Assembly: GCA_003354025.1 (NCBI GenBank)
Contig: PIVU01000001.1
Coordinates: 2,435-66,434 of the forward strand
Direction: 5' to 3'
DNA: 64,000 bases
From: Nitrospirota bacterium
Lineage (GTDB): Bacteria > Nitrospirota > Thermodesulfovibrionia > UBA6902
Notes under the pieces: generated by a model
The model's database searches: none
What the model was told of the DNA's origin: nothing
What the model saw: only the letters and a program-made list of their open reading frames with translations
Shown here: piece by piece, positions 1 through 64,000 of the stretch
Layout of the letters: every line of letters starts with the position of its first letter
How positions within the stretch are numbered: position 1 is the first letter of the stretch
Position numbers and translations under genes: made by a program

Positions 1-1
1 T

Positions 2-853
2 GTCCATGTTTTAACACACACTCTGCATTATGGTACGGGAGCTTTTGAAGGAATCAGGTGTTATAAAGCAAAAAAAGGCTCGGCAATTTTCAGACTGAAG
101 GAACATGTAGACAGGCTTTTTGACTCCTGCCACATACTTAATATTGAGGTCCCTTTTACTAATGCACAGATTAAAAAGGCGATCATTGATACTGTCAAAG
201 TAAACAAACTGAAAGAGTGCTACATACGGCCGATAGTATTTATAGGTTACGGAGCAATGGGATTATATACTCAGGGTAATCCTGTCCAGGTAGCAATTGC
301 TGCCTGGCCATGGGGAGCTTATCTGGGTGATGACGGCATTAAAAATGGAATACGTGTCAAGGTAACATCTTTTGCCAGGCTACACGTTAATGTATCAATG
401 ACCAAGAGTAAAACCTGCGGTGACTATGTTAATTCAACCCTTGCCAAAAGTGAGGCAGTTGCCAGTGGTTTCGATGAGGCGCTTTTTCTTGATACAAGCG
501 GTTATGTATCAGAGGGAACGGGTCAGAACCTTTTTATCGTGAGAGACGGTGTTCTGCTGACTCCTCCTTTGCCGTCAATTCTTGAAGGGATAACCAGAAA
601 AAGTATTATGGAAATGGCAAAGAAGGAGAGGATCAAGGTCCAGGAAGTTAATCTTACGAGAGATGAAGTTTATATAGCTGATGAGGCATTCTTTACCGGT
701 ACTGCGGCAGAAGTCACCCCTATTCGTGAGGTCGATGGAAGAAGTATTGGAAGCGGAAAACCGGGGCCAATCACTAAAAAAATGCAAAAACTTTTTTTCA
801 ATATAGTAAAAGGTGAGGCAAAAGGATATAATTCCTGGCTGTCACATATTTAA
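2..853 (+). CDS. ilvE: Branched-chain amino acid aminotransferase, 5' end truncated by the window edge. The reading frame is open from position 2.
   Basis: Frame-continuous translation from position 2 reads [22 protein letters not shown]...[25 protein letters not shown], a typical class IV aminotransferase (IlvE) sequence. Confidence 0.8.
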
Positions 854-1076
854 ATTAGTATCATACCCCACTGACAAAAATGTGCGTGGAGCCTTTATAT
901 ATAAGGTTCCACGCATATAACTCTTCTTAGTTTCTAAATCAGATAAAATATACATGTAAAAAATGTATACATCAGTTGTGAAAGTGTATAGCTTTGAGAC
1001 ATTGACTTTTTGAATTGAATATGTGAAAATTCTCTAAGTTTTTCAACCGGATATAGCAATTTAATTATTAATTACT

Positions 1077-1409
1077 ATGGAAAAAAGATCTCTAGAAAGG
1101 CTGTCATCAAAAATAAAGGCCAGGATGGTCTACGGCAATTTATTCTATGCCGGTTCTGTCACTAACTTCTCGGAAAAGGGAGTATTTGTAAGGGCCAAAA
1201 TGAATTTTAACGTTAATTCCGTTTTTGTGCTGGTGCTGCTTATCAATCAGAGAACAGTTAATGTTTTAGGCAAAGTAAAAAGATCAGTAAAACCTGACGA
1301 TCATAAAGAAGACATAGTTAGCGGAATGGGTGTAGAACTGGTAAATCCTCCGGTACAATATCTGGAGTTTGTCAGGGACCAAAGGCTGGCACTTGGTTTA
1401 GCAAATTAG
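1077..1409 (+). CDS. Stand-alone PilZ-domain protein, a putative c-di-GMP receptor.
   Basis: N-terminal KRSLER (RxxxR) followed about 22 aa later by NFSEKG (N-x-S-x-x-G), then GMGVEL. This is the PilZ c-di-GMP-binding signature. Confidence 0.55.
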   Translation: MEKRSLERLSSKIKARMVYGNLFYAGSVTNFSEKGVFVRAKMNFNVNSVFVLVLLINQRTVNVLGKVKRSVKPDDHKEDIVSGMGVELVNPPVQYLEFVRDQRLALGLAN

Positions 1410-1688
1410 CCCGAACCTTATATTCTTACAATCATACCTCCTCATTAAACAATCTTTGCATGTAAGCTAAGCAGAGTAATTTCCGGATTTAATGTAATAC
1501 ATTAAACTAGAGATGGATCTTGCTGTAAAAAAAGACAAAAATACTGCAATCTGGGAAATGCGGCAATGATATTCAGCCTGGAGCTTTTCTATGTTTTGTC
1601 ATTATGTTATAGTTTTAGATTCTTGTCTGTAGGGTAAGTAAGACCGGATTTTCCATATAACTCAATAAAATATAACTAGGACCTGCCA

Positions 1689-4298
1689 ATGGCTGAACTA
1701 ACGCCTTTAATGAGGCAATACAACGAGATAAAGAGTAACTATCCTGATACAATTATTTTCTTCCGACTCGGTGATTTCTATGAAATGTTCGGGCAGGATG
1801 CTGTTGTTGCATCAAAGGTGCTGCAGATAACGCTTACATCAAGAGATAAAGGTAAGGCCGATCCTATGCCTATGTGCGGGATTCCCCATTTCACATCCGA
1901 GAACTATGTTGCAAAGCTGGTAAAGGCCGGACATAAAGTCGCAATCTGTGAACAGGTGGAAGATGCAAAAGAGGCAAAAGGTATTGTCAAGAGAGATGTT
2001 GTAAAGGTCGTAACTCCCGGTACGTTTCTTCCAGACAATCCCAAAGAAAATAATTTTATAGTAGGTTTTTTTCAAAAAGAGAATATCTACGGTATCGCAG
2101 CTGCTGACATAACGACGGGCGAATTTTATGTTTATCAGACTCACAACAGTCTGGAAGATGAAATAAACAGGTTTCAGCCCAAAGAGGTGCTGTATCCGTT
2201 CAGTCTTAAAAATAATTCAGCGGTCGAAAATTTAAAAGATTACTATCTCACCGGTTATGATGACTGGTACTTTGACTATATAGAGGCCTACCGGAAGCTA
2301 ATCGGTTTTTTTAAAGTATCATCCCTTGACGGGTTCGGCTGTGAAGGAATGATGGTTGCAATATCAGCAGCCGGCGCACTTCTGAATTACCTGGAAGATA
2401 CACAGAAGGACTCCCTGACGTTCAACAGAATAAGTGTGATCAGGCGTGAGTCAAAGATGATGATTGATGCTACTAGTCTCAGAAATCTTGAAATCACAAG
2501 AAACATGAACAACCATGAAATTGAAGGGAGTTTGTTATGGGTAATGGATGAAACATATACTCCCATGGGCGGCAGGCTCTTAAGGACCTGGCTGCTTAAC
2601 CCTCTGACCGACTCTGGTGAGATAAGTGAGCGGCAGGATGCAGTAGAGACACTAATCAACGAACAGGAAAACCAGGCAAAAATACAGGCACATTTAAAAG
2701 GTATTTACGACATTGAGCGCCTGGCATCCCGTACAGGCAGCGGCAGTGCCAATGCCCGTGACCTCATAGCTTTGAAGAAATCACTTGAAATTCTCCCTGA
2801 AATGAAGGAATTGCTGGGCGGATATCAAAATGAACTAATACAGAAATTGTCTGAAAAGATAAATGTGCAGTCCGACATAAGTATGTTGATTGATGAGTCA
2901 ATAGCTGAAGAACCTCCCTTGACTATTAAAGACGGTGGTCTGATTAAAAAGGGATTTAACTCTGAAATTGATGAACTGAAGGAGATCAGTATTAGCGGCA
3001 AGGACTTCATTGCATCCCTGCAGGTTAGAGAGAAAGAAAAGACAGGGATATCATCTCTCAAGGTTGGTTTTAACAAGGTGTTCGGGTATTACATAGAAGT
3101 GACAAAGGCAAATGCGTCACAGGTGCCGGATGAGTATATTAGAAAACAGACACTTGTTAACGGTGAAAGATTTATTACTCCTGAACTCAAGGAGTACGAG
3201 GGCAAGGTCCTTGGTGCTGAAGAAAGACTGAAGAACCTGGAATATGATGTATTTATAAAAATACGTGAGCAGATTTCAGGAGAGACTGAAAAATTACAGG
3301 AGACATCTGCAGCAATTGCCGGGCTGGATGCGCTGCACAGCCTTGCATACATAGCAAAAAAGTATGATTATGAACGTCCAGTAGTTGATGAGGGGGATAT
3401 TATAAATATTGCCGCAGGCAGACATCCTGTTGTGGAGAGATTATCCGGAGGTGACAAGTTTATTCCGAATGACTGCCTGATGGATTCAGGAGCTAATAAC
3501 ATATCCATCATAACAGGTCCTAATATGGCGGGGAAATCTACCTATATGCGGCAAATTGCACTGATAGTATTAATGGCACAGACAGGGAGCTTTGTCCCAT
3601 CAAAAGAGGCCACGATCGGTGTTGTAGACCGGATATTTACGAGGATCGGTGCATCTGATGTAATAACAAAGGGTCAGAGTACATTTATGGTGGAGATGAT
3701 TGAGACCGCGAACATTTTAAATAACGCAACCGACAGGAGCCTGATTCTGCTTGATGAGGTCGGAAGAGGCACGAGTACCTTTGACGGTATTAGCATAGCC
3801 TGGGCAGTTGTCGAATATATAGCCAAGGAACTGAAAGCAAGGACTCTATTTGCAACGCACTACCACGAACTAACAGAGCTTTCGATAATTCTTGACGGGA
3901 TTAAGAATCTTAATGTAGCTGTAAAAGAGTGGGGTGATGAGATCATTTTTCTCCGTCGAATAGAAGAGGGCGGAACTGATAAAAGTTATGGAATACAGGT
4001 GGCAAGGCTTGCCGGTTTGCCGGGTGTAACCATAAACAGGGCAAAGGAGATCCTTGCAAATCTTGAAAAGTCAGAGCTCAATGAACTGGGCGCCCCTAAA
4101 CTGGCATATGCCCCTGATGATAAAACATCGCATAAGCAATGGGCCGGACAGCTTGATCTCTTTGCTACCCAGGCAGATCCTGTAGTTAAAGAGCTTCTTG
4201 GACTTGATGTTTTGAGCATGACACCAATTGAGGCGATGAATACATTGTTTGAGATGAAGAAGAAGCTGGATGAAGCAAAGAATAAAGGGGGGAAATAA
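1689..4298 (+). CDS. mutS: DNA mismatch repair protein MutS.
   Basis: 869 aa. Walker A GPNMAGKSTYMRQIAL, the DEVGRGTSTFDGISIA motif and a C-terminal dimerisation region. Confidence 0.95.
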   Translation: MAELTPLMRQYNEIKSNYPDTIIFFRLGDFYEMFGQDAVVASKVLQITLTSRDKGKADPMPMCGIPHFTSENYVAKLVKAGHKVAICEQVEDAKEAKGIVKRDVVKVVTPGTFLPDNPKENNFIVGFFQKENIYGIAAADITTGEFYVYQTHNSLEDEINRFQPKEVLYPFSLKNNSAVENLKDYYLTGYDDWYFDYIEAYRKLIGFFKVSSLDGFGCEGMMVAISAAGALLNYLEDTQKDSLTFNRISVIRRESKMMIDATSLRNLEITRNMNNHEIEGSLLWVMDETYTPMGGRLLRTWLLNPLTDSGEISERQDAVETLINEQENQAKIQAHLKGIYDIERLASRTGSGSANARDLIALKKSLEILPEMKELLGGYQNELIQKLSEKINVQSDISMLIDESIAEEPPLTIKDGGLIKKGFNSEIDELKEISISGKDFIASLQVREKEKTGISSLKVGFNKVFGYYIEVTKANASQVPDEYIRKQTLVNGERFITPELKEYEGKVLGAEERLKNLEYDVFIKIREQISGETEKLQETSAAIAGLDALHSLAYIAKKYDYERPVVDEGDIINIAAGRHPVVERLSGGDKFIPNDCLMDSGANNISIITGPNMAGKSTYMRQIALIVLMAQTGSFVPSKEATIGVVDRIFTRIGASDVITKGQSTFMVEMIETANILNNATDRSLILLDEVGRGTSTFDGISIAWAVVEYIAKELKARTLFATHYHELTELSIILDGIKNLNVAVKEWGDEIIFLRRIEEGGTDKSYGIQVARLAGLPGVTINRAKEILANLEKSELNELGAPKLAYAPDDKTSHKQWAGQLDLFATQADPVVKELLGLDVLSMTPIEAMNTLFEMKKKLDEAKNKGGK

Positions 4299-4353
4299 GG
4301 CCTTGAGTCAGTAGCTGAAAAAGTTCAGGTTTTTTACTATTCCGAATGTATTT

Positions 4354-5211
4354 CTAGAAAGCCCTCACCTTGAATTGCAGACCATCATAATCAAAAATCA
4401 CCCCGGTCACTGTTATCTCTATGACTTTCAATTTGCCTTTCACCTTGTCGCCTTCATGTACCAGGCTGCCGTTGATGTTTGCCAGGCGTGAAGATGAACG
4501 ACTTGAATATATGTGGCCGAAGATGGATATGTCAGGAATTTCTTTTCTGATCTCACCGGGAAGCTCGCTCAGGTCAAGGATTTCTCGTTCCGGGTTGTCT
4601 TCATAACTGTCCGAAGAAGGTTCATCTGCCGGTATAGTATTGCTTGCAGTATGCTCCTGTTCCTGCCTGACTGTTTCCTTCAGCTTCTCAAGTTCCTCAA
4701 TAGACGGGTTTAGGTCAAGGGATGCAAGCTGCTCTTCAGTAGATGGTTTCTCTGACTCTGTCTCCAGCGTCTCAGGGACAGTTTTTTCGGCCATAGCTGC
4801 TGCCGGTTTAATTTCCGGCTCTAATATAGGTGGAAGATCAATGGTGTCAGGTTTTGATTCAGGTTCACCTTTTAATTCACTGTCCTCTGCATCGGGTGTC
4901 TTTGCGGGTTCGGCGTCAGTAATATCTGCCCGTGCTAAATCAGGAGCACTGCCTTCTTTTTCAGCCTCTGCATAATCTTGATAATTTGCAGGAGCTGTCT
5001 GTGCAGATGTATCCACTTCTGAACTCCACGGGCGAAGCCATGCCGTCAGAATGATACCATTAAGCACTAAGGCTATTATTAGCAGAATTGGCCAGAAAGG
5101 CCTTTTTTTAGGCTTATGAAGGTTAGGTGTGTGGACTGTAGATAGGTTAGGCACTGCATCCTGCTGCCTTTTCTGCTCAAGCTTTTTCAGTGCATCAAGA
5201 ATAATTGACAT
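4354..5211 (-). CDS. GspB/ExeB-like protein: N-terminal TM anchor, Pro/Glu-rich linker and a conserved C-terminal T2SSB-like domain.
   Basis: MSIILDALKK N-terminus, one TM helix, an acidic P/E-rich spacer, and the C-terminal IFGHIYSS...INGSLVHEGDKV...FDYDGLQFKV motif typical of GspB. It is translationally coupled to the upstream ExeA-like gene. Confidence 0.55.
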   Translation of the reverse strand: MSIILDALKKLEQKRQQDAVPNLSTVHTPNLHKPKKRPFWPILLIIALVLNGIILTAWLRPWSSEVDTSAQTAPANYQDYAEAEKEGSAPDLARADITDAEPAKTPDAEDSELKGEPESKPDTIDLPPILEPEIKPAAAMAEKTVPETLETESEKPSTEEQLASLDLNPSIEELEKLKETVRQEQEHTASNTIPADEPSSDSYEDNPEREILDLSELPGEIRKEIPDISIFGHIYSSRSSSRLANINGSLVHEGDKVKGKLKVIEITVTGVIFDYDGLQFKVRAF

Positions 5212-5213
5212 AA

Positions 5214-6839
5214 TCAGTTTTCCTCTTGAACAGCAAGTAATGTCGGGGACTCAATACCTGATGCACTGTTGATGCGGATTATTGTTTGAATGCCGACTAT
5301 TCCGTCGGGGCTTAATCCGTGAGAAGTTTGAAACTCTTCTATCTGCTGCACATAATAATCACTATAAATCATGCTGTCGGAAAGAGGCTGGGAGTCTCCG
5401 TGAATTATCCCGAGCTGCCGGATTAACCATGGAACAGACTTTTCAGTGCTTCCTGGATATATTTCGTTATTATAGTGTGGAGGAGTTCTCCATAGCAATG
5501 TGTAATCTCCAAACCAGCCTGATTCAATATCTTGAATGGAAACTGTTAACGTATTTGCTCCAAGCACTACAGTTGCAGTTTCATCGGTTAGCTCCGTAAG
5601 TGTGCCGTAGAAAGACTCATTACGGTTATCATAGAATTTCAGAACAGCCGGCCGGTTTAAAAAGATCAGGCTTCGAAGGTTGCCCTGCTTGAATTTACAA
5701 TTAAGACTATGCTGCAGGGCAAATTCACAGGCGGAAAGACCGTCTTCCGCTCTGTAATCCAGGCCCCATGTTTTTATCAGTGACTGGTAAGCTAACTCAT
5801 TGCTTCTGTCCCGGGGCTGATCTGTGGGCCATTCCAGGGTATCGTAGGACTTTGTTATGTTGATGGACTGGTCCAGGTCAGGAGCAGATGTAATGGTTTC
5901 AATGGCGGGGTTCTGATAAGCGTCATTTTTATAGTAAGCAGTTGCCATCAACGCGCCGAATACTATAAATATAATAGTAAATATTATCCATGCACCTGTA
6001 TTTGCGGGAACCTTATTTTTCTGTGAGGAATCTTCTCCGAATACTTCCTTTGCAGCTGCTGTAAGGAGTGATTTGGTAACACTGTCCTTCCCCTGGGTAT
6101 ATGTCCCCAGTAATGCTCTGTCGCATATAACATTAATTAAGCGGGGGACCCCTCCTGTCAGACTGTATAATCTGTTGATTGTTGAGTCGGAGAACAGCTG
6201 TTTTCTTAGTCCGGCTACTGCAAGACGATGAGAAATATAAGCGCCAATATCTTTCCTTGTAAGTGACTCGAGGTGATACCTTGCAATAATCCGCTGTGAC
6301 AGCTGGCGGAGTTCAGGCATTGACAGCTTTTCCTTTAGCTCAGGCTGTCCGAGAAGTATAATCTGCAGCAGTTTGCACTGATTAGTCTCGAGGTTTGTTA
6401 ATAATCGCAGCTGCTCTAATACATCGGAACTTAAGTTTTGTGCTTCGTCGATTATTAAAATGGCTTTGTTGCGTTTACCATGGGCTTCCAGCAGGTATGC
6501 ATTGATGAGGTCAATAAATATTTTTACACTTGTATTGTTCTTAGGGTATTGTATTCCAAATTCATCACAGATAGTTGCCAGAAGCTCTTCAACCGTCAGC
6601 TTTGGGTTAAGAATAAATGCTATTGAGGAGTTCTCTGGAATCTGGTCAAGCAGGCACCTGCATACAGTTGTTTTTCCTGTTCCGACTTCCCCGGTAAGCA
6701 GTACAAACCCTCCCTCGCTGTTAAAGCCGTAAACTAAATGTGCCAGGGCCTCCCTGTGCTGCTCGCTCATGTAGAGATAGCGCGGATCAGGGGCGATGGA
6801 AAAAGGAGATTCTTTCAGACCGAAATATTCGTTATACAT
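5214..6839 (-). CDS. ExeA/GspA-like AAA+ ATPase with a C-terminal peptidoglycan-binding domain.
   Basis: N-terminal FGLKESPF, Walker A GEVGTGKTT, a TM segment, and a C-terminal PG_binding_1-like motif (HGLSPDGIVGIQT). Confidence 0.65.
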   Translation of the reverse strand: MYNEYFGLKESPFSIAPDPRYLYMSEQHREALAHLVYGFNSEGGFVLLTGEVGTGKTTVCRCLLDQIPENSSIAFILNPKLTVEELLATICDEFGIQYPKNNTSVKIFIDLINAYLLEAHGKRNKAILIIDEAQNLSSDVLEQLRLLTNLETNQCKLLQIILLGQPELKEKLSMPELRQLSQRIIARYHLESLTRKDIGAYISHRLAVAGLRKQLFSDSTINRLYSLTGGVPRLINVICDRALLGTYTQGKDSVTKSLLTAAAKEVFGEDSSQKNKVPANTGAWIIFTIIFIVFGALMATAYYKNDAYQNPAIETITSAPDLDQSINITKSYDTLEWPTDQPRDRSNELAYQSLIKTWGLDYRAEDGLSACEFALQHSLNCKFKQGNLRSLIFLNRPAVLKFYDNRNESFYGTLTELTDETATVVLGANTLTVSIQDIESGWFGDYTLLWRTPPHYNNEIYPGSTEKSVPWLIRQLGIIHGDSQPLSDSMIYSDYYVQQIEEFQTSHGLSPDGIVGIQTIIRINSASGIESPTLLAVQEEN

Positions 6840-7097
6840 AAATGTGTTGAAACGATGATTTGCATCTGTTTAGTTTTTCTACAGTATGCACTTATATATG
6901 AGACCGTTAAGAGAATATGAATTTATTTCATACTCTTAAAGGTTAATACAAGGATTAGAGAAAAAACAACTGCGGTGCCGGTGTAAATAATAATCCAATG
7001 TGATTTCTATCACATAAATTTATCCTGTAAACACGTAAATTAGAAAAATAGAGTTTCTTTCAGTTTATTGATAGGACATAAGCATTAAGGAGGATAA

Positions 7098-7724
7098 ATG
7101 TTTAAAAGGCGTGAGTCTGCAGCATTAGTCCAGGAACCTGAAATGGAGGAGCCTGAATTGGAAGCATTGGAAAAGCCTTCTTTAGAGCTGGTCAGAAAAC
7201 AGAAAGCAAATTCGATCGTTAAGGGAAGTAAATTAACGGGTGACATAATAATAAGTTATGACCTTGAACTGGACGGCGAGGTTGAAGGGAATATAACCTC
7301 TGAACAGAAGTCAAATATTATTATCAAGGGTACCTGCAGCGGTAATATTAGCACCCGTGAAGGAAATGTTGATATCGAAGGTAAAATGCGTAAAGGCGAT
7401 ATAACTGCAGGTGGAGACATTAAGATAACCGGCAGTTTTAATGGCGGCAGGGTGGAATCAAAGGGGACTATATATGTAAACGGCGAGTTCAGCGGCAAGC
7501 TTGAAGGCAAGGACATAGAAATAGGGCCTGCTGCAAAAGGGAAGGGCGAGTTGTTTTACAAAGATAATATTTCAATTGCCAGGGGCGCCAGAGTTGAAGT
7601 GAATATTAATAGACACAAGGAAGCAATACAGGAAATAAAAAAAGTACCTGAAACAAAAGTAGTTGCTATGGAGAGGACGGTCCAGGATAAAAAGGAATTG
7701 AAAAAACAGGATACTGATAAATAG
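7098..7724 (+). CDS. Bactofilin-family (CcmA-like) cytoskeletal protein.
   Basis: Central beta-helical repeats (KGTCSGNISTREGNVDIEGKMRKGDITAGGDIKITGSFNGGRVESKGTIYVNGEFSGKLEG) flanked by charged tails. A strong RBS, AAGGAGG, precedes the start. Confidence 0.6.
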   Translation: MFKRRESAALVQEPEMEEPELEALEKPSLELVRKQKANSIVKGSKLTGDIIISYDLELDGEVEGNITSEQKSNIIIKGTCSGNISTREGNVDIEGKMRKGDITAGGDIKITGSFNGGRVESKGTIYVNGEFSGKLEGKDIEIGPAAKGKGELFYKDNISIARGARVEVNINRHKEAIQEIKKVPETKVVAMERTVQDKKELKKQDTDK

Positions 7725-8181
7725 TTAAAAGCTTTGCTCATATTGAGCATTTCATTAATAGCAGTAACCCTAAAAACTGTTATTAATGAGTAAAGGATGA
7801 ATCCCTGCTAAGGCGAAACCCTCCAATGTCTTAGCAGGGGTTACCCCTCATAAATATAAGTTCCGCAATAAGCTTCCAGGATGACAGGAATTTAACTTAA
7901 TCCATTTTGTAAGAGAATCCCCTGATATTGTTGTAGATTCTGCCGATGCCGTGTTGAAATAGGGCAGTAAATCTATTAATTGAGATGTTAAACATGGTGA
8001 TAAATGAGCAAAAAAGAGCTTAGTGCAGGAATTCTTGAATAGGATTCATATGTAATAACCAGGATTGGATTAGTTATAATTTTGTGTTTCAGCATGAGTA
8101 AGGAATATCCCTACTTAAGGAGTTTCATGAAAAATCCGATTAAATAGATGTATTTCTATATGTTTGGATGATTAAAGTATT

Positions 8182-9396
8182 ATGGTAAAAAAAGTAAAAA
8201 CAAATCAGTTAAGACCCGGGATGTTTATTCATGACATCAACTGCGGCTGGCTTGACCATCCGTTCTTCGGTAGAGCCATGGATGTAAATGATGATGAAAT
8301 GGTTGAGAAAATTGTTAACTTCGGAATTCGAGAAGTTTATATAGATACAGATATTGGGCTTGATGTAGACAGTGCGCCGACAAAGGAAGAGGCGGACAAG
8401 GCAATAATGGAAGAAATAAATAAGATCAATGAAATAAATTTTGATGACATTAAACCTGTTGCCGTAGGTAGAGAAATCATCATGGCGAAGAAAGTCAGAA
8501 AAGAAGCGATGAAGACAGTGCAGAATGTTATGAACAACATAAAAATGGGCACTCAAATCCATAAAGAAGAGGTAGAAGTTGTTGTTAATGACATAATTAT
8601 TTCAATGTTACGAAATCCCAATGCTTTGATGAGCATGGGGATGCTGAGAAAAACCGATGAATACCTGTATCAACATTCAATAAGTGTTTGCGCACTTATG
8701 GTCAGTTTTGGCAAGTTGCTGGGATTTGATTCGCAGCTGCTGAAAGAGATAGGTCTCGGGGCAATGCTTCATGATATAGGTACAATGCAGGTACCTCAGG
8801 AAATAATATGCAAGCAAAATGGCTTAACTGAAAGTGAATATGAGCAGGTAAAAAAGCACGTACTTTACGGCAGAAACATACTTGAGAAAACTGAAGGCGT
8901 CACTGATATGTCAATCATTACAGCGTATCAGCATCATGAGAGATTGGACGGAACCGGTTATCCAAAAGGAATAAAGGGAGATGAGATATCAAAAACCGGC
9001 AGAGCGATTGCTATTATTGATGTGTATGACGCATTGACCACAAAGAGATGCTTCAGGAATTTGATCCCGCCTGCTGAAGCAATAAAAATGATATTTGAAT
9101 GGTCTGAAACCAAATTTGACAGGGGAATGGTAAAAAAGTTTATAAAATGTATTGGTATCTACCCGGTCGGTTCGCTTGTTCGTCTTGAAAGCGGTCTGCT
9201 TGCTGTAGTGTTTGATCACTCTACGGATGACATCCTCAGGCCGTTAGTGCGTGTTGTTTATGACACAAAAAAAGAAAGAATTGTAATGCCTTATGTCTTG
9301 GATCTTTCAAAGCCTTCTGGTAAAGGCGGGGCGGACAGGATTGTCAGCTATGAACCTCCGGAGCAATGGAGTATTCAACCGGATGCATATCTGTAG
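8182..9396 (+). CDS. HD-GYP domain c-di-GMP phosphodiesterase with an N-terminal DUF3391-like region.
   Basis: HDIG...HHERLDGTGYP HD-GYP signature. The N-terminus, LRPGMFIHDINCGWLDHPF, is typical of DUF3391. Confidence 0.75.
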   Translation: MVKKVKTNQLRPGMFIHDINCGWLDHPFFGRAMDVNDDEMVEKIVNFGIREVYIDTDIGLDVDSAPTKEEADKAIMEEINKINEINFDDIKPVAVGREIIMAKKVRKEAMKTVQNVMNNIKMGTQIHKEEVEVVVNDIIISMLRNPNALMSMGMLRKTDEYLYQHSISVCALMVSFGKLLGFDSQLLKEIGLGAMLHDIGTMQVPQEIICKQNGLTESEYEQVKKHVLYGRNILEKTEGVTDMSIITAYQHHERLDGTGYPKGIKGDEISKTGRAIAIIDVYDALTTKRCFRNLIPPAEAIKMIFEWSETKFDRGMVKKFIKCIGIYPVGSLVRLESGLLAVVFDHSTDDILRPLVRVVYDTKKERIVMPYVLDLSKPSGKGGADRIVSYEPPEQWSIQPDAYL

Positions 9397-9437
9397 GTTT
9401 CAGTTCAGAGTCTTACTAATTAGGTTTATTTGTATTA

Positions 9438-10145
9438 CTATTTTTCCAACCCCAGCGTGTTGTCCGTAATTCCCCATTTGCCTTTTGTAGTTGAGGACGT
9501 TAATCCGTCCTTTATCAAGTTAAGAAATTCGCTACGTGGTATTTCCCGGGCGCCGAGACTTTGCAGATGCGGAGTTGTGACCTGGCAGTCAATTAATGAG
9601 AAGTCCCACTTGATGAGCTGATTCACCAGACTGGCAAAAGCTACTTTGGAAGCATTGCTTTTCCTGGTAAACATTGACTCACCGAAAAAAACGGAACCTA
9701 GTGACAGTCCGTACAGGCCTCCCACGAGCTTGCCTTTATGCCATGCTTCAACGGAATGTGCAAAACCGGACTTATGCAGTCCAATGTATGCGTCGAGCAT
9801 TTCATCTGTAATCCAGGTGCCTCCATCACATTTACGGTGAACAGTTGCGCAATTCTTTATGACTTCTTCAAATGCATTGTCCAGGGTGACGGTGAATTGA
9901 TTCCTGTTCATGGTCTGTCTCAGGCTGCGGGCAATTTTGAAATCGTGTGGGAATAGTACAAGCCGCGGGTCAGGAGACCACCATAAAATCGGATCGCCCT
10001 CAGAATACCAGGGAAAGATTCCCATGGAATAGGCTGTCAGAATTCGCTGTTCGCTCAGGTCTCCGTCGACAGCTATAAGCCCATTGTCATCGGCCAGTTC
10101 AGGCGGCGGGAAAATGCATTCATCGGGAAGTCTGAAGATGGTCAT
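9438..10145 (-). CDS. aat: Leucyl/phenylalanyl-tRNA--protein transferase.
   Basis: ILWWSPDPRLVLFP...GGTWITDEML...GLSLGSVFFGESMF motifs of Aat. It lies next to clpA and clpS, the other N-end-rule genes. Confidence 0.85.
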   Translation of the reverse strand: MTIFRLPDECIFPPPELADDNGLIAVDGDLSEQRILTAYSMGIFPWYSEGDPILWWSPDPRLVLFPHDFKIARSLRQTMNRNQFTVTLDNAFEEVIKNCATVHRKCDGGTWITDEMLDAYIGLHKSGFAHSVEAWHKGKLVGGLYGLSLGSVFFGESMFTRKSNASKVAFASLVNQLIKWDFSLIDCQVTTPHLQSLGAREIPRSEFLNLIKDGLTSSTTKGKWGITDNTLGLEK

Positions 10146-10215
10146 GTAAATAGAAATATGTTAATGGCTTTTTTTATCAAAAAGCCGGACAGCGATAAGA
10201 AAGTTACGCTAATTA

Positions 10216-12468
10216 TTATTTTGAGTAATCAAAAGTTAAATTGCCTTCTATAAGATCAATGCGGACTGTCCCGCCCTTGATAAGGCTGCCGAATAAAACT
10301 TCTTCTGAAAGTGTGTCTTTAATCTCAGTCTGTATAAGCCTGCCGAGAGGTCGTGCACCAAATTTGGGATCAAATCCCTTTTCAGCAAGCCAGCTGCGGG
10401 CTTTGTCAGACAGTGTAATTTTCACTTTTTTCTGTCCAAGCTGGTTCTGGAGTTCATGAATGAATTTGTCTACTACTTTCTGCATTATTTCTGAAGACAG
10501 TGAATTAAATGTAATCGTAGAATCAAGTCTATTTCGGAACTCGGCGCTGAACAGCTTTTTAATCGCTTCGTTACCCTTTGACCTGGTGTCTCCGGTCCGG
10601 TCTCCGAAGCCGATTGTTTCTTTGTTCATTTCATTTGTTCCGGCGTTAGATGTCATAATCAGGATCACATTCCTGAAGTCGGCTTTTTTCCCGTTGTTGT
10701 CAGTGAGTGTTGCGTAGTCCATAACCTGCAGGAGAATGCTGAAGATATCGGGATGGGCCTTTTCAATTTCATCCATGAGAATAACACAATAAGGGTGTTT
10801 TCTCACCTCGTCCGTAAGGAGGCCGCCCTGGTCGAATCCAACGTAACCAGGAGGTGCTCCTATCAATCTTGCTACTGTGTGCTTTTCCATATATTCACTC
10901 ATGTCAAAACGAATGAATTTAATGCCGAGTACAGATGCAATTGTTTTTGAAACCTCTGTTTTTCCCACACCGGTGGGTCCGGTAAAGAGGAATGAGCCTA
11001 TTGGCTTTTCAGGTGACCCCAGTCCTGCCCGGGCTCTTTTGATTGAAGACGCGAGAGAGTGGATTGCTTCTTTCTGTCCGAAAACATTTCCCATTAATTC
11101 TTCTTCGAGTTTCTTTAATTTGTCAGTGTCAGATGTTGAGACATTGCGTTTGGGAATTCTTGCTATCTTTGCAATTATTGTTTCAATTTCTTTCTGGCCG
11201 ACTGTCTTTTTGCGGTCAAAAGAGGGTGAAAGTTTAAGCAGCGCCCCGGCTTCATCAATAACGTCTATAGCTTTATCAGGCAGGAATTTATCATTAATAT
11301 ATTTTGATGATAGATCTGAAGCTGTCTGAAGCGCTTTATCAGTATATTTCACTCCGTGATAATCTTCATAATATGACTTCAATCCCTTTAATATGTGAAA
11401 GGTCTCTTTTGAATCGGGTTCACTAATGTCAATTTTTTGAAAGCGCCTTGACAGTGCGCGGTCCTTTTCAAAGTAGTTCTTGTATTCCTCATAGGTGCTT
11501 GCTCCAATACAGCGAAGTCTGCCGGAGTTCAATAACGGTTTTAAAATGTTAGAGGCATCAAGAGAACCACCGCTGGTTGCACCGGCACCAACTATGGTGT
11601 GTATTTCATCAATAAACAGGATAGATCCCGGGACTTTTTCGAGATTTGTAATTGTTGCCTTGAGCCTGGCTTCAAAGTCACCCCTGTATTTAGTGCCTGC
11701 AAGCATACTTCCCATGTCCAGCAGGAATATTTTTGATTCCTTTAAAATATCAGGAACTTCCTGCTGATGTATTTTTAGAGCAAGTCCTTCAACAATGGCT
11801 GTTTTTCCTACTCCCGGCTCTCCGACGTAGATTACATTGTTTTTTCTGCGTCTGCTTAGGATCTGAATTGTTCTTGCTGTTTCCATGTCGCGGCCTACAA
11901 GGGGATCAATATCGCCGTCGGCTGCCATTTGAACAAGGTCGACAGTGAACTCTGTTATTGACTCCTTTTTTGTGCTTTCCTTTGTATCAGGCATCTCCCT
12001 GGTTTCTTCAGATGAATCAGTGAGCATGTCATTAACAGTTTTAGATACGCCGTGCGAAATATAGTTAAGAACGTCAAGCCGTGTAATTCCTTCAGAGTGC
12101 AGAAAATGAACGGCATGGGAGTCTTTTTCCTGGAAAATAGCGGACAGGATGTCTCCTGCATCGGCCTCAGGCTTCTCCGATGAACGTACATGATTTACTG
12201 CTGTCTGAAATACTCTTCTAAAGGCAATTGTAGGTTCCGGGTAGCTGTCTGTATCATCTGGATATTTAGGAGTATGTCTTTCAAAAAAACCTTCTAACAG
12301 GGCTTTAAGCTTTGCAATATTTCCACCGCAGTTAGTGATTATATCTATTCCCCATTCATCATGGAGGATTGCAAACATAATATGCTCAACAGTCAGATAT
12401 TCATGATGTCGGGATTCAGCATCGCGTATGGTAGCTTCAATTGATATTTCCAGTTCCTTGTTAATCAT
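10216..12468 (-). CDS. clpA: ATP-dependent Clp protease ATP-binding subunit ClpA.
   Basis: ClpA N-domain (MINKELEISIEATIRDAESRHHEYLTVEHI) and two AAA+ modules (GEPGVGKTAI, GPTGVGKTE). The start is taken at the MINKELEIS methionine, which overlaps the clpS stop. The ORF track extends 6 codons further, to 12486. Confidence 0.9.
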   Translation of the reverse strand: MINKELEISIEATIRDAESRHHEYLTVEHIMFAILHDEWGIDIITNCGGNIAKLKALLEGFFERHTPKYPDDTDSYPEPTIAFRRVFQTAVNHVRSSEKPEADAGDILSAIFQEKDSHAVHFLHSEGITRLDVLNYISHGVSKTVNDMLTDSSEETREMPDTKESTKKESITEFTVDLVQMAADGDIDPLVGRDMETARTIQILSRRRKNNVIYVGEPGVGKTAIVEGLALKIHQQEVPDILKESKIFLLDMGSMLAGTKYRGDFEARLKATITNLEKVPGSILFIDEIHTIVGAGATSGGSLDASNILKPLLNSGRLRCIGASTYEEYKNYFEKDRALSRRFQKIDISEPDSKETFHILKGLKSYYEDYHGVKYTDKALQTASDLSSKYINDKFLPDKAIDVIDEAGALLKLSPSFDRKKTVGQKEIETIIAKIARIPKRNVSTSDTDKLKKLEEELMGNVFGQKEAIHSLASSIKRARAGLGSPEKPIGSFLFTGPTGVGKTEVSKTIASVLGIKFIRFDMSEYMEKHTVARLIGAPPGYVGFDQGGLLTDEVRKHPYCVILMDEIEKAHPDIFSILLQVMDYATLTDNNGKKADFRNVILIMTSNAGTNEMNKETIGFGDRTGDTRSKGNEAIKKLFSAEFRNRLDSTITFNSLSSEIMQKVVDKFIHELQNQLGQKKVKITLSDKARSWLAEKGFDPKFGARPLGRLIQTEIKDTLSEEVLFGSLIKGGTVRIDLIEGNLTFDYSK

Positions 12469-12794
12469 TCCTTCTCCATGGTGCATTTTAGGGGGAACTC
12501 GTTTAGATTGGCAAGTTCATGAACTTTTGCCACTTTCGTTTCAGCAATTCCCCGTGTATAAATGCCTGCCAGCCCCTTTCCGTTTTTGTGTACATGCAGC
12601 ATTATTTGTGCTGCTTCAACCGATGGTTTACGAAAAACATTTTCCAGTATGTGTATTACAAACTCCATAGTTGTATAATCGTCATTAATTAAAAAAACCT
12701 TGAATAAAGGAGGGGGCTTTGTTTCCTGCTGCTCCTTTATTTCGAGGTCTTCCCCGGGATTTATGCCAAATTGTTCCATCATTTTATTAAGCAT
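12465..12794 (-). CDS. clpS: ClpS, the N-end-rule adaptor protein.
   Basis: PPLFKVFLINDDYTTMEFVIHILENVF...AAQIMLHVHKNGKGLAGIYTRGIAETK, the classic ClpS core. Confidence 0.9.
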   Translation of the reverse strand: MLNKMMEQFGINPGEDLEIKEQQETKPPPLFKVFLINDDYTTMEFVIHILENVFRKPSVEAAQIMLHVHKNGKGLAGIYTRGIAETKVAKVHELANLNEFPLKCTMEKE

Positions 12795-12906
12795 ATTTTA
12801 ACCTGAATTGTAAGTTAAAGAAAGGATGAGGCAGGACAGCGCACAAATGTCCTTAATCCTAATAGGTTGAATGCTGTAACTGTAGGTTGCTGCTGTATTC
12901 CGATTG

Positions 12907-13260
12907 CTAGTTAACCACTATAACTACCCACGCATCTTTAGAGCCGAAAGGTGTTGCAACTGACAATGCGACCGCATAAGTGCCCCTGGAACTGAATGTG
13001 TGTGAAGCAGTTACTCCGTCGGACTTTGCACCATCATTAAAATCCCATGAGAAAGAGAGTTTGTCTCCATAATGGTAGAGGAACTCACTTGCATCAAAGG
13101 ATACTGTCAGAGGCGCGGATCCAAAAGACGGTGTAGCTGAAACTTCAGCCAGGGCTTCTAATGCTACTGGTATTTTGGTCTCGGTATTTTCGGCAGGCGC
13201 AATGGTAATTATACCGAATAAGAATACAGTAAGGGATAAAATCACACTCTTTTTAATCAT
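12907..13260 (-). CDS. Small secreted PKD-domain protein.
   Basis: An N-terminal signal peptide followed by the PKD motif PLTVSFDASEF...WDFNDGAKSDGVTASHTFSSRGTYAVAL. Confidence 0.55.
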   Translation of the reverse strand: MIKKSVILSLTVFLFGIITIAPAENTETKIPVALEALAEVSATPSFGSAPLTVSFDASEFLYHYGDKLSFSWDFNDGAKSDGVTASHTFSSRGTYAVALSVATPFGSKDAWVVIVVN

Positions 13261-13395
13261 ATCAACCCCCTGTGAGTGTTTTGATTATAGTTGCTGAAAC
13301 TTCATTAATCCAATAAGAAATACTTATTTAATGTTTAGTTGTTCTGAATTGAGCAGCTAATTGAAAAGGAGTGGATAATGCTGCTGCAGTGAAAA

Positions 13396-14319
13396 TTAAG
13401 AATCCAGTTCTTTAATCACTTCCCGCGTGGTTTCTATGTCTTTTTGAAGTTGTGATGCTAATGCTTCTATAGAGGGAAATTTCAGTTCGTCCCTGATTCG
13501 CTTCACAAATAATACTCTAATAATTTTACCCACAAGATCTCCATCAAAGTCCAGTATATGTGTTTCAAAACTAAAAGCCTGATGATCGAAGGTAGGATTG
13601 TAACCGACGTTTGCCGCTCCGGTATACTGCTTCCCCTCTAACTCAACTTTGACGGCATAGACACCGTTTTTAGGAAGAAGCTCATTAATGGTTGAAAGGT
13701 TTGCAGTGGGGGTGTTCAGGAGCTTTTTGCCTCTCTTTGCTCCTTCAACAACTACACCTTCAACGGAATAGAGTCGCCCGAGATACTTAGATGCTTCGTC
13801 TACTTTCCCCTCTGCCACAATCTTTCTGATCATAGAACTGCTTATTGTTAAACTGCCTGATGTTATCTCATCTACGACTGTAACGGTAAAACCGCAGTCC
13901 TTCCCCAGTCTTCTTAACAGATCTGGTGAACCTTCTCTGCCCTTCCCAAAATAGTAGTTGGCGCCGATGAAAATTTCTTTTGCTTTTATAGCCTTGCAAA
14001 GGACGTTTCTTACAAAGCTCTCGGCTGATATATTTGCAAATTTATTTGTAAATTTTGTGCAGATGACAACATCAATACCGTATTTTTTTATAAGATCGAT
14101 TTTGTCTTTATAATTTGTGAGCAACCTTGGCGCTGTTTTAGGGGATATGATCTTCAGAGGATGAGGAATAAAAGTAAACACAATTGGAGTCCCTGATTTT
14201 TCTGCAGCACGGTCTATGATCGTTTTAAACAATGTCTGATGGCCGAGATGAACACCGTCAAAATTGCCAAGCGTTAATACTGGGTAGGGGAAGTCATCTT
14301 TTTTATCAGAGTGTTTCAA
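13396..14319 (-). CDS. ribF: Bifunctional riboflavin kinase / FAD synthetase.
   Basis: LGNFDGVHLGHQ nucleotidyltransferase motif and a C-terminal riboflavin kinase domain. Confidence 0.9.
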   Translation of the reverse strand: MKHSDKKDDFPYPVLTLGNFDGVHLGHQTLFKTIIDRAAEKSGTPIVFTFIPHPLKIISPKTAPRLLTNYKDKIDLIKKYGIDVVICTKFTNKFANISAESFVRNVLCKAIKAKEIFIGANYYFGKGREGSPDLLRRLGKDCGFTVTVVDEITSGSLTISSSMIRKIVAEGKVDEASKYLGRLYSVEGVVVEGAKRGKKLLNTPTANLSTINELLPKNGVYAVKVELEGKQYTGAANVGYNPTFDHQAFSFETHILDFDGDLVGKIIRVLFVKRIRDELKFPSIEALASQLQKDIETTREVIKELDS

Positions 14320-14632
14320 TAAAATGCCTCATTTGTGTAGTGATATTATTCTAATTATACAGGCACATTCATAGCTAGTTAGGTGTATGTTATCTATAAT
14401 GGCAAATATATTTGATTATAAACATTCAGTAAACCATGAAAGTACATAACCTATTTAATGGTATGACTATAATATAATATTGTCAATGATTACGGCAATG
14501 TGTGTTTAGTTGTTTTACAGTTGATTGTAAAAATAATATAAGTTATAATAGTTAACCGGATTTAGATACGATTCTTTCTTTTACGTATTTAACATTCTTT
14601 TTTTGTATTCCTCCTAAAGGGAGCGGCATACT

Positions 14633-16213
14633 ATGTCAAAATCAAAATTATCCATTTTAGTAGCAGACAACAGCCGTCCCAGCTTCGAGCTCATCAAAAC
14701 TACCTTAATCAGCGACGAAAACATGAAGTATGAAATTGATGCTGCTGCGTCAAGCAAGGATGCCCTTGAAAAGGCATCTGGAAATAATATAGATCTTGTG
14801 CTGGTTAATCAGAAGCGTTCCGGCACTGACGGTATTAAAATGCTTCAGGATATCATTAAGAAGAAACTTGGTGTTCCCGTCATAATGATAGTAGCTGAAG
14901 GTGAAGAGAAACTTGGCGTCAAGGCCATGGACAAGGGCGCATATGATTTCCTTACGAAAGACGAAGTCAAGACTGTTGCGTTGGGACGTGCTATACGCAG
15001 AGTGATGCAGAGACGCAAACTTGAGAGTGATATCAAGGAGTCTCTTAATAAACTGGAAAAACTTGCTATTAAGGACGGACTTACAGGACTTTACAATCAA
15101 CACCATTTTAAGGAAGTCATTTCAAGGGAGTACAAGAAAGCAAAGAGATATATGCAGTCATTGTCCTGTATTATGCTGGACCTTGACCACTTTAAATTAG
15201 TTAATGATACTCATGGCCATCAATTTGGGGATGAAGTACTTATACAGGCCGCAGAAATCCTCAATAGGCTTGTCAGGGACACTGACTTTGTGGCCCGTTA
15301 CGGCGGTGAAGAATTTTTTATCGTGCTTCCTAATACAAACCTGAAAGGCGCTCATATTCTTGCTGAAAGAATACGATCTGCTTTTGCAGACCACATCTTT
15401 AAGAAAGAAGGTATTTCTGAAAAGGTTACGGTAAGTGTTGGTGTGTCTGCCAGGTCTGACGAAAACGTTGTTAGTGAGAATGAACTGATTGCAAATGCTG
15501 ACAAGTCGCTGTACCGTGCAAAGTGGCGGGGAAGAAATAATGTGTGCACATATGAAGAATCAGAAATTGAAGCAACTCCGGGTTTAAGAGAAGAAGTGAA
15601 AAAAATAGAGAATTTTGATGACAAACTGAAGGACCTTAATGACAATATAAAAGACAATTGTATTGAATCGGCGCATGATATACTTCGTGAAATTGAAAAG
15701 GGATGGGACTATATAAACGAGCACTCCATCAGGGTAAGCCGTTATGCAGAGCAGCTGACTAAGGCATTAATGTTGTCAGACGATGAGATAAAAATAGTCA
15801 GGCGGGCTGCCTTGCTTCATGATATAGGGATGGTAGGAGTCAGCTCAAAAATTCTGAAAAAGAAGACAAAGCTGTCAGGTGATGAATATGAAGTGGTCAA
15901 AAAGCACTCTAATATTGGTGTAAAGATAATCAAGAAAACCAACCTTTTTGATAATGAACTTCCCTTAATACTCTATCATCATGAACGCTATGACGGGAAT
16001 GGATATCCCCATCAGCTAAAGGGGGATACGATACCATATGGGGCACGCATACTTTCTGTTGTTGAAGCCTATGATGCCATGATGAATAATACGATTTACC
16101 GTAAAGCTTATTCCAGCAAGGAAGCTGTTGCTGAACTCAGGGAGTGTTCAGGCTCCCAGTTTGATCCGAAAGTAGTAGATGCTTTTATAAAAGTCATTAA
16201 CAAGTCCAACTGA
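14633..16213 (+). CDS. Three-domain c-di-GMP enzyme: a degenerate REC domain, a GGDEF domain with an intact GGEEF motif, and an HD-GYP domain.
   Basis: REC fold with DN and an Asn at the phospho-acceptor position (LVLVNQ). GGDEF domain with the RDTD I-site and RYGGEEF. C-terminal HD...HHERYDGNGYP. Confidence 0.75.
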   Translation: MSKSKLSILVADNSRPSFELIKTTLISDENMKYEIDAAASSKDALEKASGNNIDLVLVNQKRSGTDGIKMLQDIIKKKLGVPVIMIVAEGEEKLGVKAMDKGAYDFLTKDEVKTVALGRAIRRVMQRRKLESDIKESLNKLEKLAIKDGLTGLYNQHHFKEVISREYKKAKRYMQSLSCIMLDLDHFKLVNDTHGHQFGDEVLIQAAEILNRLVRDTDFVARYGGEEFFIVLPNTNLKGAHILAERIRSAFADHIFKKEGISEKVTVSVGVSARSDENVVSENELIANADKSLYRAKWRGRNNVCTYEESEIEATPGLREEVKKIENFDDKLKDLNDNIKDNCIESAHDILREIEKGWDYINEHSIRVSRYAEQLTKALMLSDDEIKIVRRAALLHDIGMVGVSSKILKKKTKLSGDEYEVVKKHSNIGVKIIKKTNLFDNELPLILYHHERYDGNGYPHQLKGDTIPYGARILSVVEAYDAMMNNTIYRKAYSSKEAVAELRECSGSQFDPKVVDAFIKVINKSN

Positions 16214-16346
16214 ATACCTCCAGAAGACCGAGACATATTTAACAATCCCCATCAACCCTGGCCTGGGTCAAAACCTTGTATTGTTATGAATGAGACATTA
16301 TAATCAAATTAGTACAAGTAAATTGATCAGGAAAAAGGATGACTGT

Positions 16347-16922
16347 ATGAAAGTATTGGCATTTAATGGAAGCCCCCGCAAGAACGGTAATACTGAAATA
16401 TTGCTAAAGGAGACAGTCCGGGGAATTGAAGATTCCGGATCTTCAGTTGATGTTTTACAATTGAATTTAATGAATATAAAACCCTGCCAGGATTGCGGGA
16501 ACTGTAATGAAACTGGCAAATGTATATTTGAAGATGATATGGGTAAAGTTTACACTGCAATCCGGAATGCGGACCGAATCATACTTGCATCGCCGATATT
16601 CTTTTTTGCGTTGAGCGCCCAGGCCAAACTAATGATTGACAGATGTCAGAGTTTGTGGTGTGAAAAGTATCTTATGAATAAACCGGTTGAGAAGGGGCCA
16701 TATGGCAGAAAGGGCCTGCTGCTGCTCGTGGGAGGTATGAAGAAAGATGTGGGTGTGCAGTGCTCCGAAGCATGCGCAAAAGCTTTTTTCAGGACAGTCA
16801 GTGTTCCTGAACACGAGATGCTGTTCTACCTGAATATTGATGCAAAAGGTGATATCAGCAAACATCCTTCAGCTCTTCATGAAGCATATGAAGCCGGCAG
16901 GAAGCTTGTATTAAAGGACTAA
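16347..16922 (+). CDS. Iron-sulfur flavoprotein (Isf) / NADPH-dependent FMN reductase family protein.
   Basis: MKVLAFNGSPRKNGNT flavodoxin-like N-terminus and the compact CQDCGNCNETGKC cysteine cluster. The start is taken at the internal MKVLAF methionine rather than the ORF-track start at 16290. Confidence 0.65.
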   Translation: MKVLAFNGSPRKNGNTEILLKETVRGIEDSGSSVDVLQLNLMNIKPCQDCGNCNETGKCIFEDDMGKVYTAIRNADRIILASPIFFFALSAQAKLMIDRCQSLWCEKYLMNKPVEKGPYGRKGLLLLVGGMKKDVGVQCSEACAKAFFRTVSVPEHEMLFYLNIDAKGDISKHPSALHEAYEAGRKLVLKD

Positions 16923-16923
16923 C

Positions 16924-18015
16924 TCAACTCTTTTTTTGAAGGACACTTCCCTTTAACTGGCCGCAGGCTGCCGCAATGTCAGCGCCTTTACTCTTTCGTA
17001 CAATTGCGGCGATTCCAGCTTTATTCAGGACCTCTGTAAATAATAGAATCTGCTGCTCCAGGGGCTTATTCAGTTTTACAGAAATATTGTCCTTGCCATT
17101 AATGCCCGGAGCTGAAGCTGAAGGATTGTAAGGGATCAGGTTTACTTTTGATTTTACTCCTCCTATTAGACGTACAAGCCGGGAGGCGTCCTCTTTTGTA
17201 TCATTGATTCCCCTGAGCATAACGTACTCAAATGTAATGCTTCTGTATGGCTGTAGAGGGTAGTTTTTGCAGGCATTAATAAGTTTTTTAAGAGGGTATT
17301 TTTTGTTGACGGGCATGATCATGTCTCTTGTTTCATCCATAGTTGCATTCAGAGACACTGCCAGGTTAACCCCAGGGCCATGGTCGGCCAGTTTGCTGAA
17401 TCCCGGTAAGACACCCGATGTTGATACCGTAATCCGCCTCTTTGAAAACCCCATGGGTCCTGTGAGTATCCATAGGGCCCTGTTGACTTCATCGAAATTC
17501 ATGAAGGGCTCTCCCATGCCCATAAAAACGATATTCGTAATAGAAGGGGAGGCGCTGTCGGAAGTTGATTTGATATGTTTTTTAACCGCAAGAACCTGGT
17601 CGTAGATTTCGTATGCTTTAAGGTTTCTTTTCAGACCCATTGAGCCGGTTATACAAAAACGGCAGCCCATTGCACATCCAACCTGTGAAGATATACAAAG
17701 TGTAAAACAGTGTTCACCAAGGCTATTCGGAATCAGCACACTCTCTATCTCTTCACCATCTTCCAGTTCAAAAAGAAATTTTAATGTGCCGTCCTTTGAT
17801 GTCTGCTTTTTTTTCATGAAAAGATTGCTTATAAATGCTACGTTTTTTAATTCTTCCCTGAACTCGACGGAAAGATCTGTCATATCATCAAAAGACCCGG
17901 CGATGTTTGTATATATCCATTTTAAAATCTGCCTGGCCCTGTAAGGCTTATGTCCCATGCCAAGGACCGCTTTCAGAATTATATTGTCAGATGCTGCTTT
18001 AAAGTTTATCTTCAT
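16924..18015 (-). CDS. rlmN: Radical-SAM 23S rRNA (adenine2503-C2)-methyltransferase.
   Basis: CISSQVGCAMGCRFCITG radical-SAM motif, plus the C-terminal GADIAAACGQL region of the RlmN/Cfr family. Confidence 0.85.
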   Translation of the reverse strand: MKINFKAASDNIILKAVLGMGHKPYRARQILKWIYTNIAGSFDDMTDLSVEFREELKNVAFISNLFMKKKQTSKDGTLKFLFELEDGEEIESVLIPNSLGEHCFTLCISSQVGCAMGCRFCITGSMGLKRNLKAYEIYDQVLAVKKHIKSTSDSASPSITNIVFMGMGEPFMNFDEVNRALWILTGPMGFSKRRITVSTSGVLPGFSKLADHGPGVNLAVSLNATMDETRDMIMPVNKKYPLKKLINACKNYPLQPYRSITFEYVMLRGINDTKEDASRLVRLIGGVKSKVNLIPYNPSASAPGINGKDNISVKLNKPLEQQILLFTEVLNKAGIAAIVRKSKGADIAAACGQLKGSVLQKKS

Positions 18016-18167
18016 AATTGCCGATATATTATATCTAAGGACAGGGAGATTTATCTCAGGCGTTTATATAAAGTAAGACTTGACAAATATTAATTCAAAA
18101 GAGATACTTTACTGATTATAAGGATATTTTTTATCAAAGGTTATAATAATTAATAATCGTACATAAT

Positions 18168-18554
18168 ATGGAAATGATTAAAAAAATATTAATAGTTGAT
18201 GACTCGCCGATTGCAAGAAAAATGCTCAAGAGCTGCCTGCCTAAGGACAGGGGGTTTGAATTTCATGAGGCCGGAAACGGTAAAGAGGGTTTTGATAAAT
18301 ATGTTGAATTACGACCTGATGTGACATTTATGGATCTTACCATGCCTGTAATGACAGGTTATGAGGCTATTGACGAAATCATTGGCCATGATAAAAGTGC
18401 TCTTATAATAGTTGTGACCGCTGATATTCAAATGAAATCAATAAAGAAAGTATTGGACTCAGGCGCTTATATGGTCTTGAAAAAGCCGCTTAAAAGAGAG
18501 GAAATTAGTTCCGCGCTTGTAAAAGCAGAGGACACATTGCAAAAAGCTAATTAA
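18168..18554 (+). CDS. Single-domain CheY-like response regulator.
   Basis: LIVDDS...FMDLTMPVMTG...VVTAD...KKP, a canonical receiver domain. Confidence 0.8.
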   Translation: MEMIKKILIVDDSPIARKMLKSCLPKDRGFEFHEAGNGKEGFDKYVELRPDVTFMDLTMPVMTGYEAIDEIIGHDKSALIIVVTADIQMKSIKKVLDSGAYMVLKKPLKREEISSALVKAEDTLQKAN

Positions 18555-19198
18555 TGACTATGCAAAAAGAACAGATATTAACTAGTGAAGAAATTGAGAT
18601 CTTACAGGAGCTGATGAATATTGCCTTTGGTCAGTCAGCAGCTGACCTTGCCGAGGTTATTGATACGCAGGTAGTGTTAAGTGTTCCCTTTATCAAACTT
18701 ATGCAGGTAGCAGATCTTCCAGAGTATTTCAAAAACCATGTAAAAGATTATAAGAACATTAATCTGGTAGAACAGAAATTCTGGGGCAGGTTTAAAGGTG
18801 ATGCTCTGCTTGTATTTTCTTCAGGAGCTGGGAAAGAGCTGATTACACTATTGAAGCACGATGAGGAAGTCAGCCTTGAATCCGACCCGGTGGACATCCT
18901 TGAGCGGGAAACACTAATGGAAGTAGGAAATATATTAATAGGGGCCTGTGTTGGAAAAATAGCTGAATTATTACAAGACGTTGTTACCTATACTCCTCCG
19001 ATGGTGGCCGTTGAAAAGGGATATCAGGAGGCAATCTCCGGGGGCCGTTATGATCCTGAATGTACAGCGATAGTGCTTAAAACGGATTTCTGTTTTGAGG
19101 AGGGGGACGTCACCGGTTTTCTCTTTCTGGTTACGAGCAATGATTCAGGCACATGGTTGCGGGAAGCTCTCAAGTTGTTCATCGAACAGTACGAATAA
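18554..19198 (+). CDS. CheC/CheX-family CheY-P phosphatase.
   Basis: Two copies of the CheC signature ExxN-x22-P (QELMN...x22...P and MEVGN...x22...P). The start overlaps the upstream cheY-like stop by one base. Confidence 0.65.
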   Translation: MTMQKEQILTSEEIEILQELMNIAFGQSAADLAEVIDTQVVLSVPFIKLMQVADLPEYFKNHVKDYKNINLVEQKFWGRFKGDALLVFSSGAGKELITLLKHDEEVSLESDPVDILERETLMEVGNILIGACVGKIAELLQDVVTYTPPMVAVEKGYQEAISGGRYDPECTAIVLKTDFCFEEGDVTGFLFLVTSNDSGTWLREALKLFIEQYE

Positions 19199-19205
19199 GT
19201 GACGA

Positions 19206-20105
19206 ATGATACTAAATCAGTTTTTTGATGCGCTCAATTTAGGGGTTTTAATACTCGATAGAGATCTTAAGGTCTATAAGTGGAACCGCTGGATGGAGAT
19301 TCACTCCGGTATATCTGCCGCTAAAATTCATAACACACCTATTTTTGAAGTCTTTCCCGGACTTAACACTCCGAAGTTTAACCGAAGCTGTAAATCTGTT
19401 TTTAAATTCGGCAATCTCTGTTTTTTTTCACAGAAGCTGCATCATTATCTTTTCCCGTTTAAATCGACTGCATACTCCGGACATGAATTTGAATTTATGC
19501 AGCAGAGTTGTGCGATGGGACCTCTGAGGAATGATAACAATGAGGTTGAATATCTTTACATTTATATCCAGGATGTAACGGAAGTTGCAGTATATGAACA
19601 GAAGCTTGTTGAACTGAATATGAAGGACGGGCTTACTGGAGTATATAACAGGCGTTTCCTGGAGAAGAAACTGAAAGAAGAGGTTGAGAGACACAGGAGG
19701 TATACAGGCGATTTCAGCGTAGTATTATTTGATATAGACCATTTCAAGAGAGTAAATGACGACTACGGCCATCAATGCGGTGATTTTATCCTGAAATCGG
19801 TAAGTTCAAGAATAGATTCCATTATCAGAAACGTAGATTACCTTGCCCGTTACGGCGGTGAAGAGTTTTGCTGCCTTCTTCCTCAAACTCCCCTTAAATT
19901 TGCTGCAAAAGTTGCTGAGAGGTTTCGCGTGGTAATTATGGATCAGGAGCATAATTACGACAATAAGATTATCAACGTTAGGATAAGTCTTGGGGTTTCA
20001 GCTTTACAAAGTGACATTACTACTGCCGATGAAATGATAAAAAGGGCAGACGAAGCACTGTACAGGGCAAAGGATGGGGGACGCAACAGAGTTGAAACTA
20101 TATAG
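19206..20105 (+). CDS. PAS-GGDEF diguanylate cyclase.
   Basis: N-terminal PAS-like fold (GVLILDRDLKVYKWNRWMEIHSG...YIQDVTE). GGDEF domain with RYGGEEF. Confidence 0.75.
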   Translation: MILNQFFDALNLGVLILDRDLKVYKWNRWMEIHSGISAAKIHNTPIFEVFPGLNTPKFNRSCKSVFKFGNLCFFSQKLHHYLFPFKSTAYSGHEFEFMQQSCAMGPLRNDNNEVEYLYIYIQDVTEVAVYEQKLVELNMKDGLTGVYNRRFLEKKLKEEVERHRRYTGDFSVVLFDIDHFKRVNDDYGHQCGDFILKSVSSRIDSIIRNVDYLARYGGEEFCCLLPQTPLKFAAKVAERFRVVIMDQEHNYDNKIINVRISLGVSALQSDITTADEMIKRADEALYRAKDGGRNRVETI

Positions 20106-20210
20106 CAGTATTTCCTCGTTACTATTCTTCAGATAACAGCAATCAAATTAATTATATAATCTCGCTGTCAAAGTGTTGACGTTGATATATTATTATGGCA
20201 AGATAGTCAT

Positions 20211-21602
20211 ATGCAGCGTATATTAGTTATCGACGATGAAGAGTCAATCCGTGAACTGTTAGCTGATTTTCTCGAGAGTAAAGGCTATGAAGTCGTTACC
20301 ACTCATGACGGTAAATCAGGCCTTTCTCTGCTCAAAGAAGACAAGTTTGACCTATTCCTCCTTGATCTCATGATGCCGGGCATGAGCGGTCTTGATGTTC
20401 TCAGGGAAACTTCTTCTGAAAAAATCACAATTCCTTCAATAGTAATAACAGCCTTTGCCAGCGTACAGACTGCTGTTGAAGCTATGAAGTTCGGGGCTTT
20501 CGATTATATTACTAAACCCTTTGTACTTGAAGATGTTCATATTGCAATAAAAAGGGCGCTTGATGTATCAAGACTTCAGGAAGAGAATATTCGGCTGAAA
20601 AAAGAGCTAAAGAAAAAGTTCGGGTACCATAAAATTATAGGTAACTCCAAGCAGATACAGGATGTAATCAAGTTCATCGAAAAAATTGCCGACACCGACA
20701 GTACTGTACTGGTTACGGGTGAGAGCGGCACAGGAAAAGAACTTATATCAAAGACAATTCACTATAACAGCTCAAGGTCAAAAAAACCTTTTGTTCCGCT
20801 AAATTGTGCTGCAATACCCAGGGACATTCTGGAGTCGGAACTGTTCGGACACGAGAAAGGCGCATTTACCGGAGCTATCAGTACGAGGCTCGGCCGTTTT
20901 GAACTGGCCCATAACGGAACTCTTTTTTTGGATGAAATTGGAGAACTTGCTCCGTCTCTTCAGGTGAAGCTTCTCAGGGTACTGCAGGAGAAGGAGTTTG
21001 AAAGAGTCGGCGGCATAAAAACAATTAAAGTCGATGTCAGGATAGTAACAGCTACTAACAGGGACCTTGAGAAGGCGGTTAAGGAAGGCATGTTCAGAGA
21101 GGACCTTTATTACAGGCTGAATGTAATACCGCTGCATCTGCCTCCTTTGAGAAAAATGAAAGATGACATTCCTCTGCTGATTGAGCACTTTGTTAATGAT
21201 ATTGCAAAAAGAAAGAAAAGGGACGCCCCGAGGTTAAGTGCTGAAACATTGGACTGTCTTGGCAAATACAGGTGGCCCGGCAATGTCCGTGAACTTGAAA
21301 ACCTTATGGAGCGGCTTGTAATATTAAAAGAGGGGGACGATGTTCTTCCTGAAGACCTGCCGGAAAGATTACGTGAAAAACGCTATGATCATGACATATC
21401 TACAAAGAGCCAAAGGCTGTCTTCAGATGGCGTAGATCTAAACTCCATGCTTGATGATTTTGAGAATAATATGATTGTGCAGGCCCTTGAAATCTCGAAG
21501 GGTGTAAAGAGCAAGGCAGCAAATCTTCTGGGTCTCAACAGAACAACACTGATCGAGAAGATGAAAAAGAAAGCTATCGAATTTGATGGCGCAAAAAAAT
21601 AG
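20211..21602 (+). CDS. Sigma-54-dependent response regulator (REC, AAA+ sigma-54 activator domain and HTH), NtrC/FlrA-like.
   Basis: GESGTGKELISKTIHY, the GAFTGA loop (EKGAFTGA), and a C-terminal Fis-type HTH. Confidence 0.85.
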   Translation: MQRILVIDDEESIRELLADFLESKGYEVVTTHDGKSGLSLLKEDKFDLFLLDLMMPGMSGLDVLRETSSEKITIPSIVITAFASVQTAVEAMKFGAFDYITKPFVLEDVHIAIKRALDVSRLQEENIRLKKELKKKFGYHKIIGNSKQIQDVIKFIEKIADTDSTVLVTGESGTGKELISKTIHYNSSRSKKPFVPLNCAAIPRDILESELFGHEKGAFTGAISTRLGRFELAHNGTLFLDEIGELAPSLQVKLLRVLQEKEFERVGGIKTIKVDVRIVTATNRDLEKAVKEGMFREDLYYRLNVIPLHLPPLRKMKDDIPLLIEHFVNDIAKRKKRDAPRLSAETLDCLGKYRWPGNVRELENLMERLVILKEGDDVLPEDLPERLREKRYDHDISTKSQRLSSDGVDLNSMLDDFENNMIVQALEISKGVKSKAANLLGLNRTTLIEKMKKKAIEFDGAKK

Positions 21603-21687
21603 ACAGTTAATTGAACACATTCCTGAGTTATGTCATTATAATGACACTTTCCTGAACTAGAAATCATTAAAAAACAATACCTTCCGT

Positions 21688-21703
21688 TGGCATGCTTATT
21701 GCT
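21688..21703 (+). promoter_or_regulatory. Sigma-54 promoter upstream of the AMIN/TPR gene.
   Basis: TGGCATgcttaTTGCT. Confidence 0.65.
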
Positions 21704-21714
21704 TTTTCTACGGC

Positions 21715-24072
21715 ATGACCATTTATCGCAGGTTGATGCTAATAACTTTTCTGTGCATTGTTTCTATAGCAATCTCTGCGCAGGCTTCTATACAGGAAAG
21801 CAAAGAAACCCTGATCAAAGTGCGGGCATGGAACCACGCAAAATACCTGAGGATTGTTATGGAAGGGTCTCCTGACATTATTTCAAAAGGCAGCGTAAGC
21901 AAAAAAGGAAATGATGTACTCGTAGACTTTGCAGGTACTGAATTCTACATTGATAAAATAACATTACCCGTAGATTACAGACAGGACAACAACAATCTTA
22001 TATTCTCATTAAAACAACCTGCAACTCTTAAGACATTTTCATTAAAGAATCCCAGTCGTCTTGTAATAGACGTATATGAAAGTAAAAAAAATAATAGCAT
22101 CAAAAAAAATAAGAAGAAGAAAAGTATAAAAGTTACAAAGAAGGACATAAAGGAACCCGCACTGAAGAAAGAAAAAAAGAATAAAGTAGAGAAAAAAACA
22201 GAAGCCAAAAAAATTAATAAAAAAGATTCTTCCAGGAAAGAAAAACAATCCGGCAGTTCTGAGAAAAAGACAAAGGACAAAGTAATTGCAGGCAGCAAAA
22301 AAAATAAAATTGATGACAGCTTTGTCCCTGAGAAATATAAGGGACTATGGGGATTACTGCAGGCAGGCAACTTCTATACCGTATTAAAGGAGCTTCCGAA
22401 CTTCGAGCCCAAGGACGTAAAATCACTTGCAGCATATCACTATATGTACGGTGACGCTTACCGTACTGCACAGCAGAACATGGATGCCATTAAACACTTA
22501 AGGCTTGCATACCTTTATGCTGTGGATGAAAAATTAAAGGAAAGGGCCCTGTTTGAAAGGGCGGAACTGTACAAGAAAACCAGACTGCACTATGAGGCTA
22601 GAGCCAATTATCTTGTATTCATAAAAACATATTCATCATCGAGCAGATTGGCCCGTGCACATCTTGGCCTTGCTGAGACACTCTCTCAAATGGAGTTGTT
22701 CAAAGAGGCTGTTACACACTACAAAAAGGCAGGCAATGCCCCGGAAATATTGTTCAGTAAAGCCAATACGCTGCAGAGAATAGGGAAAGTATCAGAAGCC
22801 AGACGTGCTTATGCAGATGCACTTGCTGTTGATAGTAAGTATCCCTCGAGGTCCGCAGAAACTTACTTTTTTATTGGTGAAAATATGCGTATGCTGGGAG
22901 AATTAAATGAGGCCAAGAAGCATCTCAGGTCATTGAGTTATGGACCCTATCGCGATAATTCACGTTTAAGTCTCGGACACATTGCCCTGGAACAAAATGA
23001 GACCGCTGAAGCAATAACAAACTTTAAAGTAGCGACAAAATCTGACGATAGAAATGTAAAAATTGAGGGACTATTTCATATTTCAAGAGCATTCATGAAA
23101 GATGACCGTTTGGAAGAGGCTGTGGAAAGCCTTGAGACGATACGCAATAATTATATTAATTCGAGTTTATACAAAGATACGCTTCTTGATCTGGCAGTAC
23201 TTTACAGGAAAGCCGGACAACTTAAAAAATCTGTTTCTCTTCTTAAGGAACTGGTATATGGCAAGAAACCACCGAAAGAAGCCTTTAATGAGCTGGAGAG
23301 TATTATTCTTGATGCTGGTAAAAATGTAAAGGAAGGCTCCCCGGATAACATTGCATTTATAACGTTATGGAGAGAGGTCGGACAGTGGCTGATTGACGAA
23401 AGAAGAGCGGATTTTTTAATACAGGTAAGTGAGAAATTAAGGAGTGAGGGCCAGTCTTTCTTAACTCTCTCAACATGGCTTGTTGAGAATGCGCCAAAAA
23501 AAGTAAGGACCAGAGCTGCAATTGATCTTGCTGACTACTTTATTGGCATCGGAAATGTAGAGGAGACCCGTAAGTACATGGACATAGCAAAAAGGGCGGA
23601 TTCAAAAAGCGATGCTCTCCTGCGGGTGGAAGCAAAAGTCCTTTATTCAGATGGAGAATACAGAAGGGCCCTGGGGAAACTTATGTCAATTGGTAAGTTT
23701 GAGGCCCGCGATCTTGACCAGGTAGGTAACTTAATAACAAAACTGGGTACAGCCTCGGAAAGGCTGGAGGCTGTTGCTTTTTATGAGACTATTTTAAACA
23801 GTAATGACTGGGCAGCTGACAGTTATAACAGAATGGGCGACATACTATTAACCAATGATGAAAAGAGCAAAGCCCTTAAATATTACAAGATTGCACTAAA
23901 GAAAAGTCCTGAGGATGAATGGGCGGCATACAGGGTTGGGAATGACGGTGAAGCGCAGGAATCAAAAAAAATGTTTGACCAGTTGAAGACTTCCGATTCT
24001 ATGTTGGGCCGACTTGCCAGAACAAAAATAATGGAAATAGATCTTCTAAATAAAGTGAAAGAGGTGTACTAG
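21715..24072 (+). CDS. Secreted or periplasmic protein with an N-terminal AMIN-like domain, a Lys-rich low-complexity linker and a long TPR array.
   Basis: Signal peptide MTIYRRLMLITFLCIVSIAISAQA. N-terminal beta region ending in RLVIDVYE (AMIN-like). KKNKKKKSIK...KK linker. Multiple TPR-like helical repeats. Confidence 0.6.
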   Translation: MTIYRRLMLITFLCIVSIAISAQASIQESKETLIKVRAWNHAKYLRIVMEGSPDIISKGSVSKKGNDVLVDFAGTEFYIDKITLPVDYRQDNNNLIFSLKQPATLKTFSLKNPSRLVIDVYESKKNNSIKKNKKKKSIKVTKKDIKEPALKKEKKNKVEKKTEAKKINKKDSSRKEKQSGSSEKKTKDKVIAGSKKNKIDDSFVPEKYKGLWGLLQAGNFYTVLKELPNFEPKDVKSLAAYHYMYGDAYRTAQQNMDAIKHLRLAYLYAVDEKLKERALFERAELYKKTRLHYEARANYLVFIKTYSSSSRLARAHLGLAETLSQMELFKEAVTHYKKAGNAPEILFSKANTLQRIGKVSEARRAYADALAVDSKYPSRSAETYFFIGENMRMLGELNEAKKHLRSLSYGPYRDNSRLSLGHIALEQNETAEAITNFKVATKSDDRNVKIEGLFHISRAFMKDDRLEEAVESLETIRNNYINSSLYKDTLLDLAVLYRKAGQLKKSVSLLKELVYGKKPPKEAFNELESIILDAGKNVKEGSPDNIAFITLWREVGQWLIDERRADFLIQVSEKLRSEGQSFLTLSTWLVENAPKKVRTRAAIDLADYFIGIGNVEETRKYMDIAKRADSKSDALLRVEAKVLYSDGEYRRALGKLMSIGKFEARDLDQVGNLITKLGTASERLEAVAFYETILNSNDWAADSYNRMGDILLTNDEKSKALKYYKIALKKSPEDEWAAYRVGNDGEAQESKKMFDQLKTSDSMLGRLARTKIMEIDLLNKVKEVY

Positions 24073-25274
24073 TGGAACAGGTTTCCAAGTTGAATGAGGC
24101 GTTTCAGAATTTTACGGAAGCGTCAAAAAGTCTTGAAACATACTACGATAAATTGAGTGAAAGAGTTCAGTACCTTACCCATGAGCTAGAGAAAAAAAAT
24201 GAGCAGCTAAACGAGGCAATCCTGGAAGTTGGAGAGTCAAAGGACTATCTGCAGACTGTACTGCAGAGTATAGGTGAAGTAATAATCGTACTGGACCATG
24301 AAGAAAAAATAACTATGATAAACAAAGCGGCAGAAGACCTTATCGGTCTTGATCCCGCCACCGTCCGGGGAACACATTTCAATGATGTTGATATGGAAAT
24401 TGAAACGGGTAAATCAGGAAGCCAGTTAATGGCTCATGGGAAAAAACTGGATATTATCCTTTCCAGGTCCGAGGTGAATGACTCGGAAGGGACTACACGA
24501 GGGTACGTTGTACTAATAAAGGACATTACAAGAATCAAGGACCTTGAAAAACAGCATGAACGCAACCAGAGGCTGATATCCATGGGTGAGATGGCTGCAA
24601 CAATAGTTCATGAAATCAGGAGCCCTTTGTGCAGCATAGAGCTGTTTTCCAATATGCTATCAAAAGACCTTGAAGGTACAAATCACTCCGATATGGCTAA
24701 TGGGATTTCAACGGGAATCAAGAGCCTTAACAATATTCTGACTAACATGCTTTTCTTTGCAAAGCCGCAGAGGCCGTCCTTTATTAGTATCCGGCTAAGC
24801 GATTCAGTAAGTGAATCACTGAACATGCTTGCACCCCTCATTGATGTAAGGGGGATTAAAATTGCATCGACACTGTCTGATAAGACTGTTAATGGGGATA
24901 TTGAATTGCTGAAGCAGGTGTTTATGAATGTGATCCTTAATGCTGTACAGGCGATGCCAGGGGGAGGCAATCTTAGCATTAACATGGGTAAGGACGGCGA
25001 CTATGCAACAGTCGCCATTTCTGATGAAGGTGAAGGTATTAAAACGGAAATTATTGAAAAGATATTCGACCCGTTTTTCAGTACAAAAGACAAAGGGACA
25101 GGTCTCGGGCTGGCAATAGCTCATAAAATTATGCAGAGCCATGAAGGATTTATAAAAGCAAACAGAAACGAAACCGGGGGAAGCACGTTCTGTGTATATG
25201 TCCCGGAGATAAATAATGAAATCAATGAAGAAATACAAGAAAAAATATATGAAGAGACAGGGAAAATAACATGA
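24072..25274 (+). CDS. Cytoplasmic PAS sensor histidine kinase, FlgS/FlrB-like. GTG start.
   Basis: HisKA H-box (ATIVHEIRSPL) and HATPase_c G-boxes (DEGEGI, GTGLGLAIAHKI). No TM segment. Translationally coupled to the downstream sigma-54 regulator. Confidence 0.8.
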   Translation: MEQVSKLNEAFQNFTEASKSLETYYDKLSERVQYLTHELEKKNEQLNEAILEVGESKDYLQTVLQSIGEVIIVLDHEEKITMINKAAEDLIGLDPATVRGTHFNDVDMEIETGKSGSQLMAHGKKLDIILSRSEVNDSEGTTRGYVVLIKDITRIKDLEKQHERNQRLISMGEMAATIVHEIRSPLCSIELFSNMLSKDLEGTNHSDMANGISTGIKSLNNILTNMLFFAKPQRPSFISIRLSDSVSESLNMLAPLIDVRGIKIASTLSDKTVNGDIELLKQVFMNVILNAVQAMPGGGNLSINMGKDGDYATVAISDEGEGIKTEIIEKIFDPFFSTKDKGTGLGLAIAHKIMQSHEGFIKANRNETGGSTFCVYVPEINNEINEEIQEKIYEETGKIT

Positions 25275-26578
25275 AAGAAAATATGAAATCAATACTTGTT
25301 GTAGATGATGATGATCAGATGAGGGCTGCTTTAAAAGAGGCTGTTGTAAGAATGGGTTATAACGCTGTTCTTGCCGAGGACCCTGAAGACGCGCTTAGAG
25401 CGCTTAAGGGCGTTTCTGTATCAATGATTGTTACAGATATGAAAATGCCTAAGATGGACGGACTCGAATTTATAAAGGCGGTGAGAGAGAGAATTGGGAA
25501 CCTGCCAGTTCTTGTTATAACCGGACATGCCACTGTAGAAAATGCAGTTGAGGTTATGAAAGAAGGTGTGTGCGACTATCTGATGAAACCCTTTTCTTTT
25601 GACTCTCTAACTTCAACTATAGAATCAATAATGTCCAGGTCTACTCATAAGGGTAAGGAAATATTAACGGAAAACGAGAAGATGGAGAAACTTATACAAC
25701 TGGCCGGCAGCGTGGCAACTAGTGACATGACGGTCCTGATTACCGGGGAAAGCGGTACAGGAAAAGAGCTTCTGGCACGATATATCCAGAAATCAAGCCG
25801 TCGGAGAGAGAAACCATTTGTAGCAGTTAATTGTGCAGCTATTCCAGACAACCTTCTTGAGTCCGAACTGTTTGGATTTGAAAAGGGCTCGTTTACCGGG
25901 GCAAATGAAAAGAAGTCAGGCAAGTTTGAACATGCAAACGGAGGAACAATTCTTCTTGATGAAATTGGCGAAATGTCATCTACACTTCAGGCAAAGCTTT
26001 TAAGGGTTCTTCAGGAAAAGGAGATTGACCGAATAGGGGGCAAACATCCCATTCCAGTTGATGTCAGAGTCATTGCCACGACAAACAGAGACCTTCAGGA
26101 AGAAATAGAGGACGGTAATTTCCGTGAAGATCTCTATTTCAGGCTAAGTGTATTTCCTCTTCAGCTGCCTCCGTTAAGGGAGAGGCCGGAGGATATAAAG
26201 TACATTTCCGAGCATTATGTAAAAAAGTTCTCCCTTGAGCTTAATAAATCAGTCACAGGATTCACCGAGGATGCCATAGATTTTCTTACTACCAGGAAAT
26301 GGAAGGGGAATATCAGAGAGCTTGAAAATGCAGTTAACAGGGCTGTACTTATTGCCAGTTCCGATTTTATTGGTGTAGATGATTTCATGCTTGAGGGTGA
26401 TTCTGCACAAAGTCCTGTCAGCAACGGCAGCATAAAGGACATGGAAATGGACATGATCATGAAGACATTGGAGGATACAAACGGTAATAAAACCAAGGCC
26501 GCAAAGCTCCTCGGCGTCAGTGTAAGAACTATCCGTAATAAAATTAACGGATATGGGAAAAATTTGCCGGGTGTGTAA
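25271..26578 (+). CDS. Sigma-54-dependent response regulator, FlgR/FlrC-like.
   Basis: REC domain, ITGESGTGKELLARYIQ, EKGSFTGA, and a C-terminal HTH. Sits immediately upstream of flgB. Confidence 0.85.
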   Translation: MKENMKSILVVDDDDQMRAALKEAVVRMGYNAVLAEDPEDALRALKGVSVSMIVTDMKMPKMDGLEFIKAVRERIGNLPVLVITGHATVENAVEVMKEGVCDYLMKPFSFDSLTSTIESIMSRSTHKGKEILTENEKMEKLIQLAGSVATSDMTVLITGESGTGKELLARYIQKSSRRREKPFVAVNCAAIPDNLLESELFGFEKGSFTGANEKKSGKFEHANGGTILLDEIGEMSSTLQAKLLRVLQEKEIDRIGGKHPIPVDVRVIATTNRDLQEEIEDGNFREDLYFRLSVFPLQLPPLRERPEDIKYISEHYVKKFSLELNKSVTGFTEDAIDFLTTRKWKGNIRELENAVNRAVLIASSDFIGVDDFMLEGDSAQSPVSNGSIKDMEMDMIMKTLEDTNGNKTKAAKLLGVSVRTIRNKINGYGKNLPGV

Positions 26579-26791
26579 AAATGTCCCGTCACAATATTGA
26601 CGCCCTTCAACGGAATACTGTCAGACATCAGGAGTCATCCTGCATGATATTAAAAGTCATAAAATTATCCCGCTAGATCAATGAATATAATCAGTTTATA
26701 AAAAGACATGAAATCAATAGGATACAGTGAGTCAACTTCAGTTTTTCGCTTTAATTCCCATGCCCTCTGAGAAATTCAAATATTTTATTGC

Positions 26792-26806
26792 CTGGCATGA
26801 TTCTTG
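26792..26806 (+). promoter_or_regulatory. Possible sigma-54-like promoter for the flgB operon, with a variant -12 element.
   Basis: TGGCATgattcTTGT. The -12 element GC is replaced by GT. Confidence 0.3.
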
Positions 26807-26845
26807 TAAGTATATATAACAATATGAGAAACGGGAGATATGATA

Positions 26846-27217
26846 ATGGATAAAAGTTTCGGCATTCTTCATAAAATATTACAGGCGACCGGCGCCAGAC
26901 AGAAGGTGCTTGCATCAAATGTTGCCAATGCTGAGACCCCGGGGTATAAAGGCAGGGACATAAAATTCGGCAAATTTTTAGGGAAAGAAATGAAACTGAT
27001 AACAACTAAACCCGAACATGTAAGCAATGCGGGCAATAACGGGGTAAACGGGAAAGTGGTGGTCAATGGCAATCCATCCTGGGGTGACGGCAATAACGTT
27101 GAGCTGAATGCGGAGGTTGCAAAAATGCAGGAGAACTCATTAACGCATAATGCTGCATTAAAAATATTGGGTACAAAAATTAAAATGTTCAAAACTGCGA
27201 TTTCATCAGGGAGGTAA
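26846..27217 (+). CDS. flgB: Flagellar basal-body rod protein FlgB.
   Basis: VLASNVANAETPGYKGRDIKF rod N-terminal motif. The start is taken at the second ATG for RBS spacing (GGGAG). Confidence 0.85.
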   Translation: MDKSFGILHKILQATGARQKVLASNVANAETPGYKGRDIKFGKFLGKEMKLITTKPEHVSNAGNNGVNGKVVVNGNPSWGDGNNVELNAEVAKMQENSLTHNAALKILGTKIKMFKTAISSGR

Positions 27218-27224
27218 ACTGTAA

Positions 27225-27626
27225 ATGGATATTTTTAAGGTAAGTGCATCTGCCCTTGAAGCAAATAGAGTGAGGATGAATACAATTGCATCCAATATGG
27301 CCAATGCGCAATCAACAAAGACCGAAGAAGGCGGACCCTATGTGAAAAAGAATGTTGTCTTTAAGACGCTGAATATAGGTCCGAATAGTGAAGGGTTAGA
27401 AGGGGTAAGAGTAACCGGTATTGTGGACAGTAAGGAACCTCCCATTGTTATTTATGATCCGGGACATCCTGATGCCGATGAGAACGGAAACGTTTCAATG
27501 CCAAATATTAACGTCATTGAGGAAATGGTTAATATGATGATGGCCGTGAGAACATATGAAGCTAACGTGAAAGCATTTAATATATCCAAGGGCATGTACC
27601 AGAAGGCCCTTGAGCTAGGGAGGTAG
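27225..27626 (+). CDS. flgC: Flagellar basal-body rod protein FlgC.
   Basis: MDIFKVSASALEANRVRMNTIASNMANAQST...EEMVNMMMAVRTYEAN. Confidence 0.9.
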   Translation: MDIFKVSASALEANRVRMNTIASNMANAQSTKTEEGGPYVKKNVVFKTLNIGPNSEGLEGVRVTGIVDSKEPPIVIYDPGHPDADENGNVSMPNINVIEEMVNMMMAVRTYEANVKAFNISKGMYQKALELGR

Positions 27627-27628
27627 TA

Positions 27629-27925
27629 ATGACTGATCTTCCAATAAAGAATATCGGCGCAGGTGCTGGCATAGGTGAGACGTCTCAAACAAAACAGGTA
27701 GCCCCTGAAAAGGGAAATTTCGAAAATGTAATTAATGAAGCCATCAACAAAGTCTCACAGGTGCAGGAAGATGTTGATAAAGCAGTGAATGCCTTATCCA
27801 GCGGCGGAGATATTACCAGTGCTGTACTTGCTATTGAAAAAGCTGATATGACATTTCAGATGATGGTTGAAGTCCGGAACAAACTCATAAGTACATACCA
27901 GGAAGTAATGAGAATGCAGATTTAA
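27629..27925 (+). CDS. fliE: Flagellar hook-basal body protein FliE.
   Basis: 98 aa. The C-terminus AIEKADMTFQMMVEVRNKLISTYQEVMRMQI is typical of FliE. Confidence 0.85.
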   Translation: MTDLPIKNIGAGAGIGETSQTKQVAPEKGNFENVINEAINKVSQVQEDVDKAVNALSSGGDITSAVLAIEKADMTFQMMVEVRNKLISTYQEVMRMQI

Positions 27926-27990
27926 CAGTAAATGACGAACAACGGTCGACGAACGACGATTAACGAATAACGAGAAGTTGAGAGGAGAGT

Positions 27991-29541
27991 ATGGCTGAGT
28001 TAAATAATGTTCTTGGAAATTTAAAAGAAATGCCCGCAGGGAAGCAATTCGTTCTTTTGCTTGTTATTGTAATAAGTATTGCCAGCATGGTGTTTTTTTA
28101 TAACTGGATACAGGAAGCTGATTATCAGGTACTATACTCAAATCTTTCAGAAGAGGATTCAGGAAGAATAGCCCAGGAATTACAGGCAAAGAACATTCCT
28201 TTTCAGGTTGGTGCCGGCGGGGCCCTTCTTGTTCCTTCCGGCAAGGTTTATGATGTGAGGCTGCAGCTTGCCGCCGAAGGTATGCCACAGGGAGGCAGTG
28301 TGGGCTTTGAAATTTTTGACAATACCAGTTTTACCACAAGTGAGTTTGTACAGAAGCTGAATTACCGAAGGGCACTGGAAGGGGAGCTGTCCAGGACTAT
28401 ACGTTCGCTTTCTGGAGTAGAGCAGAGCAGAGTGCACCTTGCCGTTCCCGATAAATCACTGTTTGCGCTGTCAGCAAAGAATACCGAAGCATCGGCCGCT
28501 GTGTTTATTACGCTTGCAAATGGAAGAAAGCTGAGCAGTAGCGAGGTGCAGGGAATCGTGAACCTGGTTTCCAGCAGTGTAGAGGACCTCAGTGCTGGAA
28601 GTATTACGGTTATTGACAACAAAGGCGATCTTCTTACTAAACCGTCCAGTGGTGATGCGATCAGTATAAGTGGTACACAGATGGAGTACCAGAATGGCTT
28701 TGAGAAGAGCATTATGAACAAAGTCGTCAGCATTCTTGAACCTGTTGTCGGAAAAGGTAAGGTAAATGCAAGGGTATCCGCCGAGTTCGATTTCACCCAG
28801 AGTGAAAGGACCGAGGAGACATTTGATCCTGAAGGCGCTGTTATAGTCAGTGAACAGAAAACAACTGAAAAGTCATCATCAGGAAATCCTGGATCAGGCA
28901 TTCCCGGCACTGAGTCGAATCTTCCGGGCGGGGCCGGAGTTGGATCATCCTCGCGGGAACAGTCACAAAAACAGGATGAAATGATAAACTATGAAACCAG
29001 TAAAACAGTAACCCATGTCGTGGAGTCACCAATAACACTTGAACGTATTACTGTTGCAATACTCATTGACGGCATACTGCCTTCTCAGAAGGATTCAATC
29101 GAAAACGCAGACAGTTATATTGTGAGAACGGAAGATAATATCAAGAGCTATGAAGACATAGTAAGGAAGACGGTAGGATTTACGGAGGACAGGGGCGACG
29201 AAATTACTGTATCCGTAATGCCCTTTGAGAAGGTTGAAGTAGCAGTCATGGAGGAGGCGCCAACTGATTATATGGCTATTGCGATGACTGTATTGAAATA
29301 TCTTGTCCCGTTAATTGTTGCCTTGCTTTTTGTTTTCATAGTGCTAAAGCCATTGATTAAATCGTTGACAGCACCTGTGCGGTCTGTAGGCCCGTCACCG
29401 GCGCTGGCAGCCGCTCAGGCGGCACAGCTGGAAGAACCTTTGAAACCTAAAGAGATACCAATGGAAAAGCAGGTCGTTGATTGGGCGGCCGGTAACCCGC
29501 AGGAAGCCGCAGGCCTGGTAAAAGGCTGGCTGGAGGAATAG
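27991..29541 (+). CDS. fliF: Flagellar MS-ring protein FliF.
   Basis: 516 aa with an N-terminal TM, a periplasmic ring-building region and a C-terminal TM. Position and fold are consistent with FliF. Confidence 0.9.
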   Translation: MAELNNVLGNLKEMPAGKQFVLLLVIVISIASMVFFYNWIQEADYQVLYSNLSEEDSGRIAQELQAKNIPFQVGAGGALLVPSGKVYDVRLQLAAEGMPQGGSVGFEIFDNTSFTTSEFVQKLNYRRALEGELSRTIRSLSGVEQSRVHLAVPDKSLFALSAKNTEASAAVFITLANGRKLSSSEVQGIVNLVSSSVEDLSAGSITVIDNKGDLLTKPSSGDAISISGTQMEYQNGFEKSIMNKVVSILEPVVGKGKVNARVSAEFDFTQSERTEETFDPEGAVIVSEQKTTEKSSSGNPGSGIPGTESNLPGGAGVGSSSREQSQKQDEMINYETSKTVTHVVESPITLERITVAILIDGILPSQKDSIENADSYIVRTEDNIKSYEDIVRKTVGFTEDRGDEITVSVMPFEKVEVAVMEEAPTDYMAIAMTVLKYLVPLIVALLFVFIVLKPLIKSLTAPVRSVGPSPALAAAQAAQLEEPLKPKEIPMEKQVVDWAAGNPQEAAGLVKGWLEE

Positions 29542-29548
29542 TAGATAG

Positions 29549-30526
29549 ATGAACGGATATGAAAAAGCAGCAGTTTTTCTTAGCTCAGTAGGAGAGGATG
29601 TAGCAGCCCAGATATTAAAGAATCTGGATCCCGATCAAATAGGTAAAGTATCTTCATGTATGTCGAAATTGAAGTCACCGGAACGTGGAGAAAGAGAGGG
29701 TGTGTTCCAGGAGGCATTGGAAAAGGTCGAGAGTGGTAACTTTCAGATAGGCGGTGAGGATTATGTGAAGAAGATACTTGAAAAAGGTCTCGGTGGTGAA
29801 GATGCTGAAAAAATACTCGAGATGGTTTCCAAAGAAAGTCCCCTTGAATCTTTAAAGTGGGTAAACGCCAAGACCCTGTCCGATTTCCTTGCATCTGAGC
29901 ACCCACAGACAACTGCGCTTATATTGTGTCTCCTGGAGCCGGAACAGGCAGCTCAAGTCATTATTAATATGCCGGAGAATCTGAGAAATGATATAGCTGC
30001 CAGGGTTGCTGCGACTGACCGCATCCCTGAATCCGCCCTTGAAGAAATTGAAGCGGTCCTTAAAGTGCAGCTTGATATGGGCAAACGTGATTCCAAAGAA
30101 TTTGACGGAACAAAAGCCATTGCTGAAATACTCAACCAGTGCAAAGGCGGAACAGACCAGGAAATTCTGGAGAGAATGGAAGAGGAGAATGCTGAACTGG
30201 CTGAATCAATCAGAGAACTCATGCTGGTATTTGATGACCTTGAAGAGATTGATGATAAAGGTATCCAGCTGATACTGAAAGAGCTTGGCACTGAGGAATT
30301 GTCTTTAGCATTAAAGACTGCACCGGAAGGGCTCAAAGAGAAAATATTCAGAAATATGTCACAGAGAGCGGTCAAGCTATTAAAGGAAGACATGGAAGCA
30401 AAGGGGCCTGTCAAAGTATCGGATGTTGAAAATGCACAGAAAGAGATTGTAAAGATAGCAAGAAAACTGAGTGATGAGGGTCAGATCATGATTGCCGGCA
30501 GGGGAAGTGAGGAGATGATTGTATAA
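29549..30526 (+). CDS. fliG: Flagellar motor switch protein FliG.
   Basis: Conserved FliG middle and C-terminal domains (EILERMEEENAELAESIRELM...). Confidence 0.9.
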   Translation: MNGYEKAAVFLSSVGEDVAAQILKNLDPDQIGKVSSCMSKLKSPERGEREGVFQEALEKVESGNFQIGGEDYVKKILEKGLGGEDAEKILEMVSKESPLESLKWVNAKTLSDFLASEHPQTTALILCLLEPEQAAQVIINMPENLRNDIAARVAATDRIPESALEEIEAVLKVQLDMGKRDSKEFDGTKAIAEILNQCKGGTDQEILERMEEENAELAESIRELMLVFDDLEEIDDKGIQLILKELGTEELSLALKTAPEGLKEKIFRNMSQRAVKLLKEDMEAKGPVKVSDVENAQKEIVKIARKLSDEGQIMIAGRGSEEMIV

Positions 30527-31136
30527 TAACAGAATCATAAAAAATAGTGATGCGGTCCCTTTCAGCATGCCATCATTAGAAGACGGCAGGCGGAGCAGGG
30601 ATGCGATATTAAAGGATGCAGAGAACATACAGCGTGGGGCTTATGAAGAAGGTTTTGTCTCTGGTGAAAAAGCAGGATTCTCTGAGGGTGAACAGAAGTG
30701 CTCTCTCTTAATAGAGCGGATTGAAAGAATAATAAGTGAACTAACCGTATTCAAAAGTAGTTATACTGTAGAAGTTGAAAGTCAGGTCGTTGACCTGGCG
30801 GTTGCTATAGCCAGGAGAATTATTATTGATGAAATTAACACTAAACCTGAAATTATTGTATCAATGGTAAAAGAGGCCTTAAAAAGGCTTCAGAGGGTAG
30901 GCAATATCAGGATTAAGATAAATCCTACACTTTATGATCTTTTTATGAAAATGAAACCCGAACTGCTGGAAGTACATGAGGACATTACTTTTGATGTCGA
31001 TTCAAATGTACCTGTTACCGGTCCTCTGGTAATAAGCGATATAGAAGAGGTTGTAACTGACATTGATTCCCTGATAGACAATGTCATGGAGGAGATGAAG
31101 GGGACTGCTCAGCCTGAAGCAGACCCTGAAGAGTAA
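30519..31136 (+). CDS. fliH: Flagellar assembly protein FliH. The N-terminal start is uncertain; the ORF track uses a non-ATG start that overlaps the fliG end.
   Basis: Size and position are as expected between fliG and fliI. The region from about residue 80 to residue 205 has a FliH-like sequence. Confidence 0.65.
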   Translation: MYNNRIIKNSDAVPFSMPSLEDGRRSRDAILKDAENIQRGAYEEGFVSGEKAGFSEGEQKCSLLIERIERIISELTVFKSSYTVEVESQVVDLAVAIARRIIIDEINTKPEIIVSMVKEALKRLQRVGNIRIKINPTLYDLFMKMKPELLEVHEDITFDVDSNVPVTGPLVISDIEEVVTDIDSLIDNVMEEMKGTAQPEADPEE

Positions 31137-31205
31137 AACTTTAATAATCTTTAGTTTGCACTTTCATGCACTCAGTAATTTAAACTGTAAGCAATAATTA
31201 ATATT

Positions 31206-32537
31206 ATGCCGACAATTGATCTCAGCCAATATTTAGCAAGCGTCAACAATATGGACCCTATCAAGGTTTATGGGCGAATAGTGGAGATCACAGGTCTTAC
31301 CATTAAAGCCACCGGACTTGACGTATGCATTGGAGAGTCATGCAGGATTTTCTCTGATCATGCTGAGCCTGTAGATGCTGAAGTAGTAGGATTCAAAGAG
31401 GGTAAAGTCGTACTTATGGCCACAGGTGAAATATCCGGAATAAGGCACGGCAGCAGGGTGTTATCCATGGGCAAGAATATATCAATCACTGTTGGTGATA
31501 ACCTCATCGGAAGAGTTATTGATGCCGCTGGTAATCCCATAGACGGGAAAGGGCCTATTGAAGGTACAAACTATCCACTTTTTGCATCATCTCCTAATCC
31601 ATTGAAGAGGCAGAGAATAAAGGAGCCTATGGATATAGGAATACGATCAATAAACGGCCTGCTTACATGCGGCAAGGGGCAGAGGACTGGCATAATGGCA
31701 GGCTCCGGTGTAGGAAAGAGTGTGCTGCTCAGCATGATTGCCAAATATTCCGAAGCCTCTGTCAATGTAATTGCGCTCATCGGTGAGCGTAGCCGTGAGG
31801 TAAGAGAATTTGTCGAGCAGAACCTCGGCGAAGAGGGGCTCAAAAAATCGGTCGTTGTTGTGTCAACATCAGATAAGGCCCCCCTGGCAAAAGTAAGGGG
31901 AGCATTTACCGCTACAGCTATAGCTGAATACTACAGAGACCGCGGCCTGGATGTCCTGCTTCTTATGGATTCACTGACCCGTGTTGCAATGGCCCAGAGG
32001 GAAATAGGTCTTGCAATCGGTGAACCTCCCACTACAAGAGGTTATACTCCTTCTGTGTTTGCTCTTCTGCCGAAACTGCTTGAACGGGTAGGGACATCAG
32101 AGGGAAAGGGCAGTATTACCGGACTATATACGGTGCTGGTTGAAGGAGATGATATGATGGAGCCCGTTGCGGATATGTCAAGATCCATACTTGACGGGCA
32201 CATTGTGTTGTCAAGGGACCTAGCTATGGAGAACCATTATCCCTGCATTGATATACTACAGTCAGCCAGCAGAGTCATGCCCCATATTATTGATGAAAAG
32301 CACAAAATTCAGGCAAGTAAATTTGTTGAAGTTCTTTCTACATACAAAAAGTTTGAAGACATGATTAATCTGGGTGCATACAAAAAAGGCGCTAACCCGA
32401 AAGTTGATTACGCAATTCAGGTAATTGAGAAACTCAAAAAGTACCTGAAACAGGATATGAATGAACTTATAGATTATGCGGACTCTGTTCAGGGTCTCTA
32501 TTTTGCATTTGACGAAGTGGAGCAAATAAATGCGTAA
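31206..32537 (+). CDS. fliI: Flagellum-specific ATPase FliI.
   Basis: Walker A GSGVGKS and a T3SS ATPase fold. Confidence 0.95.
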   Translation: MPTIDLSQYLASVNNMDPIKVYGRIVEITGLTIKATGLDVCIGESCRIFSDHAEPVDAEVVGFKEGKVVLMATGEISGIRHGSRVLSMGKNISITVGDNLIGRVIDAAGNPIDGKGPIEGTNYPLFASSPNPLKRQRIKEPMDIGIRSINGLLTCGKGQRTGIMAGSGVGKSVLLSMIAKYSEASVNVIALIGERSREVREFVEQNLGEEGLKKSVVVVSTSDKAPLAKVRGAFTATAIAEYYRDRGLDVLLLMDSLTRVAMAQREIGLAIGEPPTTRGYTPSVFALLPKLLERVGTSEGKGSITGLYTVLVEGDDMMEPVADMSRSILDGHIVLSRDLAMENHYPCIDILQSASRVMPHIIDEKHKIQASKFVEVLSTYKKFEDMINLGAYKKGANPKVDYAIQVIEKLKKYLKQDMNELIDYADSVQGLYFAFDEVEQINA

Positions 32538-32970
32538 GATAAACACTATATCAAAAATCCTGAAACTAAAAGATGGCAAGAAACAGGAAATCGAGATCGA
32601 AGTTAAAAAGGCGGCAGACAGGCTTGAAGAAGAAAAAAATAAACTCAAGAATCTTCAGAGTGACTATCAGACAAAGCTAAAACAGTTTAATGAAAATAAT
32701 GAAAGCGGTGCGCTGAATATCAATAAAATCAACTCCTATTATGAATACTTCGCAATGATAGACGGGAAGATAAAGGAGCAGAAACAATTTCACTTAAAGC
32801 GTAAGAAAGAGCTGGAGGTCATAAGGGAGCACCTGATCGATGCTCATAAAGATAAAAAAATGATGGAAATTTTAAAAGATAAAGCTGTGAAAGAAAATAT
32901 GAAAGAAAGAGAATTGTCCGCACGGAAAGAGGCAGACTATCTTGTATTAGCGAGGAAATTAAGATGCTAA
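32530..32970 (+). CDS. fliJ: Flagellar export protein FliJ.
   Basis: 146-aa coiled-coil protein overlapping the fliI stop. Confidence 0.7.
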   Translation: MRKINTISKILKLKDGKKQEIEIEVKKAADRLEEEKNKLKNLQSDYQTKLKQFNENNESGALNINKINSYYEYFAMIDGKIKEQKQFHLKRKKELEVIREHLIDAHKDKKMMEILKDKAVKENMKERELSARKEADYLVLARKLRC

Positions 32971-33410
32971 AAAAGCTTATAGTAATGGCAGGCATATTAT
33001 TCATATCATTTAATGTATATGCTCAGAGCGATGATGCAAGCAAGATAGAACAGCAGAGCCGGGAACTGGAGCAGAAACAGGAAGTCATAAAGAAGGAAAC
33101 GGCCAGGCTTCAGACCCTGAAACAGGAAGTGGAAGCAGACATTGCCAAATATACGGACCTGCTTAAACAGATTGAAAAGTCACTGAAAGAAGCTGAAAAC
33201 AAAGGCAACAAAAGGCTAAAGCATGTTGCTAAAGCATATGAAGCCATGCAGCCCGAGGACGCTGCGTCAAGACTTGCAGGACTGGATGATAAAACGGCTG
33301 TGAAGATATTACTAAAGATGAGTAGCAAAAAAGCCGGACTCGTGATAGGGAATATGCAGCCTGCAAAAGCTACCACATTGACAAAGCAGCTTGCCAAGCT
33401 GAAAAAGTAA
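32964..33410 (+). CDS. FlbB/MotE-like flagellar protein with a signal peptide and an MgtE_N-like domain.
   Basis: Signal peptide, coiled coil, and a C-terminal EDAASRLAGLDDKTAVKILLKMSSKKAGLVIGNM motif. Confidence 0.45.
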   Translation: MLKKLIVMAGILFISFNVYAQSDDASKIEQQSRELEQKQEVIKKETARLQTLKQEVEADIAKYTDLLKQIEKSLKEAENKGNKRLKHVAKAYEAMQPEDAASRLAGLDDKTAVKILLKMSSKKAGLVIGNMQPAKATTLTKQLAKLKK

Positions 33411-33428
33411 CAAGTTAATTTGTATGAC

Positions 33429-33458
33429 CCCTTCCTGGTAGCGGGAAGGGGTTTTTTG
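33429..33458 (+). terminator. Rho-independent terminator ending the flgB...flbB operon.
   Basis: CCCCTTCC-loop-GGAAGGGG stem followed by TTTTTT. Confidence 0.75.
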
Positions 33459-33473
33459 TTGTGCTGAAAAAAT

Positions 33474-33608
33474 GAACGTCCAACATCGAACATCGAACGT
33501 CCAACGTCGAATGAAAAACAAACATACAATACCGAACATTCAGCAATTACTCCTGTCTTTCTTTTTTTCATTCAACATTCAATGTTGGACGTTGGACGTT
33601 CGATGTTC
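33474..33608. repeat. Dyad-symmetric heptad-repeat array: five direct SAACRTC units, a 72-bp AT-rich spacer, and four inverted GAYGTTS units.
   Basis: GAACGTC CAACATC GAACATC GAACGTC CAACGTC ... AATGTTG GACGTTG GACGTTC GATGTTC, read directly from the sequence. Confidence 0.7.
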
Positions 33609-33737
33609 ATTTGTTCATCAAACATCCGGAAATTCTTGCCTCAACTAGGAAACAAAGTAATCATATTCGTTCTTCCATAAATTCTCAGATATTAAAATAA
33701 GCAAATTAAACAGGTAGTTAGAGGGTAAATTAGCTGC

Positions 33738-33752
33738 TGGCACGCCACTTGC
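33738..33752 (+). promoter_or_regulatory. Sigma-54 (-24/-12) promoter upstream of fliK.
   Basis: TGGCACgccacTTGC, an exact match to the GG-N10-GC consensus. Confidence 0.7.
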
Positions 33753-33764
33753 TTTATGTCGAGC

Positions 33765-35471
33765 ATGAACGTTTTCGGAACAAAGATGACAGCAGGCACC
33801 GAGTCACAGAAAATCAATCCTTTATTAGACCTGAACAAGATTGATATAAATGTAGGCGGAGGCTCCGGCTTTGATAAAGTCACCTTTGACTCACTCCTCA
33901 CCAGTCTGAAATCCGAAACCATTGACAGAAGTCCCGCCCCAAAAAATGATTATCATGCAGAGCAGGCAAAGAGAAATCAGGAGTATGCTGACAGGAATAA
34001 CTCAATTGGAAATAGAAGTGATGAGAAGCGGACTCAGGACAATAACAGGGACATTGAAAGGACTGACAAGACTGATGAGACGGGCAAGAGCAATGAATCA
34101 TACCGCGCAGAGACGGAGAGGCAAAAAACTAAATATGCAGATAGCAAGTCAAAATCGGATGAAAATGAAATAAGTACTGACTCCTCTGCAATTAATAAAG
34201 ATTCTGAGCAGTCCAATGAATCAAAAGAGAATGAGACATCTGAAGGCAATGCTGTCAAAATTGGTTCCCTCCTGTTTGAACTGGCAAATACTAAAACAGC
34301 AGAACTGACCAATGCCGCAGCAAACACTGAGGGCGCAGCAGCTGTAACAACAGATACAGAGCAGGAATCAGGTCAGGGTCTGAAAAACGGAGCATTACTT
34401 AATGAGCTGTTGAAAGGTAAAACTGATGAAACAGTAACGAACACATCAGCTAATGGAAAAGAGGCCCAGGGTCAGGCCGGATTGAAAGTCGGGGACTTGT
34501 TGAAGGACCTGGTTAATGCACAAGCTACTCAAGAAGGAAAAAACCAGGCAGAAGAAGCAAAAGGTGAAAATGCCAAGGCTATAAATACTGAAGCATTGAA
34601 AACAGAGAACGGTCTTAAAGTAGGAGAGCAGATTAAGACAACTGCTGATGTGAAAACCAATGGCATTGAGAAAGAACTGGCAAATGTTACGGCAAAGCAG
34701 ACTAATGCAGACAGCGAAATTACAGATACTGAAGTAGATGAATTGATTAAGAAGCTTGACAATAATGGTAATGCCGATAAAAAGTCTGATATTAAACAGG
34801 ACCAGGTTAAAGAACATAAACTGCAGGACTTTATGGCCCAGAAGGACACTCAGGAATCCAACAACGCAAAAGCCACAATCAGTAAAGTCCAGCCCGGAAT
34901 GGTTGAGAATTTATTCCGTGAAAGCGGAGTAAAGCCTAATGTTAACGCCACTGCAAAAACAGCCGGTGAAAATTCTGATACAAATAATATTAGTGCGTTA
35001 AGTGATGTCAGCGCAAAAAGCGGCGGTTCTAAAATTAATGCAGCATCTCCAACTGGAACTATTGCAAAGCCTTCAGGTTTTGCCGATGTTGTTAATAAGA
35101 TTGTATACGTAGCCAAGGGCGACAACAAACTGGGTGTAACTGTTGAGCATAAGGACCTCGGACAGCTCAATATAAAGCTGAGCCTTGAAAAAGGTGTTGT
35201 CAATGTCCACATTAACACGACTGATAAGGCTGCAAGAGAATTTGTTGAAAGCAATGTACAGCAGCTGGTCGACTCCCTCTCAAAGAACGGTGTCAGCATA
35301 GGAGGGTTCTCGGTAGGGTTAAAGAACCAGCAGCAGCATCAAGGGTTCTCAAATAATAATTCGAATAAAAACGATAAGGCTTTTTCCATTAATGGAATAG
35401 AGCAGCAGGAATATTCAAAGGCCGCCGCTAATGTCTATAGCAATAATGGCCGGGTGAGTGTATTCGCATAA
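33765..35471 (+). CDS. fliK: Flagellar hook-length control protein FliK. The start is uncertain: the ORF-track ATG at 33756 lies inside the -12 promoter element.
   Basis: Long, low-complexity acidic/Thr-rich N-terminus and a conserved C-terminal FliK domain (GVTVEHKDLGQLNIKLSLEKGVVNVHINT). Confidence 0.75.
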   Translation: MNVFGTKMTAGTESQKINPLLDLNKIDINVGGGSGFDKVTFDSLLTSLKSETIDRSPAPKNDYHAEQAKRNQEYADRNNSIGNRSDEKRTQDNNRDIERTDKTDETGKSNESYRAETERQKTKYADSKSKSDENEISTDSSAINKDSEQSNESKENETSEGNAVKIGSLLFELANTKTAELTNAAANTEGAAAVTTDTEQESGQGLKNGALLNELLKGKTDETVTNTSANGKEAQGQAGLKVGDLLKDLVNAQATQEGKNQAEEAKGENAKAINTEALKTENGLKVGEQIKTTADVKTNGIEKELANVTAKQTNADSEITDTEVDELIKKLDNNGNADKKSDIKQDQVKEHKLQDFMAQKDTQESNNAKATISKVQPGMVENLFRESGVKPNVNATAKTAGENSDTNNISALSDVSAKSGGSKINAASPTGTIAKPSGFADVVNKIVYVAKGDNKLGVTVEHKDLGQLNIKLSLEKGVVNVHINTTDKAAREFVESNVQQLVDSLSKNGVSIGGFSVGLKNQQQHQGFSNNNSNKNDKAFSINGIEQQEYSKAAANVYSNNGRVSVFA

Positions 35472-35532
35472 TGGATAAAGCAATAATTATTGAGATGAAT
35501 ATAAAACAAATATCATTTCAGGTGGAGGGAAC

Positions 35533-36216
35533 ATGGAAATAGACGGAGTAAAAAGTATTGATCTAAATCCCCAAACACAGGGGTACGGGAAACAGACGCT
35601 TAGTCAGGATGACTTCATGAGGCTTCTTCTTGAGGAGCTGAGCCATCAGGACCCGCTGAATCCTATGGACAGTAAGGAATTTACAGTACAGATGACACAG
35701 TTCAGCACTCTGGAAGGGATCAATAATATGACTAAGTCCCTTGGGGGTATTGACGATATTAATCTAAATCTGGAGAACCTCCTTGCCTATCAACAGTCAA
35801 TGCAGAACGCTACGGTCACAAACATGATTGGAAAGACGGTCAAGATGGACGGCAGCTTCTCTCATTTAGGTGAGACAGCTAACATGAATTATGACCTGCC
35901 GGAGGATGCCGCAACTGTGAGGATCGTAATAAGAAATACAGCCGGTGAAGCAGTGTATGCAGAAGACCTTGGTCCGCAGACTGCCGGAAGCAATAAGCAC
36001 GTCTGGGATGGAACTGATGCGTCTGGTGAGAAACTGGATGAAGCTACTTATACGTTTGATATAGAGGCACGTAATGATTCAGGTAAACTGGTTACCGCAG
36101 AGACCCACAGTTCAGGACATGTAACAGGGGTCACATATGAGAACGGACTGGCATATCTTATCCTTGACAACTCAACAAGGGTGGACGTCAGTGATGTTAA
36201 AACAATAGAAGAGTAA
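35533..36216 (+). CDS. flgD: Flagellar hook capping protein FlgD.
   Basis: QDDFMRLLLEELSHQDPLNPMDSKEFTVQMTQFSTLEG, the FlgD N-domain. Confidence 0.9.
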   Translation: MEIDGVKSIDLNPQTQGYGKQTLSQDDFMRLLLEELSHQDPLNPMDSKEFTVQMTQFSTLEGINNMTKSLGGIDDINLNLENLLAYQQSMQNATVTNMIGKTVKMDGSFSHLGETANMNYDLPEDAATVRIVIRNTAGEAVYAEDLGPQTAGSNKHVWDGTDASGEKLDEATYTFDIEARNDSGKLVTAETHSSGHVTGVTYENGLAYLILDNSTRVDVSDVKTIEE

Positions 36217-36281
36217 TTAGTTGAATTTAAATTAATAGAGATAAGACTATAGATAAATATATATAAAAGGGAGGAAGTAAC

Positions 36282-37640
36282 ATGAGTGTAACATCAATGT
36301 TTACAGCAGTCAGTGGAATGAACACCAATGCCACATCACTTGGAGTCGTTGGTGACAATGTAGCCAACATGAATACCCACGGGTTCAAATCAAGCTCGGT
36401 AGTATTCGCTGATATTGTCAGTTCACAAGGAGGATCAAACAGTATTGGTAGAGGCGTGCGTATAAATGAAGTCGGTCAGGAGTTTTCACAGGGCGCTTTT
36501 GAGAACACCCCTAATGTCCTGGACATGGCTATAGATGGTGACGGTCTGTTCGTTGTTAAGAAAGATAGTAATACATTTTATACAAGGGCAGGGCAGTTTG
36601 GTATTGACAAGCTGGGTTATGCCACCAATCCCAACGGTTTTGTTCTACAGGGTTATCAGTTTGATGTTCAGGGCAATTCATCTACTGTTGTCGCTGATGT
36701 TAATGTTGCTTCAATTAGTAGTACGCCGAATGCTACAACGGCTTTAAGTGTATATGCAAACCTGGACTCGACTGAAGTGACACCGGCAGCATTTGACGTT
36801 ACAGATCCTTCAACTACATCCAATTTTACCAGCACAATTACGGTTTTTGATTCGCTGGGTACTTCTCACGTTCTTAATATTTACTATAGGAAGGGACAGA
36901 CTATAGCAGGGGCTGGTACTCCTGCCAACGGTGGTACAGAAGCGGGTGGAGGAGCTACATGGCCAGTAGGATATGGAGCGATAGGAGGAAGCGAATGGGA
37001 ATGGTATGGTGTTGTAAGTGCCGCAGATGCAACTTCCGGTGTAGATACAGTTATGGCTCAGGGAAGACTGGAATTTAATACGGATGGAGCTCTTTATTAC
37101 GGTCAAACTCTTACGTCTCCAACAGGAGGATTTGATTTTGCAGGAGGAGCTACACAGAACCAGGCTATTACTACTGATTTCGGAGACGATATTGCCTTTG
37201 ATGCGACACTGGGACTTGAAGGAACAACGCAATTCGGCGCCGTATCTACCACAGCATTTCTTGATCAGGACGGCTATTCCTCCGGTACATTGAAAAGTTT
37301 AAGTATTGACAGTGAAGGTTTTATGTCAGGTGTTTTTACAAATGGTCAGACCAAGACAATTGCGCAGGTCGTTCTCGCGAAGTTCATATCTCAGGAGAGC
37401 CTCATAAAAACAGGTAAGAGTCTATATGCAGAGTCATTTGGATCAGGTCAGCCGATCGTTACAGCCCCGGGAAACTCAGGTACAGGTGAAATCCTCTCAA
37501 ATACACTTGAGCTGAGCAACGTTGATCTTGCCGGAGAATTCGTAAAAATGATTATCCTGCAGCGTGGATTCCAGGCCAACTCAAGGATGGTATCCACATC
37601 TGATGAACTTTTGCAGGAACTTGTTAATTTGAAGAGATAA
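36282..37640 (+). CDS. flgE: Flagellar hook protein FlgE.
   Basis: N-terminal flagellar rod/hook motif (MSVTSMFTAVSGMNTN...VANMNTHGFK) and the C-terminal ELVNLKR motif. Confidence 0.9.
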   Translation: MSVTSMFTAVSGMNTNATSLGVVGDNVANMNTHGFKSSSVVFADIVSSQGGSNSIGRGVRINEVGQEFSQGAFENTPNVLDMAIDGDGLFVVKKDSNTFYTRAGQFGIDKLGYATNPNGFVLQGYQFDVQGNSSTVVADVNVASISSTPNATTALSVYANLDSTEVTPAAFDVTDPSTTSNFTSTITVFDSLGTSHVLNIYYRKGQTIAGAGTPANGGTEAGGGATWPVGYGAIGGSEWEWYGVVSAADATSGVDTVMAQGRLEFNTDGALYYGQTLTSPTGGFDFAGGATQNQAITTDFGDDIAFDATLGLEGTTQFGAVSTTAFLDQDGYSSGTLKSLSIDSEGFMSGVFTNGQTKTIAQVVLAKFISQESLIKTGKSLYAESFGSGQPIVTAPGNSGTGEILSNTLELSNVDLAGEFVKMIILQRGFQANSRMVSTSDELLQELVNLKR

Positions 37641-37658
37641 TATAGTACCCTCTTACTT

Positions 37659-37728
37659 ACCTCCCCCCCCCCAACGGATCGGGGGAGGTTAGAGGGAGGA
37701 TGATCTAGGCAGTCATCCTCCCTCTACC
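37659..37728. repeat. Two adjacent GC-rich stem-loops with a C10 homopolymer, downstream of flgE.
   Basis: ACCTCCCCC(C10)...GGGGGAGGT and the perfect 14-bp stem TAGAGGGAGGATGA / TCATCCTCCCTCTA. Confidence 0.6.
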
Positions 37729-37773
37729 CCCCACCTTTAAATCAATTGCGAATTATGAATTACGAATAAAGAC

Positions 37774-37793
37774 AAAAAAAAAGGCTCAGAGCC
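37774..37793 (-). terminator. Possible weak intrinsic terminator for the two-CW gene, read on the minus strand.
   Basis: Minus-strand GGCTCTGAGCC followed by T9. Confidence 0.3.
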
Positions 37794-37832
37794 TTGCTCG
37801 AACCTTCGTTGAATTGGAATGTCTTTTCAGTC

Positions 37833-38144
37833 TTATTTTGCTGATGCGTGGTAGATTTGCCCGGGTTTCAGGAGGACAAAGTTGTCGGCCCCTTCTTCGG
37901 TTTTGATCTGCTTGAATACTTCACAGGACATGCATGATACTGACTTCTGGGCAAAATCACCCTGTACCTTGTCGCCGCAAAAAGTGCCTGCTATGGCCCA
38001 GCATATACGTCCCGCATTGTTGCCGCCGTTGATTCCGTCACATGAAGAATCGGTGGTGGCCGGGCATATACCTAGTTCGGAATTTTTATTCCCGCCGGGT
38101 TCTCTTCCGCACTTTTTAATGTCCCAGCAATTAACGTTTGACAT
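37833..38144 (-). CDS. Small cysteine-rich 'two-CW' domain protein.
   Basis: Two CW-containing cysteine motifs: NCWDIKKCG and CWAIAGTFCG...CMSCEVF. The RBS, AAGGAGG, sits 6 nt upstream of the ATG. Confidence 0.6.
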   Translation of the reverse strand: MSNVNCWDIKKCGREPGGNKNSELGICPATTDSSCDGINGGNNAGRICWAIAGTFCGDKVQGDFAQKSVSCMSCEVFKQIKTEEGADNFVLLKPGQIYHASAK

Positions 38145-38200
38145 TGTTCCCCTCCTTTCAAAAAACTAAAAAAAACTGTTACAGAAAGTCTATATAATTA

Positions 38201-38228
38201 TTATCGGAACAACAATAATAATTCTTTA
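38201..38228 (-). promoter_or_regulatory. Candidate sigma-28 (FliA) promoter for the two-CW gene.
   Basis: Minus strand reads TAAAG-N15-TCCGATAA. The same geometry appears upstream of flgM and of the che operon. Confidence 0.45.
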
Positions 38229-38236
38229 ACCAACCC

Positions 38237-38285
38237 CTGACAACTGACTACTGATAACTGGCTACTAACGTATTAAGAATACGTT
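38237..38285. repeat. Four tandem CTGRYWA heptads followed by the perfect palindrome AACGTATT-aag-AATACGTT.
   Basis: CTGACAA CTGACTA CTGATAA CTGGCTA, then the 8-3-8 inverted repeat, which ends 2 nt from the cheB stop. Confidence 0.65.
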
Positions 38286-38286
38286 C

Positions 38287-39336
38287 TTAAACTGCATTAA
38301 TTAATTCACCTGCTATTTCATTAAGGGGGACAATTTTGTCGGCAAGGCCTGCTTCTACTACTGAACGGGGCATGCCGTAGACAACACATGTTTCTTCACT
38401 TTCGGCGATTGTTTTACCCCCCTTGTTCTTGATTTCCTTCATCCCAAGTTCACCATCGTTCCCAAGACCCGTCAGAACTACTCCCAGCACGTGTCCTGAA
38501 AAATTTGCTACAGCATTTTGCATGAGAAGATCAATGCAGGGTTTGTATATATACTTGCCTGTGTCCTTAATGAGTGATATAGAGGATTCAGTCAGTTTCT
38601 TTCTTTCTATCCCCATATGTCCTCCACCCGGAGCAATATACACAACACCTTTTTTAATCGTTTCACCATGTTCTGCTTCTTTTACGTAAATTTCACTCAG
38701 CTGATTTAAACGCTCGGCAAAAGGACCTGTAAAGGCCGCCGGCATGTGCTGGGCAATGATTATTGGCACAGGGTAATTTTTCGGCAGGCAGCTAACAATG
38801 CTTTGTAGTGCTTTGGGTCCTCCTGTAGAAGAACCAATGGCCACTATACCGACCCTTCTGGTTGACGTGTATTGCTGGGTTTTTTCCGGCATGTCCAGAG
38901 GTTTTGACGCAGGTTCAGGAGTGGCTTTTCTTCTCCTTACCCGGAGTTTACCAATTTTCTTGATCTTGTCTATGAGAGTATTTTTTATTTTGACAATGTT
39001 AATCGAAAGATCGGAAAGGTTCTTTGGAATGAAGTCCACAGCGCCGAGATCAAGCGCTTCAAGCGTAACATGGGCCCCCTCATTTGTCAGTGAGCTGACC
39101 ATTAATACGGGTACAGGTGTTTTTTCCATTATCTGCTTCAGGGCTTCAATACCGTTCATGCGGGGCATTTCAACATCAAGAGTCACAATGTCCGGTTTTA
39201 ATGAAGCGACTTTCTCAACCGCTTCCATACCATCACGTGCCATGCCTATAACATCAATTTCCGGGTCCGATGAAATCATGCTGGAGAGAGTGTTTCTCAT
39301 AAACGCTGAGTCATCAACAATTAGTACTTTAACCAT
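38287..39336 (-). CDS. cheB: Chemotaxis protein-glutamate methylesterase CheB.
   Basis: REC domain plus the methylesterase domain (GSSTGGPKAL, AQHMP). Confidence 0.9.
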   Translation of the reverse strand: MVKVLIVDDSAFMRNTLSSMISSDPEIDVIGMARDGMEAVEKVASLKPDIVTLDVEMPRMNGIEALKQIMEKTPVPVLMVSSLTNEGAHVTLEALDLGAVDFIPKNLSDLSINIVKIKNTLIDKIKKIGKLRVRRRKATPEPASKPLDMPEKTQQYTSTRRVGIVAIGSSTGGPKALQSIVSCLPKNYPVPIIIAQHMPAAFTGPFAERLNQLSEIYVKEAEHGETIKKGVVYIAPGGGHMGIERKKLTESSISLIKDTGKYIYKPCIDLLMQNAVANFSGHVLGVVLTGLGNDGELGMKEIKNKGGKTIAESEETCVVYGMPRSVVEAGLADKIVPLNEIAGELINAV

Positions 39337-39378
39337 TTAGTATCCTGTTCCTCTTATATGTATAATGTCTGCAGTAAT

Positions 39379-39849
39379 CTAGGTGTCCAGTCCTGGAGAA
39401 TCACCAAGAAGATTGTCAAGGTCAATGAGTATAATAAGTCTGTTTTCAAGTTTTGCTATGCCTTTAATAAACTGGCTTTGAAGCTCTGCTGACATTGGCG
39501 GAGCAGGCTCTACACTATCAGCCGGGATTCGTAACACTTCAGAAACTGAGTCAACAATAAGGCCGTTAGTGATTCCCTGAATTTCCATGATAATTATCCT
39601 GGAAGTATCATCGGTAGGTCTGTCTTCAAAGTGAAATTTCTTCCTTAAATTAATGACGGGAATAACCTTGCCTCTGAGATTTATAACTCCCTCTACAAAA
39701 TCTGGAGAGTTGGGTACCTGGGTTATTTCTGTTATTCTATTGATTTCCTGCACATTTAGAATATTTACGGCATACTCTTCATTGCCTAGTGTAAATGTGA
39801 CAAGTTGAAGGACTTCCGTCCCTGCTGCTGTTTGTTCTGTTGTTTCCAT
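39379..39849 (-). CDS. cheW: Chemotaxis coupling protein CheW.
   Basis: 156-aa CheW-like domain (VLQLVTFTLGNEEYAVNILNVQEI). Confidence 0.85.
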   Translation of the reverse strand: METTEQTAAGTEVLQLVTFTLGNEEYAVNILNVQEINRITEITQVPNSPDFVEGVINLRGKVIPVINLRKKFHFEDRPTDDTSRIIIMEIQGITNGLIVDSVSEVLRIPADSVEPAPPMSAELQSQFIKGIAKLENRLIILIDLDNLLGDSPGLDT

Positions 39850-39874
39850 TGATTTAACCTCCTATATATATCGT

Positions 39875-41113
39875 CTAAAATCCAAAATCATTTAATAAAG
39901 ACTCAACATCCGATTGTGATACTTTATCTGCCGGACCGTTTGGTGCTTTTTCTGTTTTGTATTCATCGTACGTAACTGTAGTCGGTTTTACCTCGACATC
40001 AGCGTGGTCGTTTAAACCGAATTTAGTTATAAGTGTTAAGAGTTCTCCTTCAACACTACTGACAAGATTGATGACCTTCTTTATTGTCTGACCGGTGATG
40101 TCCTGAAACTGCTGTGCAGTCAGGATTTCTGTCATGTTTTCATCAAGAGCCCCTTTAAAGGCTTGAAGGTAAGCCACATCTTCATCATGTCCCTTAATAT
40201 TATTGAGATGTGTGGTGAAGTCCTCTTCTTCTTCGAAATACCGCTCAACTATCCCCATAGTTTTATTTGCGGCATCTTCTGTTTTAGAAATTACAAACTG
40301 GAGCTTGTCAACGGCATTAGGCACATCGTTTTCTGTAAGTCTTTGCAGCCCGCTATCAATAGCGCCCTTAAAGTCCTCAAGAGAATCATGCAGTTTCCTG
40401 GTGATTTTACCAACGTCCTTAAATATATCGCTGTCAGTTGCCTTAGTCAGTTTGCCAACGATTTCCTCCACTTTCTTATATTCATTATTTGAAAGGGCGT
40501 CCATGAACTCAAGGATTAAATCATATATAGCGTGCTTGGGATCATTCTCTTCAAGTTTGTCTGCGAGGTAGTCCTTGGCATTATGCAATTCCTTAATGGT
40601 CACTTTGCCGCCCATAGTCTCGACTTGCCGGGTAACTTCCACGTTTGAACCGTCTGCTGACTCTTTGATATCTACTATGGCGTCTTCCAGAAGACTCAGG
40701 TCTGCAATGGGGAGGAGTTTTTTAATATCTAAAAGAACTATTAGTTTGTTTTTTAACTTTGCGACACCTGCAATGCTGTCTTTATTATTGTTGACGAAAC
40801 TTTCGGGAGGCTCAATCTCCGACTGATCAACATTGACAACTCCTGTTATTCCATCAACTACTATACCGAATGTTATCTGGCCGGTTGCCAGAACTATGAC
40901 TGTGTTGCCGGCGTCCTCGCCATTGTCCGAATGTAACAGGTACTTGAGATTGACTACCGGTATGATAGTGTCTCTCAGGTTTGTAATACCTCTTACATAA
41001 GAGGGGAGATTCGGCAGGGCGGTTATTGACGGCATTGTAATGATCTCGCGTACATTTAGTATAGGTATCATGTATTCGCTCGAATTGATATTAAAACCAA
41101 TGTATTGTTGCAA
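39875..41113 (-). CDS. Fusion protein: an N-terminal CheW-like domain joined to a C-terminal CheZ-like phosphatase.
   Basis: Residues 1-140 have the CheW fold ([41 protein letters not shown]). The C-terminal half carries [36 protein letters not shown] and the catalytic [14 protein letters not shown]. These match CheZ [36 protein letters not shown] and AQDFQDLTGQVIKR. Confidence 0.65.
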   Translation of the reverse strand: [412 protein letters not shown]

Positions 41114-41315
41114 TGATACCTCCTTATATAGTGGCAGCGCTGCCGCTGTGTTCCTTATTTACTTTATTACAAATAATGGTTTTATGAAGCAAGGCGTTAA
41201 AAACATTAAGAATGTTAGGAAAACTGATTTTCATTGTTTATGTCCCCTTGTTAATGAAAATGATTTAATTGAAATAACTTCGGTCGTTAGATTATTGATT
41301 AAGTGAATTATCATC

Positions 41316-43313
41316 TTACACCTTTGATGTGATTTCCAGTAGATTACGTGACATCCCATTAACGTCTAAAATAAATACAACCTTTCCGTCTCCGGTAATA
41401 GTTGCTCCCAGAACATAGGACGCTGTTGAATCAACACCATCAAGCTGTTTGATAACAACTTCCTCCTGTCCCAGCAACTTATCTACGGCGATACAGAAAC
41501 GTTTCTCTCCCATGGAAATGACAACGATATACTTATGCTCAGAATCTTCATGCGCGCTGCCATTACCATTGCCGTTACCGTTGCCTGTCCCGAGAAGGGT
41601 GTTCAGCTCAAAGAGAGGACAGACTTTATCACGGATGACTATGACGTTTTGACCGGTAATGTTATCAATTTGATCGTTGGAGACCTTAAGGGTTTCCTCA
41701 ATTGGTGAAAGAGGTATAGCATATTTTGCGCCCGATACCTCAACCATTAGTGATTGAATTATTGCGAGAGTCAAGGGGATGCATATTCTGAATGTCGTAC
41801 CTACATCCTTTTCCGTTAATACTTCAACGTATCCGTTAAGTAGGGAAATGTTGGTTTTAACTACATCCATACCAACGCCTCTTCCACTAAGCTCAGTTGC
41901 GACTTCCTTGGTCGAAAAACCTGGCATGAATATTATGTCCGTGGCTGCTTCATCGGTCATTTTATCGACTTCTTCTTCGGTCAATACTCCTTTTTCAACA
42001 GCCTTTCTCTTTAATTTGTTGACATCCATTCCCTTGCCGTCATCGATGATTTCAATGACAACCTGGTTGCCTTTCTGGTATATGTTTATTTCGACCTTGC
42101 CCTTTTGCGGCTTACCTTTGGCAATCCTTTCCTCAGTTGATTCAAGTCCATGGTCTATTGAATTTCTCAATATATGTGTAAGAGGATCACCGATATGCTC
42201 TATGACCGTCTTGTCAACTTCAGTGCCTTCACCGGTAATCTCCAGTGCGACGTCTTTATTAACAGTAGCTGACATGTCCCTGACGAATCTTGGGAATTTT
42301 CCAAGCACTTTTTTGATAGGCTGCATACGGATTTTCATAACTGCAAGCTGCATGTCCGATGTTACCCTGTCAAGGAAGGAAACTGTTTCCATAAGAGTTT
42401 CCGTCATGGGGTCGTGAGAGTACTTCTGATCAAAATAATTTGAAATATTTAAAAGTCTGTTTCTTACAAGAACTACTTCACCTGCAAGGTCCATGACTTT
42501 GTCGATTCTCTCTACGTCAACTCTAAGGTTTTGGGCCACTTCTTTTGGTTTGGCAGCTGTATCTTTAGCCGGCTTTGGCGCTTCAGCAGTTTTTTGCACT
42601 ACAGGTTTGGATGGCGGCGCAGGATGTTTAACAGCCTGTTTTTCTGTTACGGGCTCGGCTGGCGGAGCAGGTTCTTCTGCTGATTTTGCAGTGCTTTCGG
42701 CAGGCTCACTATTTATTGATTCTTCTCTGGACAGGTCAGCGACTTTCATTGCTTCTTCGATCTGTCTTTCTATGTCATCCATTACGGGTTGAGTTTCTTC
42801 AGCAGGAGGAGATTCAATGCTCAGCTCCGGTTCTGCTACCGGTTCCGCAACTTCTACCTTTTCCTCCACCGGCTGTGTTACTTGCACATCTGCATCAGAG
42901 GTGGACTGTTCTCCTGAGGACTGACCTGTTGCAACATTTAAAGCTTCGTTTAATTCATTTACCAAAGGTGAGACATCTTCTTCTATTCCGTCTTTTGCAC
43001 TTAAGTGGCCAAGGAGAATTCTAAGCATATCGATAGACTTGAGAATGACGTCCATTAAAGGAGTTGATACGGAAATTTCGCCGTCTCTCAGTCTTTTCAT
43101 TATGTTTTCGGATGAATGTGCAACATCAACTACTGGCTGAAAACCGAGGAATCCTGCAGCACCTTTAATAGTGTGCATTGATCTGAATATTTCATTCAGC
43201 ATCTCATTGTCTTCACCCTTTTGTTCAAGTTCCACAAACAGAGGCTCAATTTTGTCGAGAGACTCTTCAGCTTCTGTTATAAACTCCGCTATTATTTCAT
43301 CCATTTCATCCAT
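41316..43313 (-). CDS. cheA: Chemotaxis histidine kinase CheA.
   Basis: Hpt domain (HTIKGAAGFLG), dimerisation and HATPase domains, and a C-terminal CheW-like domain. The linker contains a (GN)5 repeat. Confidence 0.9.
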   Translation of the reverse strand: MDEMDEIIAEFITEAEESLDKIEPLFVELEQKGEDNEMLNEIFRSMHTIKGAAGFLGFQPVVDVAHSSENIMKRLRDGEISVSTPLMDVILKSIDMLRILLGHLSAKDGIEEDVSPLVNELNEALNVATGQSSGEQSTSDADVQVTQPVEEKVEVAEPVAEPELSIESPPAEETQPVMDDIERQIEEAMKVADLSREESINSEPAESTAKSAEEPAPPAEPVTEKQAVKHPAPPSKPVVQKTAEAPKPAKDTAAKPKEVAQNLRVDVERIDKVMDLAGEVVLVRNRLLNISNYFDQKYSHDPMTETLMETVSFLDRVTSDMQLAVMKIRMQPIKKVLGKFPRFVRDMSATVNKDVALEITGEGTEVDKTVIEHIGDPLTHILRNSIDHGLESTEERIAKGKPQKGKVEINIYQKGNQVVIEIIDDGKGMDVNKLKRKAVEKGVLTEEEVDKMTDEAATDIIFMPGFSTKEVATELSGRGVGMDVVKTNISLLNGYVEVLTEKDVGTTFRICIPLTLAIIQSLMVEVSGAKYAIPLSPIEETLKVSNDQIDNITGQNVIVIRDKVCPLFELNTLLGTGNGNGNGNGSAHEDSEHKYIVVISMGEKRFCIAVDKLLGQEEVVIKQLDGVDSTASYVLGATITGDGKVVFILDVNGMSRNLLEITSKV

Positions 43314-43352
43314 AGTTTATCTCCATATCAGACACATTAAGTGGCAATGTAT

Positions 43353-43742
43353 TTACGCATTTATTTTTTCAAAAATCTTGTCCATTTTTTCTTTTAATAT
43401 TTCGCCGGTAAATGGTTTCACCACGTAGTTGTTTACGCCGGCCTGAATAGCCGTGATGACTTTTTCTTTTTCAGCTTCTGCCGTGACCATTAGTATAGGC
43501 AGCTCCTTAAGGTCCGGGTCGCTCCTGACTTTCTTGAGCAACTCAAGTCCGTCCATATTGGGCATGTTCCAATCACTTATCATGAAACCGTACTCAGTGC
43601 CCTGAAGCTTGCTGAAAGCCTGCTCTCCGTCCTCTGCTTCGTCGATATGCTCGTAGCCGAGCTGTCTAAGAAGGTTTTTGACAATTCTTCTCATGGTAGA
43701 AAAATCATCAACCACCAGGATTTTCATTTTAAAATCAGACAT
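43353..43742 (-). CDS. cheY: Chemotaxis response regulator CheY.
   Basis: [14 protein letters not shown]...[11 protein letters not shown]...VTAE...VVKPF. The start is set at MSDFK, which sits 8 nt after AAGGAGG. The ORF track begins 7 codons earlier, at 43763. Confidence 0.9.
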
Positions 43743-43746
43743 AGTA

Positions 43747-44127
43747 TCATCCTCCTTTGGCAAACATCTGCTTAATTATTGCTTTTATATTTTCTGCAAT
43801 GGCATCACCGGTAACCGGTTTAACAACATATCCGTTAGCACCGTTGCTGAATGCCTTTTGTCTTTCTTCTTCGTCATTTTCGGTCGTAACCATTAGAATA
43901 GGTAAATCCTCCCAGGTGGGATCGGATCTCAGGGTCTTAATAAGTTCCATTCCGTCCATATATGGCATGTTCAGATCAGTCATGACAAGGTTGACTACAT
44001 CAGTTCCCAGTTTTTCCAGCGCATCCAGTCCGTTTTCAGCGAATACCACGGAGTATCCCCTAGTTTTCAAATAGTGGCCGAGAAGCTTCCTTGTTGTCTG
44101 GCAATCGTCTACTATGAGTATTTTCAT
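43747..44127 (-). CDS. Second CheY-like response regulator.
   Basis: MKILIVDD...[11 protein letters not shown]...VTTEN...VVKP. Confidence 0.85.
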
Positions 44128-44194
44128 GACGCTGCCCCGGATGAAAGAGGATTAATTTGTCCGCTGAATTTATGTATGAACAAAATTTTCATGA

Positions 44195-45019
44195 TTACAC
44201 CTTCTGATACATGATTACTTTATTTGTAACACTCGGTCTGAATGCCCTTGTAACATTGTGAAGGCTCTCCGATGAACCGATAAACAGGTAGCCTCCTGGA
44301 TTTAAACAGTCATATAGATTAGACACGACTTTCTGCTTGGCCTTTGCATCGAAATAAATGAGAACGTTACGGCAAAAGATTACGTCCATTCCGCGCAATG
44401 ATTTAATTTTATTGTTATCTATAAGATTGATCTTGTTGAATTTAACAGTGTTCTTTACTGATGCATTTAACGAATAAGACTGTTTTTCAGGTGAGAAGTA
44501 TTTTCTTAGATAATTCTCGGGCATGTTCCTGATGGAGTATGAATTGTATATTGCTTTTTTAGCAGAGGACAGTACTCCTTCACTCAGGTCGGATGCATGT
44601 ATTTCGAACTTGTTGGCTGTAATGTTCTTTTCAGTTAGCATGATTGATAAAGTGTAGGGCTCTTCGCCTGTAGAGCATGCTGATGACCAGAGCTTTAGTT
44701 TTTGACCTGCCTTCTTTGTTGACATGATTTTTGGTATTACCAGGTCCGCGAAAACATCAAGCTGCTGGGGCTCTCTGAAAAAATATGTTTCATTTGTAGT
44801 TACCGCATCAAAGAGTCTCGTCAGTTCTGTGCCGTTTGAACTGAACTTTATTAACTTAAGGTATTCTTCAAAACTCTTTAACTGCTTTTCCTGAAGTATG
44901 CGGGAAAGGCGGTTTTCTATGAGGTACTTCTTTGTATCGGCAATATAAATGCCGCTTTGATCATATATATAGTCCCTCAGGTCTTTAAAAGTGGAGTCAA
45001 CAAGGGGGATGCTCAGCAT
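44195..45019 (-). CDS. cheR: Chemotaxis protein methyltransferase CheR.
   Basis: YFFREPQQLDVF...LWSSACSTGEEPYTLSIML, the SAM-dependent MTase motifs of CheR. Confidence 0.9.
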   Translation of the reverse strand: MLSIPLVDSTFKDLRDYIYDQSGIYIADTKKYLIENRLSRILQEKQLKSFEEYLKLIKFSSNGTELTRLFDAVTTNETYFFREPQQLDVFADLVIPKIMSTKKAGQKLKLWSSACSTGEEPYTLSIMLTEKNITANKFEIHASDLSEGVLSSAKKAIYNSYSIRNMPENYLRKYFSPEKQSYSLNASVKNTVKFNKINLIDNNKIKSLRGMDVIFCRNVLIYFDAKAKQKVVSNLYDCLNPGGYLFIGSSESLHNVTRAFRPSVTNKVIMYQKV

Positions 45020-46437
45020 GTTACCTCCGAATTGAAACCAGATGTATATCGTGAAGCGGATTGCTGTATGTTTTCATTGAATTCACTTGCTCTGGAAAAG
45101 AATAATGTTGAATTTATATTCATAAGCGAATTTATAAACTCATCAATCACATCATTGTACTGCTCTTTGTGCAGCATTTTCATAAGAGGTTCAAATGCAT
45201 CTGCTTCGCTGATTTTGCCAAGGGCTATCACAGCATTTTTACGGACATGGCTGTCCTCGTCGGAAATTGCATCTATCAGACACTCCTTTGCTTCACTGCT
45301 GTCTATTTCTCCCAGGGATTTAATTGATGACCTTCGAATGTCCCTGTATTCGCTGTTAAGAAGCAATATGAGGTCGGCGACGGCATCTTTGCACTGTAAG
45401 TTCCCGATGATTTCCGTTGCAATGACTTTCCCCCTGTATTTAAGAGAATCATTATTGAGAAGTTCTATCAGTGACTGATTACAGCCGAAGCTTTGAATTG
45501 CTTCCTTAATAACATACAGCCTGTCTTCATTATCAGGCTCGGACATGTCAAGAGATCCTGCCAGGTCAAGCAGGTCACGAATTGCAGTAGTTTCATTAAG
45601 GAGCACAAGGCCCTTTATTGCTATTAACCTGTCGTCCCAGTCATCTTCGGACAGCATTTTAATCAATATTTCTGAAATGCTTTTTTCAGACGGGATTGTG
45701 CCAATCTGTACCAGACTTTTAATGATTGATATTGTTTCGAATTCATTGGCTTCAGGCATGTGGTCGACTAAGGGCTGTGCTGCTTTTGGTGAGCAAATGT
45801 TGCCTAATGCTTCAATAGCGGCAAAGCGGGTTGTTTCAGAGGTGCTATTGAGAAGCTGAACAATAGTATCTACAGCGCTTTCATCTTTCAACTCAGTTAG
45901 CGACTCCAGTGCTGAAAAGCACACCCATTCTTCATCTTCGAGCGCTTTAATAAGCTGGGGGACAGCCTTTTTATAATGAAGTCTTCCCAGGGTCTTAGAG
46001 GCGGCGGCGCGTACGTTGGCGTTTGAATCACCTGTTAGCATTTCTACGAGCTTTTCTGGATATGTGCAGTACTCAATATCATGTATGAGGTCCAGTGCGA
46101 ATTTTCTAACATCATCATCTCTGTCGTTAAGAAGAACATAGAGAAGCGGGATTGTGGTCCTGCCCATTTCCTTCAGAATGATTAAGGCGGTATTGCGAAG
46201 AAAGGAGTTTTCCCGTAAAAGCGGCAGCACCATATATGCCGTACACTCTCCCTTGATTTCCATAAGAGAACGCATTGCCGCATCCTGTACACCGTAGTTA
46301 TCATCTCTCAAGGCTTTAATGAGAGGGTACACCGCACGTTCGTCACCTTCTGCAAGACCTTCAGCGGCAGCACGTCTGACTGAAGCATCTTCATCTTTGA
46401 TGTTTCTCAGGAATTTGTTTAGTTTTGCAGTGTGCAT
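45013..46437 (-). CDS. HEAT / PBS-lyase repeat protein encoded at the head of the che operon.
   Basis: Repeated units of the form VRRAAAEGLAEGDERAVYPLIKALRDDNYGVQDAAMRSL. Overlaps the cheR start. Confidence 0.7.
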   Translation of the reverse strand: MHTAKLNKFLRNIKDEDASVRRAAAEGLAEGDERAVYPLIKALRDDNYGVQDAAMRSLMEIKGECTAYMVLPLLRENSFLRNTALIILKEMGRTTIPLLYVLLNDRDDDVRKFALDLIHDIEYCTYPEKLVEMLTGDSNANVRAAASKTLGRLHYKKAVPQLIKALEDEEWVCFSALESLTELKDESAVDTIVQLLNSTSETTRFAAIEALGNICSPKAAQPLVDHMPEANEFETISIIKSLVQIGTIPSEKSISEILIKMLSEDDWDDRLIAIKGLVLLNETTAIRDLLDLAGSLDMSEPDNEDRLYVIKEAIQSFGCNQSLIELLNNDSLKYRGKVIATEIIGNLQCKDAVADLILLLNSEYRDIRRSSIKSLGEIDSSEAKECLIDAISDEDSHVRKNAVIALGKISEADAFEPLMKMLHKEQYNDVIDEFINSLMNINSTLFFSRASEFNENIQQSASRYTSGFNSEVTC

Positions 46438-46513
46438 TTTAATCCTTCAATATAATTAATTTGACTCTTTTGATTTAATTCGCTTCCGAAACATTTCATT
46501 GTCTTATGCATAA

Positions 46514-46541
46514 TTATCGGTATATTAAGTTCATTTCTTTA
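46514..46541 (-). promoter_or_regulatory. Candidate sigma-28 promoter of the che operon.
   Basis: Minus strand reads cTAAAG-N15-ACCGATAA, about 75 nt upstream of the HEAT gene start. Confidence 0.5.
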
Positions 46542-46592
46542 GTTAAATGAGACGTACGGTTGTATGCTCTAATTACATGAATTAATAATCTG

Positions 46593-47018
46593 TTAAACAA
46601 TCTTCTGCTCCAGTACTGATTGAGATTTTACATCGTCGGCCTCAGTCTTCACCATGTTTCTGCCCGAGCGCTTTGCAAGGTATAATGCGCGGTCTGCCCG
46701 CTCGAAAACGGTGGTGCAGTCATCTCTTTTTTTAAACGCGCTAACACCGACACTGATTGTCAGCGGGATTTGAGTACCCTGATATGAAAAATTGGCATTG
46801 TCAATATAAGAGCGTATCCCTTCTCCAGCCTTCAGTGCACCTTCCAGTTCCCTGTTGCGGGTTGAGAGAGAATCAATATATTTTTTAATAACTTCCAGCG
46901 GAGAGTCCAGCCACTCCTGCGACAGTTCTTTAAGTATTGACAGTACCTCATCAGCAACTGCATATACTTTCTCCTCAAATTCCCCCTGAGTATCAGATAA
47001 ATTAATCTCTTCAGGCAT
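46593..47018 (-). pseudogene. Internally deleted paralogue of the downstream GGDEF gene. It keeps only the N-terminal helix and the C-terminal third of the GGDEF domain and has no GGEEF motif.
   Basis: EEKVYAVADEVLSILKELSQ and AGEGIRSYIDNANFSYQGTQIPLTISVGVSAF...ADRALYLAKRSGRNMVKTE align with the N- and C-terminal ends of the 451-aa neighbour. The coiled coil and catalytic core are missing. The ORF is nonetheless intact. Confidence 0.5.
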
Positions 47019-47157
47019 ATAATGCTCCTCCCGGTACCATTGCAGAATCGTAACTATATATATTTGTATATGTATACTGTGGTCATATAATTCCGTGTAT
47101 ATCTATTATCGGGATAAGGGAGGAATTCTTTAGGTATTTTTACTAGGTAAGTGAAGA

Positions 47158-48513
47158 TTATGAAGTAAGAGATTTCTGAGTGATGTCATCATCTTCTTTT
47201 ATCACATCTTTTTCTGTTTTTACGGTGTTTCTTCCTGAATTTTTTGCCAGATAAAGTGCATTGTCCGCTCTTTCCATGACCGATTCAACTGTGTCGTCTT
47301 TTCTGAATACACTTATACCCACACTAATTTTGAGGGGGATATTTCGGTTTTTATAAGAAAACATTGCATTGTCTATATATGATCTGGCGCCGTCGCCTGC
47401 TTTTTCTGCATCCTTTAAAGATGTATGTGGAAGAATAATGGCGAACTCCTCTCCTCCGTATCTCGATATAAAATCATTTACCCTCAGTTTCTCTTTCAGG
47501 AGTGAAGCCAGTTTCTTAAGGGCAAGGTCTCCAACTTTATGTCCGAATGAATCATTGATTTTCTTAAAGAAATCAATATCGCAAAACATCAGTGATGCAG
47601 GCACATCATATCTCCGGAGATTAGCGAGAGTTTCTACTACTTTCTGATCGTATGCTTTCCTGTTATATAAACCTGTCAGCTGATCACGCAGCGATTGCAG
47701 TTCAATTTCCTCGGCCTTCTTTTTGATCTCCTTGGCCTCTTTTTTTATACCCGATATTCTTGAGCTCATCTGTTCAAGAGTTGTTTCCTGTTCCTTTAAA
47801 TGGATCATGTCCTGCTCTCTTTTTTGGTCTATGCCCTTATTAATATTCTCGATTTTGCCAAAGACCGCACTTTTGAGCTTTTTCAGATTGTCCGTTATCA
47901 TTCCTGGAGAAGAGTCAAAATCTTCTTTTATCATAGACATATTGATAGAAATGCTCTTTTCAAACTCTCTGTCCTGGTTAAATTTATTTTGATGAAAGGA
48001 TAGTTCAGTTGATACATGCTCCTCTGTTTCTTCCAGGTAGCTGATTGTCTGGCGCATAAATTCTTCCAGCTCCTTATTCTTCAGATAAAGGGCATCAAAG
48101 TATATCTTTATATACTTAAGGAGTGAATCCAGTCTGCTGGCCGTATTCTCGAATAAATTCTTGTCATGAATCTGCTTCTTAAGATCACTGATTTCTTCAG
48201 TTAACATATCAGGCGCCATGTCTGAAAACTTATCAAGGAAGTTAGATGTCATGTCCTTTAAGCGGCTTATTTCACTATGTGTCTCCTGCTTAATGTCGGG
48301 GTGGTCTGCATGAATAGGCGGAAGGGGCTCTATAAGCATTTTCTGGACAGTGCCTTTTACTACCAGTTGTTCTGCTATTGCTTTGGCATTCAGTTTTTTC
48401 TTGTTGTCTTTAGAGAGCTGTTTAAGAATATCGAGAACTTCATCTGCGATTACATATATTTTTTCCTGTAACTCTGAGGAGTTATCTTCTGGTTGTCCCG
48501 TGTCCTGTTCCAT
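47158..48513 (-). CDS. Diguanylate cyclase: a long N-terminal coiled coil followed by a GGDEF domain.
   Basis: LTGLYNRKAYD...RYGGEEFAIILP, plus the I-site RVND. Confidence 0.8.
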   Translation of the reverse strand: MEQDTGQPEDNSSELQEKIYVIADEVLDILKQLSKDNKKKLNAKAIAEQLVVKGTVQKMLIEPLPPIHADHPDIKQETHSEISRLKDMTSNFLDKFSDMAPDMLTEEISDLKKQIHDKNLFENTASRLDSLLKYIKIYFDALYLKNKELEEFMRQTISYLEETEEHVSTELSFHQNKFNQDREFEKSISINMSMIKEDFDSSPGMITDNLKKLKSAVFGKIENINKGIDQKREQDMIHLKEQETTLEQMSSRISGIKKEAKEIKKKAEEIELQSLRDQLTGLYNRKAYDQKVVETLANLRRYDVPASLMFCDIDFFKKINDSFGHKVGDLALKKLASLLKEKLRVNDFISRYGGEEFAIILPHTSLKDAEKAGDGARSYIDNAMFSYKNRNIPLKISVGISVFRKDDTVESVMERADNALYLAKNSGRNTVKTEKDVIKEDDDITQKSLTS

Positions 48514-48594
48514 TATGGATATGACCGCTTCCTTTCAAGTTTATGACCACACTATCCCGGAGGTCACAAGTCCAGCTTGCAGATATTAATAATA

Positions 48595-48622
48595 TTATCG
48601 GTAAATGTGTCCATTTCTTTAG
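48595..48622 (-). promoter_or_regulatory. Possible sigma-28-like promoter for the GGDEF gene, with a spacer one base shorter than the others.
   Basis: Minus strand reads cTAAAG-N14-ACCGATAA. The -35 context, CTAAAGAAATG, is the same as at the che promoter. Confidence 0.3.
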
Positions 48623-48871
48623 GATTATTTTTTATACCTCCCCTTTACTTATATTTGCTGGCCGACTGTCATTACTACAGCATTAAACATAGAGAAAGTC
48701 ATTTATTTGACGGGCGGACAATATGAAAAAACCAAATTATTTAAGCAGTTACGTTAGGCACGATATTTGTATATATAGCGGTGTTATTCGTTGAAGGTTA
48801 ATTGTTATTCGCAATGACAGAGGTAACGGAAACAGCTAACTTAAACGATCTTTAAAGGGAGGATAAGAGTA

Positions 48872-49378
48872 ATGGCAGACGAAAAAGACGAAGTCCAGGA
48901 AGAGGCGACTGAGGCGCCGCAGAAAAAGGGGAACAAGATGCTGATTATAATCATCGTCGTTGTTTCCGTTGTCCTTGGCGCTGGCGGTATTATCGGCTAC
49001 ACATTAATGGCCGATAAGGGAACCGAAGGAGAGGAAGAGGCAGAGGCACATCAGAAGGAGGAAAAGTCCAAACAAGAGACGGTCATTTTTGCACTTGACC
49101 CATTTGTATTAAACCTTGCTGATCACGGGCGCTACCTGAAAGTTTCCATCCAGTTTGAAATTTCCGATGAATCAATGCATGATTTTGTTAAAGGAAAGAC
49201 TCCTCAGCTGAGAGATACTATTATTACCCTCGTCAGCAGTAAATCACTCAATTCAATATCAAGCCCTGAAGGGAAATTTCAGCTGAAGGATGAAGTGCTG
49301 TTCAGGGCGAACCAGATACTTGGAATGGAAAAAGATATTTTTAAAAACCTTTTCTTTACTGAATTTGTAATGCAATGA
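48872..49378 (+). CDS. fliL: Flagellar basal body-associated protein FliL.
   Basis: One N-terminal TM segment and the FliL core (ETVIFALDPFVLNLADHGRYLKVSIQFEI). Confidence 0.85.
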   Translation: MADEKDEVQEEATEAPQKKGNKMLIIIIVVVSVVLGAGGIIGYTLMADKGTEGEEEAEAHQKEEKSKQETVIFALDPFVLNLADHGRYLKVSIQFEISDESMHDFVKGKTPQLRDTIITLVSSKSLNSISSPEGKFQLKDEVLFRANQILGMEKDIFKNLFFTEFVMQ

Positions 49379-50352
49379 GCGACAAAATACTTTCACAGGA
49401 TGAAGTTGATGCCCTATTAAAGGGTGTAGCTTCCGGCGATATAGATACTGAGGATGCCAAAGACCAGATAATGGAGGGCGTCAGGCAGTATGACTTTACT
49501 AGCCAGGAGCGTATTATTCGCGGAAAAATGCCCGGTTTGGAAATGATTAATGACGGCTTCTCCAGGGCACTAAGAAGTTCTGTTTCATCATTTATTATGA
49601 AATACACTGATATTAGTATTCAGAATGTAGACACAATGAAATACAGTGATTTCATGAAGACTATTCCGATGCCGTCAAGTATCAATATATTTACCATGGA
49701 GCCCCTTAAAGGATATGCACTGCTGGTCCTTGAAGCTCCGCTGGTATTTGCGTTTATCGAATTTTTCTTTGGCGGCGCGAGCGCGCAGCATGTGAAATCA
49801 GAGGGAAGGGCTTTTACGCAGATTGAACAGAGGGTTATACAGAAGGTTGTTGACATTGCCCTGGCTGATATGACAAAAGCGTGGGAAGCTGTTGCGCCGA
49901 TCAACCCCAAATATGTAGGGTCGGAAATAAACCCGCAGTTTGTTTCTATTGTTACACCTGCTGAAGTCGTCATTAAAATTGATATCGATATTGAAATTGA
50001 AGATTTTGCCGGCAAGATGTTTGTCTGCATTCCCTATTCAATGATCGAGCCTGTAAAAGAAAAGCTCTATTCCGGGATTCATGGAGACAAGTTCGAGACT
50101 GATAATAGATGGTCGGAAGTCCTCAAAAAATCATTAGATGATACGTACGTTAATTTGTCTGTAGATCTGGGGTCAATGACGGTTTCCTTAAAGGACATCA
50201 GGGATTTTGAAGTAGGAAATGTGATTAATATGGGTAAATCAGTTGATAAAAACCTTATTGTCAAAGTGGAGGGTGCTCCGAAGTTTATGGGTAAGCCGGG
50301 ATTCAGTCATGGCAATCAGGCAATAAAGATAACACAGCTCATAGAAGAGTGA
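49375..50352 (+). CDS. fliM: Flagellar motor switch protein FliM.
   Basis: LSQDEVDALL N-terminal CheY-binding motif, the FliM middle domain and a C-terminal SpoA-like domain. Confidence 0.9.
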   Translation: MSDKILSQDEVDALLKGVASGDIDTEDAKDQIMEGVRQYDFTSQERIIRGKMPGLEMINDGFSRALRSSVSSFIMKYTDISIQNVDTMKYSDFMKTIPMPSSINIFTMEPLKGYALLVLEAPLVFAFIEFFFGGASAQHVKSEGRAFTQIEQRVIQKVVDIALADMTKAWEAVAPINPKYVGSEINPQFVSIVTPAEVVIKIDIDIEIEDFAGKMFVCIPYSMIEPVKEKLYSGIHGDKFETDNRWSEVLKKSLDDTYVNLSVDLGSMTVSLKDIRDFEVGNVINMGKSVDKNLIVKVEGAPKFMGKPGFSHGNQAIKITQLIEE

Positions 50353-50399
50353 CATTTATTAAGAATTAATTAGTTAAGAAATATTTGAAAGGAGTACCA

Positions 50400-50744
50400 A
50401 TGGGAGAACAGGAAACACAGCCAAATCCAGAGATCGACCAGCACGAGTTTAATGATCTGCAGGATGAAAATCAACAGTCTGTGTCAAGAGAGATAGACTT
50501 TCTGCTTGACATACCTATTGAGATCAGTGTTCAGCTGGGCGCATCGAAAATGCTAATAAAGGAATTGCTTCAGCTTGGACAGGGGTCGGTTATCGAGCTT
50601 GAGAAACTTGCCGGAGAACCAATGGAAATAATGGCGAATCACAGGCTGATTGCCAGGGGTGAAGTTGTAGTGGTGAATGAAAAATTCGGGGTCAGGCTTA
50701 CGGACATAATCAGCCCGACGGAAAGGCTTTCAAATTTAAAATGA
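50400..50744 (+). CDS. fliN: Flagellar motor switch protein FliN.
   Basis: SpoA domain (LLDIPIEISVQLGASKMLIKELLQLGQGSVIELEK). The start is taken at the ATG that follows AAGGAG. Confidence 0.85.
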   Translation: MGEQETQPNPEIDQHEFNDLQDENQQSVSREIDFLLDIPIEISVQLGASKMLIKELLQLGQGSVIELEKLAGEPMEIMANHRLIARGEVVVVNEKFGVRLTDIISPTERLSNLK

Positions 50745-51052
50745 CAGGCACTTATATACAGACTGCGGCAGCGCTTGCTTTTGTGATCTTCCTGATAGTG
50801 GCTGCAGGATACATGATGAGGAAGAAGCAGACCGGCTCCGGCCTCATGAGCATTGTAAGCTATCAGTCCTTTGGACCAAAAAAAGGGGTAACAGCGCTAA
50901 AGGTCGGAAAAGAGGTTTTACTTCTCGGCGTCACACCTAATGATATAAGACTGTTAAAGACATTTAAGGAAGACGAACTTGATTTGCCGGAAGAGAACGC
51001 CTTCCAGACCAAACTGGACAAATTTAAAGCAATTGGAGCGGGGAAGAATTGA
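50741..51052 (+). CDS. fliO: Flagellar biosynthesis protein FliO.
   Basis: Small single-TM protein sitting between fliN and fliP. Confidence 0.6.
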   Translation: MTGTYIQTAAALAFVIFLIVAAGYMMRKKQTGSGLMSIVSYQSFGPKKGVTALKVGKEVLLLGVTPNDIRLLKTFKEDELDLPEENAFQTKLDKFKAIGAGKN

Positions 51053-51774
51053 GAACTACCAAAGACAAATTGAAAATATTATGCAGCGTAGCCGTCTTTT
51101 TTGCTCTTACTGCAGCGGCATCACCTGTGGGCGCCATTGATTTAAAGGAAATAAATAATCCTCTAATCGAAACATTTCTTATCATCAGCTTCTTATCTTT
51201 TTTACCGGCTGTGCTTATTATGTTCACATCATTTACCAGGATAGTTATTGTGCTCGGTTTCCTGCGTCATGCATTCGGCGGCCAGCAGACACCTCCTACA
51301 CCGGTGATTATCGGACTATCACTCTTTCTCACCTTTTTTGTGATGTCCCCCACGATAGGTGTGATAAATGCAAATGCAGTGACTCCTTATATGGAAGACG
51401 AAGTAGAATTTTCACAGGCAATTGATAATGCCGTACCGCCGTTAAAAAAGTTTATGCTGAAACAGACCAGGCAGAAAGATATAGCCCTGTTTACAGGCCT
51501 GTCAAAGAAAGACTTGCCGGACACTCCGGAAGAGTTATCAATGAGTGTTCTTGTTCCGGCTTTTGCTATAAGTGAATTGAAAACGGCATTTGAAATAGGT
51601 TTCCTGCTGTTCCTGCCTTTCCTTGTAGTGGATATGGTCGTAGCGAGCATTTTACTAAGCATGGGTATGATGATGCTTCCGCCTGTAATGATATCACTTC
51701 CATTTAAACTGCTTTTGTTTGTGCTTGTAGATGGATGGAACTTGATTGTCGGATCAATGATGAGGAGCTTCTAA
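51049..51774 (+). CDS. fliP: Flagellar export apparatus protein FliP.
   Basis: Conserved FliP TM core (FLPAVLIMFTSFTRIVIVLGFLRHAFG...). Confidence 0.9.
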   Translation: MRTTKDKLKILCSVAVFFALTAAASPVGAIDLKEINNPLIETFLIISFLSFLPAVLIMFTSFTRIVIVLGFLRHAFGGQQTPPTPVIIGLSLFLTFFVMSPTIGVINANAVTPYMEDEVEFSQAIDNAVPPLKKFMLKQTRQKDIALFTGLSKKDLPDTPEELSMSVLVPAFAISELKTAFEIGFLLFLPFLVVDMVVASILLSMGMMMLPPVMISLPFKLLLFVLVDGWNLIVGSMMRSF

Positions 51775-52043
51775 TGACGATAGAAATGGTAAATGGTATA
51801 TCTGCAGAGGTTTTTAAAACCGTGCTTTATGTGGCCGGACCCCCGCTAATTATAGGGTTGGTTATTGGACTTATGGTCGGCCTTTTCCAGACCGTTACGC
51901 AGATACAGGAATTCACTCTGACATTCGTCCCGAAAATGGTAGGGGTCTTTGCGTGTCTTTTTATTCTTATGCCCTGGATGGCGGACAAGATTGTGACGTT
52001 TACAGCAAATCTGATAACGAATATACCGTCTTACATAAGGTGA
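51774..52043 (+). CDS. fliQ: Flagellar export apparatus protein FliQ.
   Basis: 89 aa with two TM segments. The start ATG overlaps the fliP stop (TAATG) and follows GAGGAG. Confidence 0.85.
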   Translation: MTIEMVNGISAEVFKTVLYVAGPPLIIGLVIGLMVGLFQTVTQIQEFTLTFVPKMVGVFACLFILMPWMADKIVTFTANLITNIPSYIR

Positions 52044-52047
52044 ATTA

Positions 52048-52824
52048 ATGAACGAGCTGCTATTAACAGATATGGCTGAATTCTCACACTACATTACGAA
52101 TTTTCTATTTATCCTCCTGAGGGTGAGTATATTTATCAGTTTCCTTCCTGTTATAGGCGGTAATCAAACGCCGGTACAGTTCAGGATCGGGTTGATGGTG
52201 TTTATATCATTAATGTTGACACCGGTTGTTAATTTTGAAACTGCGGAAAACAGCATCCCGATGATGGTCGTCAAGGAAATATTCCTTGGTATGGCGCTGG
52301 GATTGAGCGTCAGATTCATTTTCCTGGGTATCAATATGGCCGGAGCTTTTATCAGTCAGACTATAGGAATGTCTATAGCAACGGCGTTTAATCCGGAGAT
52401 TGGACAGTCCACACAGATAGCCGAGCTTATGGGTACTCTCGCAATACTGTATTTTCTCGTAATGGACGCTCATCATGACCTTATATTTGTTTTTGTGAAA
52501 AGTTTTGAACTGCTGCCCGCAGGACAGGTAAATGTTGAAGCCCTGGTTCCAAAGGTATTAAAAATGGGCAGTAAAATGTTTGTTCTGGCAATCAAGATAA
52601 GTGCCCCGCTCGTTGTAGGCGCTTTAATAACGTATTTATTGTCGGGGTTTTTATATAAGGCTGCCCCGCAATTAAACATATTCTTTATAGTAATGCCCCT
52701 GAATATATTTCTGGGATTTATGCTTATGATACTGAGCATCCCTATTTTTGAACATATTCTTGGTGTGCAGTTCAGCAACGTAAGGGATGAGATGGTTCGT
52801 ATAATCGCAATAGCTAAAGGATAA
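52048..52824 (+). CDS. fliR: Flagellar export apparatus protein FliR.
   Basis: 258-aa polytopic membrane protein placed after fliQ. Confidence 0.85.
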   Translation: MNELLLTDMAEFSHYITNFLFILLRVSIFISFLPVIGGNQTPVQFRIGLMVFISLMLTPVVNFETAENSIPMMVVKEIFLGMALGLSVRFIFLGINMAGAFISQTIGMSIATAFNPEIGQSTQIAELMGTLAILYFLVMDAHHDLIFVFVKSFELLPAGQVNVEALVPKVLKMGSKMFVLAIKISAPLVVGALITYLLSGFLYKAAPQLNIFFIVMPLNIFLGFMLMILSIPIFEHILGVQFSNVRDEMVRIIAIAKG

Positions 52825-52869
52825 TTATGTGTAGGGCGTATTCCAATACGCCCCTACAAAGGATAGAAG

Positions 52870-53910
52870 ATGTCAGAAGATAGTTTTCAAGAAAAAACAC
52901 AGGAAGCGACTCCGCGAAAAAAGGAGAAGGCCAAAGAGAAAGGTCAGGTCGCCAGAAGCAAAGAACTGACCTCGATGGCCTCCATGAGCGGCATAATCAT
53001 GCTTCTCTATTTTTCCGGTGGATATTTTATGACAAAACTGGCTTCAATGACAGGAGGAGTTTTAGGAATGAAGTATGGCACTGATCCGGGTCACGTATCA
53101 CGGATTGTGACGCTGCAGGGTTTCGAGGTGCTTGCTCCTTTCTTCATGGTAACTATTGTTTTAGGATTGCTGGTAAGTGTGGCCCAGGGCGGCTTCGTGG
53201 TAAAACCGCTGAAAATTGAGTTTGACAAACTTAATCCGTTTAAAGGGATTAAAAATCTTTTTTCAATGAAGAGCGTAACCGAGCTTCTAAAGAGCCTGAT
53301 GAAATTTGGAATAGGTGGATATATATCTTATTACATTATTAAAAATAATATGAAGATTCTACCAACACTTTCATCGATGGAGCTCGGCGGTATAGTGAAA
53401 GTTTCCGGTGATTTAATTATGGATGCCATTCTGATCACTTTTGGGGTTTTCATGATGATAGCCATCCTTAGTTATTTTCTCGATAAGGCCCAGCATGAAC
53501 GGTCATTGAAAATGACGTTTCAGGAAATCAAAGAAGAGCAAAAAGAGTCTGATGGTGATCCAATGGTCAAGTCGAGAATACGTAGTATTCAGAGGGAGGC
53601 CGCCAGAAAGCGTATGATGCAGGAAGTGCCGGAAGCTACTGTGGTCATTACGAACCCTCAGCATTTAGCGATTGCCATTAAATATGATGAAAAGGACATG
53701 GGAGCGCCGCAAATCGTTGCCAAGGGGGCAGGAACTGTTGCAGCAAAAATAAGGGAAATTGCGACAGAGCATGGTGTCCCTATTGTTGAGAATAAACCTG
53801 TAGCAAGGGCGTTGTACAAACAGGAACTTAAATCTTTTGTGCCGGAAGAACTGTACGTAGCAGTTGCCAAGATACTGGCATACATTTATAAACTTAAAGG
53901 AAATATATGA
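52870..53910 (+). CDS. flhB: Flagellar export apparatus protein FlhB.
   Basis: N-terminal TM domain and the NPTH autocleavage motif (VITNPQHLAIAI). Confidence 0.9.
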   Translation: MSEDSFQEKTQEATPRKKEKAKEKGQVARSKELTSMASMSGIIMLLYFSGGYFMTKLASMTGGVLGMKYGTDPGHVSRIVTLQGFEVLAPFFMVTIVLGLLVSVAQGGFVVKPLKIEFDKLNPFKGIKNLFSMKSVTELLKSLMKFGIGGYISYYIIKNNMKILPTLSSMELGGIVKVSGDLIMDAILITFGVFMMIAILSYFLDKAQHERSLKMTFQEIKEEQKESDGDPMVKSRIRSIQREAARKRMMQEVPEATVVITNPQHLAIAIKYDEKDMGAPQIVAKGAGTVAAKIREIATEHGVPIVENKPVARALYKQELKSFVPEELYVAVAKILAYIYKLKGNI

Positions 53911-55943
53911 ACTTCTTAGCGTTGCTTCACAAAAGAGAAGATGTAGTCATTGCATTGGCCATGGTATCAATTATTGCGGTCATGCTGCTTCCAATGCCGC
54001 CGTTTCTTCTTGATCTGCTGCTCACACTGTCTATCTCATTATCAGTAACGATATTGATCACATCTATCTATATTAAGAAGCCGCTGGAGTTTTCAGTTCT
54101 GCCGTCGGTACTGCTCATGGCAACTCTATTCAGGCTTTCTCTGAACGTTGCAACTACCAGGTTAATCCTTCTGAAAGGTAATGAGGGTGTTGGCGCTGCC
54201 GGTGATGTTATCAAGTCCTTCGGTAACTTTGTAGTCGGCGGTAACTATGCTGTTGGAATAATAATATTTCTGATTCTGGTTATCGTGAACTTTGTAGTTA
54301 TCACTAAAGGTTCGGGAAGAATTGCTGAAGTCGCCGCACGATTTACATTGGATGCCATGCCCGGAAAACAGATGGCAATTGACGCTGATTTGAACAGCGG
54401 CCTTATAGATGAAACCCAGGCGCGTGAGCGCAGGGAGGAAATTTCACGAGAAGCCGACTATTACGGGTCCATGGACGGTGCCAGTAAGTTTGTGAGGGGA
54501 GATGCGGTTGCCGGGCTGATCATAACAGCAATCAACATTCTTGGCGGACTTGTTATAGGGACACTGCAGATGGGTATGAGTGCGACCGATGCTGCGACAA
54601 CATACACTATACTTACAATAGGTGACGGTCTTGTATCCCAGATCCCCGCTCTATTAATATCAACTGCAGCCGGTATCGTAGTAAGTAGGGCAGGTTCGGA
54701 CAGTGATATTGGTCAGGAAATCAGCAAGCAGATTCTGGTTAACCCGAAGGTCATGTTTACTGTTTCAGGAGTTTTATTTGCTTTAGGTATTGTTCCGGGA
54801 CTGCCTCATATTCCTTTCCTCCTGATAGCATCAATCGCAGGAGGTATAGGTTATTTGCTCATACAGGAGAAGCCTGAAGAAGCATTGCCAGTTGATGAAA
54901 TGCATGAGGATAGCGCTCCCGGAGAGCCGATGATAGAGTCATTCCTTGAACTTGATCCTCTGAGTCTTGAGATCGGCTATGGATTGATTCCACTGGTTGA
55001 TGAAAGCAGTGGAGAGCTTCTTGGAAAAATCAAGGCAATGAGACGACAGCTCGCAACGGAATTTGGATTCGTTGTACCGCCGATCCACATTAAGGACAAC
55101 CTTCAATTGAGGCCCCACGAATACACATTCCTTATCAGAGGGATTGAAATTGTCAAAGGTGAAGTTATGATGGGAAGCTGGCTGGCCGTTGATTCGGGTA
55201 ATGCCGAGAGAATAGACGGAGTGCCGACCAAAGAACCTGCATTTGGACTTCCTGCCTACTGGATTGAAGAGAATGCCGTAGAAAGGGCCCAAATGTCAGG
55301 CTATATGGTAGTTGATCCGGCAACAGTAATTGGTACGCACATTACCGAACTGATAAGAGAGTATGCATGGGAACTTCTGACAAGAAACGAGACGCAAAAT
55401 CTGCTGGATAATATATCAAAGACTTATCCTAAAATCGTGGAGGAGCTTATTCCTACTAATCTTACTCTCGGCGCTGTGCAGCGTGTCCTGCAGAACCTTC
55501 TTAAAGAGAGGATACCCATTAAGGACATTATGGCGATATTCGATTCTCTGCTTGACCACTCTCCGAATGTCAAGGACCCTGAAATGCTTACGGAGTATGT
55601 TAGACAGGCGCTTTCCAGGACGATCACAAAGCAGTATATGGATGACAACGGTAAACTGCCGGTCTTTACAGTCGATCCAAACTTTGAGAGGATTCTGACA
55701 CAGACTGAATCCGGACAGATTAATCCTGATGTTGTTAACAAAATTGCCAAGAGCATTGAGGGAGTTCTTTCTTCAGGAAGTCTCCAGGGAGCACAGCCGA
55801 TAATTTTGTGTTCATCCAATATAAGAAGATTTTTACACAAGATTGTTGAAAGGATTTCATCGGCCATTATAGTTCTTTCAACATCAGAAATTATTCCGAC
55901 TACAAATCTGGACATAAGGGGAATGGTAAAGTATGAGAATTAA
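53907..55943 (+). CDS. flhA: Flagellar export apparatus protein FlhA.
   Basis: 678 aa with the FHIPEP motif region and a large cytoplasmic domain. Confidence 0.95.
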   Translation: MNFLALLHKREDVVIALAMVSIIAVMLLPMPPFLLDLLLTLSISLSVTILITSIYIKKPLEFSVLPSVLLMATLFRLSLNVATTRLILLKGNEGVGAAGDVIKSFGNFVVGGNYAVGIIIFLILVIVNFVVITKGSGRIAEVAARFTLDAMPGKQMAIDADLNSGLIDETQARERREEISREADYYGSMDGASKFVRGDAVAGLIITAINILGGLVIGTLQMGMSATDAATTYTILTIGDGLVSQIPALLISTAAGIVVSRAGSDSDIGQEISKQILVNPKVMFTVSGVLFALGIVPGLPHIPFLLIASIAGGIGYLLIQEKPEEALPVDEMHEDSAPGEPMIESFLELDPLSLEIGYGLIPLVDESSGELLGKIKAMRRQLATEFGFVVPPIHIKDNLQLRPHEYTFLIRGIEIVKGEVMMGSWLAVDSGNAERIDGVPTKEPAFGLPAYWIEENAVERAQMSGYMVVDPATVIGTHITELIREYAWELLTRNETQNLLDNISKTYPKIVEELIPTNLTLGAVQRVLQNLLKERIPIKDIMAIFDSLLDHSPNVKDPEMLTEYVRQALSRTITKQYMDDNGKLPVFTVDPNFERILTQTESGQINPDVVNKIAKSIEGVLSSGSLQGAQPIILCSSNIRRFLHKIVERISSAIIVLSTSEIIPTTNLDIRGMVKYEN

Positions 55944-57003
55944 AAAGATACAGGCTAAAAACTTCAGGCAGGCCCTTTCTCTTGTAAAAAAGGAACTGGG
56001 ACCGGATGCCGTCATTCTTTCCTCTGAAGACAAGAAGGAGAATGGTTCCTATGTTGAAGTGACCGCTGCGATTGATGATGCTGTTGAGACAAATGTCCAG
56101 GAGCAATATGCTGTTGCTTCAGCACCAGTAACTGTTTCCGGAGACACGCGGACCAGCGGTAATGAGATGGTGGAATTAAAACAGGAGATGCAGTATTTGA
56201 GGGAGTGCATGGAGTCAATGCGCAGCAGCTGTTTTGAACCCAAGCTTCCGGAAGAGAGAAAAAATATGTTTCATTTTCTCCGTGAGAGATCAATTAAAGA
56301 TGACTTAGCTCTCAAACTCATTGAAAGGGCTGCCGACTCCGATGAACTGAGGTCTGTAATACATAATGACTTAAGTTCTATTACCGGTCAGGGCAATACT
56401 TCAGATAAGAACGACAGGAGGGCTGTAATGCTGATAGGCCCCACAGGGTCAGGGAAAACTACTACTGTGGCGAAGCTTGCATCCCAGGCAATAAGGGAAG
56501 GAAAGAAAGTTGGTCTCATAAGTATGGACACATACAAGGTGGGCGCAGCGGAGCAGATAAGAATTTATGCCCGTATGATCGGCCTTCCGCTTTCAGTTGT
56601 ATCAAATATTGAGAGCCTTCAGAAAAGTATAAAAGGGTATTCGGACAGAGATGTTATTTTCATTGATACTGCCGGACATAACCCCAGTGACAGTGAGTAT
56701 ATCGGAAGACTGAAACAGATTTATGAAACGGGGTATCCCATGGAGACCCAGTTATTACTAAGTACATCAAGCGACAATGATTTCTTAATGGAATCCCATA
56801 AACACTATAACGCTTTGCCCATAGATTATGTTGCCTTTACAAAGACGGACGAAGCGGTAAAGCTGGGGTCCATATATAACCTCTGCCGTCTCTATCAAAA
56901 ACCGGTGGCATATATCACAAACGGGCAGAGGGTACCGGGGAACATTGAATTCGTTGACAGCAATAGATTGACAAATCTTATTTTAAGAACAGGGAGCGCA
57001 TAA
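55933..57003 (+). CDS. flhF: Flagellar SRP-type GTPase FlhF.
   Basis: VMLIGPTGSGKTTTVAKLA, DTAGH and TKTD, the GTPase motifs. Confidence 0.85.
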   Translation: MRIKKIQAKNFRQALSLVKKELGPDAVILSSEDKKENGSYVEVTAAIDDAVETNVQEQYAVASAPVTVSGDTRTSGNEMVELKQEMQYLRECMESMRSSCFEPKLPEERKNMFHFLRERSIKDDLALKLIERAADSDELRSVIHNDLSSITGQGNTSDKNDRRAVMLIGPTGSGKTTTVAKLASQAIREGKKVGLISMDTYKVGAAEQIRIYARMIGLPLSVVSNIESLQKSIKGYSDRDVIFIDTAGHNPSDSEYIGRLKQIYETGYPMETQLLLSTSSDNDFLMESHKHYNALPIDYVAFTKTDEAVKLGSIYNLCRLYQKPVAYITNGQRVPGNIEFVDSNRLTNLILRTGSA

Positions 57004-57824
57004 TGAACACTGCGGGTGGAAAGACGGTCAGGACTATAGCTATAGCAAGCGGGAAGGGGGGTGTTGGTAAGACAAACATTACTGCAAGTTTGGCGATTGC
57101 ATTACAAAAGCTCAATAAGAAGGTAATGATATTTGACGCTGATCTTGGAATGAGTAACATTGATGTCATACTTAATCTTGCAACTAAATATAACATTGAG
57201 CATCTGTTTAAAGGGGAAAAGAAATTGAAGGACCTGATTGTTGAAGGGCCTCATGGAGTAAAAGTGCTTCCGGCAAGTTCGGGAATCCAGGAACTGACTG
57301 CACTGGATGAGTTTCAGAGGCTTAGGCTTATTGAGGAATTTGAGACTTATGATGAAAATCTTGATTATCTTTTGATTGATACATCATCGGGGATAACTTC
57401 AAATGTAGCTTTTTTCTGTATGGCTGCGCAGGAGATACTGGTTGTGACATCAGCAGAGCCCACTGCACTGACCGATGCCTATGCACTAATGAAAGTGCTC
57501 TTCACAAAGTATCAGGAAAAGAATTTTAAGGTTCTTGTTAACAATGTAAAGGACAATAAAGAGGCGGTGGAAGTTTATAACAGACTGTCAACTGTTACTG
57601 AGAGGTTCCTGAATATTTCAATTGATTATATAGGATATGTACCGCACGATGATTCAGTGACGAAGTCGGTCAGGCAGCAAAGAGCTTTTATGGACAGATA
57701 CCCTAACAGCGAAGCATCCAGAAAACTATCGGAGATTACGGAGAGAATCAATGACGATGATAGTCACGAGGTCAAAGGATCGCTTCAATTTTTTCTTGGA
57801 GGACTACTAAATTCAAAATGCTAA
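57003..57824 (+). CDS. flhG: MinD/ParA-family flagellar number regulator FlhG (FleN).
   Basis: Deviant Walker A, SGKGGVGKT. Confidence 0.85.
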   Translation: MNTAGGKTVRTIAIASGKGGVGKTNITASLAIALQKLNKKVMIFDADLGMSNIDVILNLATKYNIEHLFKGEKKLKDLIVEGPHGVKVLPASSGIQELTALDEFQRLRLIEEFETYDENLDYLLIDTSSGITSNVAFFCMAAQEILVVTSAEPTALTDAYALMKVLFTKYQEKNFKVLVNNVKDNKEAVEVYNRLSTVTERFLNISIDYIGYVPHDDSVTKSVRQQRAFMDRYPNSEASRKLSEITERINDDDSHEVKGSLQFFLGGLLNSKC

Positions 57825-58549
57825 AATTCAAAAATACAATCACGGAAGAACAAAAAGAAGAGATCATTAAAGAGTTTCTGCCCTATATCAAGTACACTGC
57901 GTACAGGCTTTCATGGAAGCTCCCACAGCACATAACCATTGACGATCTGATTAGTGTAGGGTTGATGGGGCTCATGGATGCGTTGAGCAGGTTTGAACCG
58001 GGGAAAGTAAAACTAAAGACATATGCAGAATTAAGAATCAAGGGATCTATGATTGATGAACTGCGGGCAACGGCATGGATACCAAGGTCAATGAGGAAAA
58101 AGATTGAATCCATCAACAAAGCCCGGGCCGTTCTTGAGAGAAAAAACGGCAGTGCTCCTGATGATGTTGAAGTGGCCAAGTCAATGGACATGCCACTGAA
58201 TGAGTATTTTAAGATTCTTCAGTACGCTACGTCATCAAGTCCTATCAGGCTTGAGGATTTCCGAAACAGCAAGTATTCAGACAGTGACTTGAATATCACT
58301 GAGTGTATTGCAGACCCCAAGGCAAAGAGCCCGCTGAATGTTCTCGAAGAAAAGGACACGAAGGAAAAACTGAGTGAACTAATTGAGACCCTGCCTGAAA
58401 AGGAAAGACTTGTGCTGGCCCTTTATTACTACGAAGAAATGACTATGCAGGAAATAGGTAAGGTCCTGCGTATAACAGAGTCGCGTGTCTGTCAGATACA
58501 CAGCCAGGCGCTGGGGAAATTAAAAACAAGGATTAAGAAGACAGTATAG
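57818..58549 (+). CDS. fliA: Flagellar sigma factor sigma-28, FliA.
   Basis: Sigma-70 regions 2, 3 and 4 (YAELRIKGSMIDELR, LYYYEEMTMQEIGKVLRITESRVCQIHSQAL). Confidence 0.9.
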   Translation: MLKFKNTITEEQKEEIIKEFLPYIKYTAYRLSWKLPQHITIDDLISVGLMGLMDALSRFEPGKVKLKTYAELRIKGSMIDELRATAWIPRSMRKKIESINKARAVLERKNGSAPDDVEVAKSMDMPLNEYFKILQYATSSSPIRLEDFRNSKYSDSDLNITECIADPKAKSPLNVLEEKDTKEKLSELIETLPEKERLVLALYYYEEMTMQEIGKVLRITESRVCQIHSQALGKLKTRIKKTV

Positions 58550-58557
58550 TTTCCCTG

Positions 58558-58584
58558 TTAAGGGAGGTGTTGCTATGCCGATAG
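58558..58584 (+). promoter_or_regulatory. Candidate sigma-28 promoter downstream of fliA, which would serve flgF.
   Basis: TTAAG-N15-GCCGATAG. The spacing and the -10 element are identical to the flgM promoter. Confidence 0.4.
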
Positions 58585-58742
58585 ACGGAATTAATAATTT
58601 GTTCAGGGTACCAACAATAAAAAAAGAACGGATGCCCGATGATGAGAAGAAAAAAAAGAGTAAAAAGAAATCGGATAACACAAAAAATGATGATAATAAA
58701 AAACAGGACAGGAAGGATGGACATATTGATATCAGAATATAG
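58575..58742 (+). CDS. Hypothetical 55-aa Lys/Asp-rich small protein. Very tentative.
   Basis: AGGGAGG sits 6 nt upstream of the ATG. The ORF is below the 60-aa track cut-off and overlaps the candidate sigma-28 promoter. Confidence 0.2.
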   Translation: MPIDGINNLFRVPTIKKERMPDDEKKKKSKKKSDNTKNDDNKKQDRKDGHIDIRI

Positions 58743-58882
58743 GGAACATCTTTTCCGGGTAGGAAAAAAATTCCTGCCGCTGGGCACCAGTCATATAGAG
58801 AGAAATGAGAAAAGGGAAATTAAATGCCATGTTCGCAGGCACTTTGGAAGTTTACTTTCTTTCTCTCATTATTCTATTTCTC

Positions 58883-58898
58883 TGGCATTAAGATTGCA
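58883..58898 (+). promoter_or_regulatory. Sigma-54 promoter upstream of flgF.
   Basis: TGGCATtaagaTTGCA. Confidence 0.6.
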
Positions 58899-58910
58899 TA
58901 TATAAAGAAT

Positions 58911-59612
58911 ATGAATAAAGGAATTTACATAGCGCTCTCAGGGGCAATACAAAAAGCCAGGCACATGGACATCTATGCCCAGAACATCGCAAATGTAAGC
59001 ACATCAGGTTACAAGCGCGGCAGGCTTTCATTTAAGGATCATATGGTCTCTTCAGATAACTCTAACAGTGCTGAGGTTAGGGGAAGGGTAATGACCGAAA
59101 AATCCAAAGAAATCACAGACTTCTCCCATGGCGTGCAGCAAAGGACCGGGAATCCCCTGGATGTTGCAATTAATGATAAAGGCTTTTTTGTACTCGAAGG
59201 AAACAAGTATACGAGAAATGGTAATTTTCATATTGACAGCGAAGGAACTCTAATGGATGCTAACGGAATGAAGGTCATGGGCGGTGGCGGAACTTTGACT
59301 GTCCAGGGCAGTAAAATTGACATAAGTCCTTCAGGAGAAATACTTGTTGATAATATATCGGTAGGATCATTGGATATAGTAGATTTTCCTGATAAAAATG
59401 TTCTCAAGAAAACTGACGGAGGTTTTTTTACCTCAGATGTGGAAGGTGAAGAGGTGAGTGCTGTTGTTAGCCAGGGTTTTCTGGAGAGGTCTAATGTAAA
59501 TGTAGTGAGAGAGCTTGTGGAGATGATACGCTCTGAAAGAGAGTTTGAGTCTTACCAGAAAATGATCCGCATTTTTGATGATGCGGCGGGTTCGTCGATC
59601 AGGGATCTGTAA
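58911..59612 (+). CDS. flgF: Flagellar basal-body rod protein of the FlgF/FlgG family, proximal rod.
   Basis: GIYIALSGAIQKARHMDIYAQNIANVSTSGYK N-terminus and a C-terminal rod motif. The start is taken at MNKG. Confidence 0.75.
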   Translation: MNKGIYIALSGAIQKARHMDIYAQNIANVSTSGYKRGRLSFKDHMVSSDNSNSAEVRGRVMTEKSKEITDFSHGVQQRTGNPLDVAINDKGFFVLEGNKYTRNGNFHIDSEGTLMDANGMKVMGGGGTLTVQGSKIDISPSGEILVDNISVGSLDIVDFPDKNVLKKTDGGFFTSDVEGEEVSAVVSQGFLERSNVNVVRELVEMIRSEREFESYQKMIRIFDDAAGSSIRDL

Positions 59613-59683
59613 GGATAAGTGTAATTGGTTTGATGATGAAAATAAAATTAAAAATAAATATATTGAAAAGGCAGGAGGACTAA

Positions 59684-60472
59684 ATGCAAAGGTCACTATT
59701 TATCGGCGCAACAGGAATGGATGCTCAGAGAATCAATATAGATGTAATATCTAACAACCTTGCTAACGTAAATACAAACGGGTTTAAAAAGAGCAGGGCC
59801 GATTTTCAGGAGCTCTTTTACCAGGGAGTGAAGACCCCTGGATCATTATCGGCTGATGGATCAGAAGTGCCTACCGGTATTCAGATAGGGCTCGGAGTAA
59901 AACCTGCGGCAGTCCAAAAGATATTTCTGCAGGGAGATTTTGCATCTACAGGCAATCCCCTTGATATGGTAATCGAAGGCAACGGCTTTTTCCAGGTGAC
60001 GACTCCGGAGGGAGATACTGCATATACACGGTCAGGCTCTTTCAAACTTGACAGCAGCGGTAATATTGTAAATTCCGACGGATATCAGATGGAGCCGTCA
60101 ATTACTATTCCTTCAGATACACTCGAAATCACAATTACTTCTGACGGTACAGTGTCGGTAATGCAGCCCGGGACTAATACTGCTACACAAGTGGGCCAGA
60201 TCGAAATTGCGCAGTTTGTTAATCCTGCCGGTTTAATGCCTCTCGGGAAAAACCTGTTCCAGGAGAGCGGATCTTCCGGCAGCCCTACAACGGGCAACCC
60301 TGATTCTGAAGGCAGAGGTTCAATCACCCAGGGCTTTCTGGAGTTGAGCAATGTAAATATTGTTGAAGAAATGGTGAATATGATTGTAAGCCAGAGGGCA
60401 TATGAGCTTAACTCAAAAGTTGTACAGTCATCTGATGAAATGATGCAAATGGCAAATAACTTAAAGAGATAA
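59684..60472 (+). CDS. flgG: Flagellar distal rod protein FlgG.
   Basis: 262 aa, LFIGATGMDAQRINIDVISNNLANVNTNGFK ... VNMIVSQRAYELNSK. Confidence 0.9.
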   Translation: MQRSLFIGATGMDAQRINIDVISNNLANVNTNGFKKSRADFQELFYQGVKTPGSLSADGSEVPTGIQIGLGVKPAAVQKIFLQGDFASTGNPLDMVIEGNGFFQVTTPEGDTAYTRSGSFKLDSSGNIVNSDGYQMEPSITIPSDTLEITITSDGTVSVMQPGTNTATQVGQIEIAQFVNPAGLMPLGKNLFQESGSSGSPTTGNPDSEGRGSITQGFLELSNVNIVEEMVNMIVSQRAYELNSKVVQSSDEMMQMANNLKR

Positions 60473-60487
60473 AACGGTAATTAAATA

Positions 60488-61285
60488 ATGAGAAAAACAG
60501 TTAACCAGAATACAGTGTATAGAAAGCCCCGAAAGAATTTGAAACGCGGAAAACTGCAAAACACTAAAAACGTAGAAATGGTGCGGGCAGGGCAGGGGTT
60601 ACTAAGAAAAATCAGTTCGTTAGTCTATGCTCTGATATCAGGTCTTTTTGTGCTCTGCTTAATGCTCTCTTCAGCAAACGCTGAGTCGTTAAAATGGGAC
60701 CCTGAAGATATTCTGGAAATATTCATGGCTGAAAACTATCCATGGGACGAAATAGACGTGAGCAATGTTCGTGTAAACGGGAAATTGGGTAATACTGCTC
60801 CCGAGCACATCACTGTTGAAAAGGGCCCTGTTGGTAAGGGCGTATTTTCATTTCTGTTCGAGGACGGAAGAAGAGTCATAGTCATGGCCAGGGTGAAAGC
60901 ATATGGCCAGGTAGTAAGAAGCACGAGACCTTACAGGAAAGGACATAGAGTCAAAGCAGAAGATCTCTATGTATCAAGAATGGACATTAGAAAAATGCCG
61001 GGCGGCGCGGTTAAAGATCCCGTATCAATAATCGGTAAATCACTGAAAAGATCAGTGTCTGCCAACAGGCCGATTGTCGAGAATATGATTGAGACGTCAC
61101 AGACTGTAAAGCGCGGTAAAAGAGTATTCCTTATAATAAGCCAGGGCGGGTTAAGCATTACAGCGTACGGCAAGATCAAGGAGAAGGGATATATAGGAAT
61201 GCCGGTAAAGGCGATGAACCTCTCTTCAAAGAAAGAGGTTGTGGGGGTGTTGATAGATGAAAATACTGTTGAGGTGGAATTGTAA
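60488..61285 (+). CDS. flgA: Flagellar P-ring assembly chaperone FlgA. The start is uncertain: the signal peptide suggests 60578.
   Basis: Signal peptide (LVYALISGLFVLCLMLSSANA) and a C-terminal SAF-like domain. Confidence 0.7.
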   Translation: MRKTVNQNTVYRKPRKNLKRGKLQNTKNVEMVRAGQGLLRKISSLVYALISGLFVLCLMLSSANAESLKWDPEDILEIFMAENYPWDEIDVSNVRVNGKLGNTAPEHITVEKGPVGKGVFSFLFEDGRRVIVMARVKAYGQVVRSTRPYRKGHRVKAEDLYVSRMDIRKMPGGAVKDPVSIIGKSLKRSVSANRPIVENMIETSQTVKRGKRVFLIISQGGLSITAYGKIKEKGYIGMPVKAMNLSSKKEVVGVLIDENTVEVEL

Positions 61286-61286
61286 G

Positions 61287-62018
61287 ATGAAAAGTCAGGA
61301 CAAAAATTCACGTATTTTATGTCAAATTATGGTAATTACCAGTCTCTTTCTCTTGATTGGATGCGCAACGCCATCTGCACATCTTCCTGCGCCTCCTCCG
61401 AAATATGTTTATGATCTGGAAAAGACTGAAGTCGAGGTAACGGCTAATTCTTTGTGGAGTGATTCAGTAAATATTTTTGAAGACCTTAAAGCCAGAGGGC
61501 TTAATGACCTCGTGACGATTGATATATCTGAAAGTCTGTCCGGTTCAGGGACTGCAGACACAGAGACGACCCGTGACTCATCACTTGATTATGAGTTAAC
61601 TAAATTACTGGGCATGGATTTAGACTTTAACCTGCAGAATAAAAGTTTACTGAAAAATCTATACAAGACTGGAACGTTTTCACCATCTGTAGCCGGTACC
61701 GGGTCATCCTCGTTTAAGGGCGAAGGTGATACGAACAGGGAAGGTGAACTGAATGCAACAATAACCGCAAGGGTCGTAGAAGTGCTTCCCAACCGAAATC
61801 TTATTCTTGAGGCAAGAAAAGAAATGACCATTAATGAAGAGACGCAGATACTTGTTCTGTCCGGTATGGTCAGGCCCGATGATATTGATTCGAGCAATAC
61901 TGTATCGAGCAGTAAAATAGCGGACGCAAGGATCTATTATGTAGGAGACGGAGTCATTGGTGACAAACAGAAGCCAGGATGGCTGGTAAGGGCAGTTGAT
62001 CACCTATGGCCGTATTAA
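61287..62018 (+). CDS. flgH: Flagellar L-ring lipoprotein FlgH.
   Basis: Lipobox LIGCA and the FlgH core. Confidence 0.85.
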   Translation: MKSQDKNSRILCQIMVITSLFLLIGCATPSAHLPAPPPKYVYDLEKTEVEVTANSLWSDSVNIFEDLKARGLNDLVTIDISESLSGSGTADTETTRDSSLDYELTKLLGMDLDFNLQNKSLLKNLYKTGTFSPSVAGTGSSSFKGEGDTNREGELNATITARVVEVLPNRNLILEARKEMTINEETQILVLSGMVRPDDIDSSNTVSSSKIADARIYYVGDGVIGDKQKPGWLVRAVDHLWPY

Positions 62019-62022
62019 AGGC

Positions 62023-62057
62023 AATTATGAATTACGAATTACTAATTACGAATGCAA
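62023..62057. repeat. Tandem AATTRYG heptads in the flgH-flgI spacer. The same motif also occurs at 37748-37775.
   Basis: AATTATG AATTACG AATTACT AATTACG here, and AATTGCG AATTATG AATTACG at the other locus. Confidence 0.5.
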
Positions 62058-62074
62058 GGAAGAAAGATAATAGA

Positions 62075-63172
62075 ATGAAAAGAATAATTGATTGCATATT
62101 GATAATACTCTTAGTTTGCTTCACCTCTACTGCAGTCAATGCTGAGCGCATCAAGGATATTACCAGTTTTGAAGGAGTGAGAGACAATCAGTTGATCGGG
62201 TACGGACTGGTAGTCGGACTTGACGGGACGGGTGATAAAGGTCTAGCCGCGGTCAAGGGTATAGTAAATTTGCTGGAAAGAATGGGGCAGACAGTCAATG
62301 CCAGTGAAATTACGTCAAAGAATATAGCTTCGGTTGTAATTACTGCAACTTTGCCTCCCTTTGCTAAACCGGGTATTAAATTGGATGCACTAGTTTCAAC
62401 TATCGGAGACGCCAAGAGTCTGCAGGGCGGTACTCTTCTTCTTGCCCCCATCAAGGGGCCTGACGGCAAAGTGTACGGATTAGCCCAGGGCCCGGTTTCT
62501 ATCGGCGGGTTTTCGGCCGGGGGAGAGGCTGCGGCAATTCAGAGAAACCATCTCGCAGCAGGTAAGGTCCCGTCAGGAGTGACCATAGAAAGAGAGGCTA
62601 AATTTACACTCGGCAACGGAAATGACATAAGATTGTTTCTCCATAAGTCAGATTTTGCTACAGCCAATGAGATAGCACATACAATTAATACCGAATTTCA
62701 TGGGAAGTATGCTTTCCCTGTTGATTCATCTTCAGTTCAAGTGGTTATACCGCCGCAATACAAAGGTAATATTGTCGGCCTTATCTCAAGTATAGATATT
62801 ATGAATGTAAAAGTGGACAGGCCGGCAAAGGTTGTAATTAATGAGAGGACGGGAACAATTGTAATAGGTTACAACGTGACGATTTCACCGGTTGCCATAG
62901 CGCACGGTTCTCTTGCCATTGAAATTAGAGAGCTGCCCGAAGTATCGCAGCCGCTGCCATTTGCTCCTGACGGGGCTGCAACAGTAGTGGTCCCGAGGAC
63001 CGGGATATCGATCAGGGAACAAGAGGCGCGTCTGATAGAAGTATCCGGTATTTCACTTGGAGAAGTTGTTAGAGGGTTGAATGCTCTTGGTGTTACACCC
63101 CGCGACCTGATCTCAATACTTCAAGCACTGAAGTCATCAGGCGCATTACATGCGGAGCTAGAAATAATATGA
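62075..63172 (+). CDS. flgI: Flagellar P-ring protein FlgI.
   Basis: Signal peptide and the conserved GYGLVVGLDGTGD motif. The start is taken at MKRIID. Confidence 0.9.
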   Translation: MKRIIDCILIILLVCFTSTAVNAERIKDITSFEGVRDNQLIGYGLVVGLDGTGDKGLAAVKGIVNLLERMGQTVNASEITSKNIASVVITATLPPFAKPGIKLDALVSTIGDAKSLQGGTLLLAPIKGPDGKVYGLAQGPVSIGGFSAGGEAAAIQRNHLAAGKVPSGVTIEREAKFTLGNGNDIRLFLHKSDFATANEIAHTINTEFHGKYAFPVDSSSVQVVIPPQYKGNIVGLISSIDIMNVKVDRPAKVVINERTGTIVIGYNVTISPVAIAHGSLAIEIRELPEVSQPLPFAPDGAATVVVPRTGISIREQEARLIEVSGISLGEVVRGLNALGVTPRDLISILQALKSSGALHAELEII

Positions 63173-63561
63173 TGAATCTTTTGACAGGAATAAACGGTCA
63201 ACTGCCTGTTAAGGCAAAACAGTCGGCAGACAAGGCCCAGTTAACTGTTAAAAAGCAGCAATCAGCGGAAGAGAGCATGAACAGCGATGATATAAGACAG
63301 GCAGCTAAAGAGATGGAGTCCCTGTTTGCTTTTCAGATGCTGAAAGTGATGAGAGAAACCTCGGACAGTATGTCGGGCGAAAAGAAGGGAAACGGTTATA
63401 ATACTTACATGAGCATGTTTGACACGGAAATTTCTAAAGTGCTGGCTGAAAGAGGCATGGGACTTCAGGATTCTATTGTAAGGTGGCTTGAAAGACCAGG
63501 TGTAAATGATGTTGACAGCAAGGAAAATACAGAAATTAGCATAACTAATAGTAATGATTAA
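63169..63561 (+). CDS. flgJ: FlgJ-like rod-binding protein: rod-binding domain only, with no muramidase domain.
   Basis: AAKEMESLFAFQMLKVMRET...MFDTEISKVLAE, the Rod_binding motif. 130 aa. Confidence 0.65.
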   Translation: MMNLLTGINGQLPVKAKQSADKAQLTVKKQQSAEESMNSDDIRQAAKEMESLFAFQMLKVMRETSDSMSGEKKGNGYNTYMSMFDTEISKVLAERGMGLQDSIVRWLERPGVNDVDSKENTEISITNSND

Positions 63562-63585
63562 AGTAATTGAAATAAATGCCGATAG
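63559..63585 (+). promoter_or_regulatory. Sigma-28 promoter of flgM.
   Basis: TAAAG-N15-GCCGATAG, about 50 nt upstream of the flgM ATG. Confidence 0.55.
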
Positions 63586-63634
63586 TAAATAATGAGAGTG
63601 TAAAGTATATTTACACCTCATAGAAAAGGAGGTA

Positions 63635-63934
63635 GTGATGATAATTAATGGTAATGGACCAATTGATGACAGGAAGAATCTGGGAAATGTTCAGGATCTG
63701 AATAAGAAGCGGGAAATTGACAAGGGAGCAGACACTCAGAAATCAGGAAGCAGAGCTGATAAAGTAAGTCTTTCAGGACAAGCTAAAGAAATCAGTGAGC
63801 TTAAGGGATTAATCGGAGAAATTCCTGACATAAGAAGAGACAAAGTTGAAGACGTTCAAAGAGCAATAGACACCGGTACTTATAACTTTGATACGCTGAA
63901 AATAGCTCAGAAAATATTAGAGGAAGAACTATAG
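63635..63934 (+). CDS. flgM: Anti-sigma-28 factor FlgM.
   Basis: 99 aa. The C-terminus, DKVEDVQRAIDTGTYNFDTLKIAQKILEEEL, matches the FlgM sigma-binding region. RBS AAGGAGG. Confidence 0.8.
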   Translation: MMIINGNGPIDDRKNLGNVQDLNKKREIDKGADTQKSGSRADKVSLSGQAKEISELKGLIGEIPDIRRDKVEDVQRAIDTGTYNFDTLKIAQKILEEEL

Positions 63935-64000
63935 TATTCAGCCACTAATTAACGCAAATTCAGGGTCATCTTGACTCTCATTTAAAAGCATAAGGGATAT

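Follow-up and report, generated by a model that had tools for sequence, protein, structure and literature searches.

Predicted leaderless first cistrons behind three sigma-54 promoters in a flagellar locus of Thermodesulfovibrionia

Discussions of leaderless mRNAs usually concern transcripts from -10-type promoters that lie directly against open reading frames (ORFs). The sigma-70-type leaderless mRNAs of Actinobacteria, Deinococcus-Thermus, lambda cI and Caulobacter follow this plan, with the -10 box abutting the ORF. An mRNA is called leaderless when its leader is 5 nt or less, a definition cited in PMC12754779. In the sigma-54 flagellar hierarchies of Vibrio, Pseudomonas, Campylobacter, Helicobacter, Caulobacter and the Geobacter type, a master enhancer-binding protein (EBP) is followed by a histidine kinase paired with an FlrC/FlgR/FlbD-like EBP, and TGGCAC-N5-TTGC promoters stand before the rod, hook and fliK operons. 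The late flagellar genes of these hierarchies are governed by fliA and flgM.

The window analyzed here, a 64-kb stretch of DNA from a Nitrospirota bacterium, resembles these hierarchies in its candidate master EBP, its kinase and EBP pair, the promoters before the rod, hook and fliK operons, and the presence of fliA and flgM. It differs from them in the leader, which is predicted to be absent in the Thermodesulfovibrionia lineage. Three first cistrons of the window share with the sigma-70-type leaderless genes their place at the head of the transcription unit, a promoter element set at a short, constant distance from the start, a predicted lack of a 5´ UTR, the lack of a Shine-Dalgarno sequence (SD), an AUG or rarely GUG start, and a geometry that is conserved across the clade (PMC12340547). 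In contrast to those genes, the promoters are of the -24/-12 sigma-54 class, which lacks a -10 box and depends on an AAA+ activator, and the arrangement, judged from the flagellar loci that were sampled, is a property of three flagellar operons and not of the whole genome. The searched literature, which covered part of the S. meliloti RpoN promoters, yielded no description of a sigma-54 leaderless class, and isolated precedents are possible. Judged from sequence comparison, the pairing of sigma-54 transcription with leaderless translation is apparently conserved and undescribed.

Three canonical promoters and the lack of SD sequences

The pattern TGGCAY-N5-TTGCW (TGGCAYNNNNNTTGCW) occurs exactly three times on both strands of the window, and all three matches are canonical sigma-54 promoters of flagellar genes on the forward strand. 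The AMIN/TPR gene is preceded by TGGCATGCTTATTGCT at 21688–21703, fliK by TGGCACGCCACTTGCT at 33738–33753 and flgF by TGGCATTAAGATTGCA at 58883–58898. Counted from the -12 C to the start codon, the spacing d is 13 for the AMIN/TPR gene (C at 21702, ATG at 21715) and fliK (C at 33752, ATG at 33765), and 14 for flgF (C at 58897, ATG at 58911). The GG and GC dinucleotides lie exactly 10 bp apart in all three promoters, as expected for sigma-54, and the activator that this factor requires is represented by two EBP genes (AAA+ Sigma54_activat) in the locus; rpoN is absent from the 64-kb window. The first-pass annotation had described three consensus promoters 13–14 nt before an in-frame ATG, which is confirmed, and had considered the threefold geometry unlikely to be chance. 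The latter is borne out by an expectation of 0.14 matches to the pattern, with none of 100 dinucleotide-preserving shuffles of the window reaching three. At a window G+C content of ~42%, simple arithmetic gives a probability of ~0.035 per site for an ATG at offset 13 or 14, and of ~4e-5 for three out of three.

The three genes are the first cistrons of the co-directional operons AMIN/TPR-HK-EBP, fliK-flgD-flgE and flgF-flgG, in which the genes behind use SDs or overlapping stop/start codons. An SD core of at least 4 nt is not found within 20 nt upstream of 21715, 33765 or 58911, and the 12–13 nt available upstream of each of these starts lie inside the promoter. The SDs of downstream cistrons comprise AGAGGTG (histidine kinase), GGTGGAGGG and AGGAGG (flgG). 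An SD-like match of 4–7 nt is present at ~24 of the 28 other flagellar genes in the window (counted by hand from the SD scan). The earlier statement that most genes have strong SDs is therefore roughly right for the flagellar genes, but several non-flagellar genes also lack an SD, as do ~1/4 of all ORFs in the window. Rfam and tRNA scans of the window detected no known RNA elements, and the folding of the first 50 nt of the predicted mRNAs was no different from that of shuffled sequence, an uninformative result.

A genome-wide leaderless habit of the sigma-70 type was considered and rejected. In Nitrospirota loci, the regions preceding the first ATG of 545 long ORFs have SD cores peaking at 5–9 nt and no peak of -10-like hexamers at 5–8 nt, which argues against such a habit; the sample is confined to flagellar neighborhoods and contains orthologues, and counts as weak evidence.

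Start codons and upstream regions of the first cistrons

One alternative reading is that the geometry is coincidental or the starts are mis-assigned, so that the true starts would lie downstream (for example at 33786 in fliK) behind ordinary short leaders. Downstream in-frame ATGs do exist in the window at 21736, 33786 and 58965, and the first fliK ATG of the ORF list is 33756. However, the downstream ATGs are not conserved and none has an SD, and the orthologues of each gene point to the codon at the fixed distance.

The AMIN/TPR gene (21715–24072, + strand; Pfam TPR and AMIN) encodes a signal peptide, MTIYRRLMLITFLCIVSIAISAQA, with an RR n-region, and the n-region is required for the signal peptide. 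In 24 TPR orthologues the protein begins without exception at the d = 13/14 codon and opens with a signal-peptide pattern, and the position of the next in-frame ATG ranges from codon 4 to beyond codon 20. For fliK (33765–35471, + strand; Pfam Flg_hook), the in-frame ATGs are 33756, 33765 and 33786. The orthologous N-termini follow the pattern M-x-[IVF]-[FL]-x-x-x-[MIL], with an ATG or GTG at d = 13/14 in 10 of 10 genomes including the window. Residue 8 is Met, Ile or Leu and residues 1–7 keep the conserved pattern, which indicates that 33786, offered by the first-pass annotation as a possible true start, is not the start of fliK; 33756 is likewise rejected, since an ATG at d = 4 is not conserved among the orthologues. 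In the case of flgF (58911–59612, + strand), Pfam Flg_bb_rod covers residues 5–35, alignments to the NCBIfam FlgF models begin at residue 1, and the loci L100–L103 have FlgF proteins of 233–234 aa by independent gene calls. Were translation to begin at 58965, the conserved rod N-terminal domain would be lost. On this evidence the start codons of the three genes are correct. Mis-assignment or coincidence is highly improbable, the ~4e-5 from the window alone being followed by the same pattern in 46 of 46 informative sites of relatives.

Upstream of the AMIN/TPR promoter lies the gene for EBP1 (20211–21602, + strand), an NtrC-type sigma-54 enhancer-binding protein with the Pfam domains Response_reg, Sigma54_activat and HTH_8. 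Its NCBIfam matches are NtrC/AtoC/FlbD-like and fall below the equivalog cut-offs, and EBP1 is a candidate master flagellar activator. The palindrome GTCATTATAATGAC (21632–21645), centered ~76 nt before the ATG, is a candidate upstream activator site of the promoter: GTCAT-N4-ATGAC, which the window matches exactly, is conserved at an equivalent position upstream of TPR in 24 genomes. A TATAAT within this palindrome was rejected as a sigma-70 -10 box, since the four central bases vary among relatives, in contrast to the conserved arms GTCAT and ATGAC. An A-tract block (21660–21687, + strand) that lies between this palindrome and the promoter is a putative IHF site, and a block of the TTTAAAAATCA..AGTT type is conserved in 24 genomes in a motif-anchored comparison. 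Behind the AMIN/TPR gene, the histidine kinase gene (24072–25274, + strand; SD AGAGGTG) is probably translationally coupled to it, because the kinase GTG overlaps the TPR stop codon (taGTG). The next gene encodes EBP2 (25271–26578, + strand), a second, FlbD/FlgR/FlrC-like enhancer-binding response regulator, which starts at an ATGA overlap with the kinase stop.

The upstream region of fliK is bounded by an intrinsic terminator (33426–33453, + strand) after an MgtE_N/FlbB-like gene. From its sequence, a 12-bp stem with 7 G-C pairs followed by TTTTTGTTG, this predicted terminator isolates fliK from the upstream operon, and no other evident promoter for fliK was found behind it. Two inverted clusters of GTTGGACGTT repeats (33475–33600) lie 140–290 nt upstream of the fliK promoter and include four exact copies, at 33475–33484 and 33496–33505 on the minus strand and at 33584–33593 and 33591–33600 on the plus strand; the clusters are a candidate activator-binding region. 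Activator sequences of sigma-54 promoters, with or without a DNA-bending site, are expected about 70–200 bp upstream; for flgF, nothing comparable to the palindrome or the repeats was identified.

Spacing in relatives and leaders in outgroups

The relatives were sampled at their flagellar regions, where a csrA gene is found in the same cluster. Among Thermodesulfovibrionia relatives, the promoter spacing is d = 13–14 in 23 of 23 informative loci for TPR and in 9 of 9 relatives for fliK, and d = 13–16 in the 14 closest loci (14/14) for flgF. TGGCA, TTGC and ATG each reach 2 bits, in contrast to 0.1–0.7 bits in the spacer between the promoter and the start. A C precedes the start codon at 21 of 24 TPR sites and at 10 of 10 fliK sites, so that the ATG sits in a pyrimidine(-1)/purine(+1) context. 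Of the 49 start codons in the three gene families, 46 are ATG and 3 are GTG, the latter at the conserved position in the fliK genes of two relatives (L006 and L012) and the TPR gene of one of them (L012). GTG is a poor leaderless start codon in E. coli.

The leaderless-type geometry in the window is limited to the three canonical promoters, and the sites upstream of flgB and fliL differ. The sigma-54-like site before flgB (26793–26808, + strand) has a non-canonical -12 element (TGGCATGATTCTTGTA) and is followed by a leader with the SD GGGAG. It could be read as a sigma-70 promoter (TTGCCT-17-TATATA) in the window alone, but ~27 relatives conserve TGGCAY-N5-TTGA/TTGT and not the hexamers, always with an SD-bearing leader, so the site is read as sigma-54-like with an atypical -12 element. 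The sigma-54-like site before fliL (AGGCACGATATTTGTA; 48756–48771, + strand) has a leader of ~89 nt with the SD GGGAGG, and a copy of the GTCAT-N4-ATGAC palindrome with one mismatch lies upstream at 48698–48711. Distant flgF homologues (41–53% identity; L091 and L093–L097) share with the window a -24/-12 element, TGGAAC or TGGCAC-N5-TTGC, and the N-terminus MYKGIYIA. In contrast to the window clade, where flgF has d = 13–16 and no SD, these homologues have d = 26–29 with GAGG or AAAGG. At the 123 intergenic sigma-54 sites of deltaproteobacteria, d varies widely and is most often 25–39, and the same flagellar genes carry SD-containing leaders of about 15–50 nt there.

These comparisons also bear on the reading that the first cistrons are mainly translated from longer transcripts, produced by read-through from the EBP1 gene or the fliA operon or by unrecognized promoters. 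The sigma-54 promoters would then be real, their proximity to the genes would result from intergenic compaction, and initiation would be SD-independent on an AU-rich leader, for example mediated by S1. The stretches from EBP1 to the TPR promoter and from fliA and its small ORF to flgF yielded no terminator, so that these two operons may also be reached by longer read-through transcripts. The ~1/4 of window ORFs without SD are consistent with such initiation, which would be common in the class if the survey value of 45 for Thermodesulfovibrionia (PMC10783764) is, as read here, the percentage of genes with SD. However, compaction alone cannot explain a spacing of 13–14 nt in 32 of 32 TPR and fliK loci of relatives, besides the two sites of the window itself, while the spacer drifts. 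It also leaves the conserved C(-1)/A(+1) unexplained; a strong terminator precedes fliK, and the outgroups retain SD-containing leaders of 15–45 nt at the same genes. Translation mainly from longer transcripts is therefore unlikely.

Predicted transcription start and possible gating of translation

The Caulobacter spmX RpoN motif GGCNC-N4-CTTGC begins at -26 as mapped by 5´-RACE, which places the C of the -12 element 13 nt before the transcription start (PMC4287350), and in C. jejuni the mapped starts follow the end of the sigma-54 motif by 8–13 nt (PMC3847290). In other organisms, sigma-54 starts have been mapped to ~12–13 nt after the -12 C, compared with 13–14 nt for the ATG here. We infer, with a probability of about 0.78, that sigma-54 transcription begins at the A of the AUG or 1–3 nt before it and that the first cistrons are leaderless, on the basis of the geometry and its conservation. 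A start at the canonical 12 nt after the C would give leaders of 1–2 nt, and of up to 4 nt in some flgF loci, which is near-leaderless. The proposal that a subset of sigma-54 flagellar genes has a recurrent, non-chance leaderless arrangement is in this way strongly supported by the spacing in relatives and the SD leaders in outgroups, with the leaderless state itself predicted.

The C. jejuni data allow a start up to ~16 nt after the -12 C (PMC3847290), and transcription might begin within the ATG or a few nucleotides past it. The resulting sigma-54 mRNA would lack the first start codon and serve the downstream SD-led cistrons only, with expression of the first gene left to other transcripts. 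This arrangement gives no reason for an in-frame ATG or GTG to be held at 13–14 nt in relatives, or for the pyrimidine/purine context at the ATG, and it would leave fliK with no other evident promoter after the terminator at 33426–33453. We regard it as very improbable.

In the preferred leaderless reading, three enhancer-dependent sigma-54 promoters would each head one flagellar operon, and RNA polymerase would begin the transcript with the A of the start codon or 1–3 nt ahead of it. AMIN/TPR, FliK and FlgF would be translated from leaderless mRNA, in which the ribosome with initiator tRNA would recognize the 5´-terminal AUG without SD pairing, and the downstream cistrons would initiate via their own SDs or translational coupling. 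EBP1 may act on the TPR operon through GTCAT-N4-ATGAC, and the FlbD/FlrC-like EBP2 may act on fliK and flgF.

The design might function as a 5´-end gate. Since ribosomes make poor use of an internal AUG that lacks an SD, AMIN/TPR, FliK and FlgF would be produced only from transcripts begun at the sigma-54 start. This is a tentative suggestion, and we consider it rather doubtful. If true, the coupled kinase and second activator would likewise be gated via their overlapping stop/start codons, and activator-triggered initiation would become a strict requirement for making these checkpoint and low-copy proteins, whose synthesis would be shielded against read-through transcription and against 5´-UTR-binding regulators such as CsrA. 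Sigma-54 start-site precision would be coupled to translational licensing in a class-wide and undescribed manner.

An enhancer-dependent -24/-12 promoter appears to play the ORF-abutting role here, with its position at TPR and fliK held by selection to within one nucleotide across the class. This suggests a way of tying the translation of a first cistron to one specific promoter and, if confirmed, would provide a natural system for studying the precision of start-site selection by sigma-54 polymerase. Gene-finding programs with a preference for the longest ORF or for an SD would place the fliK start wrongly, at 33756 or 33786 instead of 33765. As a predictive rule, an ATG or GTG that follows TTGC by 13–14 nt can serve to identify starts and members of the sigma-54 regulon in Nitrospirota.

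Sigma-54 promoters and start codons of AMIN/TPR, fliK and flgF

The window covers flagellar and chemotaxis genes from a Thermodesulfovibrionia (Nitrospirota) genome, and its FliF has its best match (75% identity) in a Thermodesulfovibrionia metagenome-assembled genome. An NtrC-type sigma-54 activator gene (20211–21602) is followed by the AMIN/TPR gene (21715–24072) with a histidine kinase and an FlbD/FlgR-like activator, by flgBC-fliEFGHIJ and an MgtE_N/FlbB-like gene, by fliK-flgD-flgE, by che genes on the minus strand, by fliLMNOPQR-flhBAFG-fliA and a 55-codon ORF, and finally by flgF-flgG-flgA-flgH-flgI, a rod-binding protein gene and flgM. Three plus-strand sigma-54 promoters abut start codons: TGGCATGCTTATTGCT (21688–21703; C of the -12 TTGC at 21702) before the AMIN/TPR ATG at 21715, TGGCACGCCACTTGCT (33738–33753; -12 C at 33752) before the fliK ATG at 33765, and TGGCATTAAGATTGCA (58883–58898; -12 C at 58897) before the flgF ATG at 58911. 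These sites and ATGs agree exactly with the coordinates of the first-pass annotation, and the surrounding gene order implies that each promoter heads a co-directional operon. The pattern TGGCAYNNNNNTTGCW matches only these three sites on both strands of the 64-kb window, with a chance expectation of 0.14 and no set of three matches in 100 shuffles; a weighted scan of the window scores them well above every other site.

The start codons are supported by the encoded proteins. In FlgF, the Pfam Flg_bb_rod domain spans residues 5–35, several NCBIfam FlgF models align their position 1 with residue 1, the gene is independently called at 233–234 aa on four related contigs, and nucleotide conservation among relatives sets in sharply at the ATG. 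A start at the upstream in-frame ATG 58824 would add 29 residues that are absent from all homologues. The AMIN/TPR product begins with a signal peptide (MTIYRRLMLITFLCIVSIAISAQA) whose charged n-region requires the first ATG, and the equivalent codon opens all 24 orthologues, which share this N-terminal pattern. fliK has three in-frame ATGs (33756, 33765 and 33786), and FliK orthologues share the N-terminus M-x-[IVF]-[FL]-x-x-x-[MIL]. The codon at 33786 (residue 8) is Ile or Leu in 4/10 genomes. Four of the ten have no start codon at the position of 33756, which moreover falls after the -12 element and ahead of the predicted transcription start; as neither is conserved as a start, fliK begins at 33765. 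No Shine-Dalgarno (SD) core was found within 20 nt upstream of the three starts (0/3), and one is present at ~24 of the 28 other flagellar genes in the window. The cistrons that follow carry AGAGGTG (kinase), GGTGGAGGG (flgD) and AGGAGG (flgG).

Predicted transcription starts and conserved spacing

The C of the GC element lies at -12 by definition, which places +1 twelve nt downstream. In Caulobacter spmX, mapped by 5´-RACE, the RpoN motif GGCNC-N4-CTTGC begins at -26 (PMC4287350), so that the corresponding C is at -13, and 8–13 nt separate the end of the C. jejuni sigma-54 motif from the mapped starts downstream of it (PMC3847290). An ATG 13–14 nt from the -12 C is thus predicted to have a 5´ UTR of 0–2 nt, and up to 4 nt at some flgF loci, which stays within the 5-nt limit by which mRNAs are usually called leaderless (cited in PMC12754779).

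The spacing was compared across 32 Nitrospirota and 48 deltaproteobacterial loci taken from around fliF, together with 19 from metagenomes taken around flgF and four reached via FlgI homologues. At the AMIN/TPR gene, the -12 C and the start codon are 13 nt (10) or 14 nt (13) apart in 23/23 informative relatives; the distance is 13 or 14 nt in all nine relatives for fliK, and 13–16 nt in the 14 closest relatives for flgF. At the sole AMIN/TPR locus that lacks a site (L028), the 5´ end of the gene falls in an assembly gap, and the fliK site occurs at every locus with flgD in range; together, these two facts show that the counts were not biased by motif-based locus selection. Positions in TGGCA, TTGC and ATG carry 2 bits of information and those in the spacer 0.1–0.7 bits, so that the spacing is conserved and the spacer sequence is not. 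GGC tends to occupy the three bases before the AMIN/TPR and fliK ATGs, with C at -1 in 21/24 and 10/10 sites, respectively, so that a pyrimidine at -1 precedes a purine at +1, as is typical where transcription starts; the flgF spacer, unlike these, is A/T-rich. GTG replaces ATG at the conserved position in two relatives (L006, 17818; L012, 4143 and 15546). If these mRNAs are leaderless, this lineage must be able to initiate translation at a 5´-terminal GUG.

Leadered homologues and other promoters of the region

flgF homologues of 52–53% identity differ in having TGGAAC-N5-TTGC 26–28 nt from the ATG, with GAGG in between, and those of 41–44% identity have 29 nt with AAAGG, which places the point where the leader was lost or gained between flgF lineages that are ~53% and ~57% identical to the window. 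TGGAAC is the -24 element of the distant promoters from marine metagenomes (L091 and L093–L095), where the 26–28 nt leader carries an SD. In the deltaproteobacterial loci, 123 consensus sigma-54 sites lie between genes, at broadly distributed distances (mode 25–39 nt), and most apparent short distances there precede an SD-led ATG further downstream, such as ...ATGccagaggataaaATG for fliK. This makes the leaderless geometry specific to the lineage; elsewhere the same genes have leaders.

Sigma-54-like sites upstream of flgB (26793–26808) and fliL (AGGCACGATATTTGTA, 48756–48771, GT at -12) have TTGT or TTGA instead of TTGC. The flgB site, TGGCAYG-N4-TTGA/T, is kept in ~27 relatives (loci L001–L031) and is followed by a 25–45 nt leader with an SD. 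A non-canonical -12 element throughout ~27 genomes is unusual, since TTGC is otherwise near-invariant, and may reflect altered activator dependence of the early flagellar operon. No excess of -10-like hexamers was found at leaderless distance from first ATGs in these loci. Together with the leadered flgB and fliL, this ties the arrangement to the three canonical sigma-54 promoters; within this limited sample of flagellar regions, the genome shows no general tendency towards it. The recurrent leaderless sigma-54 arrangement proposed earlier thus gains strong comparative support from retained spacing and leadered outgroups, with the start sites predicted from sequence; no description of such a class was found in the open-access literature searched.

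Upstream architecture and a possible mode of expression

A palindrome, GTCAT-N4-ATGAC (21632–21645), and a following A-rich block, TTTAAAAATCA..AGTT (region 21632–21687), precede the AMIN/TPR promoter and are conserved in 24 genomes; they are likely an activator site and a bending or IHF-like site, respectively. A one-mismatch copy of the palindrome (48698–48711) occupies the same position (~-78) relative to the fliL site as the palindrome does at the AMIN/TPR promoter, which suggests one activator common to both. Upstream of fliK, a strong intrinsic terminator (33426–33453) is separated from the promoter by four exact GTTGGACGTT repeats in two inverted clusters ~100 nt apart (33475–33505, minus strand; 33584–33600, plus strand). 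No terminator was found upstream of the AMIN/TPR or flgF promoters. The palindrome, A-rich block, terminator and repeats would fit enhancer-dependent promoters.

We propose that activator-bound sigma-54 holoenzyme would open the promoter and initiate at or just before the AUG, and that the first cistron would be translated through recognition of the 5´-terminal AUG, while downstream genes would rely on their own SDs or on coupling. The junctions are taGTG (AMIN/TPR and kinase) and ATGA (kinase and second activator). Speculatively, first-cistron proteins might be made at a low level relative to FlgE, FlgG and FlgD, and first cistrons might be insulated against read-through transcripts or escape 5´ UTR-binding regulators; csrA and fliW occur in the same cluster in relatives.

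The 55-codon ORF between fliA and flgF (58575–58742) is lysine-rich (MPIDGINNLFRVPTIKKERMPDDEKKKKSKKKSDNTKNDDNKKQDRKDGHIDIRI) with a strong SD (GGGAGGTG); four related contigs (L100–L103) have a called gene of 55–56 aa in the corresponding position, with no Pfam match. The gene between fliJ and fliK (32964–33410) carries an MgtE_N domain and weakly matches NCBIfam NF047368 (39 bits, below cut-off), the model of FlbB, a flagellar collar protein of spirochaetes.

Follow-up and report, generated by a model that had tools for sequence, protein, structure and literature searches.

The gene that follows cheB in the 64,000-nucleotide stretch of Nitrospirota DNA analysed here (the window) encodes a stand-alone two-CW protein, and comparison of related sequences strongly supports its being a conserved terminal member of the chemotaxis (che) cluster of the Thermodesulfovibrionia (Nitrospirota). 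On balance, we favor the reading that its product works on its own as a cytoplasmic sensor module, probably with a bound metal or Fe-S cluster, that belongs to the late flagellar regulon and would feed into chemotaxis. The locus appears, on strong support from its sequence features, to be a self-contained unit composed of a sigma-28 promoter, a Shine-Dalgarno sequence, a 103-aa open-reading frame and an intrinsic terminator (Table 1). The open-reading frame of the original prediction, with both of the Cys-Trp motifs that had been quoted, was present downstream of cheB, and its Shine-Dalgarno sequence, claimed to be perfect, was indeed AAGGAGG. The differences between this gene and its orthologues are dominated by third codon positions (e.g., 56 versus 13 and 8 at the other two), which indicates a translated gene; that it is real and under strong purifying selection is thus strongly supported. 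The protein contains eight cysteines and, as read from its sequence, neither a signal peptide nor a membrane segment, and no second two-CW copy was found elsewhere within the window. A search of Rfam over positions 37500-38400 returned only chance matches to miRNA-like hairpins, far under the gathering scores, so a riboswitch or leader RNA is not indicated.

Table 1. Positions of the two-CW locus, the sigma-28-type promoters and other features of the window.
Feature	Position	Strand	Details
Stand-alone two-CW protein gene	37833..38144	-	103 aa; domain at residues 5-82, tail at about residues 86-103
Shine-Dalgarno sequence AAGGAGG	38151..38157	-	6 nt before ATG; by sequence inspection
Sigma-28 (FliA)-type promoter, two-CW gene	38201..38228	-	TAAAG (38228-38224), 15 nt, TCCGATAA (38208-38201); about 57 nt before ATG
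Intrinsic terminator, two-CW gene	37771..37795	-	6-bp GC-containing stem, then T9 run
Four tandem heptads	38237..38264	.	CTGRYWA on +, CAGnnnT on -
Perfect 8-3-8 palindrome	38267..38285	.	AACGTATT-CTT-AATACGTT; directly after cheB stop codon
cheB	38287..39336	-	Upstream neighbor; Pfam CheB_methylest and REC; NCBIfam CheB, 451 bits
CheW-CheZ protein gene	39875-41113	-	412 aa
flgE	36282..37640		Convergent with two-CW gene
Sigma-28-type promoter, cheY-cheC-GGDEF operon	18000-18026
Sigma-28-type promoter, che operon head	46515..46541	-	HEAT-repeat protein first; same spacing class as two-CW promoter
Sigma-28-type promoter, 141-aa GGDEF fragment	47107-47132
Sigma-28-type promoter, 451-aa GGDEF protein	48596-48621
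Sigma-28-type promoter and flgM	63559-63584; flgM 63635-63934	+	TIGR03824, 57 bits (cutoff 40.75)
fliA (sigma-28)	57818..58549	+	After flhF and flhG; TIGR02479 FliA/WhiG, 249.6 bits (cutoff 189.6)
GC-rich nested inverted repeat	37649-37735		Second arm pair at 37649-37667
(AATTAYG)n heptad arrays	37744-37767; 62023-62053
GAACGTC heptad array	33474-33511		Upstream of fliK-like gene (33756..35471)

A resemblance to the two-CW domain had been proposed from the Cys-Trp motifs, and the profile search suggested as a check gave a score three times the cutoff for the NCBIfam two-CW domain, NF045718 (106.1 bits versus a cutoff of 35, E = 9e-31, model positions 2-79 of 80). Because membership in NF045718 is clear, the identity of the protein is not new: from its sequence, PGAP would call it a "two-CW domain-containing protein", a name already carried by one homologue. 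A Pfam search with the same protein recovered no family at E ≤ 1. A large protein database contained 508 homologues, the best 120 of which are 67-88% identical and nearly all 103 aa long; those among the best 120 with a named source come mostly from metagenome-assembled genomes of Nitrospirota/Thermodesulfovibrionia. By an exhaustive profile search, the two-CW family comprises 1,524 clusters at 50% identity.

The residues N5, C6, W7, C12, G13, R14, G18, G25, C27, G41, G45, R46, C48, W49, G53, T54, C56, C71 and C74 are conserved in at least 92% of 149 diverse two-CW domains, among them C6, C12, C27, C48, C71 and C74 in at least 99% and C56 in 92%; E8 (87%) and P28 (89%) lie slightly under this level, and C35 is variable. 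The two CW motifs and the cysteine framework (N-C6-W7-x4-C12-G-R, C27-P, R-x-C48-W49-x6-C56 and C71-x2-C74) are invariant or nearly so, also in the two homologue alignments, and no conserved histidine was found in the two-CW alignments, the 149 diverse domains included. Members of NF045718, some of which are kinases with an N-terminal two-CW domain, likewise have both CW motifs and the cysteine set. In contrast to NF045718 at large, the protein of the window belongs to a 103-aa stand-alone subfamily that is present in multiple copies in Thermodesulfovibrionia, is often sigma-28-driven, and alone keeps a C-terminal tail, F89-x-L91-x-K-P-G95-Q96-x-Y (FxLLKPGQxY). An AlphaFold2 (AF2) model based on a diverse 95-sequence alignment (pLDDT 83.5, pTM 0.75), which replaced an unusable one built with 30 close homologues (pLDDT 41.8), places both CW motifs on short helices and C56 in a small hairpin, with the C71-x2-C74 motif between two C-terminal helices. 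A profile search of the PDB with the two-CW domain yielded nothing at E ≤ 10, no structural relatives of the AF2 model were found in the PDB, and a literature search on two-CW/NF045718 revealed no paper, structure or function.

The che operon that lies upstream on the same strand encodes, in this order, a HEAT-repeat protein, CheR, two CheY-like receivers, CheA, a CheW-CheZ fusion, CheW and CheB, so that cheB is the last enzyme gene of a HEAT-cheR-cheY-cheY-cheA-cheW/Z-cheW-cheB operon. With one representative genome taken per species, 381 loci with a two-CW relative were obtained, and 80 of them were examined. The order cheA-cheW(Z)-cheW-cheB-twoCW, with flgE-flgD-fliK convergent to it, was recognized in 25 of the 80 species-level loci, in keeping with the co-occurrence with che operons for which a check had been proposed, and the same che-twoCW order exists on a contig outside the 80 (L082). 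In a neighbor-joining tree, these che-linked copies form essentially one clade. The open-reading frame is intact and syntenic in the 25 species-level genomes and in L082, so it is neither absent nor disrupted in these relatives.

The CheW-CheZ protein of the same operon carries a CheW domain at its N-terminus and a CheZ phosphatase region at its C-terminus. It is 46-67% identical in most of the syntenic loci, and we know of no previous description of this single-protein architecture.

An upstream sigma-28-like element, TAAAG-N15-TCCGATAA, had also been predicted, and it was recovered exactly as described, together with genes for both FliA and FlgM in the window; the flgM promoter provided an internal positive control for the motif. 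Seven sites of the form TAAA-N14-17-CCGATA occur in the window, compared with 0.5 expected (a count of seven was reached by no shuffle), and six of the seven lie directly 5' of genes, one of these being the two-CW gene. In L081 and L082, the closest relatives, whose proteins are 88% and 83% identical, the block TTAAAG.ATTA.T.TT.TTG.TCCGATAA is the only intergenic sequence kept in both. When upstream regions were scored for a match at 11 or more of 12 positions to TAAAG/CCGATAA, the motif was present before 22 of the 25 che-linked orthologues (88%; Fisher p = 6e-29) and 20 of the 55 other two-CW paralogues (36%; Fisher p = 9e-16), against 12 of 599 other open-reading frames in the same loci (2%) and 20 of 2,000 random 250-nt windows (1%); MCP genes follow several of the 12 matches before other open-reading frames. 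Based on this conservation and on the excess upstream of orthologues and paralogues, the sigma-28 reading of the promoter is well supported at the sequence level. Since a FliA-type promoter is conserved both on this gene and on many paralogues, expression of the gene most likely goes together with that of the late flagellar/chemotaxis regulon.

The classical E. coli sigma-28 consensus is TAAAGTTT-N11-GCCGATAA. Like the promoters of class III (FliA/sigma-28) genes, that of the two-CW gene is of the TAAA-N15-GCCGATAA type, and FliA dependence is predicted; it differs from the E. coli consensus in a spacer longer by 1 nt and in a -10 block that begins with T instead of G. The longer spacer is common to the che-operon and cheY-operon sites and is found in half of the window's own sigma-28-type sites. 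The literature searched contains no two-CW protein in any described flagellar regulon. Because sigma-28-type promoters also precede GGDEF genes and a GGDEF-containing operon (Table 1), the predicted FliA regulon of this organism appears to take in diguanylate cyclases.

The two-CW domain is not confined to small proteins. Pfam scans of the long members of the family revealed it at the N-terminus of soluble histidine kinases (two-CW-[PAS]-[GAF]-HisKA-HATPase-[REC]), as had been stated in the original prediction, and also at the N-terminus of cNMP-binding Ser/Thr kinase-PP2C proteins, an HDOD protein and a USP protein. At the C-terminus, it was found after REC, after GGDEF and, in four proteins that have diverged from one another (P0162, P0271, P0275 and P0276), after the end of the MCP signaling domain. 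All four of these MCP::two-CW fusions are on short contigs and are probably 5'-truncated; P0275 adjoins cheW, and P0276 adjoins another MCP gene. As indirect evidence, these few fusions strengthen the link to the chemosensory system that had been suggested. As judged from sequence, this spread of architectures is that expected of a cytoplasmic input module. Tandem two-CW-two-CW proteins exist as well (P0121 and P0123). Long "two-CW" open-reading frames in L050, L058 and L077 were rejected as artefacts of over-extension in GC-rich DNA.

The remaining loci of the 80 contain paralogues, of which there are up to five per Thermodesulfovibrionia genome. Their neighbors, assigned by eye from representative sequences, differ from one group to another: a HisKA_3 kinase and a NarL-type regulator before the two-CW gene, with a rhodanese and then MCP genes after it; GspD/E/F of type II secretion and then two-CW; a Liv-type ABC transporter, a PocR-like protein, two-CW and a Cys-rich protein; or NtrC-type regulators. 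In a GC-rich bin (L050), the two-CW gene is followed by MCP-cheY-cheW-cheW-cheA. Since many paralogues thus lie beside unrelated genes, the two-CW family is not exclusive to chemotaxis. Context-specific paralogue clades were recognized among loci L019-L080 (e.g., L028, L036 and L051; L039, L048, L064 and L073), and FliA-type promoters recur before paralogues in unrelated neighborhoods.

How the protein might work can be sketched from these observations. The six or seven invariant cysteines probably serve as ligands to a metal or Fe-S cluster; zinc, Fe-S and disulfide chemistry would all be compatible with the sequence. Because the domain occupies the sensor-domain position in soluble kinases and is appended to the C-termini of chemoreceptors, it is probably a sensory input module. 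From the placement of the fused domain it would also follow that the free protein works in trans, on an MCP, CheA/CheW or CheB of the chemosensory apparatus, and does there what the fused domain does in the MCP::two-CW proteins, possibly with the subfamily-specific tail as a docking element. Motility behavior would in this way be coupled to the redox, O2 or metal state. As judged from the titles of the database records, two-CW proteins come only from lineages of anoxic habitats, a restriction that is compatible with an O2-labile cofactor, although only suggestive.

Two other functions of the protein were considered, both of which we regard as unlikely. The invariant cysteines, together with the invariant Gly, Trp and Arg residues, would suit a compact metal-stabilized fold, and the presence of the domain at either end of many signaling proteins, with a conserved tail as a possible docking motif, would suit a structural zinc adaptor that docks on chemoreceptor arrays or other signaling complexes and senses nothing. 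However, soluble kinases typically have their input domains where two-CW is found, at the N-terminus before PAS/GAF, and the confinement to anoxic lineages, suggestive as it is, fits an O2-labile cofactor better than it fits such an adaptor. The protein might, with similarly low probability, be a sigma-28-controlled regulator of flagellar genes, namely a small protein, rich in cysteine and sensitive to redox state, that pairs with a sigma factor or transcription regulator in the manner of WhiB-like Fe-S proteins or ZAS anti-sigma factors, or that gives feedback as FlgM does. Its small size, cytoplasmic location, cysteine content and sigma-28 promoter, the last as for flgM in the same window, would suit this, each genome has several sigma-28-driven copies, and several paralogues adjoin NarL-type or NtrC-type response regulators. 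Nevertheless, the protein lacks a His-x3-C-x2-C motif, it matched two-CW alone in Pfam and NCBIfam and thus none of the Wbl or ZAS families, the conserved position of its gene is the che cluster, and the fusion partners of the domain are kinases, REC, GGDEF and MCP rather than sigma factors or DNA-binding modules.

The Wbl proteins deserve a closer comparison. These [4Fe-4S] proteins of about 80-120 aa are cytoplasmic and rich in cysteine, occur as multiple paralogues and are thought to sense redox state or NO; they have four cysteines (C-Xn-C-X2-C-X5-C) and bind region 4 of sigma-A. The two-CW protein shares with them its small size, cytoplasmic location, cysteine richness and multiple paralogues; it differs in its cysteine spacing, in the lack of any match to a Pfam or NCBIfam Wbl family, and in that its fusions are of the kinase and MCP signaling kind.

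As for expression, cheB is on the same strand as the two-CW gene at a distance of 142 nt, the hairpin after cheB has no T-run, and the che operon has a sigma-28 promoter of its own, so read-through from that operon may add to the expression of the two-CW gene. That read-through is the only source, with two-CW as the last che cistron and its sigma-28-like element incidental, is very improbable, however: the motif is kept in those 22 of 25 orthologous loci although the cheB-twoCW intergenic regions (99-456 nt) are otherwise unalignable, and it also precedes paralogues that have no che neighbors, on a background of 1-2%. As for the product, eight cysteines in 103 aa might also suggest metal storage or detoxification, a metallothionein-like redox buffer or the precursor of a ribosomally made peptide, but this can be practically dismissed, given a fixed and folded domain in which many residues other than Cys are invariant, its fusion to signaling enzymes and recurrent neighbors that include no maturase or radical-SAM genes.

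Between cheB and the sigma-28-type promoter, four tandem heptads and a perfect palindrome had been described as likely protein-binding sites. Both exist in the sequence (the heptads being CTGACAA, CTGACTA, CTGATAA and CTGGCTA), whereas the binding-site reading was not supported, as both are lineage-specific and statistically weak. The heptad array is a weak repeat (TRF score 34, 3.4 copies, 82% matches) that is absent from L081 and leaves only a vague echo in L082, the two closest relatives, although as a class, arrays of period 7 or 14 are over-represented in the window (eight versus 0.33 in shuffles). The palindrome is kept in neither of the two, and perfect palindromes with 8-nt arms number nine in the window versus 9.75 ± 3.9 in shuffles. 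The local fold of the palindrome region is no better than that of shuffles (z = +0.6), and no conserved hairpin was found after cheB in 23 orthologous loci. With no conservation and a palindrome at chance frequency, there is thus no evidence of function for either element. The palindrome was rejected as a terminator or operator of the che operon (no T-run, no conservation, no statistical excess), the heptads were rejected as an operator (no support, and an array not conserved in L081 or L082), and a sigma-70-like TTGTCA-17-TATTAT that overlaps them was set aside because it is not conserved in relatives.

By analogy only, the two-CW domain comes closest in function to the chemoreceptor zinc-binding (CZB) domain, known from Helicobacter TlpD and E. 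coli DgcZ. CZB is a sensory module of the cytoplasm that depends on metal and is situated at the C-terminal end of chemoreceptors as well as in diguanylate cyclases. The MCP::two-CW and GGDEF::two-CW proteins show a CZB-like placement. CZB is, however, a four-helix bundle with a 3His/1Cys zinc site, whereas two-CW has six or seven cysteines, no conserved histidine and no relatives in the PDB, and no sequence relation between the two was detected with Pfam at E ≤ 1. Four features of the two-CW protein appear to be new with respect to the literature searched: its position in the che cluster, the family-wide sigma-28 promoters, the chemoreceptor fusions and the lack of a structural relative. The locus offers a solid lead on an uncharacterized signaling domain and does not amount to a categorically new type of element.

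Redox and O2 sensing for taxis is poorly known in strictly anaerobic, non-model bacteria. The place in the che operon, the FliA promoter common to many paralogues and the fusions to chemoreceptors and kinases all link two-CW to motility, and the protein of the window is a good candidate for a sensory accessory of chemotaxis in anaerobic Nitrospirota. More tentatively, and with rather less confidence than we place in the sensor module proposed for this locus, the family as a whole might represent an unrecognized Fe-S or metal sensor fold that delivers redox, O2 or metal input to anaerobe chemotaxis and to other signaling, either as a chemoreceptor appendage or as free sigma-28-controlled proteins. 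On this view, the several sigma-28-driven paralogues of a genome would each supply the motility apparatus with sensory input in trans. If this is true, two-CW would be a new sensor class in bacterial signal transduction.

Several other repeats were recognized in the window (Table 1). A GC-rich nested inverted repeat lies in AT-rich surroundings between the convergent flgE and two-CW genes; it has arms of 23 nt with 87% complementarity, in addition to the second pair of arms, and is unique in the window. Its hairpins are very stable (-70.8 kcal/mol for a 200-nt fold, z = -3.6), and it is probably the terminator of flgE or an insulator. The two (AATTAYG)n heptad arrays are apparently intergenic and have the exact 17-mer AATTATGAATTACGAAT in common, with six matches at three or fewer mismatches versus 0.43 expected. 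The GAACGTC array comprises 5.4 copies of its heptad, with a TRF score of 48.

Follow-up and report, generated by a model that had tools for sequence, protein, structure and literature searches.

A CheW-CheZ fusion protein in a Nitrospirota chemotaxis operon that probably tethers the CheY-P off-switch to the sensor array

The fusion gene and its operon

The window (the whole stretch of 64,000 nucleotides analyzed) carries a che operon located within a flagellar gene cluster (Table 1). One gene of this operon, on the minus strand, is a single uninterrupted ORF of 412 aa in both the ORF list and the sequence. Its product is 100% identical to a database protein (P0001) and joins a CheW-like domain to a CheZ phosphatase domain, as the initial annotation had proposed and as Pfam, PDB sequence and E. 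coli CheZ BLASTP searches all bear out. A plus-strand gene in the same interval was ruled out, the plus-strand translation being full of stops. The fusion gene starts with TTG (41113–41111), and the N-terminus M-Q/E/D/R-Q-Y/F-I/V-G-F is common to all aligned homologs.

Table 1. Genes and sequence features of the fusion locus; residue numbers refer to the 412-aa product.
Feature	Position	Strand	Evidence
CheC-family gene	18554–19198	+	Pfam CheC E 3.7e-11
Terminator-like hairpin then T run, operon end	37781–37795	-	terminator scan
Two-CW domain protein, last gene of the operon	37833–38144	-	NCBIfam NF045718 E 9e-31
cheB, REC + methylesterase	38287–39336	-	Pfam
Stand-alone cheW	39379–39849	-	Pfam CheW E 1.4e-41
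cheW-cheZ fusion gene, 412 codons + stop, TTG start	39875–41113	-	ORF list, sequence, Pfam CheW + CheZ
C-terminal putative CheY-binding helix, residues 400–412	39878–39916	-	alignment, conservation, AF2
Variable linker, predicted disordered, residues 365–399	39917–40021	-	AF2, alignment
CheZ helical hairpin, residues 229–364	40022–40429	-	BLASTP to E. coli CheZ 16–214; AF2
AxxFQ-DxxxQ motif, A333–Q342, including D338 and Q342	40088–40117	-	E. coli CheZ alignment
N-terminal helical region of CheZ module, residues 179–228	40430–40579	-	AF2
Connector, residues 135–178	40580–40711	-	conservation in homolog alignments; AF2 strands
CheW-like domain, residues 3–134	40712–41107	-	Pfam PF01584 E 1.5e-33
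Shine-Dalgarno AAGGAGG, 5-nt spacer to TTG	41119–41125	-	direct sequence reading
cheA: Hpt, dimerization, HATPase_c, CheW-like P5	41316–43313	-	Pfam; NCBIfam CheA
cheY, E. coli-type	43353–43763	-	NCBIfam CheY equivalog 193.2 bits vs cutoff 189
Second single-domain response regulator	43747–44127	-	Pfam Response_reg
cheR	44195–45019	-	Pfam CheR + CheR_N
HEAT-repeat protein, head of conserved che block	45013–46437	-	Pfam HEAT_2 E 1.1e-57; syntenic L001–L007

The genes cheA, cheY, cheR, cheW and cheB adjoin the fusion gene, in agreement with its earlier placement in a chemotaxis operon. No P2 domain was detected by Pfam in the cheA product, whose P5 domain corresponds to CheA residues 521–655. Just upstream of cheA lies the gene for an E. 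coli-type CheY, the likely CheZ substrate; the second response regulator scored 101.5 bits against the NCBIfam CheY equivalog, below cutoff. Apart from the hairpin after the operon, the promoter and terminator scan gave nothing above shuffled expectation.

A scan of genome contigs with the fusion protein alone gave 8 close loci. The order HEAT-CheR-CheY-CheY-CheA-CheW/CheZ is kept in seven related Nitrospirota/Thermodesulfovibrionales loci (L001–L007), where the fusion is syntenic with cheA, cheY, cheR, cheW and cheB, and the two-CW domain protein is kept in L001, L002 and L009. On contig CP070788.1 (2.69 Mb) the fusion gene comes right after an MCP gene and overlaps it; this MCP is short (441 aa).

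The initial annotation also pointed to a CheC-family gene and concluded that the organism would carry two classes of CheY-P phosphatase. The gene is real, its product containing both E-x2-N-x22-P sites, but the pairing is not unusual: CheZ together with a CheC/CheX-type phosphatase is common, for example in most Vibrio species and the F3 systems of Campylobacterota. Because the CheC-like gene lies ~21 kb from the fusion, flanked by a REC gene and a PAS-GGDEF gene, it may serve a pathway other than that of the fusion.

Conservation of the fusion across Nitrospirota

At least 120 homologs were found at 58–100% identity. Both domains were present in all 120 listed, these being the best-scoring among many more matches. 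When representatives were taken at 50% identity, 16–18 carried both domains, down to ~35% CheZ identity. The CheZ domains of the fusions formed one 25-leaf clade in a 144-leaf NJ tree, a rough distance tree without support values. The CheW/CheZ layout is common in Nitrospirota, and the fusion is under long-term selection. One member comes from Thermodesulfobacteriota (MFQ5328947.1), which may reflect lateral transfer. The carriers known here are almost all uncultured.

The probability is negligible that the ORF is an artefact, with a frameshift, sequencing error or misassembly merging separate cheW and cheZ genes. A handful of relatives in the database, 242–328 aa long, do contain CheZ alone, but they begin within the fusion sequence (e.g. 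MSLLED, MDGITGV), come from 1.4–4.6 kb contigs and resemble truncated gene calls. Over 110 independent fusions were found at full length (394–420 aa), among them proteins encoded on contigs as long as 2.69 and 3.17 Mb, and conservation extends across the junction region. No frameshift splitting two genes was seen, and the artefact reading is ruled out by the full-length homologs, the synteny and the continuous frame.

The architecture itself had been taken as undescribed, which did not hold. It is present in database annotations and in the homologs above, and CheW-like domains fused to CheZ are listed in one line among rare Pfam architectures by Vass, Branscum, Bourret and Foster (2022), with no analysis of distribution, motifs or function. 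The present fusion is a member of the cataloged 'CheW, CheZ' Pfam architecture, with no structural difference. Some members carry both COG names at JGI ('chemotaxis signal transduction protein/CheY-phosphate phosphatase CheZ'). A literature search for 'CheW-CheZ' returned no papers, and phrases of the 'fused to CheZ' type returned fluorescent-protein fusions only. No functional study of a CheW-CheZ fusion was found in the literature, although earlier mention in older comparative papers is possible. Among the matches listed for papers on CheZ in Nitrospirota, Thermodesulfovibrio or Magnetobacterium, none contained CheZ.

CheW and CheZ modules

The CheW match (PF01584) scored 115.8 bits against a cutoff of 23.5, and E. 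coli CheW (2ho9) matched the protein at E 5.6e-23 in the PDB sequence search. The CheW fold was recovered from an AF2 model, which Foldseek matched to chains 6s1k_C, 8c5v_E and 2ch4_W (E 2e-13 to 5e-11; TM (target) 0.78–0.85). The NCBIfam CheW equivalog cutoff was missed (88.5 vs 260). Contact positions were mapped by HMMER alignment, with conservation taken from an alignment of 76 homologs. In E. coli CheW the receptor contacts are I33, V36, E38, I39, R62, V105 and V108, and the CheA contacts include T46, N60, G63 and P67 (PMC13098124). In the fusion the receptor contacts correspond to I18, V21, E23, I24, R47, I89 and V92, and the CheA contacts T46, N60 and P67 to T31, N45 and P52; each of these is either invariant or conserved in at least 90% of the homologs. 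No variation occurs at the positions matching E. coli I33, E38, I39, G57, R62, G99, V105 and V108, and conservation at the V36 position is 90% or higher. Most of the E. coli receptor- and CheA-contact positions compared are kept. Position 48 (E. coli G63, a CheA contact) is Asp here and Gly in at least 90% of the family; further contact positions unlike E. coli are D107 → Gly, A49 → Pro and T51 → Leu.

Such a domain would be suited to holding CheZ in the chemoreceptor array, the reading we favor below. We consider it highly improbable that it instead targets CheZ elsewhere, for instance to soluble CheA, to receptors clustered in the cytoplasm or to the flagellar pole. Another partner is conceivable because the neighboring gene encodes a canonical stand-alone CheW, and this CheW is just 33–38% identical to the CheW domains of the fusion homologs (tblastn, L001–L008). 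The substituted contact positions and the short MCP encoded beside the fusion in CP070788.1 are also in keeping with a different destination. However, the core receptor-binding positions are conserved, the fusion gene is always beside cheA, cheY and cheR in L001–L007, and the data here point to no other partner.

The CheZ match (PF04344) scored 122.7 bits (cutoff 30.7; E 2.4e-35), so that both Pfam profiles were significant. E. coli CheZ (1kmi) matched at E 3.6e-10 in the PDB sequence search, and BLASTP against E. coli CheZ (E 1e-13) reproduced all alignment blocks quoted in the initial annotation. Stand-alone CheZ representatives of 250–270 aa align from about residue 163–200 of the fusion onward. 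Helices are predicted by AF2 at 179–184, 192–208 and 212–224 in the N-terminal region of the module, and at 229–305 and 310–364 in the hairpin (pLDDT ~60–80, monomer model). In the E. coli CheZ dimer, the hairpin forms half of a four-helix bundle. The catalytic Asp/Gln motif noted earlier is conserved: D338/Q342 align with E. coli CheZ D143/Q147 (BLASTP, positions checked), D338 being invariant and Q342 at least 90% conserved across the 76 homologs. The AxxFQ motif beside the catalytic pair is likewise conserved (AxxFQ and DxxxQ as defined in PMC7750401). The linker that follows has pLDDT <50 at 366–397, and the alignment there is unconserved and gap-containing. Beyond it, the fusion C-terminus aligns in BLASTP with the E. 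coli CheZ C-terminal peptide QDQVDDLLDSLGF; a C-terminal CheY-binding peptide is recognizable, aligned against E. coli SQDQVDDLLDSLGF. Residues Q400, D402, V403, L407 and F412 are invariant in the 76 homologs, and AF2 predicts a helix at 400–409.

These motifs bear on whether the protein is mainly architectural, a bivalent CheW whose main role is to shape the lattice by cross-linking core units or occupying CheW-only rings, with the phosphatase secondary. To judge from the E. coli CheZ structure, dimerization would give two CheW domains per particle, and multi-CheW array components are known, such as the triple-CheW protein of F9 systems and the CheW.II/III architectures. We regard this reading as very unlikely, since D338/Q342, AxxFQ and the C-terminal CheY-binding peptide vary little or not at all within the family, which argues that phosphatase function is under selection.

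The fusion's CheZ differs from that of E. coli in the hairpin, and has ~90 extra residues before the core. The span between conserved CheZ motifs is 60 residues vs 81 in E. coli, 21 shorter, and the BLASTP gaps fall in the shortened stretch, which in E. coli contains the CheA-short-binding tip. E. coli contacts CheA-short through hairpin-tip residues F97/W98 (PMC7750401). This aromatic pair is absent from the fusion, where AF2 predicts a turn N-I-K-G-H at 305–309. The E. coli CheA-short tether site is not retained. The NCBIfam E. coli-type CheZ equivalog (NF008368) was not reached (77.7 bits vs cutoff 257), the fusion's CheZ being a distant homolog of enteric CheZ rather than an equivalog. The AF2 model of the whole protein is mediocre (mean pLDDT 66, pTM 0.35), and Foldseek of this model against the PDB recovered the CheW half only, with no CheZ fold.

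Between the two modules, the connector carries a conserved segment, VEV-T-R-x-V-x-T-x-GGKV-x-V-K-E-L, predicted by AF2 as three beta strands (146–151, 157–166 and 169–178) at low confidence (pLDDT 46–57). Conservation of residues 146–178, unlike a free linker, invites a reading beyond tethering, in which the CheW domain relays receptor conformation to CheZ and the array alternates CheY-P synthesis with its breakdown, much as a bifunctional sensor kinase would. R62 and I33, among the contacts whose distances vary with signaling state in E. coli (PMC13098124), are kept, and in one genome the fusion gene overlaps at its start with an MCP gene. Even so, we consider such receptor control unlikely: the CheZ active site lies ~160–200 residues from the CheW domain, CheY capture through a long disordered linker suits a simple tether, and connector conservation could equally mean folding or dimerization. 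In its fuller form, with the CheW-CheZ dimer as an integral baseplate subunit and phosphatase activity set by receptor state through the conserved connector, the proposal is quite doubtful. Were it true, Nitrospirota arrays with the fusion would reciprocally control CheY-P production and destruction, a receptor-gated kinase/phosphatase switch vs the constitutive CheZ of E. coli.

Predicted placement of the phosphatase

The initial annotation proposed that the fusion hard-wires CheZ into the signaling array, and this is still the most reasonable reading. We consider it likely that a dimeric CheZ is anchored in the chemoreceptor array through the CheW domains it carries, which would take the place of the E. 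coli CheA-short tether. The CheW domain would dock in the array baseplate, touching receptor tips and CheA P5 like an ordinary CheW, and be followed by a connector of ~45 residues and a complete CheZ. The CheZ hairpin is predicted to pair with that of a second subunit, giving a four-helix bundle that bears the catalytic D338/Q342, while the flexible linker and C-terminal helix would capture CheY-P. A phosphatase, its activity predicted from the conserved motifs, would in this way be covalently held at the site where CheA makes CheY-P. Because CheZ is a dimer, there would be two CheW domains per phosphatase, and these might link a pair of CheW sites within the lattice.

Counting for the tether are the conserved CheW contact positions, a hairpin shorter where the E. 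coli CheA-short tip sits, and significant CheW and CheZ domains in Pfam, NCBIfam and PDB searches. The conserved CheZ motifs, the retention of both domains across the homologs, the che operon context, the flagellar gene cluster and the MCP overlap in CP070788.1 also favor it. Against it count the canonical CheW next door, so that the fusion's CheW is dispensable as an adaptor, and the substituted contact positions. The mediocre AF2 model, the missing CheZ fold in Foldseek and the missed NCBIfam equivalog cutoffs weigh on the same side.

E. coli CheZ shares with the fusion its phosphatase family, catalytic Asp/Gln, C-terminal CheY-binding peptide and presumed outcome, a phosphatase beside the kinase. 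The E. coli tether is non-covalent, from hairpin tip to CheA-short, whereas that of the fusion would be covalent, through its own CheW domain. CheV likewise uses a CheW-like domain as an array-docking module for a second phosphoryl-handling activity, alongside a stand-alone CheW. CheV, however, carries a phosphorylatable receiver in place of a CheZ phosphatase and is monomeric, whereas the CheZ of the fusion should dimerize; Pfam detected no Response_reg domain in the 412-aa protein. In Leptospirae, F1 CheA is fused to CheC/CheX, and a dual kinase/phosphatase complex has been suggested (bioRxiv 10.1101/2023.09.19.558490). That system, too, attaches a CheY-P phosphatase covalently to a core component of the array, but with a CheC/CheX fold on CheA rather than CheZ on CheW. 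Helicobacter pylori CheZ(HP), with ChePep, and Azorhizobium CheZ are, like the fusion, non-enteric CheZ proteins without the CheA-short-binding site, and they reach the pole otherwise (PMC7750401). Their routes use the ChePep partner or N-terminal helices, respectively, with localization independent of CheA and the array, unlike the recognizable CheW domain that is the targeting module of the fusion.

Both the CheY-P gradient inside the cell and the speed of response depend on where the phosphatase sits with respect to the kinase, and E. coli, Helicobacter and Azorhizobium each use a different non-covalent partner for CheZ placement. A natural covalent CheW-CheZ fusion would be a 'Rosetta stone' case, showing selection for CheZ at the array. 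A further question it poses is how the hexagonal lattice accommodates a dimeric, bivalent CheW. With textbook components and an architecture already in databases, its worth is more as a test system than as a discovery: the fusion offers a clean system for testing what co-localization contributes.

The fusion gene and its operon

A single minus-strand ORF of 412 codons encodes the CheW-CheZ protein; a plus-strand gene in the same interval was ruled out by the many stops in its translation. The start codon was read from the sequence, and it is well placed because all aligned homologues share an N-terminus of the M-Q-Q-Y-I-G-F type. Pfam assigned residues 3–134 to a CheW-like domain (E 1.5e-33, 115.8 bits vs cutoff 23.5) and also detected a CheZ domain (E 2.4e-35, 122.7 bits vs cutoff 30.7). 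A PDB sequence search paired the N-terminal half with E. coli CheW (2ho9, E 5.6e-23) and the C-terminal half with E. coli CheZ (1kmi, E 3.6e-10). Both E. coli NCBIfam models matched the protein, but under their strict equivalog cutoffs. The one-ORF CheW-CheZ fusion proposed in the initial annotation is confirmed, and it lies on the minus strand.

Features of the che operon, the start region of the fusion gene and the CheC-like gene (window positions)
Feature	Position	Strand	Detail
CheC-like gene	18554-19198	+	both E-x2-N-x22-P sites
Terminator-like hairpin	37781-37795	-	end of che operon
Two-CW-domain protein	37833-38144	-	103 aa, Cys-rich; NCBIfam NF045718, E 9e-31
CheB	38287-39336	-	che operon
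CheW, stand-alone	39379-39849	-	che operon
CheW-CheZ	39875-41113	-	che operon
Fusion start codon TTG	41113-41111	-	read from sequence
Shine-Dalgarno AAGGAGG	41125-41119	-	5-nt spacer to TTG
Gap, cheA stop to cheW-cheZ start	41114-41315	-	202 nt
36-codon ORF	41234 to 41124	-	in cheA/fusion gap
Palindrome	near 41134-41149		in cheA/fusion gap
CheA	41316-43313	-	che operon
CheY, E. coli-type	43353-43763	-	NCBIfam equivalog 193.2 bits, cutoff 189
Receiver protein	43747-44127	-	single-domain; 101.5 bits to NCBIfam CheY equivalog, cutoff 189
CheR	44195-45019	-	che operon
HEAT-repeat protein	45013-46437	-	474 aa

The block HEAT-CheR-CheY-CheY-CheA-CheW/CheZ is kept in seven related Nitrospirota/Thermodesulfovibrionales loci (L001–L007; 47–65% protein identity). 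The HEAT-repeat protein comes first in the block in all seven long loci and is an uncharacterised conserved component. Two single-domain receiver genes lie in tandem and overlap; only the cheA-adjacent one reaches the CheY equivalog cutoff, and the other may be a phosphate sink or second output. The gap between cheA and the fusion gene, about 25–30 nt in L001–L003, is longer in the window and contains a palindrome, GGCAGCGCTGCC, and a short ORF whose stop overlaps the fusion Shine-Dalgarno. The two-CW gene closes the operon and also follows cheB in L001 and L002 (81–82% identity); its product may sense redox state or metals. In locus L009, on the 2.69-Mb contig CP070788.1, an MCP gene precedes and overlaps the fusion gene, followed by cheW, cheB and a 103-aa gene at the equivalent position. 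The window ORFs that were scanned included no MCP gene.

The operon runs opposite to the large flagellar cluster that surrounds it, with fliF, fliG, fliH, fliI, fliJ, fliK, flgD and flgE on one side and fliL, fliM, fliN, fliP, fliR, flhB, flhA, rod and P-ring genes on the other. The flhA side also encodes an SRP54-type GTPase, a ParA/MinD-type ATPase and a sigma-70-family sigma factor, read by position as flhF, flhG and fliA. The density of c-di-GMP-type signalling genes around the flagellar and che genes is unusually high (14633-16213, 19206-20105, 46593-47018, 47158-48513 and 8182-9396); they encode REC-GGDEF-HD, PAS-GGDEF, one GGDEF protein accompanied by a GGDEF fragment, and a protein with an HD_5 domain.

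The initial annotation also credited the organism with two classes of CheY-P phosphatase. The CheC-like gene does carry both E-x2-N-x22-P sites. The gene, ~21 kb away from the che operon, is flanked by a receiver gene and a PAS-GGDEF gene in a plus-strand cluster (18168-20105). This clustering suggests that its product serves a c-di-GMP-linked receiver, not the main chemotaxis CheY. Nor is possession of two classes special: CheX and CheZ occur together in most Vibrio species (PMC12887009) and in F3 systems of Campylobacterota (PMC9321776).

Homologues and origin of the fusion

Searching 5.8 billion proteins with the fusion returned 846 matches at E <=1e-5. The best 120 (58–100% identity, 386–420 aa) all carry both Pfam domains, which excludes an assembly artefact or frameshift joining cheW and cheZ. 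The CheZ part alone retrieved the same family. Seven CheZ-only entries (242–328 aa) are all on contigs of 1.4–4.6 kb; they look like truncated calls, since all five sequences inspected begin inside the fusion sequence. Carriers are named as Nitrospirae/Nitrospirota, Nitrospiraceae, Thermodesulfovibrio and Thermodesulfovibrionales, with one 'Deferribacteres' and one Thermodesulfobacteriota MAG.

An exhaustive search yielded 1312 CheZ-like proteins (50%-identity representatives), and 16–18 of the best 150 have an N-terminal CheW domain, at CheZ identities down to ~35%. A rough neighbour-joining tree of 144 CheZ domains placed every one of the 16 fusions in a single 25-leaf clade, which also contains fragments and a small number of true stand-alone CheZ proteins. 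This single clade, in a tree without support values, suggests one fusion event. These comparisons indicate a genuine fusion of long standing. A further 22 of the best 150 representatives (P0154–P0276; 342–700 aa) are extended at the N-terminus, and no CheW domain was found in these extensions. That of P0250 is HATPase_c-like and that of P0162 FKBP_C-like; the other 20 proteins gave no Pfam match besides CheZ at E <=0.001. Unexplained modules in front of CheZ seem to be more widespread.

The CheZ and CheW modules

By BLASTP, residues 229–412 align with E. coli CheZ residues 16–214 (E 1e-13), reproducing the alignment blocks first quoted for this protein. D338 and Q342 are the counterparts of the catalytic D143 and Q147, in line with the Asp/Gln motif named in the initial annotation; among 76 aligned sequences D338 never varies and Q342 is retained in at least 90%. 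Beside them is the AxxFQ motif known from proteobacterial CheZ (PMC7750401), here A333-Q-Q-F-Q337. Conservation relative to E. coli SQDQVDDLLDSLGF extends to the C-terminal CheY-binding peptide, in which Q400, D402, V403, L407 and F412 are invariant. The CheZ half is, as judged from these motifs, complete. The conserved TEDAAN motif lies 60 residues from the catalytic Asp, compared with 81 in E. coli, making the hairpin ~21 residues shorter in the tip-containing stretch. This tip is where CheA-short docks in E. coli (PMC7750401), and the E. coli-type CheA-short site is absent from the fusion. An AlphaFold2 monomer model built from the 76-sequence alignment was of moderate quality only (mean pLDDT 66, pTM 0.35), a level to be expected when a single chain of an elongated dimer is modelled. 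Its predicted secondary structure (helices 229–305 and 310–364, disorder 366–397, terminal helix 400–409) matches the CheZ plan.

Residues 135–228 have no counterpart in E. coli CheZ. Residues about 163–228 (helices 179–224) align with the N-terminal regions of 250–270-aa stand-alone CheZ proteins; they belong to a long-form CheZ. The first half of the inter-domain piece contains a conserved segment, VEVTREV-x-TIGGKVTVKEL, predicted at low confidence as three beta strands. Receptor-gated phosphatase activity relayed through this conserved connector is unlikely. The family consensus has Met at position 139 (DDMSLLED; alignment A2), where the window protein has Leu. Two 274-aa database proteins, P0121 and P0122, begin exactly there and could be truncated gene calls or reflect an internal start freeing CheZ.

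A Foldseek search of the PDB matched the model to CheW chains of core-signalling-unit structures (6s1k_C, 8c5v_E, 2ch4_W; E 2e-13 to 5e-11, target-normalised TM 0.78–0.85). Array contacts were mapped by HMMER alignment to E. coli CheW, using residues compiled in a 2026 review (PMC13098124). Receptor-contact I33, V36, E38, I39, R62, V105 and V108 correspond to I18, V21, E23, I24, R47, I89 and V92, and CheA-contact T46, N60 and P67 to T31, N45 and P52; each of the ten is fully or at least 90% conserved across the fusion family. Exceptions are D107 (invariant Gly), A49 (invariant Pro) and T51 (Leu). Position 48 (CheA-contact G63 in E. coli; about 40970-40972, minus strand) is Asp here, against Gly in 90% or more of the family members. 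The CheW half appears to be functional. Docking at some partner outside the membrane array is very unlikely.

Placement of the phosphatase

The fusion probably acts as a CheY-P phosphatase that its own CheW domain anchors in the chemoreceptor array, and this is the reading with the best support. The two modules are conserved and intact, most residues for array contact are kept, the E. coli-type CheA-short site is absent, and the gene travels with cheA and cheY. By analogy with the E. coli CheZ structure (PMC7750401), the protein would dimerise through the hairpin. Each phosphatase would thus have two CheW domains and may bridge two lattice CheW positions. A mainly architectural, cross-linking role is very unlikely. 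In the array-anchored phosphatase, the C-terminal helix would capture CheY-P for dephosphorylation at D338/Q342, again as in E. coli CheZ. Placing phosphatase and kinase together reportedly sharpens responses and makes CheY-P more even throughout the cell (PMC7750401).

Functionally, the nearest parallel is E. coli CheZ in its complex with CheA-short. In architecture, CheV, which combines CheW with a receiver domain, and the CheA-CheC/CheX fusions found in Leptospirae (bioRxiv 10.1101/2023.09.19.558490) come nearest. Non-enteric CheZ proteins of Helicobacter and Azorhizobium use other localisation routes (PMC7750401). The initial annotation's interpretation is supported in part. Its suggestion that the architecture was undescribed was not borne out: it is already in databases, JGI annotates some members with both functions, and Vass et al. 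(2022) name the joining of CheW-like domains to CheZ as one of several rare Pfam architectures. A literature search, which did not cover key comparative papers, found no published analysis or test of the architecture. The fusion belongs to a known system, of which it is an uncharacterised variant; it has been catalogued, and records labelled Nitrospirota contain many homologues. It would gain interest if the phosphatase proved receptor-regulated or a structural element of the lattice.

Follow-up and report, generated by a model that had tools for sequence, protein, structure and literature searches.

The question raised by this locus, from a Nitrospirota bacterium of the Thermodesulfovibrionia, is which of its genes are switched on together with the late flagellar genes, and whether genes for the synthesis of c-di-GMP are among them. 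A preliminary description of the whole 64-kb stretch analysed (the window) had proposed that one sigma-28-like motif ties flgM, the che operon, flgF, a two-CW gene and a diguanylate cyclase into a single FliA regulon. Our own reading, to which we would attach a probability of roughly 80% on the sequence evidence, is that six promoters of the FliA/sigma-28 class would serve flgM, the che operon, the cyclase copies, the two-CW gene and, probably, a cheY/cheC-like/PAS-GGDEF operon, and that flgF would be transcribed from a sigma-54 promoter.

The motif, its frequency and its presumed sigma factor

The window encodes both a sigma-28 factor and an anti-sigma-28 factor, and the highest-scoring match to the motif lies in front of the latter:

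57818..58549, plus strand: fliA, sigma-28 factor, 3' of flhF and flhG
63559..63585, plus strand: predicted sigma-28-type promoter of flgM, N15 class
63635..63934, plus strand: flgM, anti-sigma-28 factor

FliA passes the FliA_WhiG model TIGR02479 (249.6 vs 189.6 bits) as well as NF005413 (225.4 vs 201), and FlgM scores 61.6 bits with Pfam FlgM and 57 bits with TIGR03824 (cut-off 40.75). By these scores both proteins are bona fide, and FliA is presumed to be the reader of the motif. The best solved relatives of FliA are the sigma factor of 6pfv (E 1.6e-51), which we take to be a c-di-GMP-controlled WhiG complex, and then the FliA of 6pmi (E 2.4e-44). The flgM promoter (TAAAG-N14-GCCGATAG) is an exact match with its CCGATA box ending 50 nt ahead of the start codon; of 11 genomes, 10 have an exact counterpart at the orthologous position, in every case with N15. 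Both the position of this site and the sigma-28 type of the motif had been claimed in the preliminary description, and both are borne out.

Across the six window sites the consensus is a -35 box (C/T)TAAAG(A/T)(A/T)(A/T) and a -10 box NCCGATA(A/T), and TAAA is separated from NCCGATA by 15 or 16 nt. The six are the exact matches to TAAA-N15/16-NCCGATA, three with N15 (flgM, the cyclase and a cyclase remnant) and three with N16 (the che operon, the two-CW gene and a site at 18000), and the identical spacing that had been described across the sites is therefore not upheld. Spacer length is conserved gene by gene across the relatives (N15 for flgM, N16 for che). The N16 gap is one base off the canonical spacing. 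A further match at 56700-56723(-), with only 13 nt between TAAA and NCCGATA, lies inside flhF and was taken as chance.

Since the window is about 58% A+T, it could be argued that the matches represent a chance A+T-rich pattern in A+T-rich intergenic DNA. A position weight matrix (PWM) trained only on the flgM promoters of ten relatives did reach 21.3 bits with loose matches in shuffled sequence (the maximum of 30 shuffles), and the look-alike at 58558 considered below did arise by chance. The numbers found are, however, far above expectation. The wider pattern TAAA-N14-17-CCGATA matched seven times in the window vs 0.50 expected, a count reached by none of 100 shuffles, and the PWM gave five matches of at least 19 bits, headed by the flgM promoter at 26.9 bits, vs a mean of 0.033 per block-shuffle and never more than one in 300 shuffles. 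When the exact motif was counted over the window and 20 related loci, 378.5 kb in all, there were 32 matches, 30 of them at orthologous promoter positions and only two in coding DNA. Furthermore, in intergenic alignments with a mean column identity of 42-44%, between relatives whose proteins are 48-79% identical, the spacers have diverged and only the two boxes are invariant. The check suggested in the preliminary description, whether the motif is equally common in random or coding DNA, is thus answered in the negative; chance is already refuted for five of the sites (the 18000 site excepted), and as a general explanation it is exceedingly improbable.

Each of the six sites lies between genes, or at most touches the end of an adjacent one, and points in the direction of a gene start; the CCGATA boxes end about 50-142 nt upstream of the start codon. 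The boxes, their excess over chance, this placement and orientation, the presence of a cognate FliA and FlgM and the conservation of the flgM and che targets assign the window sites to the sigma-28 (FliA/SigD/WhiG) class. On this evidence the motif is a conserved sigma-28-type promoter that occurs far above chance, and the prediction of a FliA regulon for the window sites is well supported.

Another sigma factor, such as a second FliA/WhiG-like paralogue, might instead read the motif, in which case expression would not be tied to flagellar completion. This proposal draws on the fact that only 64 kb of the genome are in view, that the N15 and N16 classes are gene-specific and could in principle belong to two factors, and that the best solved relative of FliA, 6pfv, scores above E. 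coli FliA. Yet the matrix was built on the promoter of flgM, a gene of the flagellar cluster that also contains fliA; both gap classes occur at textbook targets (N15 at flgM, N16 at che), and FliA passes its subfamily model. We consider a different reader unlikely, and FliA is retained as the presumed one.

The targets of the predicted promoters

On the minus strand the motif precedes the che operon and two tandem cyclase genes, one intact and the other a remnant:

46514..46541, minus strand: predicted sigma-28-type promoter of the che operon, N16
38287..46437, minus strand: che operon, comprising genes for a HEAT-repeat protein, cheR, two cheY, cheA, a cheW-cheZ fusion, cheW and cheB (assigned by Pfam)
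48595..48621, minus strand: predicted sigma-28-type promoter of the cyclase, N15
47158..48513, minus strand: predicted diguanylate cyclase, 451 aa
47106..47132, minus strand: predicted sigma-28-type promoter of the cyclase remnant, N15
46593..47018, minus strand: remnant of a second tandem cyclase paralogue, 141 aa

The che promoter is an exact match (21.6 bits) with its CCGATA box ending 77 nt before the start codon. It is exact in six of nine genomes and has one mismatch in the other three, always with N16, and a TTATGCAT block is present 3' of the -10 box in seven of the nine. The gene order of the operon is identical in L001-L007, L168 and L169. The promoter of the intact cyclase is also exact (22.3 bits), its CCGATA box ending 82 nt before the start codon, and is found exactly upstream of the orthologue in seven of eight genomes, where it stands out as conserved within an alignment of 44% identity; the orthologue in L007 has no motif upstream. 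The cyclase promoter is divergent from fliL. Motifs at both positions had been reported in the preliminary description, correctly, and the cyclase site had been called one base shorter, which is true relative to che and the two-CW gene (N16) but not relative to flgM, which likewise has N15. The promoter of the remnant (19.0 bits; CCGATA box ending 88 nt before the start codon) is exact in the window and in L001 and carries one mismatch in L004 and L005. This site and that at 18000-18026(+), both exact, had been missed earlier.

The 451-aa protein has some 265 aa of helical N-terminal sequence ahead of a GGDEF domain (Pfam GGDEF 156 bits vs 23.8), and its relatives of solved structure match the GGDEF domain only. 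The motif RVND-5-GGEEF (RVNDFISRYGGEEF) comprises an inhibitory site and the active site, and GGEEF is present in 117 of 120 homologues. Its GGDEF score, GGEEF and RxxD sites predict that the protein is a diguanylate cyclase. Given its inhibitory site and long regulatory coil, the protein could be expressed without being active. The Pfam DGCcoil (PF20975) cyclases likewise have a long helical region ahead of GGDEF, and several homologues carry a precomputed PF20975 match; unlike that family, however, the window cyclase (20.9 bits) and its homologue P0012 (24.9 bits) fall below the gathering cut-off of 26.7 bits, and membership is not established. The 141-aa remnant has two in-frame internal deletions, its residues 1-35, 28-59 and 57-141 aligning to approximately 1-36, 111-150 and 350-434 of full-length paralogues, and its Pfam match covers only positions 90-160 of the GGDEF profile. 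Since it is without GGEEF, it would not be an active cyclase.

It is conceivable that the cyclases are expressed mainly from other promoters and that the sigma-28 boxes chiefly boost read-through into che, with regulon membership a by-product of tandem promoters. Three sigma-28 boxes are indeed stacked upstream of che, and no intrinsic terminator was predicted on the minus strand from 48621 to 46437. The number of tandem cyclase copies varies from 0 to 3 between genomes, and L169, with zero copies, has kept the che promoter. (The cyclase neighbourhoods of relatives were obtained through homologue look-ups; a search of the cyclase protein against the genome contigs found no relative.) Against a mere by-product, the cyclase copies are each preceded by a separate box, 58-136 nt away as would suit a promoter, and this includes the L168 orthologue with its different flank. 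Read-through as the chief role of these boxes is very unlikely in our view, and even if it occurred the cyclases would be under sigma-28 control all the same. A sigma-70 consensus scan of 46400-48900 gave six sites vs 7.6 in shuffles, with no alternative cyclase promoter identified, and an Rfam scan of the whole window gave no match at gathering score and therefore no c-di-GMP riboswitch in the leaders.

Downstream of the che operon, the motif precedes a small monocistronic gene:

38201..38228, minus strand: predicted sigma-28-type promoter of the two-CW gene, N16
37833..38144, minus strand: two-CW domain protein, 103 aa, monocistronic
37781..37795, minus strand: terminator-like hairpin and T-run, 3' of the two-CW gene

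The promoter, as had been described, is an exact match (23.5 bits; CCGATA box ending 57 nt before the start codon) conserved at orthologous positions: it is exact in five of ten genomes and has one mismatch in four. L170 has the two-CW gene in unrelated surroundings, and there too its motif is exact; a rhodanese-MCP operon at that locus carries the motif as well. The protein scores 106.1 bits with NF045718 (cut-off 35) and has seven invariant Cys and two invariant Trp, with C6-W7 and C48-W49 invariant among the 120 homologues listed, which are 67-88% identical. In other proteins the domain serves histidine and Ser/Thr kinases as their N-terminal input module. A structure prediction was unusable (mean pLDDT 44.2, pTM 0.32), and no paper on the two-CW domain turned up in a literature search.

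The sixth site lies on the plus strand:

18000..18027, plus strand: candidate sigma-28-type promoter, N16
18168..20105, plus strand: operon for a CheY-like receiver (128 aa), a CheC/CheX-like phosphatase (214 aa) and a PAS-GGDEF cyclase (299 aa) (assigned by Pfam and NCBIfam)

This match is exact, with its CCGATA box ending about 141 nt before the start codon, but its PWM score is only 12.8 bits, which overlaps the range of the shuffles (0.89 matches of at least 12.5 bits per shuffle). The linkage of the three genes is found in most related contigs, and the motif is exact in 18 of 60 related contigs, including 16 of the 22 in which the CheC-like protein is at least 68% identical. The site is probably a sigma-28-type promoter of the operon.

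The boxes might also be conserved through close kinship or some other constraint (coding, or the operator of another factor) rather than as promoters, and the 18000 site lends itself to this reading. Its -35 box lies within the first codons (MKINFK, codons 4-6) of a divergent rlmN-like gene, which implies coding constraint, and its spacer (TTTATTTTCAT) is conserved too; likewise, the extra conserved ATGCAT block at the che promoter could be an operator. The cyclase, che, two-CW and flgM sites are, however, all non-coding, their spacers and flanks have diverged to the 42-44% identity noted above, with proteins 48-79% identical, and the two-CW motif has persisted after its gene moved neighbourhood. 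Conservation for reasons other than promoter function is accordingly a highly improbable account of these sites.

The flgF operon

The preliminary description had also placed a sigma-28 site at 58558-58584(+), upstream of flgF. Two other features were found in this interval:

58575..58742, plus strand: conserved Lys-rich small open reading frame, 55 aa, directly 3' of fliA
58883..58897, plus strand: predicted sigma-54-type promoter of the flgF-flgG-flgA-flgH-flgI-flgJ operon

The sequence at 58558-58584 (TTAAG-N14-GCCGATAG) has one mismatch, scores less than 8 bits with the PWM, and overlaps the ribosome binding site GGGAGGTG and the codons ATG-CCG-ATA-G of the small reading frame, whose first residues M-P-I-D create the CCGATA. 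In the fliA-flgF interval of 14 relatives there was nothing nearer to the motif than one mismatch, and nothing at the position of 58558. The small reading frame has tblastn matches in seven relatives, with an N-terminus M-A/P-I-E/D-G-L readable in nearly all; profile searches gave no family match. The sigma-54-type promoter, TGGCAT-N5-TTGCA in the window, has been kept in 14 of the 15 genomes compared. The regions ahead of fliL, flgB, flgD and flgE gave no strict match to sigma-54. The claim for flgF is therefore withdrawn in favour of the conserved sigma-54 promoter, and the prediction of a single FliA regulon stands for flgM, che, the two-CW gene and the cyclase, where the boxes are conserved and the surroundings have diverged, but not for flgF.

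Proposed regulon and comparison with known systems

We propose that FliA would be made from the flhF-flhG-fliA group, in which its gene comes last, and that FlgM would hold FliA inactive until the hook-basal body is complete, as in the model established in other bacteria. Free FliA would then direct RNA polymerase to the window promoters, and so to flgM, the che operon and one to three tandem soluble coiled-coil GGEEF cyclases (here one intact and one deleted remnant), together with the small, cysteine-rich two-CW protein, encoded monocistronically, and probably the cheY/cheC-like/PAS-GGDEF operon. The rod and ring genes, from flgF onward, would use the sigma-54 promoter instead. If FliA reads the motifs and the cyclases are active, we infer that c-di-GMP would rise or become locally available once the flagella and chemotaxis machinery have been built. 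As predicted here, the link to c-di-GMP is wider than first noted, taking in the tandem cyclase remnant, preceded by a promoter of its own, and the PAS-GGDEF operon behind the sixth site.

A broader proposal can be made only tentatively. In Thermodesulfovibrionia, flagellar completion (FliA release) may switch on a signalling layer composed of the coiled-coil cyclases near fliL, the CheY/CheC-coupled PAS-cyclase and the seven-cysteine two-CW protein, so that cells would swim with a c-di-GMP source tied to the flagellum and ready for use, perhaps in sensing surfaces or redox state, and the two-CW protein would be a new accessory sensor of the late flagellar or the chemotaxis system. We regard this as possible but doubtful; if true, it would reverse the enterobacterial rule of a phosphodiesterase in the late flagellar regulon.

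As a motif this is nothing unusual, since sigma-28 promoters and the core genes that they serve are textbook knowledge. What is of value is the additional members, which comparison across genomes supports well, namely the tandem cyclase family (0 to 3 copies), the two-CW protein and probably the chemotaxis-linked PAS-cyclase operon, in a poorly studied and mostly uncultured clade; a literature search on flagellar regulation in Thermodesulfovibrionia found no paper. If confirmed, the regulon would place the two-CW family in a regulatory setting for the first time, and it would be a natural example of flagellar completion coupled to the synthesis of c-di-GMP and not to its degradation. Regulon prediction across Nitrospirota genomes could make use of the matrix trained on flgM promoters.

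The class 3 FliA promoters of E. coli and Salmonella and the SigD promoters of Bacillus have the same two boxes and the same core targets, flgM and che, and the cognate FliA and FlgM are present here. Unlike those systems, the host is a member of the Nitrospirota and sigma-54 promoters are predicted for structural genes. The E. coli consensus is TAAAGTTT-n11-GCCGATAA, that is, TAAA-N15-GCCGATAA (PMC2859248), whereas half of the window sites have a 16-nt gap and the -35 box has an A-rich extension, TAAAGAAAT rather than TAAAGTTT.

A c-di-GMP turnover enzyme within the late flagellar regulon is a feature shared with E. coli, in which pdeH (yhjH) is a sigma-FliA class 3 gene, and with P. putida, in which bifA is partly FliA-dependent (PMC5635695; PMC5300878). 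PdeH and BifA are, however, phosphodiesterases and serve to keep the c-di-GMP level of swimming cells low, whereas the window genes encode GGEEF cyclases. Only GGDEF domains, and no EAL or HD-GYP domains, were found in the window cyclase genes, which sets them apart from PdeH, and the predicted link to c-di-GMP is therefore opposite in sign to that of pdeH and bifA. A GGDEF-containing protein in a FliA regulon is also known from Legionella pneumophila, in which expression of lpp0952 (GGDEF/EAL, PAS/PAC) is FliA-dependent (PMC5655016). That protein is a composite GGDEF/EAL enzyme of a gammaproteobacterium, with its regulation backed by transcriptomics, whereas the genes described here, from sequence alone, are predicted to be pure cyclases arranged in tandem beside fliL and che.

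Motif sites and gene setting

The window covers flagellar and chemotaxis genes of a Nitrospirota genome belonging to the class Thermodesulfovibrionia; this placement follows from the organism names on the closest FliA loci and from the Nitrospirota MAGs that are the source of the named cyclase homologues. Gene content was assigned from Pfam and NCBIfam.

Features of the window
Up to ~17 kb, housekeeping genes, including the next three proteins
1077-1409, PilZ protein
8182-9396, DUF3391+HD_5 (HD-GYP-like) protein
14633-16213, REC-GGDEF-HD protein
18168-20105, +, CheY-like, CheC/CheX-like and PAS-GGDEF (19206-20105) operon
20211-21602 and 25271-26578, two sigma-54 activators near sigma-54-type elements
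24072-25274, PAS histidine kinase
Flagellar structural block, flgBC-fliEFGHIJ, fliK, flgD, flgE
37833-38144, -, two-CW gene
38287-46437, -, che operon (HEAT protein, cheR, two cheY, cheA, cheW-cheZ, cheW, cheB)
46593-47018, -, 141-aa GGDEF fragment
47158-48513, -, 451-aa cyclase
48872-58549, +, fliLMNOPQR-flhBAFG-fliA
Downstream of fliA, +, 55-aa ORF, then flgFGAHIJ
63635-63934, +, flgM

Genes for c-di-GMP proteins are unusually abundant in the window; of these, the PilZ, HD-GYP-like and REC-GGDEF-HD genes have no sigma-28 motif upstream.

With 16 nucleotides between TAAA and NCCGATA, the exact pattern was matched at 38201-38228 (-) and 46514-46541 (-), and with 15 at 47106-47132 (-), 48595-48621 (-) and 63559-63585 (+), where 0.01-0.02 matches were expected by chance for each count. 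The looser TAAA-N14-17-CCGATA was found seven times against 0.50 expected, a number reached in none of 100 shuffles, so that the motif is well above its frequency in random DNA. One additional loose match, at 18000-18026 (+), precedes the cheY/cheC-like/PAS-GGDEF operon; another, at 56700-56723 (-), lies inside flhF with only 13 nt between TAAA and NCCGATA and was taken as background.

The preliminary description, which placed the che operon, flgM, flgF, the two-CW gene and the cyclase in one FliA regulon, was largely right in what it observed. Four of its five sites are exact, the fifth (58558-58584, assigned to flgF) being mismatched in the -35 box, and it overlooked the sites at 47106-47132 and 18000-18026. 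The spacing it called identical is in fact of two classes, N15 at flgM, the cyclase and the cyclase remnant (the 141-aa fragment) and N16 at the che operon, the two-CW gene and the 18000 site.

To avoid circularity, the window was scanned with a two-block weight matrix trained solely on flgM promoters from ten relatives.

Matrix score in the window and upstream motif in the genomes compared
flgM: 26.9 bits; exact in 10/11 genomes, always N15
Two-CW gene: 23.5 bits; exact in 5/10, one mismatch in 4/10, mostly N16
Cyclase: 22.3 bits; first cyclase exact in 7/8, absent in locus L007
che operon: 21.6 bits; exact in 6/9, one mismatch in 3/9, always N16
Cyclase remnant: 19.0 bits; second cyclase exact in 2/5, one mismatch in 2/5
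Third cyclase (locus L005 only): exact in 1/1
18000 site: 12.8 bits

The seventh-ranked match scored 10.9 bits and the flgF site below 8 bits. Since 300 block-shuffles gave on average 0.033 matches of at least 19 bits (maximum 1) and 0.89 of at least 12.5 bits, five sites are far outside chance and the 18000 site, on this matrix alone, is not.

Conservation of the predicted regulon core

In 378.5 kb (the window plus 20 loci), the exact motif occurred 32 times, 30 of these at orthologous promoter positions and two in coding DNA; the census script had called six matches 'other', four of which were promoter positions misassigned by a crude ORF caller. Eight contexts from relatives (L001, L002, L004-L007, L168, L169) share a gene layout: on the strand opposite fliL come 0-3 copies of the cyclase, followed by the HEAT-che operon and finally the two-CW gene. 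Mean column identity of the upstream alignments was 44% for the cyclase and 42% for che, and the invariant columns lie in the two boxes. In L170 the two-CW gene lies in an unrelated neighbourhood, yet an exact N16 motif precedes it by 88 nt, and the adjoining rhodanese-MCP operon has an exact N15 motif (L170 10539-10566, +). Two further MCP genes of that locus (2607-4313 and 4503-5792, -) are preceded by one-mismatch TTAAG motifs, and therefore TTAAG may be a tolerated -35 variant in the clade. This comparative evidence makes the core of a predicted FliA regulon well supported.

The fliA product exceeded the cut-offs of the FliA/WhiG subfamily model (249.6 versus 189.6 bits) and the FliA model (225.4 versus 201), and among solved structures it is closest to members of the sigma-28 family, one of them E. 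coli FliA in the 6pmi holoenzyme complex; the flgM product was above the TIGR03824 cut-off. Mutational work on sigma-28 promoters has found one-base-longer spacers to be tolerated, which would fit the N16 class, and the gene-specific conservation of N15 or N16 suggests tuning of promoter strength. The E. coli consensus TAAAGTTT-n11-GCCGATAA (PMC2859248) equals TAAA-N15-GCCGATAA, the interval of the N15 class.

Downstream of the che -10 box, a TTATGCAT block with the palindrome ATGCAT (46500-46513, -) is present in 7 of 9 genomes, usually lengthened to TTATGCATGAG; it may correspond to the region where transcription starts or serve another regulator as its operator. The first che gene encodes a 474-aa HEAT-repeat protein (45013-46437, -; 7-nt overlap with cheR) kept in all relatives, and every related che operon keeps the 412-aa CheW-CheZ fusion (39875-41113, -; CheW residues 3-134, CheZ C-terminal region 321-412).

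The flgF and 18000 sites

The flgF site reads TTAAGGGAGGTGTTGCTATGCCGATAG; a ribosome-binding site (GGGAGGTG) occupies its centre, and the codons ATG-CCG-ATA-G form its -10 box. No motif match was found at this position in 14 relatives, which lack CCGATA because the start of a 55-aa ORF is encoded there as ATG-GCN-ATT-GAA, and over the whole fliA-flgF interval their matches had at least one mismatch. The site at 58558-58584 is thus rejected as a sigma-28 promoter. Instead, a sigma-54-type element, CTGGCAT-N5-TTGCA (58883-58897, +), lies just 5' of the likely flgF start and is kept in 14 of 15 genomes, and therefore flgF belongs to the sigma-54 tier. Further such elements (TGGCAY-N5-TTGC) precede fliK (33738-33752, +) and a TPR/AMIN gene (21688-21702, +).

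The ORF itself (58575-58742, +), Lys-rich and with a strong ribosome-binding site, lies directly 3' of fliA. It was recovered by tblastn in 7 relatives, with the N-terminus M-A/P-I-E/D-G-L readable in nearly all, and most Thermodesulfovibrionia relatives conserve its translation (M-A/P-I-E/D-G-L...VKKERE). Neither Pfam nor NCBIfam matched the ORF, which could encode a small protein of the flagellar cluster that has escaped annotation.

Of 60 related metagenomic contigs with sufficient upstream sequence, 18 had the exact 18000 motif, mostly as N16, several of the 18 being near-identical to each other; among those with a CheC-like protein of at least 68% identity, 16 of 22 had it. Its TAAAG box falls within the opening codons (MKINFK) of the divergent rlmN-like gene, which starts at the CAT within the spacer, so coding constraint explains part of this conservation. 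The GCCGATAT box lies outside that coding sequence and is also conserved; the site is probably a sigma-28-type promoter. The rlmN-like gene (16924-18015, -) has no Shine-Dalgarno-like sequence before its start (18013-18030), where the divergent promoter has its CCGATA box instead.

The cyclase, the two-CW protein and known systems

The cyclase has a helical N-terminal region of ~265 aa, with a sub-threshold DGCcoil match (20.9 versus 26.7 bits), and a GGDEF domain with inhibitory and active sites (RVND-5-GGEEF); solved relatives matched the catalytic domain and nothing else. It has hundreds of full-length homologues, those with a named source all being Nitrospirota, and GGEEF is present in 117 of 120. 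In the 141-aa ORF, a paralogue, in-frame losses have removed the equivalents of residues ~37-110 and 151-349, GGEEF included, yet its own promoter motif is kept. Between fliL and the che operon, relatives carry 0 to 3 cyclase copies (L001, L004, L005, L006, L169). Since no intrinsic terminator was predicted to separate the che operon from the three promoters stacked before it, transcription from the cyclase promoters possibly runs on into che.

The two-CW protein is above the NF045718 cut-off, and in the 120 homologues listed (67-88% identical) seven Cys and two Trp are invariant. Its gene is monocistronic, with a terminator-like hairpin. Between it and the convergent flgE, a long G-run/C-run inverted repeat (37650-37760, -; ggggggtagagggaggatga...tcatcctccctctaacctccccc...gggggggggagg) may terminate transcription from both sides or may be a repeat element. 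Among 1.84 billion representative proteins 1341 relatives were found, many stand-alone and others carrying the domain as an N-terminal module; ten long ones comprised five histidine kinases, three Ser/Thr kinases, one universal stress protein and one without another recognised domain. This distribution suggests that the protein may have a sensory input role in the cytoplasm, perhaps in metal or redox sensing. The predicted structure was unusable (pLDDT 44).

We found no paper on the two-CW domain or on cyclases under sigma-28 in Nitrospirota. The regulon predicted here is of a familiar type, to which it adds some noteworthy members, and, as judged from promoter sequence only, c-di-GMP synthesis would be coupled to the late flagellar genes. 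That FliA regulons include c-di-GMP enzymes is already known: E. coli pdeH belongs to the sigma-FliA class 3 genes (PMC5635695), P. putida bifA is under partial FliA control (PMC5300878) and the Legionella GGDEF/EAL protein lpp0952 is FliA-dependent (PMC5655016). However, pdeH and bifA encode phosphodiesterases, whereas the enzymes under predicted sigma-28 promoters here are pure cyclases, of opposite sign.
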